Source: Candidatus Segetimicrobium genomatis
Lineage (GTDB): Bacteria; Sysuimicrobiota; Sysuimicrobiia; Sysuimicrobiales; Kaftiobacteriaceae
DNA length: 64,000 nucleotides
Reading direction: 5' to 3'
NCBI GenBank assembly: GCA_005882335.1
Contig: VBAP01000060.1
Coordinates: 850-64,849 of the forward strand
Shown here one piece after another: positions 1 through 64,000 of this stretch. Positions within the stretch are counted from its first letter, which is position 1. The number at the start of each line of letters is the position of its first letter. Below the pieces are notes generated by a model. It had not been told where the DNA came from and did not search any database. It saw nothing but the letters and a program-made list of their open reading frames with translations. The position numbers were made by a program, and so were the translations under genes.

Positions 1-591
1 CATCCCGATATCAATAATGGGAGCGCCATAGCCTTCCAGTGAGGACGTCTGGAGGACCGCCTGGTCGGCGGTGTGGTCGACTTGTCGCAACGGCACCTGG
101 GGATCCAGCCATTGCGAGTTCTGCTCAAAGCCGTTGAAGACCAGCGGCCGGCCGACGAAGCCCTCGTCGATGAGGGACTTGGCGTACTGCACCCCCGGGC
201 TGTACCGGAACGTGAACCCCAGCTTTGTGAGTAGCCCTTTCGCCCCGGCGCGCCGAGCCAGCGTCCACGTATCCTGGAACTCATACGCCACAGGTTTCTC
301 GCACAAGACGTGCTTGCCGGCTTCGACGGCGGCGACCGCGAGCGGGTAGTGCGTATGCGACGGGGTGGCGATATCGATCACATCCAGGTCCCGTCGCGAT
401 ACCACCGCCTCCCAGTCGGCGCTGGACTCGCCCGCACCGAACTGCCGCACCGCATCGTCGGCCAGCTCGCGTTTGAGATCGCAGATGACCGCCACATCAC
501 ACCGCGGGTCGCGCAGCCAGCCCGGGATGTGGGCCGCTCGCGCCCATGCCCCGGCACCAAGCACACCGATCCTGAGCTTGCCAGTCGCCAC
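1..591 (-). CDS. Gfo/Idh/MocA family oxidoreductase, 5' part only; the gene runs off the window start
   Basis: Reverse-strand translation gives VATGKLRIGVLGAGAWA...IDIATPSHTHYPLAVAAVEAGKHVLCEKP, the Rossmann N-terminus typical of this family. A GTG start at about 589-591 was chosen by eye. The ORF track does not list this frame because it has no in-window stop. Confidence 0.55.
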   Translation of the reverse strand, partial: MATGKLRIGVLGAGAWARAAHIPGWLRDPRCDVAVICDLKRELADDAVRQFGAGESSADWEAVVSRRDLDVIDIATPSHTHYPLAVAAVEAGKHVLCEKPVAYEFQDTWTLARRAGAKGLLTKLGFTFRYSPGVQYAKSLIDEGFVGRPLVFNGFEQNSQWLDPQVPLRQVDHTADQAVLQTSSLEGYGAPIIDIGM

Positions 592-772
592 GCCACCAGG
601 TCCCTTCGAGGTGCCCGACGAGCGGGTGAACCAACCGAGGCCAGCCGGCTGCTTCCACGCATTCGTCTGCCGCGATGCCAACTCCTGGGAGCGCGGTCCA
701 CGGGAGACCGTCGTGCCTGGACAAGCGGACCCGGGCGGCGGGTGACGAAGTGTCCAGCAGGAGGGTCCAGCC

Positions 773-1063
773 GTGCACTATCTCCTCTTCTACGACGTGG
801 TCGACGATTATGTGGCCAGGCGTGCGCAATTTCGCGACGCCCATCTGAAACTGGCCCGCCAGGCCTTCCAGCGGGGTGAGCTCGTGCTTGCCGGGGCGCT
901 CGCGGATCCCGTCGATGGCGCGGTGCTGATCTTTCGAGGACCGTCTGAGCAGGCCGCAGAAGCATTCGCCCGAGCCGACCCGTACGTCATCAGCGGGCTC
1001 GTCACCAGGTGGCGGGTGCGGAAGTGGACCACCGTGGTGGGCGACGGGGCCTCGCCGCCATGA
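773..1063 (+). CDS. YciI-like small protein
   Basis: 96-aa ORF MHYLLFYDVVDDYVARR...PYVISGLV, with the size and pattern of the YciI family. GTG start. Confidence 0.5.
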   Translation: MHYLLFYDVVDDYVARRAQFRDAHLKLARQAFQRGELVLAGALADPVDGAVLIFRGPSEQAAEAFARADPYVISGLVTRWRVRKWTTVVGDGASPP

Positions 1064-1389
1064 TCGCCCGTCTCTGGTCGGCTGACACGACGCCGGCACA
1101 GGCCCCCGCCTACGCCGAGCACCTGCGGGCCCATGTCTTGCCGGCGCTAAACGCGATCGAGGGATACGCAGGGGCCACGCTCTTGGAACGGACCACCCCG
1201 GCCGCGGTGGAGATCATCGTCATCACGTGGTGGCGGTCGCTGGAGGCCATCCGCGGATTCAGTGGAGCCGACCTCGAGCACGCAGTAATCGCCGATGAGG
1301 CGGCCCGGCTGCTGACCCGGTTCGATCATCGCGTCCGGCACTTCACGCTGGTGGTGGAGGACATCCCCCGCCCGGCGACGGCGGGGTAG
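1060..1389 (+). CDS. ABM/Dabb-like alpha-beta barrel protein (putative small monooxygenase-like)
   Basis: Internal ATG at 1060 (MIARLW...) overlaps the upstream stop as ATGA. It is about 110 aa with an ...EGYAG...WRSLEA... pattern. Weak family call. Confidence 0.35.
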   Translation: MIARLWSADTTPAQAPAYAEHLRAHVLPALNAIEGYAGATLLERTTPAAVEIIVITWWRSLEAIRGFSGADLEHAVIADEAARLLTRFDHRVRHFTLVVEDIPRPATAG

Positions 1390-1427
1390 ATCGCCACCCC
1401 CGCGGGCTCGGGAAGACAGCTCCTGGC

Positions 1428-2618
1428 TTACACCGAGTGGGGCGCGCGTGCCCCGACCGCATGCTCCAGTACGCGGCCCACGACCCGGCGGGCGTCGAAA
1501 TGTTCCTCAGCCAGCGCGCGTGCCTGGCGACAGTGCCGGTCGTATTCGGACTCCGCCGTGTCGAGAGCGCGCCCCGCTTCGTCCAGATTCCGGAACCGGA
1601 AGAGCCCGTCGGCGTCGGGCAAGAAGCGGCTCGGGCCGGTATGCTGAACGATGGCGGGCTTTCCACTCGCCAGATAGCAGATGGTCCGGTCGCTGATCCA
1701 GCCGGCTTGGAGCGTCACGTAGGCCGGCTTGGCACAACTGAACTCTCCCCGCGATTGTTGAATGTATGCGCGGTAGTGGTCGGGTGTCGCGCTCACATCC
1801 CAGGCTTCGCGAATCGTCCAGCCCAGCGGCTCCATCTGGCCGCGCCACTCCTCGTAGTGGCGTCCCAGACAGATCGCCAGTTCGAGTTTCGCGGACGTGG
1901 TGGACGGCAGGCGCGCAAATTCTAAGAATGCGGCGCGCTTTTCATTGCTGAAGGTGACTCCGCGATAGTCGAACGTGCCGCCCCACCAATGCGTGAGCGT
2001 GGTGTACGGCGCGCCGGGCTCAGCCGCGGTCTGCGGCCATTCCGGGAGGAACACCGGTGGCGGCGTGTAATGCCACCGCAGGCCGCAGTCAGGGAAGCGG
2101 GTTCCCGGCGCGCCCACGGTTTCTCCGATGGTGAAGTAGAGGTCGTGGGGCGCCACCGCGATGTCGCCCGTGCTCATCCAGATCTGAAGTAGCCCCGGAT
2201 CGGTATCCACAAACGCGGATCGCCGAAAGCGACGGACGACCCGCGCCGGCAACGAGTGCCACAGGTTGACCAGCAGGTCGGCGGTGGCCGCCGCGTCCAG
2301 GTCCAGCGCCATGGCCGCCACGTCCGGCGGCAGCGGGTCACCCGGGAGTGAAAATAGCGCCAGCGATTCCGCCAGCCCGTACGGCTGCAGGCGGGCTCGC
2401 AGCATCGGGACCAGCTTCCGCGGGTCGCCCGCGCGCAGGTGCCGGGGCTTCGACGCCTGGGGCGTTCCTCGAGCACTCGGATCGACGCCTTCAAGCCAGA
2501 TGACCCGGCAGCCGAGGGCCCGCAGCGCCAGCGCCCATTGGAGATAGACCCAGAGATGGCCGCTCCCCTCGGGGTAGTCGATGGTCCTCGCGGGGGCGAG
2601 ACAGACGGTGAGGCTCAC
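1428..2618 (-). CDS. CgeB-like glycosyltransferase-family protein (Glyco_trans_1_2 / DUF3880 C-terminal domain), paralog A
   Basis: 396 aa. The C-terminus RAYIQQSRGEFSCAKP...SDRTICYLASGKPAIV...EEHFDARRVVGRVLE matches the CgeB-type GT-B C-terminal domain pattern from memory. It is one of three in-window paralogs. Its start overlaps the next gene by 4 bp. Confidence 0.5.
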   Translation of the reverse strand: MSLTVCLAPARTIDYPEGSGHLWVYLQWALALRALGCRVIWLEGVDPSARGTPQASKPRHLRAGDPRKLVPMLRARLQPYGLAESLALFSLPGDPLPPDVAAMALDLDAAATADLLVNLWHSLPARVVRRFRRSAFVDTDPGLLQIWMSTGDIAVAPHDLYFTIGETVGAPGTRFPDCGLRWHYTPPPVFLPEWPQTAAEPGAPYTTLTHWWGGTFDYRGVTFSNEKRAAFLEFARLPSTTSAKLELAICLGRHYEEWRGQMEPLGWTIREAWDVSATPDHYRAYIQQSRGEFSCAKPAYVTLQAGWISDRTICYLASGKPAIVQHTGPSRFLPDADGLFRFRNLDEAGRALDTAESEYDRHCRQARALAEEHFDARRVVGRVLEHAVGARAPHSV

Positions 2619-3823
2619 GGTACGCTCACCGAGGCGGCCCGGTGCCCGGCCGTGCCGCTGCCGAGCGCCGCGTTGAGCATGGTCGTGAGCACTCGTGTCG
2701 AGTCGAAGTGGGTCTCGGCGATATCTCGGGCGGCGCGGCAGTGGCGCTCGTAATGAGCGTTGATCTCCTCCAGCGCCTCAGCCGCGTCGCGCAGGGAGGT
2801 GAACCGGAACATGCCCTCGCCGTGGGGCAGGTAGGAGCTCGGCCCGGTGTGCTGCACGACGACCGGCTTTCCGCTGGCCAGATAGCACAGTGTCCGGTCG
2901 CTGATCCACGCGTTCTGCAGCTCCATGCACGTCGGCTTGGCGCAGCTGAACTCGCCGCGCGACCGCTGGATGTAGGCGCGGTAGGTCTCGGGGGTGCCGG
3001 CCACCTCCCTCGAGTCACACACGCGCCAGCCGCGCGACTCGAGGCGTGCCCGGTCCGCTGCATCTTTATGTTCGACCAGATATAAGGCGAGCTCGAGCGG
3101 CTGGCGCGTGTGGCGGGGCAGATCGACGAACGGGAGAAACGCCACCCGCTTCGTGTTCTCGCGCAGCACGGTCTTCCCGTCTTCAGTGACTTTCAGCCAG
3201 CTGGCCCCTGACCAGCTTGAGACGGTGGTGAATGCCTCGCACCGTGGATCGTAGACGGCAGGCCAGTCCTCGAGGCTCACCGGGCGACCGACATAGATCC
3301 AGCGGAGCCCGCAATCGGGAAAGCGGGCCGCGCTCGTCCCGACGGTTTCGCCGGTGGTCAGGTAGCAGTCGTGGGGGGGCACGGCGAGTTCGCCGCTGCT
3401 CATCCACAGCTGCAGCAGTCCCGGGTCGATGTCCACGAGCGCCGTGCGCGGGATGGCGGCAAGGAGTCGGGGGTCGATCGCGTAGTGAAAGTTCAGCAAC
3501 AGGTCCGCCCGTCGCAGGATCGCCTCGGCCTCGGCCCAGGTGCATCCGACGAACTCGAGGGCCCCGGGGCCTTCCTCCTGCGTGCGGTCGCGCCTGTACA
3601 GCAGCGTCCTGCCTTCCAACCCGAATTGTTTCATCCGCTCCAGGAAGGTTTCAAGCAGCTCGGGTTCCCGCTTGGGATCGCGGAGCGGTCGGAGCTGCTC
3701 CAGCCAGTAGACCTCGCACCCCAACCGGCGCAGCCCCGCAGCGTACTGCATATAGGCCCAGAAGTGGCCGCCGCCATCCGGAAAGTTGGCCACCTTGTAA
3801 ACCGAGATCACGACCGTGGTCAT
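2615..3823 (-). CDS. CgeB-like glycosyltransferase-family protein, paralog B
   Basis: The ORF 2615-4099 has a low-complexity N-terminal extension. The true start is placed at MTTVVISVYKVANFPDGGGHFWAYMQ (ATG 3821-3823), which overlaps the upstream ChbG stop as ATGA. Its C-terminus is homologous to paralogs A and C. Confidence 0.5.
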   Translation of the reverse strand: MTTVVISVYKVANFPDGGGHFWAYMQYAAGLRRLGCEVYWLEQLRPLRDPKREPELLETFLERMKQFGLEGRTLLYRRDRTQEEGPGALEFVGCTWAEAEAILRRADLLLNFHYAIDPRLLAAIPRTALVDIDPGLLQLWMSSGELAVPPHDCYLTTGETVGTSAARFPDCGLRWIYVGRPVSLEDWPAVYDPRCEAFTTVSSWSGASWLKVTEDGKTVLRENTKRVAFLPFVDLPRHTRQPLELALYLVEHKDAADRARLESRGWRVCDSREVAGTPETYRAYIQRSRGEFSCAKPTCMELQNAWISDRTLCYLASGKPVVVQHTGPSSYLPHGEGMFRFTSLRDAAEALEEINAHYERHCRAARDIAETHFDSTRVLTTMLNAALGSGTAGHRAASVSVP

Positions 3824-4503
3824 CGCGCGCCTTCCGGCACGGAGGTGTGGGACACGAGCGCGGGAAGGTCCTTGAAGTTTATGAGGTGGATCGCCATGTC
3901 CCCGATCGCGCCGCGCACGCGGTGGTCGCACAGCGTCCGCAGCTCTACCTCGCGCTCCGCCGTGTAACTTGAGAGGAACTCCGGCTCCACGTAGCCGGGA
4001 TGACAGCTCAGTTCGGTCACGCCGTCGCGGACCTCCGCGTCCAGCAGGTGGACCAGCCCATCGACGCCGATCTGTTCCAGATGCGTTTCGCCGCCCCATT
4101 GGCCGTAGAACTTCGAAAGGTGGTGGATTCCCGAATGTCCCCGCACCGGGACTCCGGCGGGCCGGGCCCAGGCGAGCAGGTGAGGCAGAACTCGCGGGTC
4201 GCGGTGCACGTCATGGTGGGAATCGATGTGGGTGGGAGGAACGCCGATGAGATCACGGAATCGCGCCAGCTGGCGCGCCAGGGCGGCGGGAACGCCTTCG
4301 GAGTCGTCCGGGTCCAGTTCCAGATGGAGTCCGAGGCTCAAGGTCAGATACTGGCGCCCGAGGGACGCCGCCTCCTCACAGGCCGGCCGGGTCACCATGA
4401 GGCTGGCGCTCGTGAGGACCCCACCCCGGTGTGCCTGGACGATCCCGCGGTTGATCCCGCGACTCATCCCGAAGTCATCCCCGGTGACGATGAGCCACTT
4501 CAT
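3820..4503 (-). CDS. ChbG/YdjC/HpnK-family carbohydrate deacetylase
   Basis: 227 aa. The N-terminal MKWLIVTGDDFGMSRGINRGI motif and the later DSHHDVH are family signatures. Confidence 0.75.
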   Translation of the reverse strand: MKWLIVTGDDFGMSRGINRGIVQAHRGGVLTSASLMVTRPACEEAASLGRQYLTLSLGLHLELDPDDSEGVPAALARQLARFRDLIGVPPTHIDSHHDVHRDPRVLPHLLAWARPAGVPVRGHSGIHHLSKFYGQWGGETHLEQIGVDGLVHLLDAEVRDGVTELSCHPGYVEPEFLSSYTAEREVELRTLCDHRVRGAIGDMAIHLINFKDLPALVSHTSVPEGAR

Positions 4504-4507
4504 GGCC

Positions 4508-5695
4508 TCACTCGCGCGTCACGCGGCCAGGCCGCCTCGCGCGGGCCGGTCGGCGCGGCCCGATATCCAGAGTCTGCTCCAAGACGCGGGCGACGACATC
4601 GCAGCCGTTGAAATGCTCCTCGGTGAGCTGGCGTGCGAGCCGGGCGTGACGCTCGTAGTCCGACTCCACGGCGGAAAATGCCTGCACCGCCTCGTCCATG
4701 TTTCTGAAGCGAAAGAGCCCCCCAGCATCAGGAAGGACGCGGCTGTCGCCCGTGTGCTGGACGACGGCCGGCTTGCCGCTGGCCAGGTAGCAGAGGGTCC
4801 GGTCGCTGACCCACGCGTTGGCCAGGGTCATGCATGCCGGCTTCGCGCAGCTGAACTCGCCCCGTGATTGCTGGATGTAGGCCCGGTATTGGTCGGGTGT
4901 CGCGCTCACGTCCCAGGCCTGCCGGACCTGCCACCCCAAGGGCTCCAGACGGGCCCGCCAGTCGTCATAATGCTCGCCCAGACAGATGGCCAGCTCGAGG
5001 CTCGCACAGATCCGGGACGGGAGTTCCTTGTATTCCAGGAACGAGACGTGCTTTTCCTCGTTGATGACCTGTCCCCCAAACTCGAATCGGCTTCCCCACC
5101 AGTGGGTAACCGTCGTATAGGGTGCGGTCGAGTCCACCGAGACTGTCGGCCACGCCGGCAGGAACACCGGCGGCGGCGTGTACAGCCAGCGGAGGCCGCA
5201 GTCGGGGAAACGCGCCGCTGACGTCCCGACGGTCTCGCCAATGGTGAAATAGAGATGATGTGAGGCCACTTGTACGTCGCCCCGGGTCATCCAGATCTGC
5301 AGCAGCCCCGGGTCGGTATCGACGAATGCGGCGCGTCGGAAACGGTTCACCACAGACGCGGGAAGGGAATGCCACAGGTTCAGCAGCAGGTCGGCCTCGG
5401 AGGCCGCGTCGAGATCCATGGCGTGCTCGGTCACGTCGGGCGGAAGGGGCTCGTCCGTCAGCGAGCAGAGCGCGACGGAGTCTGCCAGGCCGTAAGGCTT
5501 CAAGCGTTGCTTGAGCGTGGTAGCCAACTCCCGGGGATCACGCTCGGGATCGCCGGGGTCGATGCCTTCGAGCCAGATGACCCGCCAACCCAATGCCAGC
5601 AGTGACAGCGCCCACTGCAGGTACACCCACAGGTGGCCGCCGCCGTGAGGATACATAATGGTCCGCGCCGCCGCCAGACAGATCGCTGCGCTCAT
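4508..5695 (-). CDS. CgeB-like glycosyltransferase-family protein, paralog C
   Basis: 395 aa, MSAAICLAAARTIMYPHGGGHLWVYLQWAL...AYIQQSRGEFSCAKPACMTLANAWVSDRTLCYLASGKPAVV. It is co-linear with paralog A along most of its length. Confidence 0.5.
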   Translation of the reverse strand: MSAAICLAAARTIMYPHGGGHLWVYLQWALSLLALGWRVIWLEGIDPGDPERDPRELATTLKQRLKPYGLADSVALCSLTDEPLPPDVTEHAMDLDAASEADLLLNLWHSLPASVVNRFRRAAFVDTDPGLLQIWMTRGDVQVASHHLYFTIGETVGTSAARFPDCGLRWLYTPPPVFLPAWPTVSVDSTAPYTTVTHWWGSRFEFGGQVINEEKHVSFLEYKELPSRICASLELAICLGEHYDDWRARLEPLGWQVRQAWDVSATPDQYRAYIQQSRGEFSCAKPACMTLANAWVSDRTLCYLASGKPAVVQHTGDSRVLPDAGGLFRFRNMDEAVQAFSAVESDYERHARLARQLTEEHFNGCDVVARVLEQTLDIGPRRPARARRPGRVTRE

Positions 5696-6765
5696 GATGC
5701 TCCCACCAGCGGCGGCCGGAGGGCCTCAAACCACTGCTCGTAGGCGATCAGCTCCGCAAATCCCCAGTCGGCGCCGTCGTTCAACAGCGCCATGGCGTCA
5801 AAGAGAATACAGTGGGCGTAACGCGCGGCCTCCGCGGTGTGAAACAGCAGGTTTAACTCCGCGTCTGAAGGCAAGCGCCGGCCCGCCCGCTCCACGGCCT
5901 CGCGGTACCGGCGCAGCATCCACGGCCGCTCGTCGGGAGAGGACTGGTACAGGAGCGTGGAGACATCATAGCTGAACGGCCCTGCGCCGACATGGTCCCA
6001 ATCGATGAGCCGCGGGTGCGGGGCGGCGGCATTCATGCTCACGAAGATATTTTTCGGCCAGAGGTCGCCGTGGAGGAGGGTATCGGGCCCGCCATGCTCC
6101 TTCATGAGTCGAACGCGCCGCGGGGCGTCCTCGAGGAGTGTATGCAGGCGGTCCAGCAGGCGCGTCCGCGCGGCCGGGAACTCAGGTGGCGCGTCCCGCG
6201 GGAGGTCCGCAAGCGCGTCAAGCGCATCGATGGCGTCCCGGAGGTTCGAGAGGAAGAAGGGCGCCCCATGGTCGCGGGCGCGGCAACGGATCTCGGGTAT
6301 GAGCGAGTGGCCCGCCGCACGGGTGTGGAGCTCGGCGATAAGATCGACCGCCGCCTCCAGGCGCCACGGCAGGCGCTGCGCGGCGAGGTTGTCGTGGCCC
6401 AGATCCTCATAGATGTGCCACGTCCAGCGTCCCTCTCGCTCAGCCGCGGCTGCCAGGAGCTGCGGGCAGCGGTCTTCGAAGCCGAGCGCAGGGAGCCATC
6501 GTTCTGCGACGAGGCGATCTATTTGTGCAATGGCCGGGGTGTGGCGTTTGAGCACGAGCGCGCGACCGGGTCCGTCGCCGACCCGCAGCCGATACACCGC
6601 CTGCTTCAGCCGCTCAAGACGGATCGCCCCGTTCGAGCTCTCCGCGCGGCCGAGCATCTCCTGCAACCGCTGGTAGACCTCCGCCGCGCCGGGTTCCCGC
6701 CTCTCCTCAAGCGAGCGTACAAATCCCTGGCGCAGGTCGACGTCTTGACTCACCCGGCTCGTCAT
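5692..6765 (-). CDS. APH/CotS-like protein kinase-fold phosphotransferase (small-molecule or glycan kinase)
   Basis: 357 aa with catalytic loop HGDLWPKNIFV and downstream IDWDH, the Brenner motif of APH/choline-kinase/CotS-type kinases. Its start overlaps the upstream ATP-grasp stop. Confidence 0.65.
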   Translation of the reverse strand: MTSRVSQDVDLRQGFVRSLEERREPGAAEVYQRLQEMLGRAESSNGAIRLERLKQAVYRLRVGDGPGRALVLKRHTPAIAQIDRLVAERWLPALGFEDRCPQLLAAAAEREGRWTWHIYEDLGHDNLAAQRLPWRLEAAVDLIAELHTRAAGHSLIPEIRCRARDHGAPFFLSNLRDAIDALDALADLPRDAPPEFPAARTRLLDRLHTLLEDAPRRVRLMKEHGGPDTLLHGDLWPKNIFVSMNAAAPHPRLIDWDHVGAGPFSYDVSTLLYQSSPDERPWMLRRYREAVERAGRRLPSDAELNLLFHTAEAARYAHCILFDAMALLNDGADWGFAELIAYEQWFEALRPPLVGAS

Positions 6766-7661
6766 CGCTCACCTGCCGTGGGCATTGTACTCACCGCACC
6801 GGCGCGGCCGGGACCGCTGGCTCTTGTCTCCGCCGGCTCACGCAACGGCTGCGCCCGGGCGGCGCGCTTGGCCGTATCATACAGGTACGACGCCAGATGC
6901 GAGGGCGCGTCAGGGACGCCTTTGAACCCGGGCATGCTGGACATGTCGACGACGTACGGTCTCCCCTCACTCTCAACGATGTCGATGCCGAAGAGGTCGA
7001 TGCCGAACGCCCGGCTGCAGCGCAGGGTGATTTCGCAGAGTTCCCGGGCGGGGATGAACGGTTCCCCATGTTTCTCCGCCTCGGTCCTGGCCGGGAAGAT
7101 TTTCTTGACCCCGAACAGGCGCCCTCCGATCGAGTAGATCTTCCGGTCGCGGCCCTGGGGCGGATGGTAGCGCTGGGCGAAGAGGGGATCCTTACCCGCC
7201 GGCACCGCGGCAAGCTCGCTCAAGGTACGGACGATACGCACCCCAAACCCCTCGGTGCCCCCCACGGGCTTCACGACAAGCGGTCCCCCGTCCAGCAGCG
7301 GTGCCAGCTGGTGCAGATGCGAGGCGACATAGGTCGCAGGCGTGGGCACGCCGGCGGCCTGCAGCAGGCGGGAGGTGATGATCTTGTCGCGCAGCGCCAT
7401 GGTCACCGGGTACGGATTGACGATCGCCGCGCCCTGGGCGTGCAGCACTCCCGCGATGCTCACGGCGGGGCCACTGATCTTCTTCAAGACGTACAGATCG
7501 TGCTCGACCTGGAGGGTGGACAGGTCGACCGCATGATCCCGGGGGTGGATCACCTCGACGATGACGCCCCACTCCGCGAGCGTCCGCATGACCGCCGGCA
7601 TGTGGCTTCTGCTCGGCTGATGGTAGCGCGGCAGCAGGAATCCGATCCGTAGCGGCGTCAT
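6762..7661 (-). CDS. ATP-grasp family ligase (RimK-like fold)
   Basis: 299 aa. Contains LVVKPVGGTEGFGV and DLFGIDIVESEGRPYVVDMSSMPGF, the ATP-grasp hallmarks. Confidence 0.6.
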   Translation of the reverse strand: MTPLRIGFLLPRYHQPSRSHMPAVMRTLAEWGVIVEVIHPRDHAVDLSTLQVEHDLYVLKKISGPAVSIAGVLHAQGAAIVNPYPVTMALRDKIITSRLLQAAGVPTPATYVASHLHQLAPLLDGGPLVVKPVGGTEGFGVRIVRTLSELAAVPAGKDPLFAQRYHPPQGRDRKIYSIGGRLFGVKKIFPARTEAEKHGEPFIPARELCEITLRCSRAFGIDLFGIDIVESEGRPYVVDMSSMPGFKGVPDAPSHLASYLYDTAKRAARAQPLREPAETRASGPGRAGAVSTMPTAGER

Positions 7662-10447
7662 GTCCCCACCGCCTGACGCGGCGCGGCGCCCGGCGCCCAG
7701 CCGAGTTCCTCAAGGGCGCCGTCCAGCTCAATGACGTACGTCTGCACGCTGCGGACAAACGACTGCGCCCAGTCGTTGGCCAGGTTCTGCGCATCCCAGT
7801 ACAAGGCAGACAGCGTTCGACACACCGTCCCGCAGTAGGCGAGCTCCCGCCAAGCCTCCAGGCTTACGTCCGGCCAGCGATCGCGCACCGTCGACCAGTA
7901 GGTCGAGATGTCGGGATTCGCCGACAACCGGTGCGACGGTACGGTGAGCTGGGCCAGGTCCACGGCGGGGACGCCCCAGCCGGCATGCTCCCAGTCGAAG
8001 ACGACCACGGCCGTGTCTCCATCCGCGGAGCGCAGGCGCATGTTCTTGCCGCTGAAATCGCCGTGCACGAGCGTTTGCGGCATGCGGCTGCAGATCGCGT
8101 CCACCCGGCTCCAGTGCGCGGCCAGATCATCGAGACGGGCGCGGATCTCCTCGATGAAGACCACATCGTCTGGCGAGAGCACGGGATTGTCCAGGTGCTG
8201 GTGGATCAGTTCGCGAGTCGCCCGCAACAGGTCCAGATAGCGGCCTGGGCTGCCGTCGGGCAGACGCGCGGTGGCGGCCGCGCCAGCCGCCGAGCTATGC
8301 AGCAGACCGAGCCAGCGGGCGGCCAGGGCGCGGTGTTCCGGTAGGAGGTTGGAGTAGTCGGCGCCGGTCGCCTCTTCCATGAAGAGCCAGGAGTATTCGC
8401 TATCCGGTTCTTCGATGAACCCGTAGTGGTGGAGCGACGAGACCGCGGCGTGGGGGAGAATCTCTTCGTAGATGGCGCGCTCGACCAGGGCGACCGCCTT
8501 GGGGCAGCGCTTGGCGATCACCGGGGCGCCGGCCCACCCCGTCCCCTCGAGCCGGTAGACTTGATTCTTCCTCCGGCGCACCTTCAAGGGCGTGATCCGC
8601 AGCGGCTCAGCGTCCGGATACAGCCGGCACCAGGCCACCACTGCGGGATGGCGCATGAGACTCACCCGCCGTTCGGCGACCGGGGTGGGCGCAGCCGGAA
8701 TTCCTGCCGCGGCGGGAGAGAGGGTCGTGCTCGACGCAAGCCGTCCGTGCTCCAGCACGATCAGGGCGGTGCAGCGCTCGAGCAGTTGCGGCCGGTGTGT
8801 GATCAAGATGACGGTGCGGCCGCGCATCAGCCGCCGGATCGCGTCGACGATCGCCGCCTCCGCCTCCTGATCGACGGCGCTGGTCGGCTCGTCCAGGATG
8901 AGCACCGGGCTGTCTTTCAAGAACGCGCGGGCGATGGCGATGCGCTGGCGCTGCCCGCCGGAGAGCTGGACCCCACGCTCGCCCACCTGGGTCTGGTAGC
9001 CCTGGGGGAATCGAGTGATGAACTCGTGCGCGTTGGCCGCCTGGGCGGCTGCGATCACCTCGCGCTCGCTCGCACCCGGCCTGGCATACGCGATGTTTTC
9101 GGCGATGCTGACTGAGAAGAGCACGGGATCTTGCGGCACCACGGCGAACTGCTGGCGCAGATCGTCCAGCCGGTAGTCGCGGACATCGACACCGTCCAGC
9201 AGAATCTCCCCTTCCGTCGGGTCGTAGAATCGTGTGAGCACGCTGATCAGCGTGCTCTTGCCCGCGCCGGACGCGCCCGCGATCCCCAGGCGGGTGCCGG
9301 GCTCGATGGTGAACGAGATGTCGTGCAGCACGCGGCGATCGGGGCTGTAAGCGAAGGACACGTTGCGAAAGGCGATGGCCCCGGCGGCCCGGGTGAGTGG
9401 CCGGGCGTCGGGCCGCTCGACGACATCCGGCGGCTGGTCGAGCACCGCGAACGCCCGCTCGGCGGCGACCAGGTTGGCCTGAAGGCTGGCGGCTTTCCGG
9501 CTGATGGTCTTCAAGGGAGCGTACAGCTGGTTCAGATAGCCCATGACCATGAGGAGCTGGCCTAGGGTGAGCGCATTCGCGCGCACATGGCTGAGACCAA
9601 TGAACAGGACGGCGGCCGTCCCCGCGGCGGTCGTCAGGCCGACGAAGACGTTGAACTCTCCTTCCATGAATGCCTGGCGCATCCGTGCCCGCATCACATC
9701 GCCGCCGCGCCGGAGGTACCGCTGCTCCTCCCGCGCCTCCTGGCCAAAGGCCTTCACGATGCGCAGGGCGCCCAGCACTTCCTGGACGATCCCAAGCGCG
9801 GAGCTGTCGAGCTTCTTGGCTTCCCGCGACTGGCGGCGCAGGCGTCTGCGGAAGAACCGGGCGATCACGATCAATGGCGGTGAAATCGCGATGGCGATCA
9901 GCGCCAGTTGCCAGTCGATGCGGGCCATGACGTAAATCATCCCGACCAGCGTGATGCTGGAGCTGACAAACGGGATGGCGCTATCGGTCAGGACCTGCTG
10001 GATGTCGGGAACGTCGTGCTGGATCCGGTACACGGAGTCCGCGGTGCCCTTGCTGTCGTGGTAGGAGAGTGAGATCCGCTGGAGGTGGCGGAACATGTGC
10101 GTGCGGAAGTCCAAGATCATCTTTTCCTTGACGTAGTTGCCCAGGAGTGCTGCGGCGAGTTGCTGCGCCTGACCCAGCAACGTGATGGCGGCCAGGAGGC
10201 CAACGACAAACAGCAGCAAGGCAGGTGGTGAGCCCGTCACAGCCGGCGGCAGCCACCTGTCGAGCGGGCGCGGCAGGGGATGGGAGCCAATCAGGCTGTC
10301 CACGGCGATCTTCAGCGGTAGGGGGGCGAGCAGGGCAATGGGTGACGCCAGCAGGTTCAAGGTAAACATCCCCAGCATGTGGAGCCAGTAGGCCCGCGTC
10401 TGGCGGAGCACCCGGCGGAACAATACAAGATCGGTATACGTGGCCAT
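7658..10447 (-). CDS. ABC exporter (type I, TMD-NBD, MsbA/PglK-like) fused to a C-terminal APH/CotS-like kinase domain
   Basis: The N-terminal 250 aa of the 1182-aa ORF is low-complexity and overlaps the upstream gene, so it is rejected. The true start is MATYTDLVLFRR (ATG at about 10445-10447). A 6-TM domain is followed by Walker A GASGAGKST, signature LSGGQRQR and Walker B ILDEPTS. About 330 aa further on is HGDFSGKNMRL...VVFDWEHAGWG. Confidence 0.75.
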   Translation of the reverse strand: MATYTDLVLFRRVLRQTRAYWLHMLGMFTLNLLASPIALLAPLPLKIAVDSLIGSHPLPRPLDRWLPPAVTGSPPALLLFVVGLLAAITLLGQAQQLAAALLGNYVKEKMILDFRTHMFRHLQRISLSYHDSKGTADSVYRIQHDVPDIQQVLTDSAIPFVSSSITLVGMIYVMARIDWQLALIAIAISPPLIVIARFFRRRLRRQSREAKKLDSSALGIVQEVLGALRIVKAFGQEAREEQRYLRRGGDVMRARMRQAFMEGEFNVFVGLTTAAGTAAVLFIGLSHVRANALTLGQLLMVMGYLNQLYAPLKTISRKAASLQANLVAAERAFAVLDQPPDVVERPDARPLTRAAGAIAFRNVSFAYSPDRRVLHDISFTIEPGTRLGIAGASGAGKSTLISVLTRFYDPTEGEILLDGVDVRDYRLDDLRQQFAVVPQDPVLFSVSIAENIAYARPGASEREVIAAAQAANAHEFITRFPQGYQTQVGERGVQLSGGQRQRIAIARAFLKDSPVLILDEPTSAVDQEAEAAIVDAIRRLMRGRTVILITHRPQLLERCTALIVLEHGRLASSTTLSPAAAGIPAAPTPVAERRVSLMRHPAVVAWCRLYPDAEPLRITPLKVRRRKNQVYRLEGTGWAGAPVIAKRCPKAVALVERAIYEEILPHAAVSSLHHYGFIEEPDSEYSWLFMEEATGADYSNLLPEHRALAARWLGLLHSSAAGAAATARLPDGSPGRYLDLLRATRELIHQHLDNPVLSPDDVVFIEEIRARLDDLAAHWSRVDAICSRMPQTLVHGDFSGKNMRLRSADGDTAVVVFDWEHAGWGVPAVDLAQLTVPSHRLSANPDISTYWSTVRDRWPDVSLEAWRELAYCGTVCRTLSALYWDAQNLANDWAQSFVRSVQTYVIELDGALEELGWAPGAAPRQAVGT

Positions 10448-10451
10448 GGCG

Positions 10452-13091
10452 CTACCGCTTTTCCCTGTCGACGGCCTGCCGGATCGCCGCCACCGCATCA
10501 GCGCAATCGATGGACGTGCGTAGTGCGAGAAGGAGGGTGATCGCGCCGAGCACAACGGCGACCGCCGGCGCCCTGTCCTCGATCGCTTCAGCGGCCAACC
10601 CGGCGAAGGCGAGCGTCGCCGCCACCCCCGCCGGGGACCAGCGCGGCCACCAGCGATACCGGGCCAGCTGCACGCCCGCGCCGGTGTCTTCGACGGCCGC
10701 GAGCAGCCTGGCCGCGCCGAGTGTGCCGACGCAGGCTTCCAGATCCCAGCGGTCGTAGTCGCCGCCACGGCGCACGTTGGCCCCGGCCGCCTTGAGGCTG
10801 GCCTCGATGCGTTGGAGCTTGACATCGGGATCCTCCCAGCGCTCGCTCCAGACGGCAACGCGCCCGGGCAGCGGCAGCGCGATGCCGAACAGACGGTGCC
10901 GCCGCGCCCCGTTCCAAGTTGGCGGAGACGAGTCGTATTGCCGCAGCGTCGGACTGGTGACTCGGAGCGGAGCGTGTCGGCGCCATGGCGCGAGGCCGTA
11001 GTGCAGGCGGCCGGAGAGACGCGCCAGGGGCTGGAGCAGATACAACGACGCTGTGAGCATCCACCGCTTGGTTCGGCCGGCACGCGACGGAGGGACGTCG
11101 GGAAGGACAGCCCGCGCCGCGGCCAGGCAGGCCTGCGTGACCACCACAAGCACAGAGAGCGCAAACGGCAGCAGGGCGACCAGCAGCGGCCGCCACAACG
11201 CGCCAAGCGCTGAGACCATGCCGAGGAGCAGGATGACCAGGTACCATTCCGGGATCGCCGGCATCAACCACAGCGTGGCCGGCGATCGCTCGTACAGCGA
11301 TTGGTAGGGCGCGCTGCCCCAGACCCCATGGTAGATTCGTCTCAGCGGGCGAAGAAAGGATGCGGGGTTGTTGCCGTACACCCAGCCGGACCAGGTCACA
11401 TGGCCCGCGCCGTTATATCGATGGGGCCACTTTCGTGCCAGCAGCGCCTCGGCTTTGCCATACTCGCGCTGTTGCCGCCAGTACGCGCGAATGGAGTTGC
11501 GGCGGTGGTGCCAGACGACAGCCGCTGGAGAGAATCCAATCGTCCAGCCGCGCTCCCGGAGCCGCCAGCAGAGGTCGACATCGTCGCCAGCGATGCGAAA
11601 CTGTGGATCGAATCCGCCGACCCCCCGCAGGCGCTCGGTGCGGAAGGCCATGTTGCACCCCGGGATGTGCTCCGCCTCTCGATCCGAGGTGAGCACATGA
11701 ACCGGCCCGCCCGGGGCGTTCGCCACGCAGCCGGCGATGAAACCGTCGCCCGGCGGCGCGATGTTCGGCCCGCCGACCGCGGCGTGTGCCGTGGTGAGAA
11801 AGCTCGCGGCGAGATACTTGAGCCAGTGGGGATCGGGGTACGCGTCGTCGTCGATGTACGCGACGATTTCCCCAGTCGCCGCCTCCAGACCGACGTCGCG
11901 CGCGGCGGCCAGGCCGTGCTGCTCGGTGCTGATGACGCGTACGCCAAACTCGCTGGCGATGGCCGCCGTGCCGTCGGTCGAACCGTCGTCGACGACGATC
12001 ACCTCGACACTCGGATAGTCCTGCGTTCGCAGGCCCGCCAAGCAGTCGCGAATTGTGCGCGCGCCGTTGTGGGTGCAGACGATCACCGAGATGCGCGGCC
12101 ATGGCGCATGGCCTGGGAACGGAAGCTCGGTGAACACGCGCCTCACCGCGCCCAGCGCCGGTTTTGGTGTACGGTCACGACGCGTCAGGCCGAATGCCCA
12201 GTTGTCGACCTCGGCGCCGCCCCGGAACCACTCGTCGGTCCAGGCAAAGACGAACCCTCCGGCGCAGCCCGAGCCAAAGACCGAGCGGATCTGCCAGTCC
12301 AGCGTGCGCGCCTGCTCGGGCTCACCGTGCCGCAGGCTGTCCAGCCCGATCTCGCTCATCACCAGCGGGCGGTCGCCCGCGATGGTGTGCAGGCGGGCCA
12401 GGTATGCCTCAAAGCGTTCTTGGGTTTCCAGATAGACGTTGAAGCTGACCAGGTCCAGGAACGGGAGCTGCAGATACTCGGCGGTGGGGTAGTTCACGTA
12501 GGTGACGAGTCCGTCGGGATCTTCCGCCTTGACGGCCCGGAATAACCGCTCCAGGTACCGTTCCACCGGGCCGGGCCCCAGCCAGCGCACGATCGAGGCG
12601 GGTACCTCATTGCCCAGGGCGTAGCACAGGAGCGCCGGGTGGCCGGCGATGGTCCGCACTTTTTCGCGGAGCAGATCCTCGATGTCACCCATTGGCTTCT
12701 TGCGATCGATCAAAAAGCCCAGATATTGCTCCGCGGAGAGCCCCACCATGACGCGCAGGTCGTGCCGCGCCGCCGCGTCCAGCAGGGCCGTGGGGGGCGT
12801 GGTGTGCGGAATGCGCACGGCGTTCACGCCTGCCTCCGCCATCTGCGCAAAGTCGCGCTCGATGGCGTCTGGGTCATGGTATTCTTGACCTGCGGCATTG
12901 GGACGAAACGCCCCGTAGGTCACACCGCGCACGAAAAGCTTGCTGTCGCCGGCAAAGATGAACTTGCCCCGCACCTGCGGCCGGACCAGTACCGGAACGC
13001 CAGGCGGACTATGGCGGGGGATGACCGGGGCGATCGTCTGCACGGTTCGCACCACGGGCGCGGACGAGCTGGACGGAGTGGTGATCGACAC
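10452..13091 (-). CDS. Bifunctional glycoside hydrolase (TIM-barrel) / family-2 glycosyltransferase membrane protein
   Basis: 879 aa. The N-terminus (VRGVTYGAF...GVNAVRI...ALGNEVP) resembles GH5/GH2-type TIM-barrel hydrolases. The central part (ISVIVCTHNGARTIRDCL...VIVVDDGSTDGT...YIDDDAYPD) is a GT2 domain. The C-terminal region of about 250 aa has several hydrophobic spans. Confidence 0.6.
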   Translation of the reverse strand: MSITTPSSSSAPVVRTVQTIAPVIPRHSPPGVPVLVRPQVRGKFIFAGDSKLFVRGVTYGAFRPNAAGQEYHDPDAIERDFAQMAEAGVNAVRIPHTTPPTALLDAAARHDLRVMVGLSAEQYLGFLIDRKKPMGDIEDLLREKVRTIAGHPALLCYALGNEVPASIVRWLGPGPVERYLERLFRAVKAEDPDGLVTYVNYPTAEYLQLPFLDLVSFNVYLETQERFEAYLARLHTIAGDRPLVMSEIGLDSLRHGEPEQARTLDWQIRSVFGSGCAGGFVFAWTDEWFRGGAEVDNWAFGLTRRDRTPKPALGAVRRVFTELPFPGHAPWPRISVIVCTHNGARTIRDCLAGLRTQDYPSVEVIVVDDGSTDGTAAIASEFGVRVISTEQHGLAAARDVGLEAATGEIVAYIDDDAYPDPHWLKYLAASFLTTAHAAVGGPNIAPPGDGFIAGCVANAPGGPVHVLTSDREAEHIPGCNMAFRTERLRGVGGFDPQFRIAGDDVDLCWRLRERGWTIGFSPAAVVWHHRRNSIRAYWRQQREYGKAEALLARKWPHRYNGAGHVTWSGWVYGNNPASFLRPLRRIYHGVWGSAPYQSLYERSPATLWLMPAIPEWYLVILLLGMVSALGALWRPLLVALLPFALSVLVVVTQACLAAARAVLPDVPPSRAGRTKRWMLTASLYLLQPLARLSGRLHYGLAPWRRHAPLRVTSPTLRQYDSSPPTWNGARRHRLFGIALPLPGRVAVWSERWEDPDVKLQRIEASLKAAGANVRRGGDYDRWDLEACVGTLGAARLLAAVEDTGAGVQLARYRWWPRWSPAGVAATLAFAGLAAEAIEDRAPAVAVVLGAITLLLALRTSIDCADAVAAIRQAVDREKR

Positions 13092-13100
13092 GCCGCGATC

Positions 13101-14084
13101 CTACGACGTGACCAGATTTTGCTTCGGCGCCATCCTCACGAACCATGCGATCGTCCGCCGCAGTCCCTCCCGCAGCGGCACGGCGGGGGACCACCCCAAC
13201 ACGGCCTGGGCTTTCCCAATGTCCGGTCGCCGGCGCGCCGGATCGTCCTGGGGCAGGGGCAGGTGGACAATATTCGGCGTCGTTCCGACCAGCGAGGCGA
13301 CGATATCGGCCAATTCGAGGAGCGTCATCTCCTCGGGGTTGCCCAAATTGATGACCTCGCCGGCTAGGCCGTCATACGTGGCGAACCGGTAGATCCCCTC
13401 GACGAGATCGTCGACAAAACAAAAACTCCGCGTCTGCCGCCCGTCGCCATGCACCGGTAGGGGAACGCCAGACAGCGCGTGGGTGATGAACTGGGGGATG
13501 ACGCGGCCGTCGTCGGCGCGCATCCGCGGGCCATACGTGTTGAAGATCCTCAGGATGCGTGTATCCAGCGTGTTCGCGCGATGATAGGCCATCGTCAGGG
13601 CCTCGGCGAAGCGCTTCGCCTCGTCATATACACTGCGCGGACCAATCGGGTTGACATGGCCCCAGTACGATTCGGGCTGGGGATGGATTTGGGGGTCGCC
13701 GTACACCTCGCTGGTGGAGGCCAGCACGTATCGCGCCCCGCGCGCCCTGGCCAGCTCGAGGGTGAGCAAGGTGCCCACGGCATCCACTTTGAGCGTGTCG
13801 ATGGGATATCGCAGGTAGTCTTTGGGGCTGGCGGGCGAGGCAAAGTGCAGGACGAGATCGACGGGATCGTCAACGACGAACGGCTTGGTGACGTCATGCT
13901 CGATGAACCGGAACCCGCCGTCCCCGTCCAGGTGAGTCAGGTTCCCGGCCGTCCCCGTCAGCAGGTTGTCCACGCCCACGACGCGCCAGCGGTGCGCCAG
14001 GAAATGATCGCAGAGGTGCGAACCGAGAAATCCGGCCGCTCCCGTGATCAACACGGTCGCAGGAGTTGCGCGGTGCGCGTTCAT
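13101..14084 (-). CDS. uxs: UDP-glucuronate decarboxylase (UDP-xylose synthase)
   Basis: 327 aa. Contains [14 protein letters not shown] and [20 protein letters not shown]...YDEAKR, canonical for UXS/ArnA-C-type SDRs of about 320 aa. Confidence 0.85.
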
Positions 14085-15424
14085 GTGCGCTCGCGTCGCG
14101 GTTCGGGGTGGAGCGACACGTCCCCGCGGCCCAGGCTGTAGTACTCAAAGCCCGCGGCCTGCATCTGCGACGGCTCGAAGAGATTCCTGCCGTCCACGAC
14201 CACGGGCGTTCGCATCAACGTCCGGATTCGGCCGAAATCGAGAGACCGGAACTCATTCCAGTCTGTGAGGATCACGAGGGCGTGGGCATCGCGGGCCGCA
14301 TCATAGGCCGACGCCACATACGAAAGGCGGTCATCGGGCGGATGGAACCGCTCGAAGTTTCGCACCGCCGCGGGATCATAGACGCGCAGAATGGCTCCGG
14401 TGCTGTGCAGCCGGGGGATCACCCCGAGGCTGGGCGCGCCCCGGATGTCGTCGGTATCGGGCTTGAACGACACACCCAGTACGCCGATGACCTTCTGCGG
14501 CAGCACCCACAGCGCGCGCTCGACCTTCCCCAGCAACCTGTCGATGCGGGCGACGTTGATGCGCTCCACCTCTTTCAGCATGCCGACGTCGACGCCGCTG
14601 CTCCCGGCTACCCTGATCAGGGCGCTGACGTCCTTGGGCAGGCAGGAACCGCCGAAGCCCAGGCCCGCGTTGAGAAAGTCGCGGCCGATGCGCGGGTCGA
14701 GGCCAATACCCTTGGCCACGGTGGTGACGTCTACATCGAGTTTCTCGCAGAGGTCCGACACCAGGTTGATGAAGGAGATCTTCGTGGCGAGAAAGGCGTT
14801 GGCCGCCTGCTTGATCAGTTCGGCCGTCGTCACGCTCGTGACGATGATCGGGCAGTCGAAGCTGGACTGGTAGAGGTCGAGGAGCAGCGACCGGGCCCGC
14901 TCGCTGTCCGCGCCGATGACGATCCGGTCCGGATGCAGAAAGTCGCGGACGGCGGAACCCTCCCGCAGAAACTCCGGATTGCTGGCGATGTCAAACTCCC
15001 GTTCCCGTCCGGCCAGCCGGCGGATCGTCCAGTCGATCCAGTGTGCCGTGCGGGCGGGAACGGTGCTCTTCTCCACGATCAGCTTGTAGCCATCCAGCAT
15101 CGACGCGATGGTGCGGGCGACTTCCTCGACCTGGGACAGGTCGGCGTGCCCATCGCTTCGGGGCGGGGTTCCCACGCAGACGAAGATCATGTCGGATGCG
15201 CACACGGCATCCTCGGCTTTCGTGGTGAAGCTGAGGCGGTCGGCCTCCAGGTTGGAGGTCAGCAACTCCTCCAGCCCGGGTTCATGAATGGTCGGCACGC
15301 CATCCGACAGGCGTGCAACGATGTCTGGATTCTTGTCGATGGCCGTGACGGTGTGCCCCAACTGCGCGAGGCACACCGACGTGACCAGTCCCGCGTATCC
15401 TGTGCCGAAGAGGCCAAGTCTCAT
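14081..15424 (-). CDS. ugd: UDP-glucose 6-dehydrogenase
   Basis: [20 protein letters not shown]...GGSCLPKD. The ATG start (15422-15424) is preferred over the GTG used by the ORF track. A GAGGAG ribosome-binding site sits just upstream. Confidence 0.9.
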
Positions 15425-15503
15425 ACTACTCCTCACTTATACCCCTGGAAGCGATGGAGTCCGGTGGGGAAATCCCCGGTCGATTTTGGGTAGGTTATGC
15501 ATT

Positions 15504-15528
15504 TGGGCTCATGAATATCTCAGCCTCT
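15504..15528. promoter_or_regulatory. Dyad-symmetric intergenic motif copy 1 (TGGGCTCATG-N-TCAGCCTC), 80 bp upstream of the ugd operon start
   Basis: Shares TGGGCTCATG plus TAT/TC/AGCCTCT with the copies at 25689 and 31390. Confidence 0.35.
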
Positions 15529-15697
15529 GGCGGGAAAACGCCCCGATCATCGCTCTATCAAACGGCTGACCATCCCCGGGCTCGTGTCTGGTCCAGGCGC
15601 ACAGGCCATTGAGGTCACCACCCGGACGGAACATGTCTCGAGCACTGCGAGTCGCCGTGTTCCTATGATTGCCGGCAGCTGAACGGCGTCGCGCGCG

Positions 15698-16186
15698 TCA
15701 GTTCGCGCCTGCAGCCCACGACAGATGCCGGATGGCGTCGGCCAGCCTTGTGACCGCGGTGGCCACTTCCGCCGCCTGGTAGCTACGGCCGGCCCGGTAA
15801 TGCTGCCGTGCCAGCGAGAGATACCGGATGGCCAGGGCGTAGAGCATCTGCGAGTCTCCACTCAAGCGGGCGTGATCGCCTTCTGCCAATAGCCGCTCCT
15901 GAGCGATCAGCAACTCCCGCGCTGCCCGCTCGGCGTCGAAGTCGGCCGAATCCAGTGATGGTGTCGCGGGTGTTGCGGGCGTCGCAGGCGTCCCGGGTGT
16001 CTCAGGCGCCGCGGGTGTTGCGGGTGTTGCGGGCGTGCCGGGTGTCCCAGGATGCCCCGGCCGCACGGGATGCTCGGGAGGCGATGGAGCCGTCGGCGCG
16101 TCGCGGGGAGGAGCCGCGAATCCCGCAGGGCGCAACGTTCCCGTCACCACCAGCGTCACGATCGCGAGGATGAGTACCGGTTTCAT
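15698..16186 (-). CDS. Secreted Pro/Thr-rich repeat protein (signal peptide, PGTPATPATP repeats, helical C-terminal domain)
   Basis: 162 aa. MKPVLILAIVTLVVTG signal peptide, then a PGTPGTPATPATPAAPETPGTPATPATPATP repeat. Confidence 0.6.
   Translation of the reverse strand: MKPVLILAIVTLVVTGTLRPAGFAAPPRDAPTAPSPPEHPVRPGHPGTPGTPATPATPAAPETPGTPATPATPATPSLDSADFDAERAARELLIAQERLLAEGDHARLSGDSQMLYALAIRYLSLARQHYRAGRSYQAAEVATAVTRLADAIRHLSWAAGAN
15950..16060. repeat. Imperfect tandem 9/18-nt repeats (GGTGTTGCGGGCGTCGCAGGCGTCCCG...) encoding the PGTPATP tract
   Basis: Visible direct repeats inside the CDS 15698-16186. Confidence 0.6.
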
Positions 16187-16305
16187 CCCTGTCCTCGTTT
16201 ACGAAGGCAGCGTGTTCCGTATCGTCTACCGTCTGGTGAGCGCAGCGACGAGAGATAGCCTAGACGGCCTGTCTGACATGCGGGTGATTGGAGATGACGG
16301 AATGA

Positions 16306-17691
16306 TTACAACCGCACGGCGGGCACGGTCAAGGTCAGCGAGGTGCCATGCCCAGGGATGCTTTCAGCCGACAGGCGGCCGCCGTGAGACTCCACGATGC
16401 CGCGTGCAATGGCCAGGCCAAGCCCGAATCCGTCGCCCGTCGGCGGATAGCGATAGAATCGGTCGAAGATCCGCGGCAGGCGCTCGGGGGCAATGCCCAC
16501 GCCATCGTCGCGCACCGTGATCCGTCCGCCTCCCACCTCGATCGTGATGGTCCCGGTCGGCGCGGTATGACGGATGGCGTTGTCCACCAGGTTGCCCAGC
16601 GCCTCGCGGATCTGGTTCGGGTCCACGTCCGCCGTCGCATTGTCGCCACGCACCAGCTGCAATTGTCTGGCGCCGGCCAGCACGCGAAAGTCATCGAGCA
16701 CACGCGCCGCGATGTCGCCGAGGTTCACCTCTTCCCGCTGCAACGGGGCGCCCGCATCGAGCGCAGAGAGCGTGATGAGGCGGCGCAGCACATGATCCAG
16801 GCGGCTCACCTGCTCGCGCATGGTGGCATACGACGTGAGGACCTTGGCCGGATCTGCAATGACCATCCGCTCCAGCAGCTCCAGGTGACCGCTGAGCACG
16901 GTGAGCGGTGTCTTCAACTGGTGCGCCGCATCGGTCACAAACCGCTGCTGCGCGGTGAACGCGGCTTCGAGTTTGTGAACCATCTCGTCGAATGAGGTGG
17001 CGAGCCGTCCGACCTCGTCTCGGCCGTGCGGCAATTCAGACCGCCGGTGGAGCTCCCCCCGGGCGATCGCGCAACAGGTCGCCTCGAGTTTCTCCAGGGG
17101 GACCGCAAGGTAGCCGCCGAACAGCAGCGCCAGCACTCCACTGGCCAGCAGCGTCGCCATCGCCGCGCCAATCAGAATGAGGCGGAGCCGGCCCAGCGAG
17201 CGATCCACGTCTGTCAAGGGCGTGCTGAGCTGGATCACACCGACGAGGCCGGATGCGGGCGAAAGCGACCGCAGCGGGATGTACATGACGAGTTCACGTC
17301 CACCCTCGACACGGTGGACGTATGTCGCCAGGCTGTCTCCGCTGAGGATCCGCCGGACGGCGTCATCCCGAACGGGTGCCGGGTCCAGGTCCTCCGGCAG
17401 AATCTTGCCCGAGGCCACCACCCTGCCGTCGGCATCCAGCACGAGCGCTGCGACGTCGTGCCTCGTCAGGTCCAGCGCCAGATCGCGGCCCAGCGCGGGA
17501 AGCGGCAGCCGCATCCTGGCGAGGCGATTCATGTACACGTCGGCCGTCGGAGAGAAGTGTTCCCGCAACGTCTGGGCGCTGTGATCCAGCAGGAACTGGT
17601 CGAGGTTCCGTTCGTAGGCCACGCTCAACACCAGGTCCAACAGGCCGACCGTGGCCAGCACGACGATGGCAATCTTCCACCGGAATCTCAC
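16306..17691 (-). CDS. Sensor histidine kinase (TM, HAMP, HisKA, HATPase_c)
   Basis: 461 aa. H-box AAHQLKTPLTVLSGHLELL, N-box GNLVDNAIRHT, G-boxes DDGVGI and GGFGLGLAIA. Confidence 0.85.
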   Translation of the reverse strand: MRFRWKIAIVVLATVGLLDLVLSVAYERNLDQFLLDHSAQTLREHFSPTADVYMNRLARMRLPLPALGRDLALDLTRHDVAALVLDADGRVVASGKILPEDLDPAPVRDDAVRRILSGDSLATYVHRVEGGRELVMYIPLRSLSPASGLVGVIQLSTPLTDVDRSLGRLRLILIGAAMATLLASGVLALLFGGYLAVPLEKLEATCCAIARGELHRRSELPHGRDEVGRLATSFDEMVHKLEAAFTAQQRFVTDAAHQLKTPLTVLSGHLELLERMVIADPAKVLTSYATMREQVSRLDHVLRRLITLSALDAGAPLQREEVNLGDIAARVLDDFRVLAGARQLQLVRGDNATADVDPNQIREALGNLVDNAIRHTAPTGTITIEVGGGRITVRDDGVGIAPERLPRIFDRFYRYPPTGDGFGLGLAIARGIVESHGGRLSAESIPGHGTSLTLTVPAVRL

Positions 17692-18344
17692 GGTATGCGC
17701 AGCGTATAGCCGATGCCACGGACCGTCGCGATGATGGTGTGTGCATGGTCACCGAGGTTGTCACGCAGGCGTCCCACCGTTACTTCAACCACGTTGCTCT
17801 CTCCCTCGAAATCGACACCCCAGACGCGATTGATCAACTCGTCCCGGCTGAACACCCGCCCGGGACGGCGCGTGAGCGCGGCCAGCAGATCGAACTGACG
17901 CGCGGAGAGTTCGAGCGGCCGGTCGTGCCACCAGGCCCTGCGCTGGTCGGGATCCAGGCACAACGCCCCGGCTCGGATCTGGCCTCCTCCCCGCCCCGTA
18001 CGCTTGAGTACCGCGTGCACGCGGGCTGACAGTTCTTGGAAACTGAAGGGCTTGGTGACGTAGTCGTCCGCGCCGGCCTCGAAGCCCGCGACTTTATCCC
18101 GGAGTTCGCCGCGGGCGGTGAGCATGATGATGGGCAGGTCGTACGAGCCGCGGATCAATCGGGCCAGTTCGAGCCCGTCAGCGTCCGGCAGCATCAGGTC
18201 GAGGAGGACCAGATCGTAGGTCTCATCGAGCGCATCCAGGCTGCCCTGCAGGCTGAGGCATACTTCATCTCCTTCGTGCTGCAGGGCCGCCTGCAGGAGT
18301 TCAGCGATGGTGCGGTCGTCTTCGATGACGAGGATCTTCGCCAT
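17688..18344 (-). CDS. OmpR/PhoB-family response regulator
   Basis: True start MAKILVIEDD (ATG 18342-18344). REC domain plus winged-helix (RVFSRDELINRVWG...GIGYTL). Overlaps the histidine-kinase start by 4 bp. Confidence 0.85.
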   Translation of the reverse strand: MAKILVIEDDRTIAELLQAALQHEGDEVCLSLQGSLDALDETYDLVLLDLMLPDADGLELARLIRGSYDLPIIMLTARGELRDKVAGFEAGADDYVTKPFSFQELSARVHAVLKRTGRGGGQIRAGALCLDPDQRRAWWHDRPLELSARQFDLLAALTRRPGRVFSRDELINRVWGVDFEGESNVVEVTVGRLRDNLGDHAHTIIATVRGIGYTLRIP

Positions 18345-18359
18345 GGCAGCGGGATCTGG

Positions 18360-18458
18360 CCAGAAGATCAGCGGCGGGCGCGAGGCGAGTGTTCCTGGGG
18401 CCGGTCGGCCTTGCGGCTGAAGGTGACCAGTCCTGCGCACCCTGCGCCGAAGATGCCA
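18360..18458 (-). pseudogene. Truncated 5' fragment of a ugd paralog (MKLGIFGAGCAGLVTFS...) with its upstream -10-like box
   Basis: Nucleotides 18395-18480 are about 80-85% identical to 15375-15445, the ugd 5' end plus TTAT(TT)ATACCC. The reading frame stops after 32 codons. Confidence 0.55.
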
Positions 18459-18670
18459 AGTTTCATGTCAGTTATTTATACCCGTCAGAACACCGGAGAT
18501 GATCGTTCGAGTGAGGACGAAGCGCCTCCCAAAAACCCTGTAGATCGATTGGAGGAAATGCCTTGACATGGCCCTCAAACGAGGGATGGGCATGATGACT
18601 GACCGACAGAGACAGATGCCCGACGTGTGAATCGGCACAGCGAGCGCGCGCGTGATCATGGCCCGAGCGG

Positions 18671-19330
18671 CTATTTGATAAATCCCTTCCGGATGGCGTG
18701 GGCAACTGCCTGGGTGCGATTCCGGACGTTGAGTTTCTGCAAAATGTTGCGGATGTGCGTCTTGACCGTGCCCTCGGAGACCGTGAGCTTGCTCGCGATC
18801 TGGCGATCTGTACTGCCGTTGGTGAGTTCCACAAGGACCTCGAGTTCTCTCGCGGTGAGGCCCTCGGGTGATGGCCCGAGCCGGGCCGGCTTCCCGTCTG
18901 CCGGATGGCCGACCCGCTCAATGAGCTTGCGGGTGATTTCGGGGTGAAAGAATACCTGCCCCTGGCGCACCGAATTCAGGGCCGTGACGAGATTGGCAGC
19001 CGGGATGTTTTTCAAAATGTACCCGGCGGCCCCCGCCTCGATGGCCGCGAGAGCCTTCGCATCGTCGAGGCGCTCGGTCATGATGATGATTTCGACCCCA
19101 GGCATCGCCTGCTTAATGGCCCGCGTCGCTTCGATGCCGCCCGCCTTGGGGAGGTCCTGGTCCATCAAGACCACCGCGGGATCCAGGCGACGCGTGAGCT
19201 GGACCGCATCTTCTCCGTTGGTCGCCTCTCCCACAATTTCTATGTCGGCGGTGGCTTGACGCAGCGCAGATTTGACCCCTTCGAGGAACAATCCCCAATC
19301 GTCCGCCAGCAGGACCTTGATGATCGGCAT
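18671..19330 (-). CDS. LuxR/FixJ-family response regulator (REC + HTH)
   Basis: 219 aa. MPIIKVLLADD...LTARELEVLVELTNGSTDRQIASKLTVSEGTVKTHIRNILQKL. Confidence 0.85.
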   Translation of the reverse strand: MPIIKVLLADDWGLFLEGVKSALRQATADIEIVGEATNGEDAVQLTRRLDPAVVLMDQDLPKAGGIEATRAIKQAMPGVEIIIMTERLDDAKALAAIEAGAAGYILKNIPAANLVTALNSVRQGQVFFHPEITRKLIERVGHPADGKPARLGPSPEGLTARELEVLVELTNGSTDRQIASKLTVSEGTVKTHIRNILQKLNVRNRTQAVAHAIRKGFIK

Positions 19331-19714
19331 GAGTCCGTCGCTCCCCCCAAAGCTTCCAAATTAGGTACAAGGACCAAACGCAGATCCTCAGGGGGCCCGG
19401 CGGGCCACCTGCTCAGGGGGGAAATGCTAGGGATGTCACTGCGGCGCGACGACCGGATAGCGCAGTGTACGTCCTGTTAGATATAGGTCTCCCAAGTTCC
19501 TCTATCGTCCGGTATGGGCTTTTGCATAAATCCAACCTGGCTCCCGGGAGCATGCCCGACACCCAGGCTAGGTCCAGCGTGACGCCGGGAATCCCGGGGA
19601 GGGGGGGTTCCGAGGCCAGCACAGGGGCTGTGGGGGCGGGTCGCCCGGATCCTGTCGCCCGCGCCGCGTGGGTGGCGGAGCGCGTCCAGCAGACCGAGCG
19701 TGAAGGTGCGTGCG

Positions 19715-20290
19715 CTACTGGGCGTCGACGGTAATCGTGACCGCGACCGGATTGCCGTCGGAGCCGGTCGTGCCCCGCACCACCACATGCATCCCCGGCC
19801 GCAGATCGCTGAACTTGATCACCGTCAGCCGGAAGACCTGGGCGTCGTTGGGCACCGCGATGATCACGCTGCCGTCTCCCAGCTTCAGATAGAGTGTCCG
19901 CCCTTCGACCCGCCGCACGTTCTGGAAGACCGTGGCATTGGTCATGATATTGCCGGTGTCCATCGGAAACTGCGCCTCGCGCACCCGCCCTTTGAACTCC
20001 GGCGGGAAGATGTTGATGGAGATCGCCGTGAGCGAGCCGTCGGCCTCACGTCTGGCGGTGACCCCGACAAAGTCGTTGGGCTTGATGCCTTCGAGGGTGA
20101 CCGATTTCCGCTGGATGACCACCGTGTCGCCGGTCACGGCGACCCGCACCTGGCTGCCCGAGTTCGTGGCCACGGCGACCGTTCCCATCTCCACCGCGGC
20201 AATGGTCCCCTCAGCCTGAGTGGACGGCCCGGGCGCGGCGAGCACCACCGGCGAGAGAAAAAGCCCCACGGCCGCCACGGCGGTCACCAT
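19715..20290 (-). CDS. Secreted hypothetical protein with internally duplicated beta-rich domain
   Basis: Signal peptide MVTAVAAVGLFLSPVVLAAPG. Two similar halves (...VAVTGDTVVIQRK... and ...VVVRGTTGSDGNPVAVTITV). Confidence 0.45.
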   Translation of the reverse strand: MVTAVAAVGLFLSPVVLAAPGPSTQAEGTIAAVEMGTVAVATNSGSQVRVAVTGDTVVIQRKSVTLEGIKPNDFVGVTARREADGSLTAISINIFPPEFKGRVREAQFPMDTGNIMTNATVFQNVRRVEGRTLYLKLGDGSVIIAVPNDAQVFRLTVIKFSDLRPGMHVVVRGTTGSDGNPVAVTITVDAQ

Positions 20291-20461
20291 ACCTCTGCCT
20301 GACCCTGCACGTTGGTTGGTCAATTCACGTCACCTCCTCGGCACGCTCAAGCGTATCACATCGAGTATCACGGTGTGGTAACGGGACCCATCAGCCCGCG
20401 TCTGCCGGCCCCCCTGCGCGGGCAGAGTCAGCGTAAGATGTCACCCCCTTGAGGTGGATTC

Positions 20462-20707
20462 ATGAAGACACGCGATCAGGCGACCGATCGCCATGGCCTG
20501 CCGCTGATACCCGGTCTGATGGTCCGGGTGTTCGATGCAGCGCGGCAGCTGGAGGCGAGAATTGTGCGCGTGCTCGGCGACTACGACGCGGTGACGGTGC
20601 TCGTGGAAGACCGAACCGGCAGAGCTGAGAGAATGTACCCCGCTGACGGCATCGAAGTGCTGGTGCCGGCCCGCGTTCCCGCACGGAACCGCCAGGGCGT
20701 CGCGTAG
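20462..20707 (+). CDS. Hypothetical small protein
   Basis: 81-aa ORF in a 500-bp gap. Coding potential not verifiable. Confidence 0.25.
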   Translation: MKTRDQATDRHGLPLIPGLMVRVFDAARQLEARIVRVLGDYDAVTVLVEDRTGRAERMYPADGIEVLVPARVPARNRQGVA

Positions 20708-20831
20708 GCCAGGTCATCTCGCGACGTCAGTTCCCCGAGCCCTCTGCCAGGTCGGGGTCAGCGACACGCTGCCTCGGTGCGGGCGACTCGCCGGCGCCCG
20801 GGAAGGGCAAGGACCTAACGAGGGGTGTGCG

Positions 20832-21467
20832 ATGCCGGATATTGTGTTTGTGGCGATCGGACTGGTCGCAGGACTGGCGGTGGGGTGGTTCCTGGCTTCT
20901 TCGCGATCACGCCCTGGCATGGTGAAGCAACTGGCAGAGACAAAAGTCCGCGGCGCACGAGCGGTCGAGGTGATGAAGCAGGAAGTGACCGTGGAACTGG
21001 CCCGCAGGGACAGCGAACTTGCGGAAGCGCGCACCAAGCTGGAGCACGAACTGCACAACGTCGCCAAGATGCAGGCGGAGGTCAAGTACGCGTTCGATCA
21101 GAAGGTGCAGCTGGGCGCCGAGCTGCAGGCGGTCGTCGACGAGAGTTTCCGCGAGATCGGCCAACTCTACGAAATCGGATCATCGCTGGAAGCGGCGGTC
21201 CAGGCCGTCGAAGCCCGGTTACTGGCGGCCACGAAGCGCCTCCGGGAGATGGGCATCGCCGCCGGTGTTCCCGGATCGGTTTCTGTGGGAGCCGGCGCCG
21301 AGCCAGAAAGACCGGAACAACCACAGACGGCCGATTCCGCGGGCGCGGTATCGGAGGCGGTGCGGGTTGCGGGGCCCCCACAGCGGAACCCCGTCAGAAC
21401 TGATAGCGAACTTCCCACCAGGCGAGCCGGTCCTGGCGGGCCCGGCCGGCCACACGCCACTCGTTGA
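20832..21467 (+). CDS. Membrane-anchored coiled-coil protein (hypothetical)
   Basis: N-terminal TM helix IVFVAIGLVAGLAVGWFLA followed by a heptad-rich helical region. The 3' end reads antisense through the OMP fragment. Confidence 0.4.
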   Translation: MPDIVFVAIGLVAGLAVGWFLASSRSRPGMVKQLAETKVRGARAVEVMKQEVTVELARRDSELAEARTKLEHELHNVAKMQAEVKYAFDQKVQLGAELQAVVDESFREIGQLYEIGSSLEAAVQAVEARLLAATKRLREMGIAAGVPGSVSVGAGAEPERPEQPQTADSAGAVSEAVRVAGPPQRNPVRTDSELPTRRAGPGGPGRPHATR

Positions 21468-21500
21468 GTACCGGCCGACCAGCCGACTCCGAACTTTTTA
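21394..21500 (-). pseudogene. Remnant of the C-terminal approximately 30 codons of an OMP paralog (…WWEVRYQF*)
   Basis: About 100 nt are clearly homologous to 22687-22790, the 3' end of the 522-aa OMP gene (…WWEARYEF*). No upstream OMP body. Confidence 0.5.
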
Positions 21501-21621
21501 CCTGAGGCTGGGAGGCGCCGAGGACGTCCCTCGTGGCGCAGCCGCGCACCGTGTGAACCCCACTGATTCGGTCCAGATGCGTTCCGTGTATTGCCCGTCG
21601 GCGAAGAAGAATCACCCGGAG

Positions 21622-22638
21622 TCAGGAGCGGCTGTCAACCGCCGCGGCGTCGCGCATCGCGTTGATCGTCAAACGCAATCCGGCCTTGAAGTCGATCCGC
21701 GGCTCGTATCCGATCGTGCGCCGGGCGAGGGAGATGTCTGCCTCCGTGTGGCGGACGTCGCCGGCCCGCGGCCCTTCGTGAATCCGGCCCACGCGCCGGC
21801 CGCGGATGCGTTCGATGGCGTGAATCAGATCCATCAGCGTGTACCGCTGGCCGGCACCAATGTTCAGCACGGCTTCGTGTGCCGCTGATTCGGCGGCGGC
21901 CATATTCGCCTCCACCACGTTGTCCACAAAGGTGAAGTCCCGCGACTGCAGGCCATCGCCGTGCACCGGCACGGGCTCATCCCTCATGGCCAGGAGGATG
22001 AACTTTGGAATCACCGCCGCGTATTCGGATGCCGGGTCCTGCCAGGGCCCGAATACGTTGAAGTATCGCAACGAGACGATGGAGAGTCCAAACACACGGG
22101 CGTAGACGGAGCAGTAGGCCTCCGCTGCCAGCTTGCTGGCCGCGTACGGAGACTTCGGCTGCGGGATCTGATCTTCGCGCGATGGGATGTGCGCATCGCC
22201 GTACACGGAGGACGATGACGCGAAGACGACTCGGCGTACGCCGGCCGCCCGCGCCGCCTCGAGCACCCGTAGGGTTCCTGTGACGTTCACATCATGGGTG
22301 GTCCACGGGTCCGCGACCGAACGGGGCACGGACCGCAAGGCAGCCTGGTGGAAGACGACATCCATCCCGGCGCACGCTGTGGCGACAGTGTGCGCATCGC
22401 GGATATCGCCGACCACCACATCGCAGCTTGCGGTGAGCGACACGGCGCCGCCCGATGCTGCGCGCAGCGCGCTCGCAATTTCGGCGTCGGGTACTCCGAG
22501 GGCGCGGCTGAGGTTCGCCGGGCTTCCGGCCCCCAGGTTATCCAGCACCCGCACGGGGGTGCCGCGGGCCACCAGCGCCCGCACGAGATGGGCGCCGATG
22601 AAGCCCGCGCCTCCTGTCACCAAGGCGCGCTTCACCAT
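21622..22638 (-). CDS. NAD-dependent nucleotide-sugar epimerase/dehydratase (GalE/WbpP-like SDR)
   Basis: 338 aa. ALVTGGAGFIGAHL, SSSSVYG, YAASKLAAE. Confidence 0.8.
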   Translation of the reverse strand: MVKRALVTGGAGFIGAHLVRALVARGTPVRVLDNLGAGSPANLSRALGVPDAEIASALRAASGGAVSLTASCDVVVGDIRDAHTVATACAGMDVVFHQAALRSVPRSVADPWTTHDVNVTGTLRVLEAARAAGVRRVVFASSSSVYGDAHIPSREDQIPQPKSPYAASKLAAEAYCSVYARVFGLSIVSLRYFNVFGPWQDPASEYAAVIPKFILLAMRDEPVPVHGDGLQSRDFTFVDNVVEANMAAAESAAHEAVLNIGAGQRYTLMDLIHAIERIRGRRVGRIHEGPRAGDVRHTEADISLARRTIGYEPRIDFKAGLRLTINAMRDAAAVDSRS

Positions 22639-22686
22639 GGACGCATCTCCGGATCGGCCGTGTGCGCGTTGCGTAGTACGGGATTC

Positions 22687-24255
22687 TTAGAATTCATAGC
22701 GCGCCTCCCACCACACAAACCAGTCCGCTCGGGTCTGGCCGGCCAGATGCGATGCGTTGAGCACTGACGACCAGCCGGCTCCGATCTCCTGCTGGAGGCT
22801 CGGATCCTGCATCCAGGAATACCTGAGCCGCCACGCCTGCGTCGTTTCCACCACGCCTGACAGATACAGGTTCGCCCAGGCGTCTGCGGGATTGGCCGGC
22901 AGCGGCTGACCGAGCTGTCCCTCGCCTTTGCGCACCAGGTCGTAACCCAGCGTGAGCACGGACCCGGAATCGAACCGGCGCGACAGATCGGCTGACCAGA
23001 GTTCGCAATCCGGCGCGCACCAATGCCCCAGAGCCCTGCCGGAATAGACGTAGTCGCTGGCGCCGCCTGCCGTCGAGTAGATCCAGTTCGTCGCTCGCGT
23101 GTGCTCTAGACGCAGGTCCGTGCGCCCATCCTGAAACGGATTGCCAAAGAACAGCCCGGCTGTTCCTGCGCCGATGCTGGGGAAGGCATTACTGCCTGTG
23201 GAGAGGTTGTCGACGTATAGTTCTCCATACAGAGTGGTGCCTCGTCCGATCCGCCAGTCGAAGTCGAGAGCAATGTTGTAGTTATCGGTGATGCCCATCT
23301 GTTGCTGCCGGATCCATAGATCGAGGCCGTAGGTCAGCAGAGGGATCGGATTGAGCGCGTAGGGCAGGTACACACTTCCTGAGGCCACGACGGTTTCGCC
23401 CACGCCGAGGCGGAGGGCATCGGTGGCCAGCCAATCCACGCGCATGCCGTATAGGTAGCGCTCGGCCCCCTCGCTGAGCAGTCCGAGTAGATTGACGATA
23501 CGGAGCCGGTCGCCTTCGCGCGAAAGCCTCAGCGTTTGCAGCGGGCCGGCGTTGTCAGACAGGAGAAATGCCCCGCGCGCTCCCGGCCCCCACCAGTGCC
23601 GATCGCGCCCCGCCTGCGCGAGTACGGTGTCGCCGCTTGCGCTGGCGTACAGCCGATCGACGCCGATGGTCAGGGGCCCGGGCAGCACGGCGTGCTCCAG
23701 GCGTGCGCCGACCATCAGCAGCGGTCCCAGCCCTGCGGTGCCGGACACCTCGAGCCGCAGCAGGTCCCCGGCATCTGTCGCCCACCGGCGGGAGCCGGGA
23801 GCGGGGAGCCGGGAGCCGTCGATTGAGGGTGAGGCTCCAGACCCCACGCGCCAGACGAGGGCGCGATTCAGCTGAACGCCCCAACCGGTGACGGTCTGAG
23901 CCGACGGCCCCCCAGGAGGCTGGACGACCCGGTATCCGAGCAGCGCCAGTTCGTCCGCGAACTGCAACACCAGCTGTTCCAGTGTGAGCACGCTATACGG
24001 ACTGAAGGCCGCGCGGTCGGCCACCAGGCGGTCCAGGGACCGCGCCACCATGCGGGCCAGCTGGAGTCGTGTGAGTGGTCGCACCGTCGCCGCCCACAAC
24101 GGAGCCAGCCCAGCCGCTGCCAGGCGGTACAGGTCGGCATAGGAGACATCATCAAACGGGATGATGTCGAGCGGATGCGCCGCTGCCGGCCGTCCCGCCG
24201 CAAGCACCGCCGCGAGGCAGAGAACCACCGCGCTTCGCCACCGCGCCTGCTGCAT
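22687..24255 (-). CDS. Outer-membrane beta-barrel protein (polysaccharide-locus associated, PEP-CTERM-system-type OMP candidate)
   Basis: 522 aa. Signal peptide, alternating-hydrophobic beta-strand patterning, C-terminal aromatic ...RYEF. Confidence 0.5.
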   Translation of the reverse strand: MQQARWRSAVVLCLAAVLAAGRPAAAHPLDIIPFDDVSYADLYRLAAAGLAPLWAATVRPLTRLQLARMVARSLDRLVADRAAFSPYSVLTLEQLVLQFADELALLGYRVVQPPGGPSAQTVTGWGVQLNRALVWRVGSGASPSIDGSRLPAPGSRRWATDAGDLLRLEVSGTAGLGPLLMVGARLEHAVLPGPLTIGVDRLYASASGDTVLAQAGRDRHWWGPGARGAFLLSDNAGPLQTLRLSREGDRLRIVNLLGLLSEGAERYLYGMRVDWLATDALRLGVGETVVASGSVYLPYALNPIPLLTYGLDLWIRQQQMGITDNYNIALDFDWRIGRGTTLYGELYVDNLSTGSNAFPSIGAGTAGLFFGNPFQDGRTDLRLEHTRATNWIYSTAGGASDYVYSGRALGHWCAPDCELWSADLSRRFDSGSVLTLGYDLVRKGEGQLGQPLPANPADAWANLYLSGVVETTQAWRLRYSWMQDPSLQQEIGAGWSSVLNASHLAGQTRADWFVWWEARYEF

Positions 24256-24285
24256 GTCAAGGACGCTGCCGGTCGCGCGGCGAGG

Positions 24286-25254
24286 TTACCGTAGGAGCAC
24301 GGACGCGTTAACCGCAACGCCGAGCAGGAGCGCGATGTTCTCGAGCGCAATGGGGTTCTCGGGAACGTAGAGAACGTCACCGCGCCGGAGGGCCACATCC
24401 CGCGCCACATCCCCTTCACGGATCACTTTGAGCAGGTCGACCGGAATTAACTGGATGCCGGCGGCGCTCTGTTTGGCGACGACGACGGTGGCGAGAGTCA
24501 CCTCGGCGGCCGGCTGAGGCGGTTGGATGCCTCGTCTGATGACGTGCGCCCGGTTCAGCATGGCACGCCGGGTCGGACCGCCGGCCAGCGTCAACGCCTG
24601 CAGCGCCGTCAGGGATCCTCGCAGGGGGAAGATCCCAGGTCGCGCCACCTCGCCGAGCACGTAGACGCGCCCGGTTGGGTCTTCGGGGATCACGAGCGCG
24701 TCTCCGGGGAGCAGGGCGAGGTTCGATGCCAGGTCGCCCCGCAGCAGCAGGCGCTCCAGATCGATGAGCACCGGCGCGTCCTGACCCCGGATCAGACGCG
24801 CTTCTCCCAGTCCTGCATCCGTGGCCAGTCCCTCGGCCGCGGCCAGTGCGTCCAAGACCGTCGCTCCCTGCGCGAGTTCATAGACACCGGGTTTTGTGAC
24901 CTGCCCGAGCACTGAGACGCGCACCTTGTGAAACTCGCGCACGATCACGGCCACCTGCGGATTCCGGAGAAACGAGGCAAAGAGTTGGGTGAGTTGCCGG
25001 CGGAGTTGCTCGGGCGTGAGCCCCGCCGCCGCAACTTCCCCGATCAATGGGAGGGAGATCATGCCGTCAGGCCGGATCGTCACGGCGCGGGAGACGTCCG
25101 CGTTGCCGAACACCACGACCTCAAGCACATCCTCCGCCGCCAGGATGTAAGGCTGCTGCGCCTTCACGTGGAACGGGAGAGACGCCGAGAAGACCACGGC
25201 CAGAATCAGCCACGCGGCAATCCTGCGAAACGACACGGGTGCACCTCCCCACAT
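24286..25254 (-). CDS. wza: Polysaccharide export protein Wza-like (Poly_export + SLBB domains)
   Basis: VGQVTKPGVYEL..TVLDALAAAEG and VYVLGEVARPGIFPL..SLTALQALTLAGG are SLBB signatures. The start may alternatively be 25317. Confidence 0.8.
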   Translation of the reverse strand: MWGGAPVSFRRIAAWLILAVVFSASLPFHVKAQQPYILAAEDVLEVVVFGNADVSRAVTIRPDGMISLPLIGEVAAAGLTPEQLRRQLTQLFASFLRNPQVAVIVREFHKVRVSVLGQVTKPGVYELAQGATVLDALAAAEGLATDAGLGEARLIRGQDAPVLIDLERLLLRGDLASNLALLPGDALVIPEDPTGRVYVLGEVARPGIFPLRGSLTALQALTLAGGPTRRAMLNRAHVIRRGIQPPQPAAEVTLATVVVAKQSAAGIQLIPVDLLKVIREGDVARDVALRRGDVLYVPENPIALENIALLLGVAVNASVLLR

Positions 25255-25459
25255 TCCAGCTGTTTTTTCCCGCCACCGTTGTCGTCTGCGCGTTCGTCGC
25301 GGGCGGGACGCGATCATAAGAGGCGCACTCCCGCACGTGGGACGGGGTGCACTGTCTGTTCAGGTATTTTCCCATCATCGCACCAGGTAATCTCTCGATG
25401 AACCATACACGGTCTCCTGGATAAATCTACAGTAGAAGGGAAACGGGGATGGATCAACC

Positions 25460-25666
25460 ATGCCACGGTTTGAAGTATGGCAATCACCGGGAGGGAGGGC
25501 CTGGGAGGGTCCGGATCAGGAAGAGGCGATCCTGACCGCGCTGCGGGTCCGCCAGCCGGGCGTCATCACTGAGGTTGCCGAGGTCTACGATCTGGCCTAT
25601 GAGTTACACCTCCGTCGGATCGCGTGCTTCAACGATGGCGTGAACGCCGACCGGTCCCGCCGGTAG
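25460..25666 (+). CDS. Hypothetical small protein
   Basis: 68-aa ORF with a decent ribosome-binding site (AGGGAAACGGGGATGG region) in the divergent intergenic region. Unverified. Confidence 0.2.
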   Translation: MPRFEVWQSPGGRAWEGPDQEEAILTALRVRQPGVITEVAEVYDLAYELHLRRIACFNDGVNADRSRR

Positions 25667-25688
25667 ATCCAGGGGGAGGCTGCTATCT

Positions 25689-25714
25689 GGGCTCATGGTA
25701 TTTCTGAGCCTCTC
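25689..25714. promoter_or_regulatory. Dyad-symmetric intergenic motif copy 2 (TGGGCTCA tggtatttc TGAGCCTC) in the wza / LuxR-regulator divergent region
   Basis: Perfect 6-bp inverted arms GGCTCA/TGAGCC with a 9-bp spacer. It matches copies 1 and 3. Confidence 0.35.
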
Positions 25715-25851
25715 GTACGCGTAATTCGGACCCTCGACTGATAGATTTTCCTCCACCAAATTCAGGTACTTGCCGGATTGGCGCCCTCGGGTTCCTCCCG
25801 TACGGTACTCTTTAGGAAGTGTAATATCACTGGACTGGACGGGGGCGCGCA

Positions 25852-26571
25852 GTGTCCCTTGCCAGAGGAGTTTCGAGTCCTACGCTCAATCGAACACAGG
25901 CCGCCGCCTCAGGGAGCCCCAGCGCCTCGGCGGCCGAGAAACCGCTGCGCGTCCTCCTGGCTGACGATCACGTAATTTTCCGTCAGGGCGTTCGCACCCT
26001 CCTGGAGCGCTATGAGTTTGAAATTGTCGCCGAGGCCGGCGACGGCCGGGAGGCGATCCAGCTGGCCAAAGACGTCAAACCCGACGTGGCGATTCTCGAT
26101 CTCGCCATGCCGCAACTCAGCGGTCCCGACGCAGCCCAACAGATCGCGCAGGTGTCGCCCCAGACCCGCGCCATCATGCTCACGATGTACTCGGAGGAAT
26201 CCAGCGTCGCAAAGGCGCTGGATGTCGGGATCACCGGGTACGTCCTCAAAATCCAGAGCGCCGCGGATCTGGTGCAGGCGATCCGTGACGTGATGGCCGG
26301 CGGGATCTATTTGAGTCCCGGCATCTCGCAATCCATCGTGAAGGCCTATCTGGCCCGCCACCAGGTAGCCAGCCACCCGCTCACCGTCCGCGAGCAAGAG
26401 GTGCTCCGCCTCGTCGCGGAGGGGAAGACGACGCGGGAAGTGGCGCAGCTGCTCGGCATCAGCGTGAAAACCGCAGAATCGCACCGCATGCGGATCATGG
26501 CCAAGCTCGATATCCACGACACGGCCGGGCTCGTCCGCTATGCCATCCGTCAGGGCCTGATCCAGGCTTGA
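25852..26571 (+). CDS. LuxR/NarL-family response regulator
   Basis: LRVLLADDHVIFRQGVR...REQEVLRLVAEGKTTREVAQLLGISVKTAESHRMRIMAKL. The exact start is uncertain (GTG 25852). Confidence 0.8.
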   Translation: MSLARGVSSPTLNRTQAAASGSPSASAAEKPLRVLLADDHVIFRQGVRTLLERYEFEIVAEAGDGREAIQLAKDVKPDVAILDLAMPQLSGPDAAQQIAQVSPQTRAIMLTMYSEESSVAKALDVGITGYVLKIQSAADLVQAIRDVMAGGIYLSPGISQSIVKAYLARHQVASHPLTVREQEVLRLVAEGKTTREVAQLLGISVKTAESHRMRIMAKLDIHDTAGLVRYAIRQGLIQA

Positions 26572-26780
26572 AAGCGACCTTCCAGACAGCGTCGTTCACC
26601 TCACCCGCCGAAATGCTCATCCCGCGTTCTCGCGGGCGCCAGCGGCCTCCCCGGTCGAGGGTGAGTTTCGTTGCCGTCGAGGCGGACTGTTACCAGGGTG
26701 GTTCGGGAAGGTGAGTTCCCCCTTCGTGCTCAGGTGTTTTCCACAGCGAGTATATCGTTTTTCTGGAGCGATTCCTTGCC

Positions 26781-27506
26781 ATGGCGGGAAAAATTCATCG
26801 TGAGAATTCGCTCGCGGAGATCGTGGCGTCAAGAGGAGAAGTCGTGCGGCCACTAGGAGTCCTGATCGCGGAAGGGAAGGACCTCGTCGCCGGGCGCCTC
26901 ACCACCCAGCTGGAGGGCCTCGGTCATCGGGTCCTCGCCGTGACCACCGATGCTCACGCCGCTGTGGAGTCCGCTGGACGGCTGCATCCGGATCTCATAC
27001 TCATCGATCAGCACATTCCCCCTCTGGAAGGCATCGAAGCGGCTCGGGCGATTCTCGCTCGACACGTCATCCCCCTCGTGCTGCTGATCGATTACCCTTC
27101 TGCGGATCTGGTCGGGCGGGCTCAAGAGACCGGAATCCTCTCCTATCTGCTGTGGCCGGCAGATGCCACTGCGCTGGAGGCCGCCATCAACGTGGCGCTG
27201 GAGCGCTACCGAGAGCTTCAGTTCCTGTGCGCCGAATCCGGGGATCTACGGCAGGCTCTGCACGCCAGACCGGTGGTGGAACGGGCAAAAAAGATGGTGA
27301 TGCGGCGGCTGGAGTTGGGGGATGCGGACGCCTTTGCTTATCTGCGCCGCCAGAGTTGGAGTACGATGACACCCCTTCGCGAGGTGGCGGCGAACTTGCT
27401 CGCGGCCGAGCAGGTGTTGTTTGGGAAGCTCGATCTTCTTGGATGCGTTGACACGATGCTTAATGTGCTCGTGCGACCTGAGGGCGTTCCCCGCGGGGTC
27501 GCCTGA
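26781..27506 (+). CDS. ANTAR-domain response regulator (REC + ANTAR RNA-binding antiterminator)
   Basis: The C-terminus VVERAKKMVMRRLELGDADAFAYLRRQSWSTMTPLREVAANLL is a canonical ANTAR domain. The N-terminal domain is receiver-like. Confidence 0.75.
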   Translation: MAGKIHRENSLAEIVASRGEVVRPLGVLIAEGKDLVAGRLTTQLEGLGHRVLAVTTDAHAAVESAGRLHPDLILIDQHIPPLEGIEAARAILARHVIPLVLLIDYPSADLVGRAQETGILSYLLWPADATALEAAINVALERYRELQFLCAESGDLRQALHARPVVERAKKMVMRRLELGDADAFAYLRRQSWSTMTPLREVAANLLAAEQVLFGKLDLLGCVDTMLNVLVRPEGVPRGVA

Positions 27507-27544
27507 CCTGCGCCGGCTGTGTCAGAGGCCTGAGGACGTCCCCA

Positions 27545-27856
27545 ATGGAATCTCTGGTCATGCGATTCGTCCGCGCCATCTCTGGCGGCGAGAATTCTCC
27601 CGGCGATTCCCCGAAGTTGTATATTATCATCCCCCGCCCCCACGCCTATCTCGCGGACCTGCTGGCGAAGGCGTTCGAAGGGCGTAAGGATGTCGAGATC
27701 ATCGCGGATCGGCGGCACGGCGAGCGGCGGATCCAGCAGCAGCCGGCGGTCGTCGAGCGGCGTCGCGCTGACCGGCGGAAGCCAAAAGAGGAAGTGATCG
27801 AAGTGGTGATCGGGGTGGGTGACCGCCCGAAGGGGACGCCCGAAGGGCCCGCGTAG
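27545..27856 (+). CDS. Hypothetical small basic protein
   Basis: 103-aa ORF. The Arg-rich C-terminus could be a translation artefact. Confidence 0.2.
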   Translation: MESLVMRFVRAISGGENSPGDSPKLYIIIPRPHAYLADLLAKAFEGRKDVEIIADRRHGERRIQQQPAVVERRRADRRKPKEEVIEVVIGVGDRPKGTPEGPA

Positions 27857-28015
27857 CCATCTGCGCTGTCTGATTCGGGCCTGACCTGACCTCAGGGATT
27901 CCACGCTCCAGGGCACAGGGATTTCCCCCATCCTCCTCAGGTCCTCACGATACAGGGCCGGGCGCGCGCCAGGAAATAATTACTTCGGTTACGTCAGGCG
28001 CGGAGGGTAAGAGAC

Positions 28016-29758
28016 GTGAATACCCGATGGCGAGTGCTTGTGTTCACGATCGCGGTGCTGTGCGTGCTCAACGGGTTCGCTGCGGCACAGATCCTGCCGC
28101 TCCCCCTTCCCCCACTGCCCCAGCCGATCGTCTCCACCGCCGCCATTGATCCGATCCTGCAGCAGATGCTTCAGACGGCTTCGCTCGGACAGATCATTGA
28201 GGCCGTGCTCACCTTCGACCACGTCCCGACCGCCGCCGACCTGTCCGCCGTGACCAGCACGGGCGTCGACGTGGCGCGGTTCAGCGTGCTCCCCATGATC
28301 GGGGTGCGAGGCACGAACACGCAGATTCTTGCCCTGCTGGGACTCTCCGGGCTGCGGTCCGCCTACGCCAACCGCCAGCTCAGCTACTTCCTGAATCAAA
28401 GCGTGCCGCTGATTGGCGCGGATCGAGTGTGGAACGAGCTGGGCATCACGGGGAAAGGCGTCACTATCGCCGTGATCGATACCGGGATCGATGCGACTCA
28501 TCCGGATCTGCCGTATGGGGAGAAGGTCATTCAAAATGTGAAGATCGCGCCCGATCTCTTCGGGACAGGCTCGATCGTGGTGGAAGGACTCGCCAACACG
28601 GACACCACCAGCGGACACGGCACCCACGTGTCTTCGATCGCGGCGGGCACCGGTGCCGCGCTGGCCGGCAAATACCGCGGCGTGGCCCCCGGAGCCAAAC
28701 TTGTGGGCGTCGGGGCCGGCGACGTCATCGTCATTCTAAGCGCGCTGGAGGGTTTCGATTGGGTGCTGGCCAACCGCGCACGCTACGCGATCCGGATCAT
28801 CTCCAACAGCTGGGGAACCACAGGTTCCTTCTCCGCCGATGATCCGATCAATGTGGCCAGCAAGATGGCGCACGATGCCGGCATGACCGTCGTCTTCGCC
28901 GCCGGCAACTCCGGTCCGGCGACGAACACCTTGAATCCGTATTGTGTCGCTCCCTGGGTGATCTGCGTCGCCGCTGGAGCGAAAGACGGCAAGACGCTGG
29001 CTGACTTCTCATCGCGGGGAATTCCCGCCGATGCACTCTACCATCCGACCATCACCGCCCCCGGCGTGAGCATCGCCGCGGCGCGCGCGACGACGGGTAT
29101 CTTCATCAACACCTTCTTTGCCGTCGATCTCCTTGCGCTGGGGACCGACGCCATCTATTACGCCGTGGCCAGCGGCACCAGCATGGCCACCCCGCACGTG
29201 GCGGGGACCGCGGCGCTGATGCTGGAGGCCAATCCGGGCCTGACTCCCGACGGGGTGAAGGCGCTGCTCCAAACGAGCGCCACGCCTATGCCGGGCTACG
29301 CGGTGCACGAGGTCGGCGCCGGGTACCTAAACGCGTACAACGCCGTGACAGGGGCCATTCGGCCGTCGGTCACCCGCGTGGAAGACAACGATCCTTCCAT
29401 CACCTACACGTCCAACTGGGTGTCCGGCAGTGATCCCAGGGCCAGTGGCGGTGGTTACACCGAGGCGTCGGCAGCAGGAGAGCGAGCCACGCTCACATTT
29501 ACGGGAACGGGCGTAACCTGGATCGGCTTCCGCTATTCGTTTGGCGGAATTGCGCGAGTGTATGTGGACGGAGTCTTTGCGGCCGAGGTTGATGCATATG
29601 CCGCGACGGAGCCGGAGCAGGCTGAGATCTTTTCGTCCGCCGGTCTCGCGCCGGGAACGCACACGCTGGCCATCGAGGTCACCGGGACTCACAATCCACT
29701 CGCACCCTCTAGCAGCGCCTATTGGATTGTGGTTGATGCGTTCGACGTCACACACTGA
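28016..29758 (+). CDS. Secreted subtilisin-like serine protease (peptidase S8) with C-terminal beta-sandwich extension
   Basis: Signal peptide. Catalytic triad motifs VIDTGIDATHPDL, HGTHVSSIAAG and GTSMATPHVAG. Confidence 0.9.
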   Translation: MNTRWRVLVFTIAVLCVLNGFAAAQILPLPLPPLPQPIVSTAAIDPILQQMLQTASLGQIIEAVLTFDHVPTAADLSAVTSTGVDVARFSVLPMIGVRGTNTQILALLGLSGLRSAYANRQLSYFLNQSVPLIGADRVWNELGITGKGVTIAVIDTGIDATHPDLPYGEKVIQNVKIAPDLFGTGSIVVEGLANTDTTSGHGTHVSSIAAGTGAALAGKYRGVAPGAKLVGVGAGDVIVILSALEGFDWVLANRARYAIRIISNSWGTTGSFSADDPINVASKMAHDAGMTVVFAAGNSGPATNTLNPYCVAPWVICVAAGAKDGKTLADFSSRGIPADALYHPTITAPGVSIAAARATTGIFINTFFAVDLLALGTDAIYYAVASGTSMATPHVAGTAALMLEANPGLTPDGVKALLQTSATPMPGYAVHEVGAGYLNAYNAVTGAIRPSVTRVEDNDPSITYTSNWVSGSDPRASGGGYTEASAAGERATLTFTGTGVTWIGFRYSFGGIARVYVDGVFAAEVDAYAATEPEQAEIFSSAGLAPGTHTLAIEVTGTHNPLAPSSSAYWIVVDAFDVTH

Positions 29759-29786
29759 CGCGATGCCCGCCGCGTCGGGAGTTTTC
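29758..29786 (+). terminator. Candidate intrinsic terminator (GACGCG-N7-CGCGTC then GTTTTCC)
   Basis: Hairpin starting at the S8 stop codon, followed by a T4 run. Confidence 0.4.
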
Positions 29787-29991
29787 CTGCCTGCCGGAAG
29801 GGAACCACCCGACTCCGTGTCAGGTCATTGCCGGCTGTACACTCGGGAGAAAGATTTTCCTGTCTCCCCTCTTCGATAGAGAGTGAATCTTCTGCGCCTC
29901 GTTCCTGGTTTTACCGGCGACTGGTCTTCGCCCGTTCGCCCTAAAGATGTAGCGGATCAGATCCACTCAGGAATCAAATGAGAGGAGGCAA

Positions 29992-30618
29992 GTGATGAGC
30001 AAGACTGAATATTTGCGGTTGAGCACCATCGCGCTCGTCATCGGGCTGACCGTGCTCGTGGCGGTACCCAGCCCGGCGAGTGCGCAACTGTCATTACTGG
30101 GAGGAGGGACGACTTCCTCGACCGGCACCAGCGCCACCGCAGTGGCGGTGACTGTGCTGGGGTCGACGACGATGCTCGCCTCGACGGGGAACCTCGCCAA
30201 CGCGACCGACGCGCTGGGTGCAGAGCTGGACAGCGCGAGCGGGGATATGGGGAGCGCAGCTGTGCTCCATGCTACGGCGATCGGCTCGGGCGATTCTGTC
30301 GCGTCCGAGGCATCGCTCGGTGACCTGGTCCTGTCGATCGCGGGCACCCAGATTACGGCGACCTCGGCGTACGCGACGGCGTTGGCCGATAGCACCGCAG
30401 GAACCAGCGGCTGGTCCAGCGTGGACGGCCTGGCGGTGAACGGTACATCGCTCGTGTCCACCGGTGAAGCGAACCAGACCATCAACCTGGGCGCCATCAC
30501 GCTGGTGCTCAATGAGGTGACGCAGACGGCGAGCGGGATCACCGTGAACGCGCTGCATATCACCTCGCTGGACGGGACCGTCGACGTGGTGGTAGCGTCG
30601 GCGACGGCGGGTCAGTGA
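29992..30618 (+). CDS. Secreted Ser/Thr/Ala-rich low-complexity protein (hypothetical)
   Basis: Signal peptide MMSKTEYLRLSTIALVIGLTVLVAVPSPASA. About 45% S/T/A/G. Ends ...ITLVLNEVTQTASGITVNALHITSLDG. Confidence 0.5.
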   Translation: MMSKTEYLRLSTIALVIGLTVLVAVPSPASAQLSLLGGGTTSSTGTSATAVAVTVLGSTTMLASTGNLANATDALGAELDSASGDMGSAAVLHATAIGSGDSVASEASLGDLVLSIAGTQITATSAYATALADSTAGTSGWSSVDGLAVNGTSLVSTGEANQTINLGAITLVLNEVTQTASGITVNALHITSLDGTVDVVVASATAGQ

Positions 30619-30638
30619 GGCCACAGGAGGAGACACCC

Positions 30639-31256
30639 ATGAAAAACATCATTCGGAACGCAGCAGTCTCCCTCCTGATCGGAGGGTTGATCTTGGTCAT
30701 CAGCGCTCCCGCCGGCGCGTGGCCGGAGACGATCGTGTACGATTTCATCACCGGCGGCGGGTGGTTCATCCAGCGGCCCGGTTCGTTCTCCGCCGGGTAC
30801 CGGTCGAACTTCGGATGGCACGGCGGTGCGAAGAACGGCGCCTGGTGGGGGAATGGGAACTACCTCGACCACGGCCCGATCAGCCTGCACGCACATAGCA
30901 TCGATGTCACAGGCTACCTGCGCATCGGTGATGACACCACAACCGATCCCAAGCACCCCACAGGAGTCCGTGACATCTGCGGCCATGCCTACGTCACCTA
31001 CGCCGGCGGCTCCGGCAACTTCTGGTATCGGGTCCGGATGAAGGATGCCGGCGAGCCCGGTCGCGACGACAAATTCGGGATCGCGTTGTATGCGATATCG
31101 CCTGGAGGCGGGATCGGCGGGAATGTCTACACCGCCTGGGGACAACTCAACGGTGGTGGAAATATTCAACTTCATAGGGGCAACAACTCGAATACCGGCC
31201 CCTCCACCTACATCTGCCCGCCGGCTGTCTTCGACGACACGTTCTTCTTCAGCTAA
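30639..31256 (+). CDS. Secreted Gly/Trp-rich hypothetical protein
   Basis: MKNIIRNAAVSLLIGGLILVISAPAGA signal peptide. The start is 21 bp after the previous gene. Confidence 0.5.
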   Translation: MKNIIRNAAVSLLIGGLILVISAPAGAWPETIVYDFITGGGWFIQRPGSFSAGYRSNFGWHGGAKNGAWWGNGNYLDHGPISLHAHSIDVTGYLRIGDDTTTDPKHPTGVRDICGHAYVTYAGGSGNFWYRVRMKDAGEPGRDDKFGIALYAISPGGGIGGNVYTAWGQLNGGGNIQLHRGNNSNTGPSTYICPPAVFDDTFFFS

Positions 31257-31305
31257 TCGCCTCTGACTGGCCTCGACCAGTCAGCGCGATGCGTCCGAGC
31301 ATCCT

Positions 31306-31333
31306 CCCGGGGAGCCCGCCAGGGCTCCCCGGG
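31306..31333 (+). terminator. Perfect 12-bp-stem palindrome CCCGGGGAGCCC-GCCA-GGGCTCCCCGGG (terminator or regulatory hairpin)
   Basis: Lies 50 bp after the stop at 31256. It is preceded by a second 8-bp hairpin at 31264-31285 and followed by a C/T-rich stretch without a clean U-tract. Confidence 0.35.
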
Positions 31334-31389
31334 CTCGTTCCCTCTCCGGCTGGCGCTGGCCGCGTCCGTCGGACTGATTTGAAAGGCGT

Positions 31390-31423
31390 AGGCTCATGGG
31401 GGGTTTCCCCTATTTACGCCTCA
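31390..31423. promoter_or_regulatory. Dyad-symmetric intergenic motif copy 3 (GGCTCATGG[ggggtttcccc]TATTTACGCCTC), 360 bp upstream of the NusG-like gene
   Basis: Same as copy 2 but with an 11-nt palindromic insertion. Confidence 0.3.
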
Positions 31424-31779
31424 GGTATTTTCCCCCCCTCGCTCCGCCCGCTTTCCCGATTCTGTGGCGAAATTCTGGGAAATATCTCTTCGCAGTGAGC
31501 CTTCAAGCGTGCGAGTTCCATCCCATCGTTTCGCTGCCGGGACACTGAGCGGTACTGGGTGGGGCAGGACGGCGCGCGGGGCGGAATTCGAACGGCCGGC
31601 GCCCCCGCCGGTCATGACCGCGGAGCTCGTCACCCAAGATGCGTCGTCCACCTCACCTAGCCGGAGATGCTCATGGTGGCGTCTGGACTCCCAGCCGTGG
31701 CGCGCGGTGGTTCACGGTGAGTTGACCACGACGCGCTCTGACTCGCGACGGCCTCGTACCCTTCAAGATCGATTCCAGG

Positions 31780-32433
31780 ATGGACGAGTCGCGGGGGAAA
31801 AATTACGACGGCGTCATGCCAAGCGCGAGGTTTGAGCCTGATGCGGCACAAACCGAAGGGGGCGAAGCCTTGTCAACTGTAAGAACCGCTGCGATCCCAG
31901 ACGCCACAGCGCCTCGCAGCGCCGCCACACCGAGCGCTCAGTGGTACGCGCTGTGGACGCGCAGCCACACGGAACGGCTCGTCTACGAGCAGCTGGCCGC
32001 GAAAGGGTTCGACGCGTTTTTGCCGACTGCGGAGGTATGGTCGTGGCGCGCCGGGGCCCGTCATCGCATTCAGGTGCCCATGTTCCCCGGCTACCTGTTT
32101 CTCCGGCACGCCATGGATAAGGCGGGATACATCGAGGTGCGCAAAGTCCGGGGCCTGGTCTCCATACTGGGGGAGTCCTGGGATCGTCTGGCCGCCATAC
32201 CGGACCGTGAAATCGACGCGATTCAGACCGTGGTGGGAGCTGGGCTTCCCGTGCTCCCGCATATCTATCTGCGCGAAGGGCAGCGCGTCCGGATCACCCG
32301 AGGGCCGCTCGCCGATGTCGAGGGCATCCTGGTGCGGCAGAACCCCAATCAAGGCTTGCTCGTTCTCTCGGTCGATCTGCTGCATCGGAGTGTCGCGGTC
32401 GAGGTGGACTGTACCTGGGTCGTGCCCGTGTAA
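31780..32433 (+). CDS. NusG-family transcription antiterminator paralog (UpxY/RfaH/LoaP-like; NGN + KOW)
   Basis: WYALWTRSHTERLVYEQLAAKGFDAFLP forms the NGN fold, and GQRVRITRGPLADVEGIL forms the KOW. It is the first gene of a same-strand polysaccharide locus over 32 kb long. The start within 31780-31880 is uncertain. Confidence 0.7.
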   Translation: MDESRGKNYDGVMPSARFEPDAAQTEGGEALSTVRTAAIPDATAPRSAATPSAQWYALWTRSHTERLVYEQLAAKGFDAFLPTAEVWSWRAGARHRIQVPMFPGYLFLRHAMDKAGYIEVRKVRGLVSILGESWDRLAAIPDREIDAIQTVVGAGLPVLPHIYLREGQRVRITRGPLADVEGILVRQNPNQGLLVLSVDLLHRSVAVEVDCTWVVPV

Positions 32434-32492
32434 AGGACGAGATACGCACACGCGTCTTCGTCTCTCAACCCTATCAATAGGAGTTCCTGCAT

Positions 32493-34055
32493 ATGCAAAA
32501 CGCAGCACAGACAACCTCCCCTCTTGAAGCGGCACTAGCCGTGTGGCACCGCAGAAAGTGGCTGGGGCTGCTGGCGTTTGCGATTCCTCTCGCCGCCACC
32601 GCCGGGATGACGAGGAGCCTCCCGGACCTGTACGCCGCCCCAGCCACCGTGCTCGTGGAGCATCAGCAGGTGTCTGACCGCCTGGTGGGCCCGTCCATGG
32701 CCGACGAACTCGAGACCCGGCTCCAGACGATCAGCCAGGAGATCCTCAGTCGGGCCAGGCTGCAACAACTGATCGATCGGTTCGGCCTCTATCCGGACCC
32801 TAAGCACCAGGACACGCCGGAGTCCCGGGTCGAGCGGATGCGCCGCGACATCCAGCTGCAATTTACCGCGGGCCGAGAATCGACCGGGCGCGATACCACC
32901 ATCGCGTTCACGATCAGCTATCGAGGGCAGGATCCTCAGACCGTCGCCCAGGTGACGAACGCGCTCGCCGCGCTCTACCTGGAGCGGAACGAGAGCAGGC
33001 GCGAGCAGCAGACGGCCAGCACGGTGGAGTTCCTGCAGGCGCAGCTGGACGACCTTCAACAGCAGCTGGCCGCGCAGGAACGGCTGGTGAACGAGTTCAA
33101 GGCGAGCCACCCCGGCGAACTGCCGGAGCAGCAGGCGGCGACGCTGGCGGCGCTGCAACGGCTCAATGCGCAGCTGAGCCTGGACCTGGACAGAGAGCAG
33201 CGGCTGACTCATCAGCGGGAGGAGCTGGTCCGGCAGATGACCGCCTCCTCCACCGGCGGGGCGTCCGATGATCCCATGACCCAGCTGGCGAGGCTCCGCC
33301 AGCAACTGGCCGACCTCCGGACGCGGTTCACCGAAGAGCATCCGGACGTGGTGAGGGTGAAATCGCAGATCGCCGCCCTGGAGCGCCAGCTCGCCGACGC
33401 GAAGGTGCATCAGAGCAGTCCTGTGGGGTCGACCGACCCGGTGGCCCGTCAGCTTCAAGGCGAGCTGACTCGAGTGGAGACTGAACTTCGCACCCTGCGG
33501 GACGAGGAGCAGGCTCTGCGCCGTTCGATCGCCGACTATGAACGGCGGGTCGAGAATGCTCCCCGGCGTGGGCAAGAGCTTCAGCAAATCTCGGCAGATT
33601 ATGAAGCCCTCAAGGAACGCGTTCAGTCGGTGCGCCGGCGATACGAGGATGCGCAACTGGCCGAGCGCGCAGAGCAGGGCCAGGGGGGTGAACAGTTTCG
33701 CATCCTGGATCCCGCGGTCCCCCCCACGTTGCCGGTGGCGCCGAACCGCTTCCGGCTTCGGCTGGCGGGACTCTTACTGTCCATCGCCCTTGCGTCGGGG
33801 CTCGTGGCCCTGGTCGATTCACGCGACACCTCCTTCCATACGGTCGACGACCTGCGCGCCGCGAACAGCGCGCCGGTGATCGTCACCATTCCTCCAATCG
33901 TGACACGCGCCGACGTTTGGAGCCGGCGCTGGCAGTTCGCGCTGGCTAGCGCGGCGACAGTGGTCGGCGCGGCCATCATCGCCATCGCCGCCTCCCATTT
34001 CGCCCGCGGCAACGAGGCCCTGGTGCGTCTCCTCACACCGGGCCGCTTTTTCTGA
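32493..34055 (+). CDS. Polysaccharide co-polymerase / chain-length determinant (Wzz/GumC-like, PEP-CTERM-locus type)
   Basis: 520 aa. An N-terminal TM helix, a long coiled-coil periplasmic region (ELQQISADYEALKERVQ...) and a C-terminal TM helix. Confidence 0.75.
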   Translation: MQNAAQTTSPLEAALAVWHRRKWLGLLAFAIPLAATAGMTRSLPDLYAAPATVLVEHQQVSDRLVGPSMADELETRLQTISQEILSRARLQQLIDRFGLYPDPKHQDTPESRVERMRRDIQLQFTAGRESTGRDTTIAFTISYRGQDPQTVAQVTNALAALYLERNESRREQQTASTVEFLQAQLDDLQQQLAAQERLVNEFKASHPGELPEQQAATLAALQRLNAQLSLDLDREQRLTHQREELVRQMTASSTGGASDDPMTQLARLRQQLADLRTRFTEEHPDVVRVKSQIAALERQLADAKVHQSSPVGSTDPVARQLQGELTRVETELRTLRDEEQALRRSIADYERRVENAPRRGQELQQISADYEALKERVQSVRRRYEDAQLAERAEQGQGGEQFRILDPAVPPTLPVAPNRFRLRLAGLLLSIALASGLVALVDSRDTSFHTVDDLRAANSAPVIVTIPPIVTRADVWSRRWQFALASAATVVGAAIIAIAASHFARGNEALVRLLTPGRFF

Positions 34056-34081
34056 TGGCGCGAGCGAGCGCCGCCTAGCAG

Positions 34082-34924
34082 ATGCCACCCGGCGAATCAA
34101 CCCACACGAGGTCCGCCGCCACGGTCGTCGTCTCGACCGACCGGCCCGAATGGCGGATGAGGGCCGTGGATCAGCACCTGGTCAGCTTCCTCGACCCCAC
34201 GTCCTATGAGGCCGATCAGTACCGCGCGCTGCGCTTGGTGATCGAACAGATACACAGCCACCGGAAGACGATCGCCGTGACCAGCGCCGTCGCCGGCGAC
34301 GGCAAGACCACTACCGCGCTCAATCTCGCCGGGGCGTTAGCCCATGCCCCGGACACACGGATCCTCGTCGCAGATTTCGACTTGCGGACGCCATCGGTCG
34401 GCGCTCGCCTGGGGTTGACCGCACAGAGTCCCGGGCTGGTGGACCTGATCCTCGATCAGGACCTGGTCCCCGATGACGTCGTCCAATGGCATCCGCAGTT
34501 CCGCCTCGCGGTCCTGCCGGCGGGCCGCCCCCTGGCGGTGACGTATGAACTCCTCAAGTCGCCGCGGCTGGCAGCGATCCTGCAGGACGCGCGACGGCAA
34601 TATGACTATGTGGTGCTGGATACGCCGCCACTGGTGCCGGTGCCGGACTCCCGGTTGATCGCCGACCACGTGGACGGTTTCGTGATGGTCGTCGCCGCGC
34701 ACAGGACGCCCCGTCTGCTCTTCCAGGATGCCCTGAAGCTGGTGGATCCTGCCAAGCTGATCGGCCTCGTGTTCAACGGAGACGACCGCCCGCGATCCCG
34801 CTACTACTACGGCTACTACTATGGCTACGGTCGCCGGCAGGCCAGGGAGAGTCGGATGGCGGACAAGATCCGGAGGTTTCTGAGCCGGCGGCGTGGGCCG
34901 CGATCTGGCCGATCACACGACTAA
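34082..34924 (+). CDS. BY-kinase-type ATPase (CpsD/CapB-like) with C-terminal tyrosine cluster
   Basis: KTIAVTSAVAGDGKTTTALNLA Walker A, DTPP Walker B. The C-terminus is ...RYYYGYYYGYGRR. Confidence 0.75.
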   Translation: MPPGESTHTRSAATVVVSTDRPEWRMRAVDQHLVSFLDPTSYEADQYRALRLVIEQIHSHRKTIAVTSAVAGDGKTTTALNLAGALAHAPDTRILVADFDLRTPSVGARLGLTAQSPGLVDLILDQDLVPDDVVQWHPQFRLAVLPAGRPLAVTYELLKSPRLAAILQDARRQYDYVVLDTPPLVPVPDSRLIADHVDGFVMVVAAHRTPRLLFQDALKLVDPAKLIGLVFNGDDRPRSRYYYGYYYGYGRRQARESRMADKIRRFLSRRRGPRSGRSHD

Positions 34925-36508
34925 ATGGTACCGATTCTGGCACTCCTGGAAGGAGGGTTCATCCTCGCCGCGGCGGGCGGAGCGCTGCTGGTCCTGGGCC
35001 GCCCGGAACTTGCGGGCTGGCATGATCTTGCGGAGGTGCTGGCCGGGGCCGGGACTCTGGCCCTGTCCTGCCTGCTGGCATTCTGCTACGCGGGTGTCTA
35101 TGATCGCCGGGTCATTCGTAGTTTCGAGGCGTTCCTGGGAAGCGTGCCCCGCGTGATCGCCGCAGCCGTCTTCCTGATGTTCCTCGCTGCCCAACTCGTC
35201 CCGGCGGCGCGCGTCCTCGATGACCCCATCGAGTCCAGTGTGCTGTTCGCCATCGCCGTCATCTTCGGACCCATCCTGCTGCTCCGCGCCGTGGTGTCCC
35301 GGGTGGTGCGCAGCCGCCGGTTCGTGCAGCGCCTGTTGATCGTCGGCGCCAGCCCGCTGGGCTGGCGCCTCGTCCACGAAATCGAGTCTCGGCTGGACTA
35401 CCGCTATGCTGTGGCGGCCATCGCCGATGACACCGCAGACCCCGCGGACGCTCCGATCGTGACGGGTCCACTCGACCGTCTCGATGAGATCGTCGACGGC
35501 ATCAGTCCCGACATGATCGTGCTGGCGCTGGCCGACTGGCGTGGGCGGCTTCCGGTCCGGGAGCTGCTCAAAGCCCGCGTCTACCGGGGGATTCCCATCG
35601 AAGAGGGTGTGGAAGTCTACGAGCGTCTCACCGGGAAACTGGCTATCGAGGCGTTGACCCCCAGCCACCTGATCTTTTCAGAGGGATTTCGCCAGTCCCG
35701 TCTGACCCAAGTCGTGCGGCGGAGCGTCAGCGTGCTCATCGCCACGGTGGGCCTCGTCGCCACTGCGCCGCTCTTCGCCCTCATCGCCCTGGCGATCACG
35801 CTGGATTCTCCGGGGCCGGTGCTGTTCGCGCAGCGACGCCTGGGGCTTCACGGGAGGCCGTTTGTCCTGATGAAGTTTCGCACCATGCATCCCACCAGTG
35901 CGCCGAGGTCGGAGTGGGAACAGGACAACCGCGATCGACTAACCCGGGTGGGAAGATGGTTGCGGCGCTTCTGGCTCGACGAGCTGCCGCAGTTGGTGAA
36001 CATTCTCCGCGGCGACATGGATCTGGTGGGCCCGCGACCGCACCCGGTGTCGAATGCCAATCTGTTCATCCGCAGCGTTCCGTACTACTCCCTGCGCATG
36101 GCCGTGCGTCCTGGTCTGACCGGCTGGGCACAGGTGCGGAACGGCTATGCCAACAACCTGAATGAAGAAACTGAGAAGATGCGCTATGACCTCTACTACA
36201 TCAAGCACCGCTCCATGTGGCTCGATCTCCTGATTCTGTTCGAAACGGTCAGGGTCATGCTTGGAGCTCGCGGCCGCGACGCCGTCGAGGAGCACGCCAT
36301 CGAACCGCGCCACGGCGGGCCGGTCCCCGCGACTCCGGCCGCGGCCCCGCTCACGCCTGCGGCAGGCGCGAACACTGCGGGGCGAACCGGGGGCGGGGGG
36401 ACAGGGGCCTGGCTGGGGTACCAACCGGCAGCGGATGGTGAGGCGGTGGGTGCGGCCGGAGAGGCGATGCGACCGTCTTCGTTCGAGGTTTTTGTTGGGC
36501 CGGAGTGA
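34925..36508 (+). CDS. Undecaprenyl-phosphate sugar phosphotransferase (bacterial sugar transferase, initiating enzyme)
   Basis: Multi-TM N-terminus and C-terminal domain DSPGPVLFAQRRLGLHGRPFVLMKFRTM...DELPQLVNILRGDMDLVGPRP. It has an extra Pro/Ala/Gly-rich tail of about 70 aa. Confidence 0.85.
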   Translation: MVPILALLEGGFILAAAGGALLVLGRPELAGWHDLAEVLAGAGTLALSCLLAFCYAGVYDRRVIRSFEAFLGSVPRVIAAAVFLMFLAAQLVPAARVLDDPIESSVLFAIAVIFGPILLLRAVVSRVVRSRRFVQRLLIVGASPLGWRLVHEIESRLDYRYAVAAIADDTADPADAPIVTGPLDRLDEIVDGISPDMIVLALADWRGRLPVRELLKARVYRGIPIEEGVEVYERLTGKLAIEALTPSHLIFSEGFRQSRLTQVVRRSVSVLIATVGLVATAPLFALIALAITLDSPGPVLFAQRRLGLHGRPFVLMKFRTMHPTSAPRSEWEQDNRDRLTRVGRWLRRFWLDELPQLVNILRGDMDLVGPRPHPVSNANLFIRSVPYYSLRMAVRPGLTGWAQVRNGYANNLNEETEKMRYDLYYIKHRSMWLDLLILFETVRVMLGARGRDAVEEHAIEPRHGGPVPATPAAAPLTPAAGANTAGRTGGGGTGAWLGYQPAADGEAVGAAGEAMRPSSFEVFVGPE

Positions 36509-36592
36509 TCGTGGCTTCCCAGGATACTCCGGCGCAGTGTCGGAACCGCCAGCGAGCGGCGAAGAGCCTGGCATGAGGGTGGTGGTGTTCCG

Positions 36593-37939
36593 GTGAGTCA
36601 GGTGCTTGAGCAAGCTGACACATCTGTGCAGTATGCTGCGCTACTCGACGCGCGGATTCGACAGCGGACGGCGGGCATCACCGTCGTCGGCCAGGGATAC
36701 GTGGGTCTGCCGCTGGCCGTCGAGCTGGCGCTGGCAGGTTTTCGCGTGACGGGTCTGGACACAGATGGGGGGAGGGTCACCGGACTCAACGCGGGTCGTT
36801 CGCATTCCCCGGACATCGACGAGGACGAACTGGCCGCGCTGGTGCAGGAACACCGGTACACGGCGACGACGGACTCCGGCGTGCTGGCGGACAGCGACGT
36901 CGTGATCATCTGTGTGCCGACGCCATTGCGCAAGTCAAAAGATCCCGACATCTCCTACGTCGTCGCCGCGGCCACCGAGGCCGCGGCCAAGTTCCGGCCG
37001 GGACAGCTGGTGATCCTGGAGAGCACCACCTACCCGGGAACGACGGAAGAAGTTCTCCTCCCTCTCTTTGCGGCGCGCGGCGCGACCGTGGGGGAAAACT
37101 TCTTCCTCACCTTCTCGCCGGAGCGCATCGATCCGGGGAACCGTACCTTCCGGCTCAGGGACATCACCAAGGTGGTGGGGGGAGTGACGCCGGCCTGCTC
37201 GCGCCTCGCGGCGCTGCTCTACGAGCAGATCGTCGACAAGGTCGTGGAGGTGTCGAGTCCCAAAGTGGCTGAGCTGGCCAAGTTGTACGAAAACGTGTTC
37301 AGAAACGTCAACATCGCCCTGGCCAACGAGTTTGCCTTGATGTGCCGCCGCCTGGACGTCCGCAGCCGTGAGGTGATCGAGGCGGCCGCCACCAAGCCGT
37401 TCGGCTTCCTGCCGTTCTATCCCGGTCCGGGCATCGGCGGGCATTGCATCCCAATCGATCCCAGCTACCTGGCCTGGAAGATGCGGCTCAACGGGTATGA
37501 GGCGCGCTTTATCCACCTCGCCGATGAGGTCAACCGCGCCATGCCGGCGTATGTGGTGGAGCTGGTCGCTGAAGGACTCAATCGCCGCCAGCGTGCGCTC
37601 AACGGCGCGCGGATCCTGGCGCTGGGAGTGTCGTATAAGCGCGGTGTGGGCGACACGCGGGAGTCGCCCGCCCTGGAGGTCCTCGCCCAATTAAGGCACC
37701 GGGGCGCGGAGATTGCGTACGCAGACCCATATGTGCCTGCGGTGGCCATCGATGGGGTTCTGGTGAACGCGGTCGAGCTCACCGACGAGCAGCTCAGCGC
37801 CGCCGATTGCGTCGTGATCCTGACAGACCACCCCGGCGTCAACTATCGGCGGGTCGTGGAACTGGCCCGCCTGGTCGTAGATACACGGAACGCCACGTGG
37901 GGAGTTCCCGTCCCCGCGGAGCGCGTCATTGTGTTGTAG
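36593..37939 (+). CDS. UDP-N-acetyl-D-mannosamine (or UDP-GlcNAc) 6-dehydrogenase, WecC/WbpA-like
   Basis: ITVVGQGYVGLPLAVELA...GPGIGGHCIPID nucleotide-sugar dehydrogenase motifs. Adjacent to wecB. Confidence 0.7.
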   Translation: MSQVLEQADTSVQYAALLDARIRQRTAGITVVGQGYVGLPLAVELALAGFRVTGLDTDGGRVTGLNAGRSHSPDIDEDELAALVQEHRYTATTDSGVLADSDVVIICVPTPLRKSKDPDISYVVAAATEAAAKFRPGQLVILESTTYPGTTEEVLLPLFAARGATVGENFFLTFSPERIDPGNRTFRLRDITKVVGGVTPACSRLAALLYEQIVDKVVEVSSPKVAELAKLYENVFRNVNIALANEFALMCRRLDVRSREVIEAAATKPFGFLPFYPGPGIGGHCIPIDPSYLAWKMRLNGYEARFIHLADEVNRAMPAYVVELVAEGLNRRQRALNGARILALGVSYKRGVGDTRESPALEVLAQLRHRGAEIAYADPYVPAVAIDGVLVNAVELTDEQLSAADCVVILTDHPGVNYRRVVELARLVVDTRNATWGVPVPAERVIVL

Positions 37940-37945
37940 GCGTCG

Positions 37946-38374
37946 ATGGCGGCCTCATCTGTTTTCGGCCCCAGCCGGGCGCGCCGGATCGCGCTCGATC
38001 TTCGGTATGCGCTGTTCGCGCTGGTCTACATCGCGATGCTGTCCTGGTTGTCCTCCCATCCTGAACCCAAGGCCCCCGGGAGCGGCGCCCTGGCGCAGCT
38101 GGCCATCAATCTCTATCACCTCCCGCTCTACGCCGGTCTCGGCTTCTTTGTCCTGGAGGCGATCTCGCGAGGGCAGGGGATGGCGTCGCACCGGTGGACG
38201 CGCGCCGGGGTCACGATCGTGGTAACCGGAGTGATCGCGGCGCTTGACGAGTGGCATCAACGCTATGTCCCTGGGCGGGACCCGTCGCTCTCGGACCTGT
38301 TCCTGGATCTTGCCGGCGTGGCGTGCCTGCTGCTGGCGTGTGGGCTAGGTACCCCACGGGAGTCGCGGCGTTGA
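37946..38374 (+). CDS. VanZ-family membrane protein
   Basis: 142 aa, 4 TM helices, DEWHQRYVPGRDPSLSD signature. Confidence 0.7.
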   Translation: MAASSVFGPSRARRIALDLRYALFALVYIAMLSWLSSHPEPKAPGSGALAQLAINLYHLPLYAGLGFFVLEAISRGQGMASHRWTRAGVTIVVTGVIAALDEWHQRYVPGRDPSLSDLFLDLAGVACLLLACGLGTPRESRR

Positions 38375-39555
38375 GAGTCGTCAGCGTCGTCGGGGCGCGC
38401 CCAAACTTCGTGAAGATCGCCCCTCTCGCGCGGGAGATGAAGCGCCATCGGTGGATCGTCCCCACGTTGGTACACACCGGCCAGCACTACGACGACGCCA
38501 TGTCAGAACAGTTCTTCCGGGATCTGGAGATCGGGTTGCCTGACGTGAACCTCGGCGTCGGATCCGCGTCCCACGCGGTGCAGACCGCCGAAGTGATACG
38601 ACGGCTGGAGCCGCTGCTCGTCGGGTCGCGGCCCGACCTCGTGCTGGTTGTAGGGGACGTGAACTCAACGCTGGCCGCGGCGCTGACGGCCGTCAAGCTC
38701 CAGATCCCTGTGGCGCATGTCGAGGCGGGGCTGCGGAGTTTCGATCGCCGGATGCCCGAGGAAATCAACCGGCTGCTGACCGACGCGGTGGCGGACCTCC
38801 TCTTCGTCACGGAGGAAAGCGGACGCCAGAATCTCCTGCGCGAGGGGGTGGCCCGCGACAAGATCCACCTCGTCGGCAACGTCATGATCGACGCGCTGGA
38901 GATGTTTCGCAGCCGCTGGATGCGCTCCAAGATCTTCGACGTCCTCGGACTCGCACCCGACCGGGCCTACGCCGTGGTCACCCTCCACCGGCCATCCAAT
39001 GTGGATGATCCGGCGACCCTGGCGCGTTTCATCGCGGCGCTGGACGAATTATCGTCACGGCTGCCCGTCATCTTCCCTGTGCACCCCAGAGCCAGAGCGC
39101 GGCTGGACCGCGGGGGCCTGGCCGCCGGCGCCAGCGGATCCGCCGCCCATGCCAATGGGGACCGGGGCCTCGTGTTCCTCGACCCCCTGGGCTACCTCGA
39201 CTTCATCGCGCTGCTCAGCCGGGCTCGGGTTGTCTTGACGGATTCGGGAGGGGTGCAGGAGGAGACGACGGGACTGGGCGTGCCGTGTCTCACACTCCGC
39301 GAAAACACCGAGCGCCCGGTCACCGTGACGCACGGGACCAACCGGGTGATCGGCACGGATCCGGATTGCATCGCCAAAGAAGCGTTGCGAACTCTAGAAG
39401 AGCCCCCCGTGCCGCGCCGCCGTCCTCCCCAGTGGGACGGGCATGCCGCGGGCCGGATTCTCAGCGTCTTGCGCCGGCGGTGGGAGGGTGCCGCGGAGGT
39501 CCCAGCCGCGGTGGTCCGCGTGCCGATGGAACTCGGGGCCGGCCGCGACGCATGA
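38373..39555 (+). CDS. wecB: UDP-N-acetylglucosamine 2-epimerase (non-hydrolysing)
   Basis: TTG start overlaps the VanZ stop. LRVVSVVGARPNFVKIAPL...HTGQHYD...VHVEAGLRSFDRRMPEEINR. Confidence 0.85.
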
Positions 39556-39589
39556 GCGTGGCCCATCGGGCCAAGGCTCCCCGGAGGAT

Positions 39590-40285
39590 ATGGAGATGAT
39601 GAGGGGATCGCAAAATGTGGCCGACGTGCTCCGACACTTCGACAGCACGGCCGGACAGTTTGACGCCATCTATTCGTCCACCCGGCTGGTCGACCGGATC
39701 TTCCGGCGGGACATGTACGACCGGTTCCAACGCACAGTGGAGCAGTGTGAACCCATTCGAGGCAAGTCGGTCTTGGACGTGGGCTGCGGATCCGGCCAGT
39801 ATGCGATCGCGCTGGCCCAACGCGGCGCAGGCGAGGTGGTGGGGTTGGACTTTGCCCAACACATGCTCGACATCGCCGAGGAGAAAGCGCGGCAGGCCGG
39901 GGTCGCCGATCGGTGCCGGTTCATCCGCGACGAGTTCCTGGCCTATCCCTCCACCCGGCGCTTCGACTATGTGCTGGCCATCGGCTTCTTCGACTACGTC
40001 CGCGACCCCGTACCTTTTCTGGCGCGGGCGCGCGACCTGACGGGCGAGAAGTTCGTCGCCACGTTCCCACGGCTGTTCACCTGGCGGGCGCCGGTCCGCA
40101 AGGTCCGCCTGACGCTCCGCCGGTGTCCGGTCTTCTTCTACAGCCGCGCGCGCGTGGCCGCCCTGATGCACCAGGCCGGGCTGGCCGTGGACCTGCTGGA
40201 CACCTGCGGGCAGTTGTATTTCGTGGCCGGGACGCCGGCGAACGCCCGGCGCACCCGCGGAGGGGGGACCGAGGATGCACCCTGA
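39590..40285 (+). CDS. Class I SAM-dependent methyltransferase
   Basis: Start MEMMRGSQ with a GGAGGA ribosome-binding site. Motif I VLDVGCGSGQYAIALA. Post-I LDFAQHML. Confidence 0.75.
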   Translation: MEMMRGSQNVADVLRHFDSTAGQFDAIYSSTRLVDRIFRRDMYDRFQRTVEQCEPIRGKSVLDVGCGSGQYAIALAQRGAGEVVGLDFAQHMLDIAEEKARQAGVADRCRFIRDEFLAYPSTRRFDYVLAIGFFDYVRDPVPFLARARDLTGEKFVATFPRLFTWRAPVRKVRLTLRRCPVFFYSRARVAALMHQAGLAVDLLDTCGQLYFVAGTPANARRTRGGGTEDAP

Positions 40286-41279
40286 CACACCGGTGGCACT
40301 GTTCTCGACCTGTCCGGCGTTTGACGGCGCGCCGGAGGGTGGGTATCTCCGACGGGTCATCGATGTGGCCCGCTGGAGCGACGAGGCGGGATGCACGGGC
40401 ATCCTCGTGTATACCGACAACAGCCAACTCGATGCCTGGCTCGTCGCGCAGCTCATCATCCAGCAGACCAAGGCGCTCTCGCCGCTGGTGGCCGTCCAGC
40501 CCGTGTACATGCATCCCTACACGGTGGCCAAGATGGTGACCTCTCTCGCCCAGCTGCACGGACGGCGGCTCTACCTGAACATGGTCGCGGGCGGCTTCAA
40601 GAACGACCTGGTGGCGCTGCACGACACGACGCCGCATGATGAACGGTATGCCCGGCTGGTCGAGTACACCGCCATCATCGCCCAACTCCTCCGCGGAGAC
40701 CCGGTGAGCAGCGCCGGGACCTATTACCACGTCGACAAGCTGAAGCTGACACCGTCCGTACCGTCAGAGCTGTTCCCGGGGATCTTCGTCTCCGGTTCCT
40801 CTGAGGGGGGCCTGACCGCCGCGCGCGCGCTGGGCGCCACCGCGGTCAAGTACCCGAAGCCGGCGGATGAAGAAGCGGTGCCGCCGCTGGGGATCCCATT
40901 TGGGATTCGGGTCGGCATCATCGCGCGCGACACGGACGACGACGCGTGGGGGGTGGCCCATGCCCGCTTTCCCGAAGACCGCCGCGGCCAGCTCACCCGC
41001 CAGCTGGCGACGAAGATCTCGGACTCGGTGTGGCACAAGCAGATCTCCGAGATGGCGGCGCAGACCCACGGCAGCCCGTACTGGCTGGTGCCGTTTGAGA
41101 ACTACAAGACGATGTGCCCCTACCTGGTGGGGAGCCACGACCGGGTCGCCCGCGAGATCGGTCGGTACATGGGGCTGGGATACAGAACGTTCATTCTTGA
41201 CATTCCTACACAGCGCGAGGATCTCGATCACATCCGCCGTGTCTTCGAGCGGGCCACGGTGACGCTGGCCAGCGCATGA
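40275..41279 (+). CDS. LLM-class (luciferase-like) flavin-dependent oxidoreductase
   Basis: 334 aa with the TIM-barrel LLM pattern (...GILVYTDNSQLDAWLVAQ...LNMVAGG...). Resembles exosortase-A-locus luciferase-family oxidoreductases. Confidence 0.65.
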   Translation: MHPDTPVALFSTCPAFDGAPEGGYLRRVIDVARWSDEAGCTGILVYTDNSQLDAWLVAQLIIQQTKALSPLVAVQPVYMHPYTVAKMVTSLAQLHGRRLYLNMVAGGFKNDLVALHDTTPHDERYARLVEYTAIIAQLLRGDPVSSAGTYYHVDKLKLTPSVPSELFPGIFVSGSSEGGLTAARALGATAVKYPKPADEEAVPPLGIPFGIRVGIIARDTDDDAWGVAHARFPEDRRGQLTRQLATKISDSVWHKQISEMAAQTHGSPYWLVPFENYKTMCPYLVGSHDRVAREIGRYMGLGYRTFILDIPTQREDLDHIRRVFERATVTLASA

Positions 41280-42907
41280 GCAGCCTGACCGTCGAGCGTC
41301 TCGATCAATGGGTCAGCGTTCAGGCGGCGCGCCGCCCGTGGGCCGGGGCAGTCGTGCTGAGCGGCGAGCGTCTGACGTACAGCCAGCTGGACGGCGCGTC
41401 GAACCGCCTGGCCCGCTGTCTGATCGCCAGCGGGTGCCGCGCTGGCGACCGCGTCGCTCTCTTGATGCCGAAGTCCCCGGCCGCGATTGCCTGCATTGTC
41501 GGGATCTACAAGGCCGGATGTATTTACGTGCCGCTCGACCCCGCGGGTCCTGCGCGGAGGCTGGGCACGATCCTGCACTCCTGCGAGCCCGGGTGGATCG
41601 TCGCCGCCGGGCCCGTGGGGGGCATCCTGGATGAGCTCTTCCAGGATGAACAGATTCGCGAAGGGACGCGGGTCGGCTGGCTGGGATCCGATCGCGTGGA
41701 GGGCCGGCAGATCGGGGCGGAGCACTGGACGCCCGCGTTACCGGACTTTCCGGACGCGCCCGTGGACGTCCCCACGAGGGGGCGCGATCTGGCGCACATC
41801 TTCTACACCTCCGGCTCCACCGGCGCACCCAAGGGTGTGATGATCACGCACGACAATGTCATGCATTTCGTGGAGTGGGCCGTACGACATTTCGGCGTGC
41901 GCCCCGGCGACAGGATCTCGGGCCACTCACCGCTCCACTTTGATCTCTCGATGTTCGACATCTTCGGCACCTTTGCCGCCGGCGGCGAGCTGTATCTCGT
42001 GCCGCCGGAGCTCAACATTCAGCCCGCCAAACTCGCCGAGTTCATCCGCACGAGCGCGTTGACGCAGTGGTTTTCCGTTCCTTCTATTCTCAACTACATG
42101 GCCAAGTTCGACGTGGTTCGGTTTCGCGACTTCCCGGCCCTGCGGCGGCTTCTGTGGTGTGGGGAGGTGTGTCCCACGCCTGCGCTCATCTACTGGATGC
42201 GACGGCTCCCCCACGTGACGTTCACGAATCTCTACGGTCCCACGGAAACGACCATCGCCAGCAGCCATTACACCCTCCCGGGCTGCCCGACAGACGAAAC
42301 GGCCGCGGTTCCGATCGGCACAGCTTGTCCTGGAGAGGAGCTGGTCATCCTCAGCGACGAGCTCCGGCCGGTACCGGCCGGCACCGTCGGTGAGGTTTGC
42401 ATCCGCGGGGTTGGGCTCAGCCCCGGCTACTGGCGGGATCCGGAGCGCACCGATGCGGCATTCATCCCCGATCCGCAGCGCGCCGATCCGGGCGGCCGCC
42501 TCTACAGGACGGGCGACCTGGCCAGACTCGGGGAAGACGGCCTGGTGTACTTTCTCGGCCGCAAAGACTCCCAGATCAAGAGTCGAGGCTACCGGATCGA
42601 ACTTGGCGAGGTTGAGACGGCGGTCAGGACGCTGGACGGGGTGGCGGACTGCGCGGTGGTGGCCATCGGCACCGAGGGATTCGAAGGGGCGTTGATCTGT
42701 TGCGCGTACGTGCCCAGGCCGGGTAAGGAGGTCAGCGCCGCCCGGCTCCGGGGGGCGCTGAGTGAGATGCTTCCTGGCTACATGCTGCCGTTCCGCTGGA
42801 TGGCCTTTGATGCGCTTCCGACCAACGCGAACGGCAAGGTCGACCGTCGCTGGCTTAAAGAGACGTTTCAGGCATCGCGCGAACGTGAGACTCAAGCCCA
42901 TCGATAG
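41276..42907 (+). CDS. Stand-alone adenylation (AMP-binding) enzyme, NRPS A-domain/acyl-ligase-like
   Basis: A3 LAHIFYTSGSTGAPKGV, A7 YRTGDLAR, A8 GRKDSQIKSRGYRIELGEVE, A10 NGKVDR. No C or T domain fused. Confidence 0.85.
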   Translation: MSSLTVERLDQWVSVQAARRPWAGAVVLSGERLTYSQLDGASNRLARCLIASGCRAGDRVALLMPKSPAAIACIVGIYKAGCIYVPLDPAGPARRLGTILHSCEPGWIVAAGPVGGILDELFQDEQIREGTRVGWLGSDRVEGRQIGAEHWTPALPDFPDAPVDVPTRGRDLAHIFYTSGSTGAPKGVMITHDNVMHFVEWAVRHFGVRPGDRISGHSPLHFDLSMFDIFGTFAAGGELYLVPPELNIQPAKLAEFIRTSALTQWFSVPSILNYMAKFDVVRFRDFPALRRLLWCGEVCPTPALIYWMRRLPHVTFTNLYGPTETTIASSHYTLPGCPTDETAAVPIGTACPGEELVILSDELRPVPAGTVGEVCIRGVGLSPGYWRDPERTDAAFIPDPQRADPGGRLYRTGDLARLGEDGLVYFLGRKDSQIKSRGYRIELGEVETAVRTLDGVADCAVVAIGTEGFEGALICCAYVPRPGKEVSAARLRGALSEMLPGYMLPFRWMAFDALPTNANGKVDRRWLKETFQASRERETQAHR

Positions 42908-43391
42908 TCCCGAACTCATCGCGCTGGTGGCGGGGTGGCTGTCGCAGAAGGAGAACTCCCAGTGGCTCGACTTCGGCGACGGCAGGCAGACCCTCACCCC
43001 GGAGTGGCTGAAGATCATGACCCAGCGAGACGGCCATCTGCTGCGCGTCTTTACCCGCGACGAGGATGACACTCCCATCGGCCTGGTGGCTCTCAGCGAG
43101 ATCAACCGGCACTTTCAGACGGCGAGGATCTGGGTGGTGGTGGGCGACAAGTCGTTCTTGTCACGCGGCTACGGGACGCGCGCCACGGCGGCGATGCTCA
43201 CGGTGGCATTTCGGGACCTCGGGCTGCACTCTGTGAACACATGGATCGTGGAAGGGAACCCCTCATTGCGGATGGCGCCGCGGCTGCACTTCACGCTGGT
43301 GGGACGCCAGCGCCAGTGCCACTACATCGACGGGCGATCCTATGACAGGTTCTGGTTCGACATCCTGGCCTCTGAGCACAAGGAGTCGTGA
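42885..43391 (+). CDS. GNAT-family N-acyltransferase
   Basis: GTG start overlaps the upstream stop. About 168 aa with GLVALSEI...VVVGDKSFLSRGYGTRA GNAT motifs. Confidence 0.6.
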   Translation: MRLKPIDSPELIALVAGWLSQKENSQWLDFGDGRQTLTPEWLKIMTQRDGHLLRVFTRDEDDTPIGLVALSEINRHFQTARIWVVVGDKSFLSRGYGTRATAAMLTVAFRDLGLHSVNTWIVEGNPSLRMAPRLHFTLVGRQRQCHYIDGRSYDRFWFDILASEHKES

Positions 43392-43392
43392 G

Positions 43393-43722
43393 GTGAACGG
43401 TCCCGCACTGCTGCAGGAACGGATCGGCAAACTGATCCTGGACGGGATCAACGTGGAGGTCCCGTCGGTCGACACGGACCTGTTCGACACGGGAGTGCTC
43501 GACTCGCTGGCGTTCGTGGAGCTCCTGCTGCACCTGGAGCGGGAGTTTGGCGTCCAGATTTCCATCGAGGAACTGGAGATCGAACGCTTCCGTTCGATCG
43601 AGCGGATCGCCGAGTTCATCGCTAGTCAGGTCGGTTCCGCCGCCGCTCCATCCGGCGAGTGGAGGGAGCCGTCCGCGGGATCGGGGAACGGGGCGGGGAG
43701 TGGCCGTGGACGCCCAGGCTAG
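43393..43722 (+). CDS. Acyl/peptidyl carrier protein
   Basis: GTG start with AGGAG ribosome-binding site. Phosphopantetheine site GVLDSLAFVELL. Gly/Ser-rich C-terminal tail. Confidence 0.7.
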   Translation: MNGPALLQERIGKLILDGINVEVPSVDTDLFDTGVLDSLAFVELLLHLEREFGVQISIEELEIERFRSIERIAEFIASQVGSAAAPSGEWREPSAGSGNGAGSGRGRPG

Positions 43723-44185
43723 ACGGCGTGCCCTGCGCCTGGTCACCAACGGGATGTTCGTGATGACGGCGCGGGACGGCGACCACTACGGCGTGGCGAC
43801 GCTGACGTGGTTGTCCCAGGCCTCGTTCAAGCCCCCGCTCCTCATGGTGGGAGTGCGGCCGGCCAGCAACGTGTTCCAGTGCCTGACCCGAAGCGGATTC
43901 GCGGCGGTGCATGTCCTCGGGGCGGACCAACAGGAAGTGGCCCTGAAATTCTTCTCTCCCACCCAGGTCACCGACGGCCAGATCAACGGGGAGCCGTTCA
44001 CCGACGGTGTGACCGGGGCGCCCCTCTTCCCGCGTCTGCGCGCTTGGGTGGAGTGTCGTGTGGTGCGGATCGTCGACGCCGGGGGCGATCACGCGGTCGT
44101 CATCATGGAAGTGGTCGAGGCGAAGTGTCCCGGATCCTTTGAGCCGCTGACCGTCGCGGCGTCGCCCTGGGTGTACGGGGGATGA
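43700..44185 (+). CDS. Flavin reductase (HpaC/NADH:FMN reductase-like domain)
   Basis: ALRLVTNGMFVMTARDGDHYGVATLTWLSQASFKPPLLMVGV...ECRVV. GTG start overlaps the ACP end. Confidence 0.7.
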   Translation: MAVDAQARRRALRLVTNGMFVMTARDGDHYGVATLTWLSQASFKPPLLMVGVRPASNVFQCLTRSGFAAVHVLGADQQEVALKFFSPTQVTDGQINGEPFTDGVTGAPLFPRLRAWVECRVVRIVDAGGDHAVVIMEVVEAKCPGSFEPLTVAASPWVYGG

Positions 44186-45672
44186 GAGAACGGCTGGCCC
44201 GCTCAGTGTTCTGGCTGGTCTGGTCCCGCGGTCTTGTGCAGGGGGTGTCCCTCCTATCTACGCTGCTGGTCGCCCGAATGCTCAGCCCCACCGACTATGG
44301 GTTGATGGCGCTGGCGACCATCTGGACCAGCACGCTGGCGCTTGTGGCCGAACTCGGGCTGGGCGCCGCGATCATTCAGTTTCCCGATCTGGAAGCGATG
44401 GAGTTGAACTTTTGTTTCTGGCTGTCCATGGCCCTGGCCGGCGCGGGTTATCTGTCCCTCGCTGCCGCCTCGCCCTCCATCGCGGCGTGGTTTGCGACTC
44501 CCCGGCTGTCCGAGGTGCTGCGGGTCGGGGGGCTCACCCTCCCCCTGGTCGCCCTACGGCTCGTGCCGGAGGGTCTCCTGCGCAAGCGGATGCAGATCGA
44601 CAAGATCTCCCAGGCCGAGGTGGTCGCCGTCCTGCTCACACTCCCCGTTGTCCTGGGCATGGCCTGGCACGGGGCAGGGGTGTGGGCGCTTGTGGTGGGA
44701 GCCCTGGTCTTGCCACTCGTGCAGTTGCTGGCCGTCTTCAGGTTCGTGCGGTGGTGGCCGGGCGTGCAGATGGGGAGCCGGCGGCTCGGCGCGCTCATCC
44801 GGTATGGGTTCGGATCCCTGGGCGCCCGGGCCTCATGGGCCGTGTATGAGCAAGTGGACAACTTTGTGCTGGGGAGGGTGGCCGGAGGCGTGGTCCTCGG
44901 TTTCTACACCATGGCGAAAACACTGGCGATTCTTCCGGTCGTCAACATCACGGTCGTCGTGAATCAGGTGGCCATGCCCGTGATGGCAGGCCTGCAGGCC
45001 GATCGCAGCGCACTGCGCGCGTCGTTCTTGCGCGGCCTCCGTCTCGTGGCGTGTTTCACGATTCCGGGATGCATCGGGGCCGCCCTCATCGCCGACGATC
45101 TGGTCCTGATCGCGCTGGGCGCCAAGTGGCAGCCTATGGTGCCGCTGCTGCGTGTGCTCGCACTCTTCGGTCTGATCCGTTCGCTCGACGCGCTGCTCCC
45201 TCCGATTCTCTTCGCGCGCTACCGCCCCGCGTTTCTTTTCTGGTGGACAGGCGCGCTGCTCCTGATCATGCCGTTCGCGTACTGGATCGGAGCGGTGCAG
45301 CGTGGGGCGCTGGGGGTCGCCCTGGCCCTGGTCGTCGTATACCCGATCATCATGGTCTGGATGGCGCACGAAGCGTTCAAGGAGTTGGCACTAGACTGGA
45401 AGACTGTCGCGCACCAGTTGTGGCCGATCATGGGCGCCACACTGGTCATGGCCGCGGTGGTCTCGGCGCTGCATGGGGCCGTACCGGCGTCGGACTCTCT
45501 GGCACGACTCGGCCGGCTTGTCCTCACGGTGGTTTCCGGCGCCCTGGTCTACGCCGTGGCCATCTTGCGGTGGAATGGATCCCCCGCCCGTGAGGTCGCA
45601 GACGTCATCGGGTGGCTGTTTCCCCGGAGGCCGTCCCTCCGGTCACTGCCGCATCGATCGGTGGAGGCCTAA
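44182..45672 (+). CDS. Polysaccharide flippase (Wzx, MOP superfamily)
   Basis: 496 aa, about 12-14 TM helices. The N-terminus WLVWSRGLVQGVSLLSTLLVARMLSPTDYGLMALA is typical of Wzx. Confidence 0.8.
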   Translation: MRERLARSVFWLVWSRGLVQGVSLLSTLLVARMLSPTDYGLMALATIWTSTLALVAELGLGAAIIQFPDLEAMELNFCFWLSMALAGAGYLSLAAASPSIAAWFATPRLSEVLRVGGLTLPLVALRLVPEGLLRKRMQIDKISQAEVVAVLLTLPVVLGMAWHGAGVWALVVGALVLPLVQLLAVFRFVRWWPGVQMGSRRLGALIRYGFGSLGARASWAVYEQVDNFVLGRVAGGVVLGFYTMAKTLAILPVVNITVVVNQVAMPVMAGLQADRSALRASFLRGLRLVACFTIPGCIGAALIADDLVLIALGAKWQPMVPLLRVLALFGLIRSLDALLPPILFARYRPAFLFWWTGALLLIMPFAYWIGAVQRGALGVALALVVVYPIIMVWMAHEAFKELALDWKTVAHQLWPIMGATLVMAAVVSALHGAVPASDSLARLGRLVLTVVSGALVYAVAILRWNGSPAREVADVIGWLFPRRPSLRSLPHRSVEA

Positions 45673-45679
45673 GCCTGGG

Positions 45680-46846
45680 ATGACTCCGCAGGGTGCGGTG
45701 CTGGTGTTCTGGTCCAGCGTGGCCTTGATCGCCTACGGGTATCTGGGCTACCCCGTGCTGGTCTACCTCCTGGGGCGGCTGCGCGGGCGCCCCCATCTCC
45801 GGGAGGAGATCACGCCGAGGATAAGCCTGCTGGTGCCCGCGTACAACGAGGGCGCGGTGGTCCGGGCGAAGATCCACAACTGCACTCAGCTCGACTATCC
45901 TCGGGAGCAGCTCGAAGTGTTCATGGCCTCGGACGGATCCACCGATGGGACCTCCGAACTGATTGCCGAGGCTGGGAACGCCGGCCTGCTTCGGGGGGTA
46001 GTGTACCAGCAACGGCGGGGCAAGGCGGCCGTCCTCAACGATCTGGTGGCGATGGCCTCCGGAGAGATTCTGGTGTTCTCGGACGCATCGACCATGCTCG
46101 ATCGCGGGAGCCTGCGGGCCCTCGCCAGCAACTTCGCCGATACCCGCGTGGGATGTGTGAGCGGGATCTATCGAGTCGTCCCAGGTGATCGACAGGGCAG
46201 CGGCGGCGCGGAGGCGGTCTACTGGCGCTATGAGACGTTCATCCGCCATGCTGAGGCGCGGCTCGGCTCAATGCTGGGGGCTCACGGAGCGCTGTATGCC
46301 ATCCGGCGGGAGTTGTTCGAGCCTCTCGAAGCGGGCACCAGGAACGAGGACTTCATCCTGCCGGTGATCATCCTGATGAAGGGCTACCGGTCGGTGTACG
46401 ACATCCGGGCGGTGGCGACCGAGGATGCGGGGGAGATGACCGGCTTTTCGCGGCGCGTCTCTCTTGCGGCAGGAAACTACCAGCAGATGGCGCTGTTGTG
46501 GAAACGGGGAGGCTGGCTGCGGAAACCCTTCCTGGTCTTTCAGTTGTGGTCCCATAAGGGGCTCCGCCTGGTGACGCCCTTGCTGCTCCTGGGCATGTAC
46601 CTGAGCAATCTGTGGCTGGTTTCCTCTGCGGGGTACAGGGCCGTCTTCGCCGCGCAGACCGTGTTCTTTACCGCGGCGCTGCTGGGGGCGCTCCCTCGCC
46701 TGCGGCGCTGGGGCCGCGCATTGGTGGCCGCGCCCTACTACTTTTGCATGGCGCACGCAGCCGGAGTCGTGGCCCTGCACCGCATGATGTGGGGAAAAAC
46801 CTTCGCGGGCCAGCGCGCTCCATCTCTGCTGTCCCACCGCAAATGA
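45680..46846 (+). CDS. Membrane-embedded family-2 glycosyltransferase
   Basis: ATG 45680. N-terminal TM, LLVPAYNEGAVV, SDGSTDGT, FSDASTMLD (DXD), then 3-4 C-terminal TM helices. Confidence 0.75.
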   Translation: MTPQGAVLVFWSSVALIAYGYLGYPVLVYLLGRLRGRPHLREEITPRISLLVPAYNEGAVVRAKIHNCTQLDYPREQLEVFMASDGSTDGTSELIAEAGNAGLLRGVVYQQRRGKAAVLNDLVAMASGEILVFSDASTMLDRGSLRALASNFADTRVGCVSGIYRVVPGDRQGSGGAEAVYWRYETFIRHAEARLGSMLGAHGALYAIRRELFEPLEAGTRNEDFILPVIILMKGYRSVYDIRAVATEDAGEMTGFSRRVSLAAGNYQQMALLWKRGGWLRKPFLVFQLWSHKGLRLVTPLLLLGMYLSNLWLVSSAGYRAVFAAQTVFFTAALLGALPRLRRWGRALVAAPYYFCMAHAAGVVALHRMMWGKTFAGQRAPSLLSHRK

Positions 46847-47946
46847 CATCCCAGAGGGGGTCGAGACCGCTGATGCCACAACCGGAGTGGGGAGCGGCGC
46901 CGCCGACCGCGCTGATCACGGGCGGGGCAGGATTCATCGGGTCTCATCTTGCCGAAGCGCTGCTCGACTCGGGAGCTGACGTCTACGCCATCGATGACCT
47001 CTCCACCGGGAGCATCGAAAACATCGAGCATTTGAAAGCCCGCGAGCGATTCCACTACATGGTCGATTCGATCATGCACGTCCCGGTGCTGGCCGAGCTC
47101 GTGGATCGATGCGACACCGTGTTCCACCTGGCCGCGGCCGTGGGGGTGCGCTTGATCGTGGAGAGCCCGGTACGCACCATCCAGACGAACATCCGAGGCA
47201 CGGAAGTGCTCTTGGAGCTGGCGGACAAAAAGAAGAAAAAGGTCGTGATCGCGTCGACCTCGGAGGTGTATGGGAAGACCGTCCGGGTGCCCTTCAAAGA
47301 GGATGACGATCTCGTCCTGGGGCCGACGGTCAAGGGGCGTTGGTCCTATGCCTGCTCCAAGGCGATCGACGAATTTCTGGCCCTCGCCTACTGGAAGGAG
47401 CGACATCTGCCGGTCGTCGTGGCCCGATTGTTCAACACGGTGGGCCCCCGCCAGACCGGCCGGTACGGGATGGTGCTGCCGACCTTCGTCACCCAGGCCC
47501 TCAACGGCCAGCCGATCACCGTGTTCGGGGACGGGAGACAGTCCCGCAGCTTCACGTACATCAGCGATGTGGTCTGGGCGCTGATGAAGCTGGCCGAGTG
47601 TGCCGGCGCGGTGGGGGAGGTGTTCAACGTGGGGCAGGACGTGGAGACCACTGTCGAGGACCTGGCCAGACAGGTGAAGGCAGCCACCGGCAGCTCCTCC
47701 GAGATCGTGCACATCCCGTATGACCAAGCCTATGAAGAGGGCTTCGAAGACATGCCCCGCCGTGTGCCCGACATTGCAAAGTTGAAGCGATACATCGGGT
47801 ATGAGCCGAAGGTGCAGCTGCCCGAAATGATCGACCGCGTGGTGGCCTACGAGAGGCGACGGCGCTCGCCGCGGCGGGATGGCGCATCGCTCCCCCAGAC
47901 CCGGAGCGATCCCTCGATGACGCTAAGTCGGATCAGCGGCAGGTAG
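46843..47946 (+). CDS. NAD-dependent nucleotide-sugar epimerase/dehydratase
   Basis: ATGA overlap. [26 protein letters not shown]. Contains an unusual KKKKK insert. Confidence 0.8.
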   Translation: MTSQRGSRPLMPQPEWGAAPPTALITGGAGFIGSHLAEALLDSGADVYAIDDLSTGSIENIEHLKARERFHYMVDSIMHVPVLAELVDRCDTVFHLAAAVGVRLIVESPVRTIQTNIRGTEVLLELADKKKKKVVIASTSEVYGKTVRVPFKEDDDLVLGPTVKGRWSYACSKAIDEFLALAYWKERHLPVVVARLFNTVGPRQTGRYGMVLPTFVTQALNGQPITVFGDGRQSRSFTYISDVVWALMKLAECAGAVGEVFNVGQDVETTVEDLARQVKAATGSSSEIVHIPYDQAYEEGFEDMPRRVPDIAKLKRYIGYEPKVQLPEMIDRVVAYERRRRSPRRDGASLPQTRSDPSMTLSRISGR

Positions 47947-47986
47947 CCTGTCCCGCAGCGGCAGGGCGTGACTGCAACCCACAACC

Positions 47987-49897
47987 ATGTGCGGAATCGC
48001 CGGTATCCTCTGCTATGATCCGAGTCGCTCGCCGGATCGCGACCTCATCGAGGCGATGAATCGGGCCATGCTCCATCGAGGCCCGGACGACGGCGGCATC
48101 TACCTGGACGGCCCTGTCGCGCTCGGCAACCGGCGGCTGAGCATCATCGATCTGGCGGCCGGGCACCAGCCGGTGGACAACGAGGATGGGACCATATGGA
48201 TCACCTACAACGGCGAGACCTATAACTACGCCGACCTGCGGGAGGAACTCCTCGCCAAGGGGCATCGCTTCAAGACCTCCGGCGACACGGAGGTCATCGT
48301 CCATCTGTACGAGGAGATGGGGGAACGGTGCGTGGAGCGTCTGCGGGGCATGTTCGCCTTCGCCCTCTGGGACAAGCGCCGGGCGCGCCTGCTCTTGGCC
48401 CGCGATCGCCTCGGCATCAAGCCTCTCTATTACTATCGCGGAGGAGAGTTTTTGGCCTTCGCCTCGGAGATCCGGGCGCTGCTGGCCCTGCCCACCATTC
48501 AGCCGCGGCTGAACCGGCGGGCCCTGCATGACTATCTCAGCTTTCAGTACACCGTGGCTCCCCAGACGATGTTTGAGGGGGTGCAGAAACTCGAACCCGG
48601 CCACCTCCTCGTGGCGAACGGCGCCGAAACGCGGCAGGAGCGATACTGGCGACTCGACTATTCCCGAAAGCTCCCGCTGTCCGAGGAGGCGTGCATCGAG
48701 GAGTTCCACGACCGGTTCGTGGCCGTCACCCGCAGCCACCTCGTCGGGGAAGTCCCCCTCGGCGTGATGCTCAGCGGAGGGCTCGATTCGACCGCGGTCG
48801 CGGCCGTCGTGTCCGAACTGGTGGGCCAGGTGAAGACCTTTTCGGTCGCGTTCGCCGACGACGGCGAGGGCTACGATGAACGCCGCTATGCCCGGCTCGC
48901 GGCGCGACACTTTGCCACCGACCATCACGAGATCGCCATGACCAGGCAGGACTTCGTTCGCGGCCTCCGCGACTACATCTGGTCAATGGAAGAACCCATG
49001 GCCGATCCATCCTCCGTGCCCCTCTACGCCGTCAGCCGGCTGGCCAGCGATCACGTTACCATCGTCCTCTCTGGGGAGGGCAGCGACGAGCTCCTGGGCG
49101 GCTACTCCTCGGCATCGGACTTCCGCGGCGTGGCCCGAGCGCGGTGGTTCCGCAAGATTCCCGCCCCGGTCCGCCGTGGACTCCTGGAGCCGCTGAACGC
49201 CGGACTCCTCCGCTCCTCGCGGATCCGCCGGCATCTCGACCTGGCCGACCGTCCGCTCTCACACTACCTCCAACTGGTGCCCACCTACATGGGAGGCAAC
49301 GTGTTCTCGGAGGAGGGGAAGCGGCAACTCTATGGACCTCGAATGCGCGAAGACGGCTGGCCGCGCTCCGAGGCGGTGGCGGTGGACGCCTATCGTCAGG
49401 CCGCGTCCTTCGAGTTCGTAGACCAGCTGCTCTCCGTGTACACCACGCAGTGGCTCCCGGACGATCTGCTGCTGAAGGCCGACAAGATGACGATGGCACA
49501 CTCGCTGGAACTGCGCGTGCCGTTTCTGGACCACACCTTTGTCGAGTTCGCGGCCAGCCTCCCCGTACGCCTCAAGATCAGGATGAACGGGCGCCGGAAC
49601 CTCATCACCAAGTACGCGCTGCGGCGGGCGTTCCAAGGCAAGATTCCGCGCGAGATCATCGAGCGGCCGAAACGCGGATTTCCCGTTCCACTGCAGCGGC
49701 TGCTTCGAGAGGATCTCAGATCCATGGCCCGGGACCTGCTCGGGTCGCGTCTGGTCCGCGAGAGCGGTCTGTTCGATCCGCAGCAGGTGCAGGCCCTCCT
49801 GCAGCTGTCCGAGGGGGCCGGCATCCGGGAGTATCTGCAGCTCTGGCGGCTGCTGGTCTTTTGCATCTGGCTCGATCTGTTCAAGGTCACCCCCTGA
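47987..49897 (+). CDS. asnB: Asparagine-synthase-family glutamine amidotransferase (AsnB-like; probable sugar-uronate amidotransferase)
   Basis: MCGIAGIL N-terminal nucleophile, SGGLDSTAV PP-loop, 636 aa. Confidence 0.85.
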   Translation: MCGIAGILCYDPSRSPDRDLIEAMNRAMLHRGPDDGGIYLDGPVALGNRRLSIIDLAAGHQPVDNEDGTIWITYNGETYNYADLREELLAKGHRFKTSGDTEVIVHLYEEMGERCVERLRGMFAFALWDKRRARLLLARDRLGIKPLYYYRGGEFLAFASEIRALLALPTIQPRLNRRALHDYLSFQYTVAPQTMFEGVQKLEPGHLLVANGAETRQERYWRLDYSRKLPLSEEACIEEFHDRFVAVTRSHLVGEVPLGVMLSGGLDSTAVAAVVSELVGQVKTFSVAFADDGEGYDERRYARLAARHFATDHHEIAMTRQDFVRGLRDYIWSMEEPMADPSSVPLYAVSRLASDHVTIVLSGEGSDELLGGYSSASDFRGVARARWFRKIPAPVRRGLLEPLNAGLLRSSRIRRHLDLADRPLSHYLQLVPTYMGGNVFSEEGKRQLYGPRMREDGWPRSEAVAVDAYRQAASFEFVDQLLSVYTTQWLPDDLLLKADKMTMAHSLELRVPFLDHTFVEFAASLPVRLKIRMNGRRNLITKYALRRAFQGKIPREIIERPKRGFPVPLQRLLREDLRSMARDLLGSRLVRESGLFDPQQVQALLQLSEGAGIREYLQLWRLLVFCIWLDLFKVTP

Positions 49898-49899
49898 CC

Positions 49900-51282
49900 G
49901 TGATAGGCCGCGTGCTGGTGATCAGTTATCTCTATCCTCCGTCTGAGGAGATGGGGGCCCAGGCGTGCGCACAGATCGCGCGTTACCTGCCAGACTACGG
50001 ATGGACGCCCATCGTCCTCACCGTGCGTCAGCCCCACCCCGACCGCGGGCGGCAGGCGGAGGGGATCCGCCGGGGGACGGAGATTCGCACCGCGGTGCTG
50101 CCGCACCCGTTCGCGATGTATCGTGCGCTCAGGTCGTGGGGGAGATCGATCCAGGTGGAGCCGGTTGATGAGGGGCTGCCGGACGAGTCCCGGCGACGCA
50201 GCCGGCTGCGCTATTGGGCGCTGTCCCTCCTGGCGGTGCCGGATGCCTTCACGGGGTGGATTCCCGCAGCAGTCCTGGCCGGGTGGCGGGCCATTCGACG
50301 TCACCGGGTCGAACACCTCATCTCCTCCGGACCACCATGGACCAGTCATCTGGTCGGCCTGATGCTGGCGCGCCTCAGCGGTCTGCCCTGGACCGCGCAC
50401 TTTCGTGATCCGTGGGTCATGTCACGCGTGGAGATGGCGAGGTTCAAACCCGTCAGCGCGCAGTCCCGGCGGCTGGAGGCAGCGCTGGAACGCATGGTCG
50501 TGACGAGGGCAGACACCGTGGTGTGCGTGACCGAAGAGCACGCCGCGCTGCTCCGCCGCGTCCATGCGCAGACCGACGCCAGCAAGTTTGTCACGATCCC
50601 AAATGGGTTCGACGGAGTAGAGTGGGAAGAACTGGCAGGCGGGGACCGCAGCGACGCCGCGGAGGGCGGCTCGTTTGTCATCACCTATGCCGGCACGCTG
50701 TATGATCGGCGGACGCCGGCGCCGCTCTTTCGGGCCCTGCGGGCGTTGATCGATGCGGGAGAGGTGGATCGCGAGCGAATCCGCATCGACTTGCTGGGAC
50801 GCTGCGACGTAGCCGACGGCCGCCGCGTGAGTGACCTCGCGGCGGAGTGTGGGCTCTCCGACTGCGTGCGGTTGACCGGACCGCTTCGCAGCAGCGACGC
50901 GTTGCGTCGCATGACACAATCCGATCTCCTGCTCCTGCTGGCCGAGGGATTGACCCTGCAGGTTCCCGGAAAGACCTATGAATATCTGCGGGCGGGCCGT
51001 CCCGTTCTGGCGCTGGCGCCGGAGGGGGCCGTGGCGCGGCTGTTGCGGAGGACGGCCGGGACATGGGTCATTGACCCTGCCGACCAGATAGGCCTTATCA
51101 CCGCGCTGCGCGAGGCCTATCGGCGGTGGGCGGATGGGACGGAGCTTCCGGCGCCGGACCCGGCTGCCGTGGCCGCCTTCGACAGACGGATCCTGGCCGG
51201 CCGGTTCGCTGAAGTGTTTGCAGGAGGAGCGACCGCCGCGCCCAGGCCCGAGAGTCGGCCGCAGGCCGGTGAGGCCAGATGA
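49900..51282 (+). CDS. Family-4 (GT-B) glycosyltransferase
   Basis: GTG start immediately after the asnB stop. VLVISYLYPP... N-terminal domain and a C-terminal Glycos_transf_1-like region. Confidence 0.65.
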   Translation: MIGRVLVISYLYPPSEEMGAQACAQIARYLPDYGWTPIVLTVRQPHPDRGRQAEGIRRGTEIRTAVLPHPFAMYRALRSWGRSIQVEPVDEGLPDESRRRSRLRYWALSLLAVPDAFTGWIPAAVLAGWRAIRRHRVEHLISSGPPWTSHLVGLMLARLSGLPWTAHFRDPWVMSRVEMARFKPVSAQSRRLEAALERMVVTRADTVVCVTEEHAALLRRVHAQTDASKFVTIPNGFDGVEWEELAGGDRSDAAEGGSFVITYAGTLYDRRTPAPLFRALRALIDAGEVDRERIRIDLLGRCDVADGRRVSDLAAECGLSDCVRLTGPLRSSDALRRMTQSDLLLLLAEGLTLQVPGKTYEYLRAGRPVLALAPEGAVARLLRRTAGTWVIDPADQIGLITALREAYRRWADGTELPAPDPAAVAAFDRRILAGRFAEVFAGGATAAPRPESRPQAGEAR

Positions 51283-52460
51283 TGTGGACGATGGACTCTG
51301 CGAAATCCGCCCACCTCATGCAGGTCGTGTACTCCCTCGTCCTGGGGGGCTCTGAGCGCCTGGCCTGTGACCTCGCCCTGCGGCTCGATCCGCGCCGCAA
51401 TCGCTCCTCGATCTGCGCGCTGGCGCACGGGGGGCCACTGGCCGGGACCCTCCACAACGCCGCGATCCCGTTCCACATCATCGGATGCGGGCCGGGGTTT
51501 CAGTGGCGTGTCGTCCCGAAGTTGTACCGCCTCTTCCGGGACAACAAGGTGGACGTGGTGCAGACGCATCACCTCAAGCAACTGGTCTACAGCGCCATCG
51601 GGGCCCGGCTGGCCGGCGCGGCGCTCGTGCACGTGGAACACGAGCACTTCTCGCTGCGGCCGCCGCGGGCCAGATGGCTGCTGCGTCTCATGGCGCCGCT
51701 CTGCCATCACATCGTGGCGATTGGAGACGATGTCAAGACGTTTCTCGTCAACGGCGTGGGACTTCCCGCCGCCAGGATCACCGTCATTCCCAACGGGGTG
51801 GACGTGGCTCGCTATCAGCCGGAGCCGCGGCGGGCCCGCGATGCCCTGGGACTCCGGCCACACCATCGGCTGATCGGCCATGTGGCGCGGCTGGAACCGG
51901 AAAAGGATCAGGTGAGTCTCTTGCAGGCATTCCGGACGGTGGCGGATGCCCATCCGGATGTTCGGCTCGTGATCGTCGGCGACGGCTCCCAGCGTCGTGA
52001 GCTGGAACGCGCGGCGACGGAGCTTGGGGTGGAAGGGCGCGTGGATTTCCTTGGCGTGCGAGAGGATGTGCCGGACCTGTTGCCGCACTTCGACGTCTTT
52101 GTGCTGTCGTCATCCAGCGAGGGGCTGCCCCTCTCGATCCTCGAGGCGATGGCGTGCGCGCGCCCGGTCGTGGCGACGGCGGTCGGGGAGATCTCCCGCG
52201 TGGTGACCAACGGAGTCACCGGCATGACGGTGCCGCCCGGTAATGCGCCTGCGCTCGCGCACGCCATGAGCATGATGCTCGACCGCCCGGCATGGGCCGC
52301 AGCCATGGGTGCCGCAGCCCGCCGGCTGGTCGAATCGGCCTATAGCCTGACACGGGTTGTCGAACAGTATCAGGCTCTCTATGCGTCGGTGTATGCGGCC
52401 CGCGGTTACGATCTGCCCACGTTGGGCGACTCAGACATCACACCCCCCCGGACCCGCTGA
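51279..52460 (+). CDS. Family-4 glycosyltransferase
   Basis: VVYSLVLGGSERLACDLA...SSSEGLPLSILEAMACARPVVATAVGE. Confidence 0.85.
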   Translation: MMWTMDSAKSAHLMQVVYSLVLGGSERLACDLALRLDPRRNRSSICALAHGGPLAGTLHNAAIPFHIIGCGPGFQWRVVPKLYRLFRDNKVDVVQTHHLKQLVYSAIGARLAGAALVHVEHEHFSLRPPRARWLLRLMAPLCHHIVAIGDDVKTFLVNGVGLPAARITVIPNGVDVARYQPEPRRARDALGLRPHHRLIGHVARLEPEKDQVSLLQAFRTVADAHPDVRLVIVGDGSQRRELERAATELGVEGRVDFLGVREDVPDLLPHFDVFVLSSSSEGLPLSILEAMACARPVVATAVGEISRVVTNGVTGMTVPPGNAPALAHAMSMMLDRPAWAAAMGAAARRLVESAYSLTRVVEQYQALYASVYAARGYDLPTLGDSDITPPRTR

Positions 52461-53734
52461 TGGCGTACGCGTTGCTATACATGCTGACCGCGTTTGCGGT
52501 CGGTCGGATCCAGGAGCTCTTCGAGTTTCTGGCGCCTCTCCGGATCGTCTTTCTGATGGGAGTGGCGTGTGTGATCTTGGCGCTCTTGACACCGCGGGGG
52601 AAACGACAACCGGTGCTGGCGCAGCGCGAGGTGCGGATCGTGCTCGGATTGGGCGGCCTCGCTCTCCTGCTGGTCCCCTTCAGCGTCTGGCCGGGTGGGA
52701 GTCTGGGCTTCCTGCTGGATAGCTACAGCAAGGTCATCGTCCTGTTTCTGCTCGTCGTGGCGCTCGCCGCGGATCCTGCGGTGGCCCGCAAGCTCGTCTG
52801 GGCTGTGCTGGTGGGTGTGGGCGTCCTGGGGATCTTCACGCTCGGCGGGGCATCCGTCAAGACGTCCCTGGAGTACACCGTCGCCAGGGCGTACGCCAGC
52901 TCCACATACGATCCCAACGATGTGGCCATGATCATGGTGGTCACATTGCCGCTGGCGGCCCTGGGCGCGGCCTCGCTCAAAGGTGGGGGCCGGCTCGGCG
53001 CGGCAGGCGTCGCGGTGATCTGTGTGCTCACCGTCATCAAAACGGTGTCGCGCGGCGGCTTCATCGGACTGGCCTGTGTCTCACTCCTGCTCATCCGCCG
53101 CTTGCGGTCGGCCGGGGCGCGCCTGCTCGTCAGCACGACTATCGTCGCAGCGCTCACCGTGGTGGCCCCCGCCGCCTACTGGGACATCATGGATTCGATC
53201 TGGAACCCGACGGGCGTGGGATATGTGGAGCGTGGGATCGGACCCCGGCTGGAGATCTGGTCCAGGGGGCTCGGGCTCCTATCCAAGCATCCCTTGACCG
53301 GTGTGGGGATCGGCATGTACGAGACGGCCGCCGGATTTCGATATGGCCGCAACGGCGGATGGGTCACAGCGCACAACTCGTTTCTCCAGCTCGCGGGCGA
53401 GCTGGGCCTGACCGGCTTCGTCCTCTTTGTCATGCTGCTCATGTTTAGCATCGGCAATGTCCGGCAGACCCTTCGGGCGGCGCAGGCCGACCCCGGACTG
53501 CGCGAGCTGGAATGGATCGCGGCGGCGGTAGAGATCTCGCTCTACGCCTACCTGGTGGTCGGGTTCACGCTGTCGCAGGCGTACGCGGCCATCCTCTACT
53601 TCCTGGTCGGTGTGGCCACCGCGTTGCGGGTGCAGGTCGAGCGTCGCCACCCGAGTGCCGTCCCGGTGGAAGAAGCCGCGGGTGGGCAGGCGCAGTGGGT
53701 CGGCCCGACCGCACAGGTGGCCCGCCATGCCTGA
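52460..53734 (+). CDS. O-antigen ligase / Wzy-type polymerase family membrane protein
   Basis: 424 aa, about 10-12 TM helices, periplasmic loop with HNSFLQLAGELGLTG, the Wzy_C motif. Confidence 0.7.
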   Translation: MAYALLYMLTAFAVGRIQELFEFLAPLRIVFLMGVACVILALLTPRGKRQPVLAQREVRIVLGLGGLALLLVPFSVWPGGSLGFLLDSYSKVIVLFLLVVALAADPAVARKLVWAVLVGVGVLGIFTLGGASVKTSLEYTVARAYASSTYDPNDVAMIMVVTLPLAALGAASLKGGGRLGAAGVAVICVLTVIKTVSRGGFIGLACVSLLLIRRLRSAGARLLVSTTIVAALTVVAPAAYWDIMDSIWNPTGVGYVERGIGPRLEIWSRGLGLLSKHPLTGVGIGMYETAAGFRYGRNGGWVTAHNSFLQLAGELGLTGFVLFVMLLMFSIGNVRQTLRAAQADPGLRELEWIAAAVEISLYAYLVVGFTLSQAYAAILYFLVGVATALRVQVERRHPSAVPVEEAAGGQAQWVGPTAQVARHA

Positions 53735-55496
53735 GTCGCTCAAAGTGGTCATCCTGACCGGACAAGACTCCCCGCTTACCTGCTCGATCGTCTCGACCCT
53801 GGCGCACCTCCCGGAGGCGCAGGTGGCCGGCATCATGATCGACTCCGGACGCGTCTCTGTCAAAGCCCGGCTGCGCAAGCTGCGGCGCAATGTGCGACGA
53901 CAAGGGTGGTCCTACCTCTGGTTTCGGTGGTGTGGTGCGATCACCGACTGGCTGGAACGGCTCGCTGCCGGCGTGGTGCCCAAGTCAGAGGTTTCCACGC
54001 TGTTCGCCGCGGCGTTTCCCGGTCAGGCCCTGACCCTTGATCAGCTCGGCATGCTGCATCGGATTCCGGTCTTTCGTGTAGACAACCTCAATAGTGCAAT
54101 CGCCGCCGAGATCCTCCGGCGCCTGACTCCGGATTTGGGTGTCGTGATTGGTACCAGGATCCTGAAACGGTCGACATTTTCCGTCCCCCGCATCGGCTGT
54201 CTGAACCTTCATCTCGGCAAGGTCCCTCAGTACCGGGGGATGCCCCCCGGCTTTTGGGAGCTGTATGACGGGTACCTCAGCGCCGGCGTGACCGTGCACC
54301 TGGTTGACGACGGCCTCGATACAGGCGATATCGTGGCAGAGGAAACCCTCTCCGTCCACGACCGAGACACACCCGAGACCCTCAAACGGAGGCTCGAGGC
54401 CCGGGGCCGCGAGGTGCTCGTGCAGTCCGTCGTGGCGCTCGCGCACGGGGTGGTCACCCCGAAGGCGCAGCCTGCCGGCCGGTGGCCGGTACGAACTGCA
54501 CCCACCCGCCGCGAGCGGAAGGAGCTGGCGCGGCGGCTCCCAGCGATGCGGGAGCGCCAGGCGATCTGGATGCACGCGCTCAAGACGGCGTATTACCTCC
54601 TCTTGTACTACGCGGGCCTACCATCGCTGTTTCGCACCGTGCGGAGAATCCGTGGGAAAAGCCGCGCCTGCATCCTCCTGTATCACCGGGTGAACGATCT
54701 GGCCGATGACCCGCTGACCACGGACGTGCGCCGATTCGCAGAGCACATGATGGTCCTGCGCAAGTCCTATGCCATGGTTCCGAGCTCGGTGCTTGTGGCC
54801 AAGGTCTGTGGCGGGCAAATGTTCCAAACCAACGCGGTGACCATCCATTTCGACGACTGCTACAGAGATGTGTTCGTGAACGCCAGGCCCGTGCTCGGCG
54901 CCCTCGCCGCCCCGGCCACGCTGTTTGTGTCATCTGGCTATGTGGGGACGCAACGACGGTTTCCGCACGATGAATCCGGCCCATGGATCTTCGAGAACCT
55001 GCATCCCGAGGAGGTGCGGGAACTGATCGCCTGCGGCTTCGAGGTCGGCTCGCACACCGTCAATCATGTCGATTTGGGCCAGGTGAGTGACGACACCGCC
55101 GCGACAGAGTTGACCCAGAGCAAGCGCGACCTGGAGGCGATGACCGGCCGCCCGGTGACGCTCTTTTCCTTCCCGTTTGGACGCGAGACGAATATCCGCC
55201 CGGGAGTCACCGCGTTGGTCCGCCAGGCAGGGTATCGGGCCATGTTCTCGGCCCATGGAGGCTATGTAACCCGCGCATCGGACCCCTTCGACCTGCCCAG
55301 GGTCGGGGCCAGCGGCGACACGCGGCCGCTCGACCTGATCATGGAGATCGAGGGGCTGTCGCTCGGTGCGCTGCGACGGCGGTGGAGGAGGGCGTGGTGG
55401 TTCTGCAAGAAGCCCTCGGCTTCCCGCTCGCCAGAACGGACACCATCACCACAGCCAGACGATGCCAGACTCATTCGTGAGGAGGAAATGACGTGA
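53727..55496 (+). CDS. Fusion protein: N-terminal formyltransferase-like domain (Fmt/ArnA-N/PurN fold) plus C-terminal NodB-type polysaccharide deacetylase
   Basis: ATG 53727. NLHLGKVPQYRGMPPGFWELYDG...GVTVHLVDDGLDTGDIV forms the formyltransferase core. FDDCYRDVFVNARPVL...GSHTVNHVDL carries the NodB motifs. Confidence 0.7.
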   Translation: MPESLKVVILTGQDSPLTCSIVSTLAHLPEAQVAGIMIDSGRVSVKARLRKLRRNVRRQGWSYLWFRWCGAITDWLERLAAGVVPKSEVSTLFAAAFPGQALTLDQLGMLHRIPVFRVDNLNSAIAAEILRRLTPDLGVVIGTRILKRSTFSVPRIGCLNLHLGKVPQYRGMPPGFWELYDGYLSAGVTVHLVDDGLDTGDIVAEETLSVHDRDTPETLKRRLEARGREVLVQSVVALAHGVVTPKAQPAGRWPVRTAPTRRERKELARRLPAMRERQAIWMHALKTAYYLLLYYAGLPSLFRTVRRIRGKSRACILLYHRVNDLADDPLTTDVRRFAEHMMVLRKSYAMVPSSVLVAKVCGGQMFQTNAVTIHFDDCYRDVFVNARPVLGALAAPATLFVSSGYVGTQRRFPHDESGPWIFENLHPEEVRELIACGFEVGSHTVNHVDLGQVSDDTAATELTQSKRDLEAMTGRPVTLFSFPFGRETNIRPGVTALVRQAGYRAMFSAHGGYVTRASDPFDLPRVGASGDTRPLDLIMEIEGLSLGALRRRWRRAWWFCKKPSASRSPERTPSPQPDDARLIREEEMT

Positions 55497-56878
55497 AGAC
55501 GTGCCTGAGGTTGCTGCTCCTGGGTGTGATCGTCTTTGGGTGGCCTGTGGGGGGAGTCAACGCCGCCGGGTCGCTCGTCGTGACCCCGGACACCCCCACG
55601 ATCACCGTGGGGCAGACCCAGCAGTTCAGCGCGAGCGGGGTCAGCCCCGCCATCGCGGTGTCCGGGGGTGGATTTCACACCTGCGCACTTCTCGCGGACG
55701 GCACCGTGCATTGCTGGGGGCGGAACGACTACGGGCAGCTGGGGAACGGAACCAGCGTGTCGTCCCCCACAGCACTGGCCGTTCCCGGCATCGCCACCGC
55801 CATCGCGGTGAGCGCGGGAGGCTATCACACCTGCGCGCTGCTTGCTGATGGCAGAATCCTGTGTTGGGGGGCCGATGACTTCGGGCAGCTGGGGAATGGG
55901 ACGCGAACCCATTCGTCCACCGTCCCCGTAGAGGTCGCAGGAATCACCACGGCGACCGCTGTCTCCGCCGGCGCCTTCCATACCTGCGCGGTGCTGGCGG
56001 ACGGGTCGGTCCGTTGCTGGGGATGGAACGACCTCGGGCAGCTCGGCAACGGGACCGTGTTAGCCTCTGCCACTCCCACCCAGGTCACCGGCATCTATAC
56101 CGCGAGCACGGTCAGCGCGGGCGGTTACCACACCTGCGCGGTGCTGGCGGATGGGTCCATGCGCTGCTGGGGACGGAACGATAACGGACAGCTTGGGAAC
56201 GGCACGTTTACCCCGTCGGCCGTCGCCGCGGGCATGGGGGCCGGTGGCGCCGTGCCGGTTCCAACGGTCGTCGTGGGCATCTCCACCGCGGTCGCGGCGA
56301 GCAGCGGGTTCATGCACACCTGCGCCGTGCTGTCGGAGGCGACGGTGCGGTGCTGGGGATGGAACGCTTATGGCCAGTTTGGCAACGGCACCGCTGCGGG
56401 GTCGGCCATACCGACTGAGCCTGTTGGACTTGATCCCACCTCCGCAGTCTCGGCCAGCGAGTGGCACACCTGCGCGCTGCTGTCCGGCGGCGCTCTTCGA
56501 TGCTGGGGGAGCAATGACTACGGGCAGCTCGGCAACGGCAGCACGACCCCTGCCTTCACTCCGGTGGCGGTCTCTGGTGTGACGGCGGCCACCAGCATCA
56601 CGACCGGGAACATCCACACCTGCGCCCTGCTCAGTGACGGGGCGGTGCAGTGCTGGGGCAGCAACGATTACGGGCAACTGGGCGATGGGACCACAACGCA
56701 GTCCTCTGTGCCTGTGACCGTCATCGGGAGCCGGGTGACGTGGGCGAGCAGCGATCCCGGCGTCGCGACCATCGACACGACCGGGCTGGCCACAGGGGCT
56801 GCCCCCGGGTCGTCGACAATTACAGCGTCCTCCTGGGACCGCTGCGGAAGCACGACCCTGACCGTCGCTTCGCTATAA
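55493..56878 (+). CDS. Secreted RCC1-repeat (beta-propeller) protein with C-terminal Big_2-like domain
   Basis: Signal peptide. About seven repeats of GxHTCALLxDGxVxCWGxNxYGQLGNGT. The C-terminus ...VATIDTTGLATGAAPGSSTITAS is Ig-like. Confidence 0.8.
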   Translation: MKTCLRLLLLGVIVFGWPVGGVNAAGSLVVTPDTPTITVGQTQQFSASGVSPAIAVSGGGFHTCALLADGTVHCWGRNDYGQLGNGTSVSSPTALAVPGIATAIAVSAGGYHTCALLADGRILCWGADDFGQLGNGTRTHSSTVPVEVAGITTATAVSAGAFHTCAVLADGSVRCWGWNDLGQLGNGTVLASATPTQVTGIYTASTVSAGGYHTCAVLADGSMRCWGRNDNGQLGNGTFTPSAVAAGMGAGGAVPVPTVVVGISTAVAASSGFMHTCAVLSEATVRCWGWNAYGQFGNGTAAGSAIPTEPVGLDPTSAVSASEWHTCALLSGGALRCWGSNDYGQLGNGSTTPAFTPVAVSGVTAATSITTGNIHTCALLSDGAVQCWGSNDYGQLGDGTTTQSSVPVTVIGSRVTWASSDPGVATIDTTGLATGAAPGSSTITASSWDRCGSTTLTVASL

Positions 56879-56879
56879 A

Positions 56880-57965
56880 GTGACTGCGTTTCGCGAGTTG
56901 ATCTGTTTCGGCGAGGACTGGGGGCGGCATCCCACCATCTGGATCAACTCTCTGGGCTGGCGCACCCCCCGGCTCAGCTCACAAGACGTGGCCCGAGTCA
57001 TGGGCAAGGTGCGCGCCGCGGCCAGGGGCGTGCAGCGGCCGGATCCGAACCTGATGGTCTACACGCCGCTGGTCATGCCGTGGTACCGCTCCGCGCTCGT
57101 CCGTGACGTGAACGCTCGCTTCCTGCGGCGGGCTATCCGCAGCCTGGCCCGGCGCCACGGGTTCTCCCGGTATTCGCTGATGACCACCTATCCGGCCGTA
57201 GCGGAAGTGTTCGAACAGATGCGGGACGTACGGCGAGTGTACTATTGCGCCGACGAATACACCACGCGTCCCGAACTGCAACCCCAGCTGGCGAAGGCGT
57301 TGGAGACCAGGCTGCTGGCGGCCGTCGACGTGGTAGTGACAACGTCTCGGGCGCTCTTCGAGGCCAAGTCGGGGCTGCATTCGCACGTGGTCTATCTGCC
57401 GCATGGGGTGGACGTCGAGGGTTTCGCCAAGGCGGCAGATCCTGCGACGCCCATCCCAGACGAGCTTCAGGCGCTGCCCCGGCCAGTGATCGGATTCCAC
57501 GGGCTGATCGGAAACTTGATCGACCTCGACATCATCGACACGATCGCCGCGCGGCGGCCGGAGTGGTCGGTGGTGATGCTGGGTCCGACCAGCGTCTACA
57601 CGCCGCTGCTCCCACACCGGGCCAACATCCACTACCTGGGGGAGCGCCCCCATGACGAGATCCCCGCGTACCTCCGGGCGTTCGACGTGTGTCTGATGCC
57701 GTACCGTGTTGTGCCGGCACTGACCTATGCGAACCCGGTGAAACTCCGGGAGTACCTGGCGGCGGGGAAGCCGATCGTGTCCGCGCGGGTCCCTGAGGCG
57801 CTCCAGTTCGGGTCGCTGCTGCAGATTGCCGATTCCGCCGACGAGTTTGTTCTCAAGATCGAGCGCTGCCTATCCGAAGACCCCTCACTCGTGGCTCGGC
57901 GGATGGCGAGCGTGCGGAATCAGACCTGGGCCTCTCGCGCCGCGGAACTCGCCGCCGTGCTGTGA
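56880..57965 (+). CDS. GT-B glycosyltransferase (family 1/4-like)
   Basis: 361 aa. The C-terminus LREYLAAGKPIVSARVPE resembles the Glycos_transf_1 E-x7-E region. Confidence 0.55.
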   Translation: MTAFRELICFGEDWGRHPTIWINSLGWRTPRLSSQDVARVMGKVRAAARGVQRPDPNLMVYTPLVMPWYRSALVRDVNARFLRRAIRSLARRHGFSRYSLMTTYPAVAEVFEQMRDVRRVYYCADEYTTRPELQPQLAKALETRLLAAVDVVVTTSRALFEAKSGLHSHVVYLPHGVDVEGFAKAADPATPIPDELQALPRPVIGFHGLIGNLIDLDIIDTIAARRPEWSVVMLGPTSVYTPLLPHRANIHYLGERPHDEIPAYLRAFDVCLMPYRVVPALTYANPVKLREYLAAGKPIVSARVPEALQFGSLLQIADSADEFVLKIERCLSEDPSLVARRMASVRNQTWASRAAELAAVL

Positions 57966-59140
57966 GATCTCTCATGCGGGTGATGATCGTCATCGACGCT
58001 CGCCGGGTGTCCGGGCCCGCAAAGGGCGTCCTGGACTTCTGCGAATCTGTCCGCGGTCGTGTTGACCCTGTTGTCGTCGCCTTCCAGCGGGGCGCCGAGG
58101 GCACCGAGTTTCAGCATGAATGCCGGCGCCGCAGCATCCGGGTGGAGGTGGTCCGGGAACGGTACCGATACGACGTGTCACTGGTGAGCCGGACGCTGCG
58201 ACTGGCGCGCGTCCTTCGCCCGCATCTCGTGCAGACGCACGGGTACAAGGCCGATCTCCTCGGTTTCGCTATCCGCCGGTCTCTGGGAATCCCCTGGGTG
58301 GCCTTCAACCACGGACCGACGGATGAGGGAACCAGAATGCGGTTGTACCTCGCGCTAGACTCTGTGCTGCTCCGTCGGGCCGACCAGGTGGTCGCAGTCT
58401 CCGAAGCCCGACGGACCGCGATGGTGCGGACTGGGTGCCCGCCCGCACGGCTGGTGACGATTCACAATGCGGTGGAGATCCCCCAGATGGGTCAGGTCGG
58501 TGTGAGCCAGGTGCGACACGAGCTTGGGCTTCCATCTGACGGGCCCGTGCTCGCCGTGGTGGGACGCCTGAGCCCTGAGAAGGGACAGGGGTACTTTGTG
58601 GACGCCATGGCGGAAGTCTCCCGCGCCGTTCCCGGGGTACGAGGGCTGATTGTCGGAGAGGGACCAGAGGAGGGACGGCTGCGCGGTAGAGTCGCGGCGC
58701 TGGGAATGCAGAATGTCATCCATTTCCTGGGCTATCGCCGGGACATGGATCGCATCTATGCGGCGATCGACCTGTTGGTGCTGCCCTCGCTCAGCGAAGG
58801 CCTGCCCAACGTCGTCCTCGAGGCGATGGCGCACGGACGGCCAGTCGTCGGGACCCGTGTCGGCGGGGTGCCAGAGGTGATTGACGACGGCGTCACCGGC
58901 TGGCTCGTCGCCGCCGCAGACGCTCCCGCCCTGCCCCAAGCCACCCTGACGCTCCTCCGCGATCCGGCCCGCTGCGCTGCTATGGGTCGGGCTGCGAGCG
59001 AACGCATCAACCGCAACTTCTCCCTGGGGGCGCGAGCGGAGCGGATCCTGACCCTCTACGAGGACATGCTCCAACACCACACCGACCGCGGCACGCTCGC
59101 GGAGATACGCCTTACGGATCGATCCGCCGAGGTGCGCTGA
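57962..59140 (+). CDS. Family-4 glycosyltransferase
   Basis: SLSEGLPNVVLEAMAHGRPVVGTRVGGVPEVIDDGVTGWLV. The likely true start is ATG 57974. Confidence 0.85.
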   Translation: MRSLMRVMIVIDARRVSGPAKGVLDFCESVRGRVDPVVVAFQRGAEGTEFQHECRRRSIRVEVVRERYRYDVSLVSRTLRLARVLRPHLVQTHGYKADLLGFAIRRSLGIPWVAFNHGPTDEGTRMRLYLALDSVLLRRADQVVAVSEARRTAMVRTGCPPARLVTIHNAVEIPQMGQVGVSQVRHELGLPSDGPVLAVVGRLSPEKGQGYFVDAMAEVSRAVPGVRGLIVGEGPEEGRLRGRVAALGMQNVIHFLGYRRDMDRIYAAIDLLVLPSLSEGLPNVVLEAMAHGRPVVGTRVGGVPEVIDDGVTGWLVAAADAPALPQATLTLLRDPARCAAMGRAASERINRNFSLGARAERILTLYEDMLQHHTDRGTLAEIRLTDRSAEVR

Positions 59141-59144
59141 CAAC

Positions 59145-61025
59145 ATGTGCGGGATTGCCGGACAGGTGGCTCTGCAGCGCGACCGGGGCGTCGATCTTGC
59201 GGCCGTCCGCGCGATGACACGGGCGCTCGCCCACCGCGGGCCAGACGGCGAGGGCGAGTATCTTGCTCCCGCGGGCCGCGCTGCGCTGGGACACCGTCGC
59301 TTGAGCATCATCGACCTGGTTTCGGGCGGCCAGCCGATTTTTAACGAGGACCGCTCCATCGCCGTAGTGTTGAATGGCGAAATCTACAACTTCGCCTCCC
59401 TGCGCGCCGCTTTGGAGAAAGCCGGACATCGCTTCACGACTCGTTCCGACACCGAAGTCATCGTGCACCTCTACGAAGACCGAGGCGTGGACTGTGTCAG
59501 GGAACTGCGGGGCATGTTTGCATTTTTGCTGTGGGATGACCGGCAGGGACGGCTCCTCGCCGCCCGCGACCCCATCGGGAAAAAGCCCCTCTACTACGTG
59601 GAGCAGGGGGGGCTGTTGTCGTTCGCTTCGGAGATCACAGCCCTCTTTCAACTTCCCGATCTGCCGTGGCGACTCGACCCGGCAGCGATCGACCTGTACC
59701 TGTCGCATTCGTACATCCCCAGCCCGGCGACGATCCTCGACGCCGTGCGAAAGCTACCGGCGGCGCACCTCCTCGTGGTCGAGCGCGGGGCCGTCACTCT
59801 CAGTCGCTACTGGAGCCCGCCACAGGAGACCGTGGCGCTCGCGGCGGACGCAGAGCAACGGCTGGTCCACGCCCTGGAGGAGGCCGTCCGGCTCCGGCTC
59901 GTGGCCGACGTCCCCGTGGGGTGCTTTCTGAGCGGCGGCGTCGACTCGAGCGTGGTCGTCGCCCTGATGTCGCGCCTGAGTTCCAAGCCGGTCTGCACCT
60001 TCTCTATCGGCTTCGATCGCGAGGAGTACACCGAACTCCCTCATGCCCGTCGTGTGGCTGAGCTGTTCAACACCGATCACCACGAGTTCGTTGTGAAGCC
60101 CGATGCGGCCGGCGTGCTGCCCGACCTGGTGGCCAGCTTCGGCGAGCCGTTCGGCGACGCGTCTGCGCTGCCGGTGTGGTACGTGGCCCAACTCGCGCGC
60201 CGGCATGTGACGGTGGCCTTGAACGGCGACGGCGGCGACGAGTTGTTTGCCGGGTACCCCTGGTATGCGACCGGCGCCCGGCTGGCCGCGGCCGCGCAGT
60301 GGATCCCTCCTCTGGCGCAGGCGGTGCTGCGTCGCGACCCGGCACGCCGGTGGGTTCATGCACTTCCCCGCCGCGCCGCAAAGGGGCTCGATCTCGCCAG
60401 CCGCGACGACGCCGCTCGTTTCGCGGCGCTCCGCCGGACGCTGGAAGAGCCAGTGCGGGCGGGACTCTACACATCCCAGTTCGCGGCGCGGGTGGACGGC
60501 GCTGCGCTGGCCTACCTCGAGCAGACCTATCGCCAGGTGGGCGCGCGCGACCTGTTGCAGGCGATGACGCTGACGGACATGACCACCTACCTCCCCGAGG
60601 ACCTGCTGGTGAAGGTCGACCGCGCCACGATGGCCCACGCGCTGGAAGCTCGATCGCCGTTCCTGGACACCGATGTCGTCGAGCTGGCTCTGACGCTGCC
60701 GGCCAGGCTCAAGCGCGATGGGAATGGGACCAAGCGTATTGTGAAGAAACTCTTCGGGCCGCTGTTCCCGCCGGGGTTCCTGGAGCGCCCGAAGATGGGG
60801 TTTAGCCTGCCCGTGGACGAGTGGCTCCGCGGCGAGCTGCGGGGCCGGCTCGAGGCGCGGCTCTTGACGGGTGCGCTGGTCGACGCTGGGATCGTCCAGC
60901 CCACTATGATCAGGCGGTTGGTGAGCGAGCACGACGCCGGGCGATCCCGCGGGTCGGTGCTGTGGACGCTCCTCATGCTCGCAGAATGGTTCGAACGCTT
61001 CGGAGGGTCGGCCCGCTGGTCATAG
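59145..61025 (+). CDS. asnB: Second AsnB-family glutamine amidotransferase
   Basis: MCGIAGQV..., SGGVDSSVV. 626 aa, about 40% identical to the first. Confidence 0.85.
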   Translation: MCGIAGQVALQRDRGVDLAAVRAMTRALAHRGPDGEGEYLAPAGRAALGHRRLSIIDLVSGGQPIFNEDRSIAVVLNGEIYNFASLRAALEKAGHRFTTRSDTEVIVHLYEDRGVDCVRELRGMFAFLLWDDRQGRLLAARDPIGKKPLYYVEQGGLLSFASEITALFQLPDLPWRLDPAAIDLYLSHSYIPSPATILDAVRKLPAAHLLVVERGAVTLSRYWSPPQETVALAADAEQRLVHALEEAVRLRLVADVPVGCFLSGGVDSSVVVALMSRLSSKPVCTFSIGFDREEYTELPHARRVAELFNTDHHEFVVKPDAAGVLPDLVASFGEPFGDASALPVWYVAQLARRHVTVALNGDGGDELFAGYPWYATGARLAAAAQWIPPLAQAVLRRDPARRWVHALPRRAAKGLDLASRDDAARFAALRRTLEEPVRAGLYTSQFAARVDGAALAYLEQTYRQVGARDLLQAMTLTDMTTYLPEDLLVKVDRATMAHALEARSPFLDTDVVELALTLPARLKRDGNGTKRIVKKLFGPLFPPGFLERPKMGFSLPVDEWLRGELRGRLEARLLTGALVDAGIVQPTMIRRLVSEHDAGRSRGSVLWTLLMLAEWFERFGGSARWS

Positions 61026-61048
61026 GGCCAGGCGCGGCCGGTCACCCT

Positions 61049-61948
61049 GTGCTGAACGCACTGACGGTCGATGTGGAAGATTACTATCAGGTATCCGCGT
61101 TTCAGTCCATCGTCAGGTTCGAGACCTGGCCGGCCTACGAGAGCCGCGTCGAGCGCAACACCCACCGGGTGCTGGACCTGTTCGATGAGCACGCGGTGAA
61201 GGCGACGTTCTTCGTCTTGGGGTGGGAGGCGGAGCAGCGGCCGAGGCTGATCGAGGAGATTGCGAACCGAGGCCACGAGGTGGCGTCCCACGGCTACCGG
61301 CACCGCCCAGTCTACTCGATGACGCCGGCCGAGTGCCGGGACGACATCATCCGCGCGAAGCAGGTGCTCGAGGACATCACCGCAGCGCCTGTCCGTGGAT
61401 TCCGAGCGGCGAGCTTCTCGATCGTGGACCGATCGCTCTGGTGCCTCGACATTTTGACCTCGCTCGGCTTCGCCTACGATTCGAGCATCTTTCCCATCCG
61501 TCATGACCGCTATGGGATCGCCGGGGCCAGGAGGTTCCCACACGTCGTGCGGCGGTCGAACGGAGCCATCGTGGAGTTCCCGCTGTCCACCGTCCGGCTG
61601 TGCGGACAGAACATCCCGGTGGCGGGCGGCGGGTACCTGCGTTTCTTCCCCGCTGGCCTGATCGCGGCCGGCATTCGACGGATCAACTCCATGGAGCGCC
61701 AGCCGGCGATCGTCTACCTCCATCCCTGGGAACTTGATCCTGGACAGCCGAGGCTGGGGGGACCGCTCCCGAGGCGGCTCCGTCATTACGCCAACCTGCA
61801 GCGGATGGAGGAAAAGCTGCGCCGCCTGTTGCGTGAGTTTGCGTTTGGCACGGTGAGCACGGCGCTCGCGGCGTGCGGCGCGCTCTCGCCGACGCCGCGC
61901 GGGCAGTGGCAAGAGGCGATTGACGATGAGACCGCGGCGATCCGTTAA
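61049..61948 (+). CDS. Polysaccharide deacetylase, PEP-CTERM/exosortase-locus subfamily
   Basis: GTG start giving MLNALTVDVEDYYQVSAF, the characteristic N-terminus of this subfamily. Later ...GHEVASHGYRH... Confidence 0.75.
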   Translation: MLNALTVDVEDYYQVSAFQSIVRFETWPAYESRVERNTHRVLDLFDEHAVKATFFVLGWEAEQRPRLIEEIANRGHEVASHGYRHRPVYSMTPAECRDDIIRAKQVLEDITAAPVRGFRAASFSIVDRSLWCLDILTSLGFAYDSSIFPIRHDRYGIAGARRFPHVVRRSNGAIVEFPLSTVRLCGQNIPVAGGGYLRFFPAGLIAAGIRRINSMERQPAIVYLHPWELDPGQPRLGGPLPRRLRHYANLQRMEEKLRRLLREFAFGTVSTALAACGALSPTPRGQWQEAIDDETAAIR

Positions 61949-62978
61949 CTCCGCCTGGATCCTGAGTGTGATGCTGGCGAGTTGGCTGGCCTTCGGCCCT
62001 GCCGCGGGGGCCGAGTCCGACCCGCTCCCGGCGGTCAAGCAGTGGGAGTCTCGCATGGTCTCGGTGGGCCGGACCGTGTGCGACCTGCTCGGACGACCGG
62101 AGAGCACGGACCAGTTGCTGGCGCAAGTCTATTACGACGGGACGCGCGTATTCTTCCAAATGGCTGATTACACCAACGATGCGTCGTGGGTCGCGTGCGC
62201 ACAGCGGGCCGAGGCCGTGTATCGGGATCGATACGTGCTTCCGACCCAGGGCGCCGTCCCCGGTCACTGGAACTTCACCCGCGGCCTGGCTATGGATTAC
62301 CTGCGCAGCGGTGATCCTGCGTCCAGACGCGCGGTGATGCTGCTGGCCGAGAATGCCGCATTTGCGCGGGACGGAACGCCGCCCGCCTGGACGATGCCCG
62401 CCGAGGACAGCCGCGAGGTGGCCTATGCGATCTTGAGCTACCTCGACGCCGAGTCGGTGGGAGCGCCGCGGCGGGCGCGCCTGGCGATGCTGGTGGAGCA
62501 GGCGCTGGGACATCTCGATCAGTGGTTTGGGGCACGGACCGCCCCGGTGATCACGCCGTTTATGGCCGGCCTGACCGCGGAGGCGTTGATCAAGTACTAC
62601 GAGCAGACGCGGGATCCCCGCATCCCGCCGGCGATCAAGCTGGCGCTGAACTGGCTGTGGGCGCACGCGTGGATCTCGGAGAAGGAAGCGTTCTGGTATG
62701 ACAGCCGGGACACGTCCGCCGCGTCGCCCGATTTGAATCTGCTGATCGCGCCGGCGTATGCCTGGCTCTACCATCAGACCGGCGACTCCTTGTATCGGGA
62801 CACCGGGGACCGCATCTTCGCCGGCGGGGTCAAATATGCGTGGCTGGGCGATGGCAAACACTTCAACCAGAACTATCGATGGAGCTTCGACTACGTGAAG
62901 TGGCGGCGGACCACCGGGAGTATGCAGCTCCACACGCGCGCCGCTGCGGTGATCGGTGATGGCCGGGACAGCGACTAA
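61926..62978 (+). CDS. Secreted hypothetical protein (paralog 1 of 2)
   Basis: Signal peptide ...AWILSVMLASWLAFGPAAGA. Conserved blocks YYDGTRVFFQMADYT...AEAVYRDRYVLP...DLNLLIAPAYAWLY. Confidence 0.6.
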   Translation: MRPRRSVNSAWILSVMLASWLAFGPAAGAESDPLPAVKQWESRMVSVGRTVCDLLGRPESTDQLLAQVYYDGTRVFFQMADYTNDASWVACAQRAEAVYRDRYVLPTQGAVPGHWNFTRGLAMDYLRSGDPASRRAVMLLAENAAFARDGTPPAWTMPAEDSREVAYAILSYLDAESVGAPRRARLAMLVEQALGHLDQWFGARTAPVITPFMAGLTAEALIKYYEQTRDPRIPPAIKLALNWLWAHAWISEKEAFWYDSRDTSAASPDLNLLIAPAYAWLYHQTGDSLYRDTGDRIFAGGVKYAWLGDGKHFNQNYRWSFDYVKWRRTTGSMQLHTRAAAVIGDGRDSD

Positions 62979-62988
62979 TGCCGCGCGA

Positions 62989-64000
62989 GTGGCCACGGTG
63001 CTCGTGGGGCTCGCCCTCATCACCCTGGGCATCTCTATTCAGGCCGGGGGGACAGAGCCGCCCATCCCCGAGCTGGCCCGCTGGGAATCCCAGATGCTGA
63101 GTTTCGGTCAGGTCCATTGTGCCTCCGTGACGCAGCTTCTCAGCCTCGAGCAACTGTTCTGGGCCATCGAGTACGATGCCGGGCGCGTCTACTACCAGAT
63201 CGCCGACTACACGGGCGACCCATTCTGGAGTACCTGTGGCCAACTGGCCGAGGCAGTCTACCGCGATCAGTATGTCCTGCCCATCAACGGTGGCGCCGCC
63301 GGCCATGTGAACTACACCACCGGCCTGCGGATGGATTACCGCCACACGGGCCAGGTGGCGTCCCAACAGGCTGCGGTCTTACTCTCTCAAAATGCGGCCT
63401 ACGCCAAAGACGGCACCCCGCTGGAGTGGACCCGCAGCGCGGACTTCAGCCGGGAGGTCGCCTTCGCGGTCCTCAGCTACATTAACGCTGAGGCCCTTGG
63501 CGAGCCTCCGCGCCAGCGGCGGGTCGACCTCGTCACGCAGGCCTACGACCACATGGACCAGTGGTTTGTACGGTTCGCCTGGCCGGGTCCCTGGGAGCAG
63601 AATCCTGTCGAAACCAATCGTCTGGCTCCCTTCATGGTCGGACTCACCGCCCACACGCTGATCCGGGACTGGGAGCAAACTGGGGACCCTCGTCTCATCC
63701 CGGCCCTGCGGCGCGCGGCCGACTGGCTCTGGAGCAACGCCTGGATCCCCTCGGCCGAGGCCATGTGGTACGAGTTCCCGGACCAGGAACAACTGTGCTG
63801 CCAGGCCAGCGGCGCGGCCCCGGACCTGAACCTGCTCATCGCGCCGATCTACGCGTTTCTCTATCGACAGACCGGTGAGATGCAATACCGTGATCGCGGC
63901 GATCAGATCTTCGCGGGGGGCGTCAGGAACGCGTGGCTCGGTGGCGCCAAGCAATTCGACCAGAACTACTGGTGGAGTTTCGACTACGTCAGGTGGCGGC
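62989..64000 (+). CDS. Secreted hypothetical protein (paralog 2, runs off window end)
   Basis: Hand-translated frame not in the ORF track. GTG start VATVLVGLALITLGISIQA. It has the same block order as paralog 1 (RVYYQIADYT...AEAVYRDQYVLP...DLNLLIAPIYAFLY) at about 45% identity. Confidence 0.55.
   Translation, partial: MATVLVGLALITLGISIQAGGTEPPIPELARWESQMLSFGQVHCASVTQLLSLEQLFWAIEYDAGRVYYQIADYTGDPFWSTCGQLAEAVYRDQYVLPINGGAAGHVNYTTGLRMDYRHTGQVASQQAAVLLSQNAAYAKDGTPLEWTRSADFSREVAFAVLSYINAEALGEPPRQRRVDLVTQAYDHMDQWFVRFAWPGPWEQNPVETNRLAPFMVGLTAHTLIRDWEQTGDPRLIPALRRAADWLWSNAWIPSAEAMWYEFPDQEQLCCQASGAAPDLNLLIAPIYAFLYRQTGEMQYRDRGDQIFAGGVRNAWLGGAKQFDQNYWWSFDYVRWR

Follow-up and report, generated by a model that had tools for sequence, protein, structure and literature searches.

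A decaying copy of the ugd 5' end and a conserved promoter-like box upstream of an OmpR-type two-component system operon

Introduction

Why should a sequence resembling the beginning of ugd, the gene for UDP-glucose 6-dehydrogenase, be found in front of an operon encoding an OmpR-family response regulator (RR) and a sensor histidine kinase (HK), when an intact ugd gene lies in the same region? The question arises from the genome of an uncultivated soil bacterium, for which an initial annotation proposed that the 5' end and the promoter-proximal region of ugd had been duplicated upstream of the RR-HK operon. Two readings were offered for this arrangement, namely the scar of a rearrangement that had removed a second ugd copy, or a transplanted promoter placing the two-component system under ugd-like control.

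Campbell-type insertion-duplication, or a tandem duplication followed by loss, generates a truncated 5' gene copy with its promoter, followed by the inserted genes and then by the complete gene with its promoter. In addition, a sigma-70 -10 element positioned close before an ATG is the geometry of leaderless or near-leaderless mRNAs. Starting from this information, we analysed the locus in a 64-kb window, which is the whole stretch of DNA under study, and compared it with related and distant loci. All coordinates reported below refer to the whole window, and all parts of the locus lie on the minus strand.

Results

The intact ugd gene (14081..15424), a source-type copy coding for 447 aa, was recognised by its Pfam domains and by its orthologues. 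Specifically, all three UDPG_MGDP_dh domains (PF03721, PF00984 and PF03720, with E values of 4e-59, 7e-34 and 1e-31, respectively) are encoded in one open frame, and the orthologues of relatives are 86-89% identical to the ugd of the window. The ugd stop is overlapped by uxs (13101..14084), coding for a UDP-glucuronate decarboxylase-like SDR with Epimerase/GDP_Man_Dehyd domains, and a GH2-GT2 fusion gene is also found downstream of ugd. The ugd-uxs-GT synteny is kept also at the distant loci L130-L132.

On the other side of ugd maps the two-component system. The RR gene (17688..18344; 218 aa, Response_reg and Trans_reg_C domains) is followed, with a 4-nt overlap at its stop, by the HK gene (16306..17691; 461 aa, HAMP/HisKA/HATPase_c). 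The start of the RR is set by orthologues opening with MAKI[LF]VIEDD, and the correct start is 18344, not the GTG further upstream at 18440. Between the HK gene and ugd lies hyp (15698..16186), which encodes a clade-specific protein of 162 aa with no Pfam match, characterised by a hydrophobic N-terminal segment and by (A/G/E)TP tripeptide repeats; the gene includes 9-nt tandem repeats at 15951-16076, whose number varies among orthologues. Upstream of the RR, a LuxR/NarL-type response regulator gene (18671..19330; Response_reg and GerE domains) is the neighbour in the window as in every close relative. RR-HK-hyp was also considered as a conserved three-gene module and this was rejected: the small protein following the HK in distant loci is unrelated, hence only RR-HK is common to them. 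A domain search of the RR-HK-hyp block returned no integrase, recombinase or mobile-element genes.

The comparison of ugd with the region upstream of the RR revealed a repeat whose core, corresponding to ugd codons 1-15, aligns 15381-15424 with 18423-18466 without gaps and with 38 of 44 positions identical (86%). The best other 44-mer match on both strands of the 64-kb window, other Rossmann genes included, reaches 25/44, so that the alignment proposed by the initial annotation stays far above background when computed; the binomial probability of at least 38/44, multiplied by 128,000 positions, is ~8e-11. The repeat pair (15381-15444 and 18423-18483) is in direct orientation, 3042 nt apart. 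The duplication is therefore real, as judged from this core and from the box described below, but the 80-85% identity over 85 nt originally reported for it comes down to ~78% when the match is followed from the box to GTCAC, with a 3-nt gap. The window contains just one further ugd-family member, near 36.7 kb, with an identity of 30%.

As had been described, both copies share a box, the 8-mer GGGTATAA, at 15437-15444 and 18476-18483. It occurs exactly twice in 64 kb, both times on the minus strand (expected, 0.14; at least two occurrences in 0 of 100 shuffles). The first box lies 12 nt before the ugd ATG and is followed by GTGAGGAG, while the second, 9 nt before the ATG of the copy, is a candidate -10-like element of the RR-HK operon; the two spacers are dissimilar. 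A ribosome-binding site adjoining the box at both copies, as previously suggested, was not confirmed, since GAGGAG is found only at ugd and the copy has ATAACTGAC.

With regard to the extent of the repeat, 18423-18466 does correspond to the ugd region around 15375-15445 to which the whole interval had been assigned, but 18402-18422 has no counterpart adjoining 15381 and matches ugd 123 nt deeper. Specifically, 18402-18429 is 75% identical to 15237-15264 (ugd codons about 54-63), at an offset of 3165, that is 3042 + 123. Two pseudogene parts were accordingly delimited: part 1 (18424..18466), comprising ugd codons 1-14 plus one base, defined by the core match and with the deletion junction after 18424, and part 2 (18402..18423), corresponding approximately to ugd codons 56-63 and lying beyond a 123-nt deletion, as established from the undeleted copy of lineage L052. 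The truncated ugd-like open reading frame that had been noted is present as described, at 18368-18466: it arises from the pseudogene and runs for 32 codons, MKLGIFGAGCAGLVTFSRKADRPQEHSPRARR, to a stop. The GxGxxG NAD-binding motif is kept in the copy (GAGCAG versus GTGYAG in ugd), and it reflects ancestry only, the rest of the domain being gone; with codons 1-15 and about 56-63, the copy at 18402-18466 lacks the three-domain dehydrogenase architecture in one frame. The remaining ~55-57 nt before the RR start (18345..18401) are the native RR leader, homologous across all lineages by alignment. Its derivation from decayed ugd sequence was rejected: the leader is without similarity to any part of ugd, and shuffled sequences align locally to ugd just as well (420 of 1000 and 128 of 200 shuffles with an equal or higher score).

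The short form of the copy was also detected in L001, L002, L050 and L051, which are independent assemblies from four other samples, and this recurrence indicates that it is not an assembly artefact. The fragment was found only in strains with an RR at least 99% identical to that of the window. L052 and L058 (RR 99% identical) carry a longer copy of ~190 nt, colinear with ugd codons 1-62, which aligns to ugd without gaps from the box to codon 62 (136/204 identical, P ~4e-31); in a tblastn comparison with the ugd protein, the long copy shows 47% identity over 51 residues (E 1.6e-9). Relative to L052 and L058, the window, L001, L002, L050 and L051 share an exact 123-nt deletion, and the 123 nt extra in L052 (L052 294-416) align with ugd codons 16-56. 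The longer copy thus demonstrates that parts 1 and 2 of the window represent true colinear homology, split by the 123-nt deletion.

In the L052 copy, codon 22 is an in-frame stop and substitutions affect all three codon positions, with 15, 25 and 29 mismatches to the ugd consensus at positions 1, 2 and 3, respectively, compared to 6, 1 and 20 between functional orthologues. Coding sequence in the copy is evolving neutrally and disappearing piece by piece; in the window, the frame has changed in addition to the internal loss of 123 nt. Colinear homology, truncation, disabling changes, the lack of a third-position bias and variation in length and presence are all observed; the long colinear copy, with its in-frame stop and its substitutions at all positions, together with the 123-nt loss, identifies an eroding, non-functional, 3'-truncated ugd pseudogene.

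The ugd coding fragment is absent in L003, L053, L054, L057, L008, L055 and L056. The sister clade (RR 84-88% identical) shows the identical order LuxR-RR, OmpR-RR, HK, hyp, ugd without the coding fragment, and GGGTATAA is usually kept, directly before the homologous ~55-nt RR leader; in one sub-lineage, an 84-87-nt deletion took box and leader together. In the tree, the window lineage branches outside (L003,(L057,(L053,L008))), and the gene order LuxR-RR, RR, HK, hyp, ugd, uxs is common to all its lineages. No examined lineage retains more than about 62 ugd codons at the site upstream of the RR. An intact second ugd at this syntenic site, which the initial annotation suggested that relatives might carry, was found in none of the related lineages examined, and a clean pre-insertion state, with the LuxR-type gene next to ugd, was not found in the related loci. 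Outside the clade, the nearest ugd clusters are preceded by other genes and lie on short contigs; in L049, whose HK is 96% identical and which might have served to date the event, the contig begins inside the RR. A close relative carries the label 'Bacillati bacterium ANGP1', and a literature search on ANGP1 returned only unrelated papers.

The box proved more stable than the fragment beside it. Upstream of the RR leader, GGGTATAA is the sole invariant block in the window, L052, L003, L053, L054 and L057, with flanks diverged or deleted; upstream of ugd, it is kept in L004, L008, L049, L051 and L053-L056. In each clade the box precedes RR as well as ugd, and the related loci have no further copy of it. 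Neither the distant RR-HK loci nor the distant ugd-uxs-GT loci carry it, and the latter have no neighbouring two-component system either. The box is missing upstream of the RR in L008, L055 and L056, and upstream of ugd in L003, which indicates that it is dispensable in some backgrounds. Upstream of the box, no significant similarity was obtained with the window copy, and some other pairs are only marginal, with z values of 3-5; a duplication of the whole promoter is therefore not claimed.

Both boxes overlap hexamers resembling the sigma-70 -10 element: TATAAG (15436-15441) and TATAAA (18475-18480), each matching TATAAT at 5 of 6 positions and lying upstream of the ATG by 8-11 nt at ugd and by 8 nt at the pseudogene ORF. 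Differently from a sigma-70 promoter, there is no -35 match, and a conserved GGG prefix is found instead of the canonical TGn extension. A sigma-70 consensus scan of 15300-19500 called no promoter at either box, owing to the lack of a recognisable -35, and with only two copies in 64 kb the motif does not represent a general promoter consensus in this DNA. Terminator-like hairpins were found on the plus strand only; as no such site occurs on the minus strand in the gap between the LuxR-type gene and RR, or in that between hyp and ugd, read-through transcription could supply both RR and ugd. The conserved box may now drive the RR-HK operon as a candidate promoter element. The transplanted-promoter reading is consistent with these sequence data, and gains indirect support from GGGTATAA being the sole invariant block upstream of the RR leader.

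Discussion

The evidence presented above leads us to conclude that 18402-18483 is a 3'-truncated, dead copy of the ugd 5' end with its box, probably derived from one old duplicative rearrangement. Its coding sequence is in decay, whereas the box has been conserved and is probably a promoter element of the RR-HK operon. A single event of this kind would have put RR-HK-hyp between the intact box and ugd on one side and, on the other, a copy comprising the box and about the first 63 codons of ugd. It could have been a Campbell-type single-crossover insertion, or a tandem duplication ending inside ugd after which the redundant copy was lost. The outcome would be a direct repeat on both sides of ~3 kb. 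Decay would then have proceeded through the 123-nt deletion in the strain group of the window, the disappearance of the whole coding part in the sister clade, and the 84-87-nt deletion of box and leader in one sub-lineage. The layout is exactly that predicted by Campbell-type insertion or by tandem duplication and loss; unlike clear cases of either, the junctions are too diverged to recover the mechanism and there are no vector-like or mobile-element remains. Likewise, the domain search revealed no remaining trace of a recombinase or of another mechanism at the locus. Of the scar hypothesis in the initial annotation, the scar itself is borne out by the longer sibling pseudogene and by its neutral substitutions, but the complete second ugd is not, since none is found at this place in the related lineages examined.

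The box could be viewed as a -10-like element (TATAAA/TATAAG, with GGG before it) of a candidate promoter for RR-HK. If so, the transcript in the window would begin near 18470 with a ~125-nt leader holding the junk 32-codon ORF, and the same element driving ugd-uxs-GT would leave a very short leader or none. The RR-HK operon and the sugar-nucleotide cluster would then be under one common cis element.

The age of the copy bears on a different history, in which GGGTATAA was already part of the RR promoter and the window lineage alone acquired ~190 nt from the 5' part of ugd, inserted just downstream of the box. Gene conversion or template switching would have made this copy, with the shared box as one anchor and a CYCAG microhomology as the other. 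The restriction of the fragment to strains with an RR at least 99% identical to that of the window would fit such an ectopic copy. So would the possible microhomology (box-TT-CTCAGG-leader in the sister clade, box...CCCCAGG-leader in the window, CCTCAGC at the corresponding end of ugd) and the fact that the fragment is 67% identical to the window's own ugd versus 62% to the ugd of other lineages. Moreover, with all other lineages forming the sister group of the window lineage, an ancestral copy lost once and a copy gained once in the window lineage cost equal events on the tree. The private branch of the copy, however, carries 53 changes in 204 sites (JC 0.32, or 0.42 from codon positions 1+2), approximately twice the 0.16-0.18 per lineage at 4-fold sites since the split of the window lineage from the sister clade (0.32-0.36 in total), an age estimate that is rough because of the 204 sites available and of the ~87% G+C at 4-fold sites. 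Judged by these distances the ugd copy is old. In addition, the informative site patterns (4, 3 and 1) tie the copy to no single ugd lineage and do not group it with the window ugd, and two unrelated promoters sharing an 8-mer that is unique in the window and in related loci would stay unexplained. On balance, we regard the lineage-specific ectopic copy as unlikely.

We attach still less probability to the proposal of the initial annotation that a once-complete second ugd upstream of the RR was later trimmed at the 3' end, back to about codon 63. Deletions (123 nt; 84-87 nt) are clearly active in this intergenic region, but every lineage examined has about 62 codons at most, the 3' boundary by the RR leader is the same in both strain groups, the leader holds no residual ugd similarity, and related loci offer no close intact second ugd, the member at 36.7 kb being too distant at 30% identity. 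A functional leader, in which the short ORF or a leader RNA (leaderless upstream ORF, attenuator) controls RR-HK translation, appears very improbable. Its appeal comes from an ORF that begins 9 nt past the TATAAA box, as would suit a leaderless transcript, and that ends 23 nt before the RR ATG, as well as from the minimum-energy fold of the putative leader, in which GGCAUCUUCG of the ORF pairs with CGAAGAUCC at the RR start. This fold is not more stable than those of shuffled sequences (z -1.3; 20/200), and a scan of 15300-18800 against Rfam gave no match at E up to 1, thus no known riboswitch or leader is present there. Furthermore, the frame ends after 21 codons in L052 versus 32 in the window, the peptides differ from residue 11 on, the sister clade lacks the 32-codon peptide, and the gene calls of L001 do not include its ORF; no conservation of a leader peptide or of an RNA structure was found among relatives. 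The 32-codon ORF should not be annotated as a gene. Finally, chance, convergence on the Rossmann GxGxxG motif and chimeric metagenome assembly were rejected and retain virtually no probability: the matched codons do encode the NAD-binding glycine motif common to many genes, but the other Rossmann genes of the window reach at most 25/44 at the DNA level, the homology in L052 runs ~190 nt past the motif, and the arrangement is seen in five independent assemblies.

The old duplicative rearrangement favoured here has a parallel in Escherichia coli K-12, where icd and icdC flank the e14 prophage, one flank being the intact gene and the other a short, diverged fragment pseudogene in direct orientation (PMC13626634). 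Here too, an inserted block lies between the intact ugd and its diverged short fragment, as a direct repeat of a gene end. In e14 it is the 3' gene end that is duplicated, and the prophage has its own integrase and still excises by recombination between the repeats (PMC13626634), whereas at this locus the 5' end is duplicated with a promoter-like box and the RR-HK-hyp insert is without a recombinase; with no more than 86% identity over 44 nt between the ugd repeats, excision is unlikely. On the regulatory side, enterobacteria place ugd/pmrE, together with the arn operon, under the control of the OmpR-family two-component system PmrA/PmrB (PMC4244539). In both cases an OmpR-family system is associated with ugd and with a UDP-glucuronate-decarboxylating enzyme, in the context of envelope polysaccharide modification, which makes co-regulation of the two-component system and ugd plausible; downstream of ugd, uxs and the GH2-GT2 fusion take the place of arn, and the likeness need not mean orthology.

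A more ambitious scenario, which we put forward as a tentative possibility, is one of exaptation. RR-HK and ugd-uxs-GT share GGGTATAA, an otherwise unique cis element, and a single factor might recognise it at both places, perhaps the OmpR-type regulator itself or an alternative sigma factor. In that case the sensor, the regulator and the target pathway would be co-induced in a feedback circuit born of the promoter duplication and maintained throughout the history of the clade, even as the coding part rotted.

A decaying scar is ordinary genome evolution; this type is already known and no long-standing question hinges on the locus, which adds a fresh case, small but unusually well resolved. 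Metagenomic strain variants display the erosion of a bacterial gene fragment in three successive stages (~190 nt, 65 nt, box alone or nothing), while the 8-nt element beside it does not vary in most lineages. Should the box work as a promoter element, the locus would show how a rearrangement can put a regulator operon under the same signal as the neighbouring biosynthetic cluster. For reference, a designed, not natural, altered form of GGGTATAA is GGGCGCAA.

Organization of the locus and of the repeated segment

All the relevant genes lie on the minus strand. In order of transcription, a LuxR/NarL-type response regulator (19330-18671) is followed, after a 326-nt spacer, by an OmpR-type response regulator (RR, 18344-17688), a HAMP/HisKA/HATPase sensor kinase (HK, 17691-16306), a 162-aa protein with (A/G/E)TP repeats (16186-15698) and, beyond a 273-nt spacer, by ugd (15424-14081), a UDP-glucuronate decarboxylase-like SDR (uxs, 14084-13101) and a GH2-GT2 fusion glycosyltransferase joining a GH2 TIM-barrel to GT2 (13091-10452). 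The window has a G+C content of 66%, and one related genome is a soil MAG labelled 'Bacillati bacterium ANGP1'.

The initial annotation had proposed that the 5' end of ugd is repeated ahead of RR-HK, and this repeat proved to be real. Specifically, 15381-15424 and 18423-18466 are identical at 38 of 44 positions without gaps; the best other match of either 44-mer, with both strands of the window scanned, is 25/44, and the binomial expectation of at least 38/44 across the whole window is about 8e-11. In addition, the box GGGTATAA occurs twice in the 64 kb (expected, 0.14), ahead of ugd (15437-15444) and ahead of the copy (18476-18483). The spacers from box to ATG are unlike (GTGAGGAGTAGT versus ATAACTGAC), and a Shine-Dalgarno-like GAGGAG lies there in ugd only, not in the copy. 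The truncated reading frame described for the copy, MKLGIFGAGCAGLVTFSRKADRPQEHSPRARR and a stop codon, is present at 18466-18368. The interval proposed for the copy, 18395-18480, was nearly right and is redrawn here as 18402-18483, but its ugd counterpart is split, not continuous: 18424-18483 pairs with 15382-15444, and 18402-18423 with ugd codons ~56-63 (15237-15264), 123 nt further into the gene.

A longer copy in sibling strains

Relatives were retrieved through the kinase and regulator proteins. The short copy is common to five independent assemblies (the window, L001, L002, L050 and L051), and two others, L052 and L058, in which the regulator protein is 99% identical to that of the window (98% at the DNA level in L052), carry a longer one. 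Past the same box and ATG, this longer copy aligns to ugd without gaps for ~190 nt, through codon 62, with 136/204 positions identical to the window ugd and 62% identity to the ugd of other lineages; by tblastn, identity is 47% over residues 1-51 (E 1.6e-9). Codon 22 of this copy is an in-frame stop, and its mismatches to the ugd consensus number 15/25/29 at codon positions 1/2/3; two functional ugd orthologues differ mainly at the third (6/1/20). The window copy equals that of L052 less exactly 123 nt (L052 294-416), with imperfect TGG(T/C)C repeats on either side of the deletion junction, which follows window 18424. From the long form, the stop, the mismatches at all codon positions and the 123-nt loss, we therefore conclude that the segment is a 3'-truncated ugd pseudogene, still shrinking. 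The coding remnant is without function: the encoded peptide is not conserved, the fold of the leader does not stand out (z -1.3) and no Rfam family is matched.

The RR gene lacks a Shine-Dalgarno-like sequence ahead of its ATG in every lineage (window 18345-18367 and orthologous positions), and taking the longest RR reading frame, which opens with the GTG at 18440, would make the protein 32 residues too long, in a stretch that overlaps the pseudogene. A distant second member of the UDP-glucose/GDP-mannose dehydrogenase family, lies at ~36689-37024 on the plus strand, with ~30% identity to ugd residues 7-120; it is not the source of the fragment.

The box in the sister clade

By distances at four-fold sites, the window lineage branches outside a sister clade of loci, (L003,(L057,(L053/L054, L008/L055/L056))), whose Jukes-Cantor (JC) distances from the window are 0.32-0.40. 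Where contigs reach far enough, gene order there is the same, including the 162-aa protein gene and ugd-uxs downstream. The sister-clade loci contain no ugd coding sequence upstream of the regulator, nor the intact second ugd that the initial annotation had thought relatives might carry. In L003, L053, L054 and L057, GGGTATAA lies ~65-70 nt ahead of the regulator ATG, directly upstream of a ~55-nt leader homologous to window 18345-18401, and in a six-sequence alignment it is the sole invariant block upstream of that leader. Both box and leader are missing in L008, L055 and L056, where 84-87 nt have been deleted, by comparison with L053/L057, between two GATGGC repeats (L008 7300-7347 and L055/L056 ~4950-5000, versus L053 3664-3792); the RR ATG of this sub-lineage now directly follows unrelated sequence, in which no Shine-Dalgarno can be seen. 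Ahead of ugd, all lineages have the box but L003, which has GGGGGGCGTCA instead (L003 4200-4231); the spacer from the 162-aa protein gene to ugd is only 72 nt there, so that in L003 the genes ahead of ugd may share a transcript with it.

GGGTATAA is restricted to these two sites in every related locus. RR-HK loci further removed, where an ArsB-type gene takes the place of ugd downstream, do not contain it, nor do the more distant ugd-uxs-GT-ABC clusters, whose upstream genes are others and whose conserved leader is different. In distant ugd-uxs-GT clusters without the two-component system, the long upstream region contains a TTCCGGAA palindrome twice (…TTCCGGAAATCA…TTTCCGGAACCCTCAG…); this is conserved between loci (L130 960-1010, L131 80-125, L132 255-300) and may be the operator for a different regulator.

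Origin and age of the copy

We read the feature as a ugd 5' pseudogene in decay, accompanied by a conserved promoter-like box and left as a scar by an old duplicative rearrangement. A single such event in the clade ancestor, giving [box-ugd 5' part]-RR-HK-162-aa gene-[box-ugd], would account for the shared, otherwise unique box together with the ugd coding fragment. The layout could have arisen by Campbell-type single-crossover insertion, or by a tandem duplication with ends at ugd codon ~63 and the regulator leader, after which the redundant copy was lost. Subsequent deletions would have stripped the sister clade of all coding remains, and the strain group of the window has lost part of them (123 nt); two deletions of this kind (123 nt and 84-87 nt) are directly visible. 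The alternative, in which a regulator promoter that had the box beforehand received a piece of ugd in the window lineage alone, appears unlikely. The tree demands no more events for it, and the distal junction has a possible CYCAG microhomology, but it gives no reason for the shared box and agrees less well with the divergence.

As to that divergence, private changes number 53 of 204 sites in the copy and 2, 9 and 8 in three ugd lineages, and the private divergence of the copy is JC 0.32, or 0.42 from codon positions 1 + 2 against the ugd consensus. In total, window lineage and sister clade are 0.32-0.36 apart at four-fold sites, ~0.17 per lineage. Because window and L052 are 94% identical in the remnant and 96% at four-fold sites, non-coding sequence here may evolve ~1.5x faster than four-fold sites. 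Even at this rate, the copy seems no younger than the split from the sister clade, a dating that is indicative only, as the sample is small and the sites are compositionally biased. Informative site patterns (4, 3 and 1) do not tie the copy to any single ugd lineage.

The box as a candidate promoter element

The box stays invariant where its flanks have diverged or been deleted, which points to selection. Its TATAAG/TATAAA matches the -10 hexamer at 5 of 6 positions; the distance to the ATG downstream is 8 nt for the pseudogene and most orthologues of ugd but 11 nt for the window ugd, a geometry typical of leaderless or near-leaderless transcripts. From invariance, hexamer match and spacing, we infer that the box is a putative -10-like element of two promoters, those of ugd-uxs-GT and RR-HK; the RR-HK transcript of the window would then carry a ~125-nt leader. 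Against this count the lack of any -35 match in a promoter scan and the loss of the box ahead of RR in L008-type genomes and ahead of ugd in L003. A further argument against it is that the scan placed no terminator-like site between either box and the genes ahead of it, so that read-through may suffice. Similarity beyond the box, on its upstream side, does not reach significance for the window copy and is marginal for some other pairs; duplication of the entire promoter is therefore only a possibility.

Some 20-35 nt ahead of the ugd box is an inverted repeat, GGGG(G)ATTTCCCC(C) (window 15465-15478; locus L004 ~1995-2008), that is kept in ugd orthologues and unrecognisable in the pseudogene copy. 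This repeat, a possible operator or hairpin, precedes a T-run on the plus strand, where it has a terminator-like score.

Comparison with known systems

In E. coli K-12, prophage e14 is inserted between the working icd and the fragment pseudogene icdC (PMC13626634). The ugd layout is a 5'-end counterpart of this arrangement; the locus has no recombinase, and its repeats are too diverged for excision. That an OmpR-family two-component system is paired here with ugd and a UDP-glucuronate decarboxylase is reminiscent, by analogy only, of PmrA/PmrB, which controls ugd and the arn operon (PMC4244539). The scar is of a familiar kind, of which this locus is a new example, and the possible reuse of a duplicated promoter element for a regulator operon is of mild interest.

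The 162-aa protein has no Pfam match. Nine-nt tandem repeats at window 15951-16076 encode its (A/G/E)TP tripeptides, whose number varies by lineage (window, L003, L004, L008, L053 and L049; products of ~154-189 aa), and its hydrophobic N-terminal segment and last 80 residues are well conserved. Downstream of the glycosyltransferase, an ABC transporter (membrane and ATPase domains) is fused to an APH-type kinase domain (7658-11206, minus strand); the same fusion occurs in the distant ugd cluster L130 (6208-9003), and in L131 the two are separate genes.

Follow-up and report, generated by a model that had tools for sequence, protein, structure and literature searches.

A 64,000-nucleotide stretch of a Candidatus Segetimicrobium genomatis contig (hereafter, the window) encodes a protein in which a formyltransferase-like domain is joined to a NodB/CE4 deacetylase-like domain. 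What would one enzyme do in an exopolysaccharide gene cluster if it could both transfer a formyl group and hydrolyze an N-acetyl group, and on which sugar would it act?

Results

An intact gene encodes the two-domain protein

A single polypeptide had been proposed at 53727–55496, and one 589-aa ORF occupies exactly these coordinates. Scanning of the window for ORFs showed a frame that is open without interruption from 53610 to 55496 on the + strand. The last 8 nt of the upstream Wzy gene, its stop codon included, overlap the frame that begins with the ATG at 53727, and an AGGTGG Shine-Dalgarno-like motif lies 7 nt 5′ of this ATG. Homologue N-termini line up at the same Met, and the same start was chosen independently in the gene annotation of a Logan contig that encodes an identical protein; this ATG was therefore taken as the start codon. 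Homologues of 45–66% identity are full-length, cover 93–98% of the query and contain both domains, indicating that no frameshift separates the two. Thus, the fusion gene is real and intact, and it lies inside an exopolysaccharide gene cluster. All features are listed in Table 1.

Table 1. Coordinates of the fusion gene, its domains and catalytic codons, and selected genes of the window.
Feature	Position	Strand	Remarks and basis
Formyltransferase–CE4 deacetylase fusion gene, complete	53727..55496	+	589 aa, stop codon included; ORF, Pfam, homologues
N-terminal formyltransferase domain	53727..54491	+	aa 1–255; Fmt/ArnA-N-like fold, no Formyl_trans_C; Pfam PF00551, phmmer, Foldseek
Three-helix insertion, ~60 aa, family-specific	53844..54026	+	aa 40–100, transferase N-subdomain; profile gap, model, conservation
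Catalytic Asn-x-His, N160-L161-H162	54204..54212	+	aligned to E. coli Fmt N108/H110
Catalytic Asp, D198 (GLDTGD)	54318..54320	+	aligned to E. coli Fmt D146
Ordered helical linker	54492..54662	+	aa 256–312; helices 261–275, 280–295, 298–308; pLDDT 84–98
C-terminal NodB/CE4 de-N-acetylase domain	54663..55406	+	aa 313–560; PgaB/IcaB/PplD subgroup; Pfam, Foldseek, phmmer
H320 (LLYHRV), N-terminally placed catalytic His	54684..54686	+	as in PgaB, IcaB, PplD
D376-D377 (HFDDCYRD)	54852..54857	+	catalytic Asp and metal-binding Asp; both invariant
H443-T-V-N-H447, two metal-binding His	55053..55067	+	aligned to PplD 'HTVNH'; invariant
R525 (LPR)	55299..55301	+	equivalent to PplD R302; position from PplD alignment
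C-terminal tail, disordered, Pro/Ser/Arg-rich	55407..55493	+	aa 561–589; pLDDT 40–63; unconserved in homologue alignment
GT4 glycosyltransferase	51279..52460	+	proposed partner adding HexNAc(A); only wzy between it and the fusion; Pfam
Wzy_C-type polymerase/ligase	52460..53734	+	Pfam, NCBIfam (TIGR03097-like)
Asparagine-synthase-like XrtA/PEP-CTERM-type amidotransferase	59145..61025	+	recurrent fusion neighbour; Pfam
UDP-ManNAc-dehydrogenase-like gene and UDP-GlcNAc 2-epimerase (WecB)	36593..39555	+	Pfam, NCBIfam
True TIGR03006 member (XrtA-system polysaccharide deacetylase), separate gene	60821..61948

The formyltransferase domain retains its catalytic triad

Formyl_trans_N (PF00551) matched residues 127–234 with 66.2 bits (cut-off 26.1), although only positions 72–180 of the 181 in the profile were covered. 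Searches with phmmer matched the domain to Fmt (3q0i, 1fmt) and ArnA, with ArnA-N among the best matches at 57–66 bits, and Foldseek retrieved Fmt, ArnA-N, the FDH hydrolase domain and WbkC with E values of 1e-10 to 1e-15. Since Pfam matches to both halves exceed their cut-offs, and the motifs LNLHLGKVPQYRG...HLVDDGLDTGDI and DDCYRD...GSHTVNHVDL are present, the preliminary description was right to read an Fmt/ArnA-N-like core joined to a NodB deacetylase.

The Asn/His/Asp triad, which the preliminary description had marked for checking, is intact. N160 is kept in 52/54 close loci and H162 and D198 in 53/54 each; the three residues, like P167, R170-G171 and the LDTGD motif, are found in 26/26 distant members, and only one or two of 111 members have lost the triad. 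The SLLP motif that usually follows the catalytic His is replaced here by G-K-V-P. Conservation of the triad and its flanking motifs argues for retained catalysis, for which N10-formyl-THF would be the donor.

The family-specific insertion was modeled by AlphaFold2 as helices at residues 45–59, 62–81 and 86–96 (pLDDT > 90). The first of these helices, VKARLRKLRRNVRRQ, is strongly basic, with a net charge of +8, and R48, L52, R54, N55, R58, G60, Y63 and R67 are near-invariant. We propose that this element may bind the acceptor or the membrane.

Neither named enzyme of the fold fits the protein as a whole. Against Fmt (TIGR00460), it scored 75 bits versus 201.5 over profile positions 56–197 only, with no PF02911 match; against ArnA (NF005998), it scored 66 bits versus a cut-off of 777 in the transferase part only, its C-terminus being CE4.

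The deacetylase domain belongs to the PgaB/IcaB/PplD subgroup

Polysacc_deac_1 (PF01522) matched residues 369–505 with 78.4 bits (cut-off 23.1), and the best Foldseek match of the domain was PplD (6dq3; TM-target 0.87, E 3e-16), with BC0361, IcaB and PgaB next in rank. H320 lines up with the His of PgaB 'sWHnv' and IcaB 'cYHrv' and is invariant, both in the close loci (54/54) and in the distant ones (26/26); what its PplD counterpart H105 does has been described (PMC8807736). D376 aligns with PplD D167 (chain offset 90). Judged by their PplD and PgaB equivalents, D377, H443 and H447 would form the metal triad, and D376 and H320 would be catalytic; all five are invariant. Motif 3 reads S481-x-P483-x-G485 and lacks an Arg. 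In PplD, R302 holds the catalytic Asp and replaces the absent motif-3 arginine (PMC8807736); the corresponding R525 is kept in all 50 close loci that could be aligned and in 26/26 distant ones. The N-terminal His, the Arg-less motif 3 and the distal Arg place the domain in the PgaB/IcaB/PplD subgroup. An H414-D415 insertion in the domain is also invariant across the family.

No ArnD-named entry was found among 18 NCBIfam matches (E<=1), 23 PDB sequence matches (E<=1) and the top 50 Foldseek matches, in libraries whose ArnD content is unconfirmed. HfsH (NF050820) was the best deacetylase-type NCBIfam match, and it was rejected at 39.9 bits versus 400, as was the XrtA-system polysaccharide deacetylase TIGR03006 at 19.4 bits versus 276.2.

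The two domains are predicted to form one cytoplasmic body

The AlphaFold2 model of the fusion is a single rigid two-domain body. As the linker is ordered and the model confident (pLDDT 93, pTM 0.91), both active sites are predicted to be held in this one body. Stand-alone deacetylase relatives (P0234, P0235 and others; 270–310 aa) start at the linker helices, and the maximum KD-19 hydropathy of the protein, 1.45, falls outside the linker; this segment is an N-terminal extension of the deacetylase module and not a membrane helix. Neither a signal peptide nor a membrane helix was predicted anywhere in the protein. The protein is best explained as a bifunctional enzyme of the cytoplasm, either soluble or peripheral, whose two domains are predicted to share a compartment.

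The fusion is a widespread conserved family

A database search for this domain order, as the preliminary description had suggested, recovered the fusion in ~200 clusters at 50% identity. In genome collections, 223 matches were confirmed, mostly from Acidobacteriota; distant members occur in Burkholderiales, Gammaproteobacteria, Gemmatimonadota and Planctomycetota, and cultured Massilia strains, such as Massilia norwichensis LMG 28164, carry the fusion. All members are annotated only as "polysaccharide deacetylase", and our literature searches found nothing on the fusion or on any biochemistry of its members. The family is thus widespread, conserved and unstudied rather than a one-off. In relatives of 28–35% identity, N160, H162, D198, H320, D376, D377, H443, H447 and R525 are each kept in 26/26, indicating that selection maintains the two catalytic sites across phyla.

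Variants of the architecture were also found. A GT4 domain is fused to family members in both orders, giving triple fusions, and P0233 and P0256 combine the same deacetylase module with GT4 and have no transferase. Since these two proteins contain no formyltransferase, the substrate of the deacetylase cannot depend on a formyl group. In P0098, the transferase triad is lost and the deacetylase kept, indicating that the two activities are separable.

Neighbouring genes link the fusion to a GT4 glycosyltransferase

The fusion is tightly linked to GT4, which adjoins it in 19/48 loci and lies within 10 kb in 36/48, and the order GT4–Wzy–fusion is repeated in the closest relatives (L089, L090). The best NCBIfam match of the window GT4 is the PEP-CTERM/XrtA glycosyltransferase TIGR03088, below cut-off; BshA, MshA, PglH and PglJ models are also matched, those of BshA and MshA with scores that stay under the cut-off. 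This GT4 shares 31% identity over its full length with the GT4 domain fused in P0041. An amidotransferase is found <10 kb from the fusion in 23/48 loci and directly downstream in L083, L085 and L086; the one in the window has a paralogue at 47987..49897, and the two score 588 and 531 bits against TIGR03108, below the cut-off of 817.

The dehydrogenase encoded next to WecB matches the nucleotide-sugar dehydrogenase model above cut-off (410 bits) and the UDP-ManNAc dehydrogenase models below theirs; together, the two genes probably supply a 2-acetamido uronic acid precursor. The gene at 46612..47946, taken earlier for uxs, was not confirmed as such: it encodes an SDR that falls below every NCBIfam cut-off, its best matches being a LegB-type 4,6-dehydratase and a UDP-4-keto-pentose/UDP-xylose synthase. 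That the window holds no sugar aminotransferase was upheld by Pfam analysis of all large ORFs and by tblastn with two DegT queries, and only 1/48 flanks contains a DegT aminotransferase. Among the locally encoded functions, de-N-acetylation is therefore the only one that could yield a free sugar amine.

Proposed mechanism for acetyl-to-formyl exchange

Based on these findings, we propose that GT4 adds a HexNAc(A), CE4 de-N-acetylates it and the transferase formylates the freed 2-amine, all in the cytoplasm, a model that we rate slightly above an even chance. The setting would be a Wzx/Wzy-type, XrtA/PEP-CTERM-like exopolysaccharide pathway. The partner GT4 would place a 2-acetamido sugar, either HexNAc or a HexNAc-uronic acid such as ManNAcA, onto the growing repeat unit, which is probably undecaprenyl-diphosphate-linked. 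The metal-dependent CE4 domain would then hydrolyze the N-acetyl group and expose the 2-amine, to which the N-terminal domain would move the formyl group of N10-formyl-tetrahydrofolate. The net effect would be exchange of acetyl for formyl, yielding a 2-formamido sugar in the polymer. In this scheme, the reaction order, the substrate with its carrier and N10-formyl-THF as donor are inferred. As GT4 is fused to the deacetylase in P0233 and P0256, which have no transferase, the deacetylase would act on the GT4 product independently, placing de-acylation before formylation. Moreover, pathways receive 2-amino sugars in N-acetylated form (GlmU), which makes deacetylation a prerequisite for a 2-N-formyl sugar. 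Natural 2-formamido uronic acids are known, e.g., GalNFoA in P. aeruginosa O6.

Some points count against the model. About a third of acidobacterial loci have no GT4 or EPS genes inside 10 kb, and P0098 shows that the activities can be separated. A further point concerns the acceptor class: to our knowledge, all characterised sugar N-formyltransferases (WlaRD, WbkC, VioF, ArnA) act on 3- or 4-amino nucleotide sugars, and none on 2-amines or lipid-linked glycans.

Alternative explanations

The two activities could instead be independent and only co-localised, with CE4 leaving a cationic HexN in the polymer, as PgaB, PplD and HfsH leave free-amine HexN, while the transferase formylates another amine, either on a 3- or 4-amino sugar from a pathway encoded at another genomic site or on an amino-acid substituent. 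The GT4–deacetylase fusions, in which a free amine is a possible end product, and P0098, with its deacetylase and degenerate transferase, are consistent with this, as are DegT aminotransferases 3–8 kb from the fusion in L086 and L087 and, in the window operon, genes for a GNAT and for an amino-acid adenylation enzyme resembling DltA. However, the rarity of DegT noted above and the presence of the adenylation enzyme in just 2/48 flanks speak against either source, and a fusion whose fixed domain order and rigid inter-domain model (pTM 0.91) are kept across phyla exceeds what co-localisation needs. We consider such independence unlikely.

The preliminary description had proposed two functions. 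N-deacetylation followed by N-formylation fits the evidence; the other, transient protection as in ArnA/ArnC/ArnD, in which an amino nucleotide sugar is formylated, transferred by a glycosyltransferase and then deformylated by the NodB domain to a free amine, found no support and appears improbable. ArnA-N does rank among the top transferase matches, ArnD belongs to the NodB family, the triple fusions that include a glycosyltransferase would fit a formylate–transfer–deformylate line, and the operon SDR resembles, below threshold, both the C-terminal domain of ArnA and UDP-xylose synthases. Nevertheless, the window has no aminotransferase to supply a free-amine nucleotide sugar, the deacetylase groups with the PgaB/IcaB/PplD de-N-acetylases and gave no ArnD-named match in the searches above, the same module pairs with GT4 in transferase-free proteins, and the partner is a GT4 and not an ArnC-like GT2. 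Because both domains are predicted in the same compartment and in one rigid body, such a formylating and deformylating pair would be futile.

Least probable, and very much so, is that the N-terminal domain is no sugar formyltransferase and serves as an N10-formyl-THF hydrolase-like, regulatory, structural or substrate-binding aid to the deacetylase. Formyl-THF hydrolases (PurU, the FDH N-terminal domain) share the Asn/His/Asp triad and are among the matches, and the G-K-V-P replacement, the large N-subdomain insertion and the partial profile coverage would be compatible with such a role; yet the complete conservation of triad and flanking motifs in distant members and the rarity of triad loss argue for retained catalysis, and it is not obvious what a formyl-THF hydrolase would do in a glycan operon.

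Discussion

N-formyl sugars are immunodominant decorations on bacterial surface glycans, and every characterised N-formyl sugar pathway that we know of formylates a 3- or 4-amino nucleotide sugar. The literature searched assigns no enzyme to the formylation of 2-amino sugars. If acetyl-to-formyl exchange is correct, the fusion would represent a separate post-glycosylation route that rewrites the ubiquitous C2 N-acetyl group. Its gene could then mark 2-formamido sugars in the genomes of uncultured soil phyla, most of all in Acidobacteriota, where exopolysaccharides are important for soil aggregation, and the protein could serve as a compact two-step glycoengineering tool. We further suggest, as a tentative view held at somewhat less than even confidence, that the members of this family are specialized in editing N-acyl groups. 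They would be the first sugar N-formyltransferases to act on a glycan-bound, probably lipid-linked, 2-amine instead of a nucleotide sugar, hard-wired to the CE4 that makes their acceptor and often to the GT4 that installs the sugar, and would establish a way of making 2-formamido sugars that has not been described before.

The fusion resembles the lipid A Ara4N enzymes ArnA and ArnD in its transferase fold and Asn/His/Asp triad, and in that a formyltransferase and a NodB-fold enzyme serve one glycan pathway. Unlike ArnA, it has no decarboxylase or Formyl_trans_C domain, and the window has no ArnB-type aminotransferase; its NodB domain, in turn, resembles PgaB/IcaB/PplD, with no detectable likeness to ArnD. 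Whereas ArnA and ArnD formylate and then deformylate, the fusion would deacetylate and then formylate, and the N-formyl group would be permanent. With WbkC, WlaRD, Rv3404c, QdtF and PseJ, it shares the catalytic core (25–41 bits; Foldseek E about 1e-10) and would share the folate-dependent chemistry. The acceptors of those enzymes are 3- or 4-amino NDP-sugars from aminotransferases, in contrast to the 2-amine that the fused deacetylase would free, and they lack its ~60-aa basic insertion and C-terminal CE4 barrel.

The N-terminal catalytic His, the D-D and H-x3-H motifs and the Arg-less motif 3 with its distal Arg are common to the fusion and PplD, PgaB and IcaB. The latter three act outside the cytoplasm and give the finished polymer or linkage unit a free amine, whereas the deacetylase domain of the fusion has no export signal, is joined to cytoplasmic transferase and GT4 domains and carries the H414-D415 insertion. 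HfsH, the Caulobacter holdfast oligosaccharide deacetylase, and TIGR03006 are likewise CE4 enzymes of Wzx/Wzy-type EPS loci.

The pathway logic of the proposed route has counterparts in NodC/NodB/NodA, MshA/MshB/MshC, BshA/BshB/BshC and LpxA/LpxC/LpxD, in which GlcNAc is installed or used, deacetylated, and the amine re-acylated. Unlike in these lines, the new acyl group would be formyl from folate. The fusion deacetylase is a CE4, in contrast to the LmbE- or LpxC-type enzymes of all of them except NodB, and the last two steps are combined in one fusion protein, sometimes all three.

Gene model, domains and predicted structure

The fusion gene occupies a single open reading frame, in which the ATG at 53727 is the supported start of a 589-aa protein: homologue N-termini line up at the same methionine, it is also the start in a separate gene prediction for an identical protein on a metagenomic contig, an AGGTGG motif lies 7 nt 5' of it, and the stop codon of the wzy-like gene upstream ends 8 nt into the fusion gene. 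The preliminary description had given exactly these coordinates (53727..55496), and its placing of a formyltransferase and a NodB-type deacetylase on one polypeptide is borne out by Pfam, with Formyl_trans_N at residues 127-234 (66.2 bits vs a cut-off of 26.1) and Polysacc_deac_1 at residues 369-505 (78.4 bits vs 23.1). No Formyl_trans_C domain was found with Pfam. The reading frame is free of frameshifts; homologues of 45-66% identity are 550-610 aa long, cover 93-98% of the query and carry both domains. The fusion protein belongs to the Formyl_trans_N and CE4 superfamilies. It falls outside ArnA, Fmt, HfsH and the XrtA-system deacetylases, with all equivalog scores far below the cut-offs, and, as far as tested, outside ArnD as well.

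The AlphaFold2 model, built on a 111-sequence alignment, has a mean pLDDT of 93.1 and a pTM of 0.91, a value that a two-domain protein reaches only when the relative placement of its domains is confidently predicted. In Foldseek searches against the PDB, the N-terminal half matched Fmt, ArnA-N, the FDH hydrolase domain and WbkC, and the C-terminal half matched PplD best (TM-target 0.87, E 3e-16), followed by BC0361, IcaB and PgaB. The transferase N-subdomain contains a family-specific three-helix insertion (aa 40-100), the first helix of which (aa 45-59) has a net charge of +8 and several near-invariant Arg residues; because of this insertion, Pfam matches only the second half of the Formyl_trans_N profile. 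The three helices modeled for the linker (aa 256-312) are ordered and, since the stand-alone deacetylase relatives (270-310 aa) begin with them, belong to the deacetylase module. The fusion has no signal peptide and no predicted membrane helix. The hydrophobic linker KTAYYLLLYYAG was considered as a membrane helix leading to a periplasmic deacetylase and was rejected: the maximum 19-residue hydropathy (1.45) lies inside the barrel core, the modeled helices are ordered and packed, basic residues are found on both sides, and these helices also form the start of the stand-alone and GT4-fused relatives.

Positions of the fusion and of other features in the window
Feature	Position	Strand	Remarks
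Open reading frame of the fusion	53610..55496	+	supported start 53727
Insertion in the deacetylase domain	54948..55001	+	aa 408-425
Partner GT4	51279..52460	+	parted from the fusion by the wzy-like gene alone
Separate deacetylase	60821..61948		TIGR03006, 378 vs cut-off 276, passes
RCC1-repeat protein	55493..56878	+	461 aa; overlaps the fusion stop by 4 nt
SDR gene	46612..47946	+	about 235 nt shared with the GT2 ORF before it
Sub-cluster of the exopolysaccharide operon	39443..44185	+
DltA-like amino-acid adenylation enzyme	41276..42907		TIGR01733, 388 bits, above cut-off
NusG-domain paralogue	31780..32433	+	just 5' of the chain-length determinant and priming transferase genes
Second glycan-related gene set	5692..13091	-
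UDP-glucose dehydrogenase and epimerase	13101..15436		adjoin the second glycan-related gene set

Catalytic sites and their conservation

Alignment with phmmer matched PRIGCLNLHLGKVPQYRG and GLDTGD to the stretches of E. coli Fmt containing N108, H110 and D146, which identifies N160, H162 and D198 as an intact Asn/His/Asp triad in the fusion. In the deacetylase half, D376-D377 (HFDDCYRD) and H443 and H447 (HTVNH) supply the classical NodB set of catalytic and metal residues, with the D-D and H-H ligands all present. The canonical CE4 motif-5 histidine is not conserved in the family (FSA[YH]GG in the homologue alignment). The invariant H320 (LLYHRV) aligns with the histidine of PgaB 'sWHnv' and IcaB 'cYHrv'; D376 and R525 align with D167 and R302 of PplD (6dq3), and motif 3 reads S481-x-P483-x-G485. 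PplD, PgaB and IcaB have in common an N-terminally placed catalytic His (PplD H105), a motif 3 without Arg, and a distal Arg (PplD R302) that holds the catalytic Asp (PMC8807736). All three features recur in the CE4 domain of the fusion, as H320, the Arg-less motif 3 and R525. The fusion shares the catalytic signature of this subgroup but not its extracytoplasmic location.

Conservation was assessed in the fusion gene extracted from 80 genomes, comprising 54 closer relatives and 26 distant ones (28-35% identity; Burkholderiales, Gammaproteobacteria, Gemmatimonadota and Planctomycetota). N160, H162, D198, H320, D376, D377, H443, H447 and R525 are each kept in all 26 distant relatives, and the same catalytic residues of both domains are kept in nearly all of the closer ones. 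Given this conservation, both halves of the fusion are very probably active enzymes.

One full-length member, P0098, has lost the triad and the LDTGD motif ('CICLDTG', 'DEDWGTSD') and kept all deacetylase residues; it is a predicted natural transferase-dead variant. The insertion at residues 408-425, TQRRFPHDESGPWIFENL, lies between NodB motifs 1 and 2 and outside the PplD alignment. It harbors H414-D415, invariant at 80 of 80 genome loci, which could provide a second metal or acid-base pair or contact the transferase domain.

Family distribution

A word-indexed search returned 551 matches, and the best 120 of these were nearly all full-length two-domain proteins. An exhaustive search of 1.84 billion cluster representatives gave 203 matches at E<=1e-30, mostly of 510-620 aa, and tblastn confirmed 223 matching stretches in a collection of genomes from 185,579 species. 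Most of the latter come from Acidobacteriota MAGs (Bryobacterales, Acidobacteriaceae, Ca. Acidoferrum), and cultured Massilia species are also among the carriers, with an orthologue in Massilia norwichensis LMG 28164 (locus L058). Database names for the family, where given, are limited to 'polysaccharide deacetylase family protein' or a COG-style double label. As its sequences are in public databases already, the architecture as such is not new, but its implied function and GT4 linkage appear to be undescribed: searches that included exopolysaccharide, O-antigen/N-formyl and PEP-CTERM contexts found no paper on a formyltransferase–deacetylase fusion, and the paper on the Rubrivivax psc1 cluster lists deacetylases and no formyltransferase.

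Genomic context

The window contains a large exopolysaccharide locus of Wzx/Wzy type and XrtA/PEP-CTERM kind. Its chain-length determinant passes TIGR03007 (283 vs a cut-off of 279), and it further encodes the separate deacetylase, a priming transferase, Wza, Wzi, Wzx, Wzy, several GT4 and GT2 proteins and two asparagine-synthase-like amidotransferases. Genes for a UDP-GlcNAc 2-epimerase and for a protein resembling UDP-ManNAc dehydrogenase point to a 2-acetamido uronic acid as a precursor. The preliminary description had seen no aminotransferase in the window, and this holds after a Pfam scan of all large ORFs and tblastn with DegT. The closest relatives (65-66% identity) keep the order GT4–Wzy–fusion; one of them, locus L090, goes on with GT–GT4–AsnS–DUF3473 deacetylase.

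Across the family, the most constant partner of the fusion is a GT4 glycosyltransferase, which is directly adjacent on the same strand at 19 of the 48 loci with full flanks and lies within 10 kb at 36. The adjacent GT4 is mostly upstream in the acidobacterial group (7 upstream, 2 downstream) and on the downstream side in the proteobacterial group; roughly one in three acidobacterial loci has no GT4 in the flank. The association extends to fusions of the order GT4–formyltransferase–deacetylase (P0041, P0090, P0172) and formyltransferase–deacetylase–GT4 (P0171, P0181, P0199, P0263), and to GT4–deacetylase fusions without the transferase (P0233, P0256). Asparagine-synthase-like amidotransferases occur within 10 kb at 23 of 48 loci. 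Of two DegT queries used in tblastn, one matched a single flank (1/48 within 10 kb) and nothing in the window, and the other matched nothing.

Proposed mechanism

Based on these data, we propose that the most likely role of the fusion is to replace an acetyl with a formyl group at C2 of a HexNAc or HexNAc-uronic acid residue. The partner GT4, which is cytoplasmic, resembles the HexNAc transferases BshA, MshA, PglH and PglJ below cut-off. The deacetylase module would work with the GT4 also where a protein has no transferase, which argues that its substrate is an N-acetyl group on the GT4 product and not an N-formyl group. Moreover, 2-amino sugars enter metabolism already N-acetylated; since no aminotransferase was found in the window and DegT occurs in only one of 48 flanks, the amine for the fused formyltransferase would be the one that the deacetylase exposes. 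The swap would take place on the cytoplasmic face, probably on a lipid-linked repeat unit, before flipping by Wzx; we infer in what order the two reactions occur, which carrier is used and that the formyl donor is a folate. Established parallels to this logic are NodC/NodB/NodA, MshA/MshB/MshC, BshA/BshB/BshC and LpxC/LpxD. A chemical precedent for the proposed 2-formamido product is 2-formamido-galacturonic acid (GalNFoA), which occurs, partly amidated, in the P. aeruginosa O6 O-antigen. By analogy, we speculate that the frequent neighboring amidotransferases amidate uronic acids likewise.

N-deacetylation followed by N-formylation was one of two options raised in the preliminary description, and is preferred here given the missing aminotransferase and the pairing of deacetylase and GT4 without a formyltransferase. 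The other option, a transient formyl protect/deprotect cycle like that of ArnA and ArnD, is improbable: its aminotransferase is missing, the ArnD-like enzyme that it needs finds no counterpart among the NCBIfam, PDB sequence and Foldseek matches listed, none of which is named ArnD, and the transferase-less GT4–deacetylase fusions contradict it. An ArnD-like deformylase was rejected because no match in those searches is named ArnD, and an aminotransferase-derived acceptor on the DegT results.

That the two domains act independently on different residues is unlikely; they are separable in relatives, yet such independence would leave unexplained both the conserved, rigid fusion and the absence of another amine source. 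It is very improbable that the N-terminal domain is no transferase at all but a formyl-THF hydrolase or a structural module, a reading hard to square with phylum-wide conservation of the triad and its surrounding motifs. A reaction like that of Fmt or LgrA, in which an aminoacyl group would be formylated after activation by the DltA-like enzyme, was also rejected, because that enzyme occurs in just 2 of 48 flanks and the Fmt C-terminal domain is missing.

Other features of the window and of related loci

The preliminary description had called the SDR gene uxs (UDP-GlcA decarboxylase). This was not confirmed: the product reaches no NCBIfam cut-off and is matched best by LegB-type 4,6-dehydratase, UDP-4-keto-pentose/UDP-xylose synthase and the ArnA C-terminal domain. 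Its first ~100 residues match no domain, which, together with the overlap with the GT2 ORF, indicates that the true start is probably downstream of 46612. Directly downstream of the fusion lies a gene for a protein with seven RCC1 repeats (beta-propeller), a C-terminal Big_2 domain and a hydrophobic N-terminus resembling a signal peptide. An RCC1 propeller is unusual in an exopolysaccharide operon; the same gene follows the fusion at locus L088, and at L090 its place is taken by an unannotated gene of 459 aa.

The sub-cluster at 39443..44185 encodes a SAM methyltransferase, a luciferase-like monooxygenase, the DltA-like enzyme, a GNAT acetyltransferase and a flavin reductase, suggesting aminoacyl or acyl decoration of the polymer; on the related contig L089, the equivalent sub-cluster adds a PP-binding carrier protein. 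The NusG paralogue might serve the long operon as a dedicated antiterminator of the RfaH/UpxY kind. The second glycan-related set includes an 1181-aa protein that joins an ABC exporter to an APH-type kinase domain, an 878-aa protein that joins a GT2 to a GH2-like TIM barrel, an ATP-grasp protein and, encoded separately, an APH-family kinase.

Some family members are located outside glycan loci. One of them, L081 (10001..11716, P0085; a 355-kb contig of an uncultured member of the Acidobacteriota), has the fusion without glycan genes within 10 kb; its neighbors are unrelated genes for a TonB-dependent-receptor-like protein, carbonic anhydrase and DinB. In a recurrent acidobacterial module at L083, L085 and L086 (P0041, P0029 and P0067), the genes follow one another as GT4, fusion, two tandem asparagine-synthase-like amidotransferases, a second Polysacc_deac_1 protein (370-400 aa), Wzy_C and a BNR_4-like protein, with FemAB-like Acetyltransf_6 genes nearby. 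From this gene content, the polymers of these loci appear to carry several different N-modifications.
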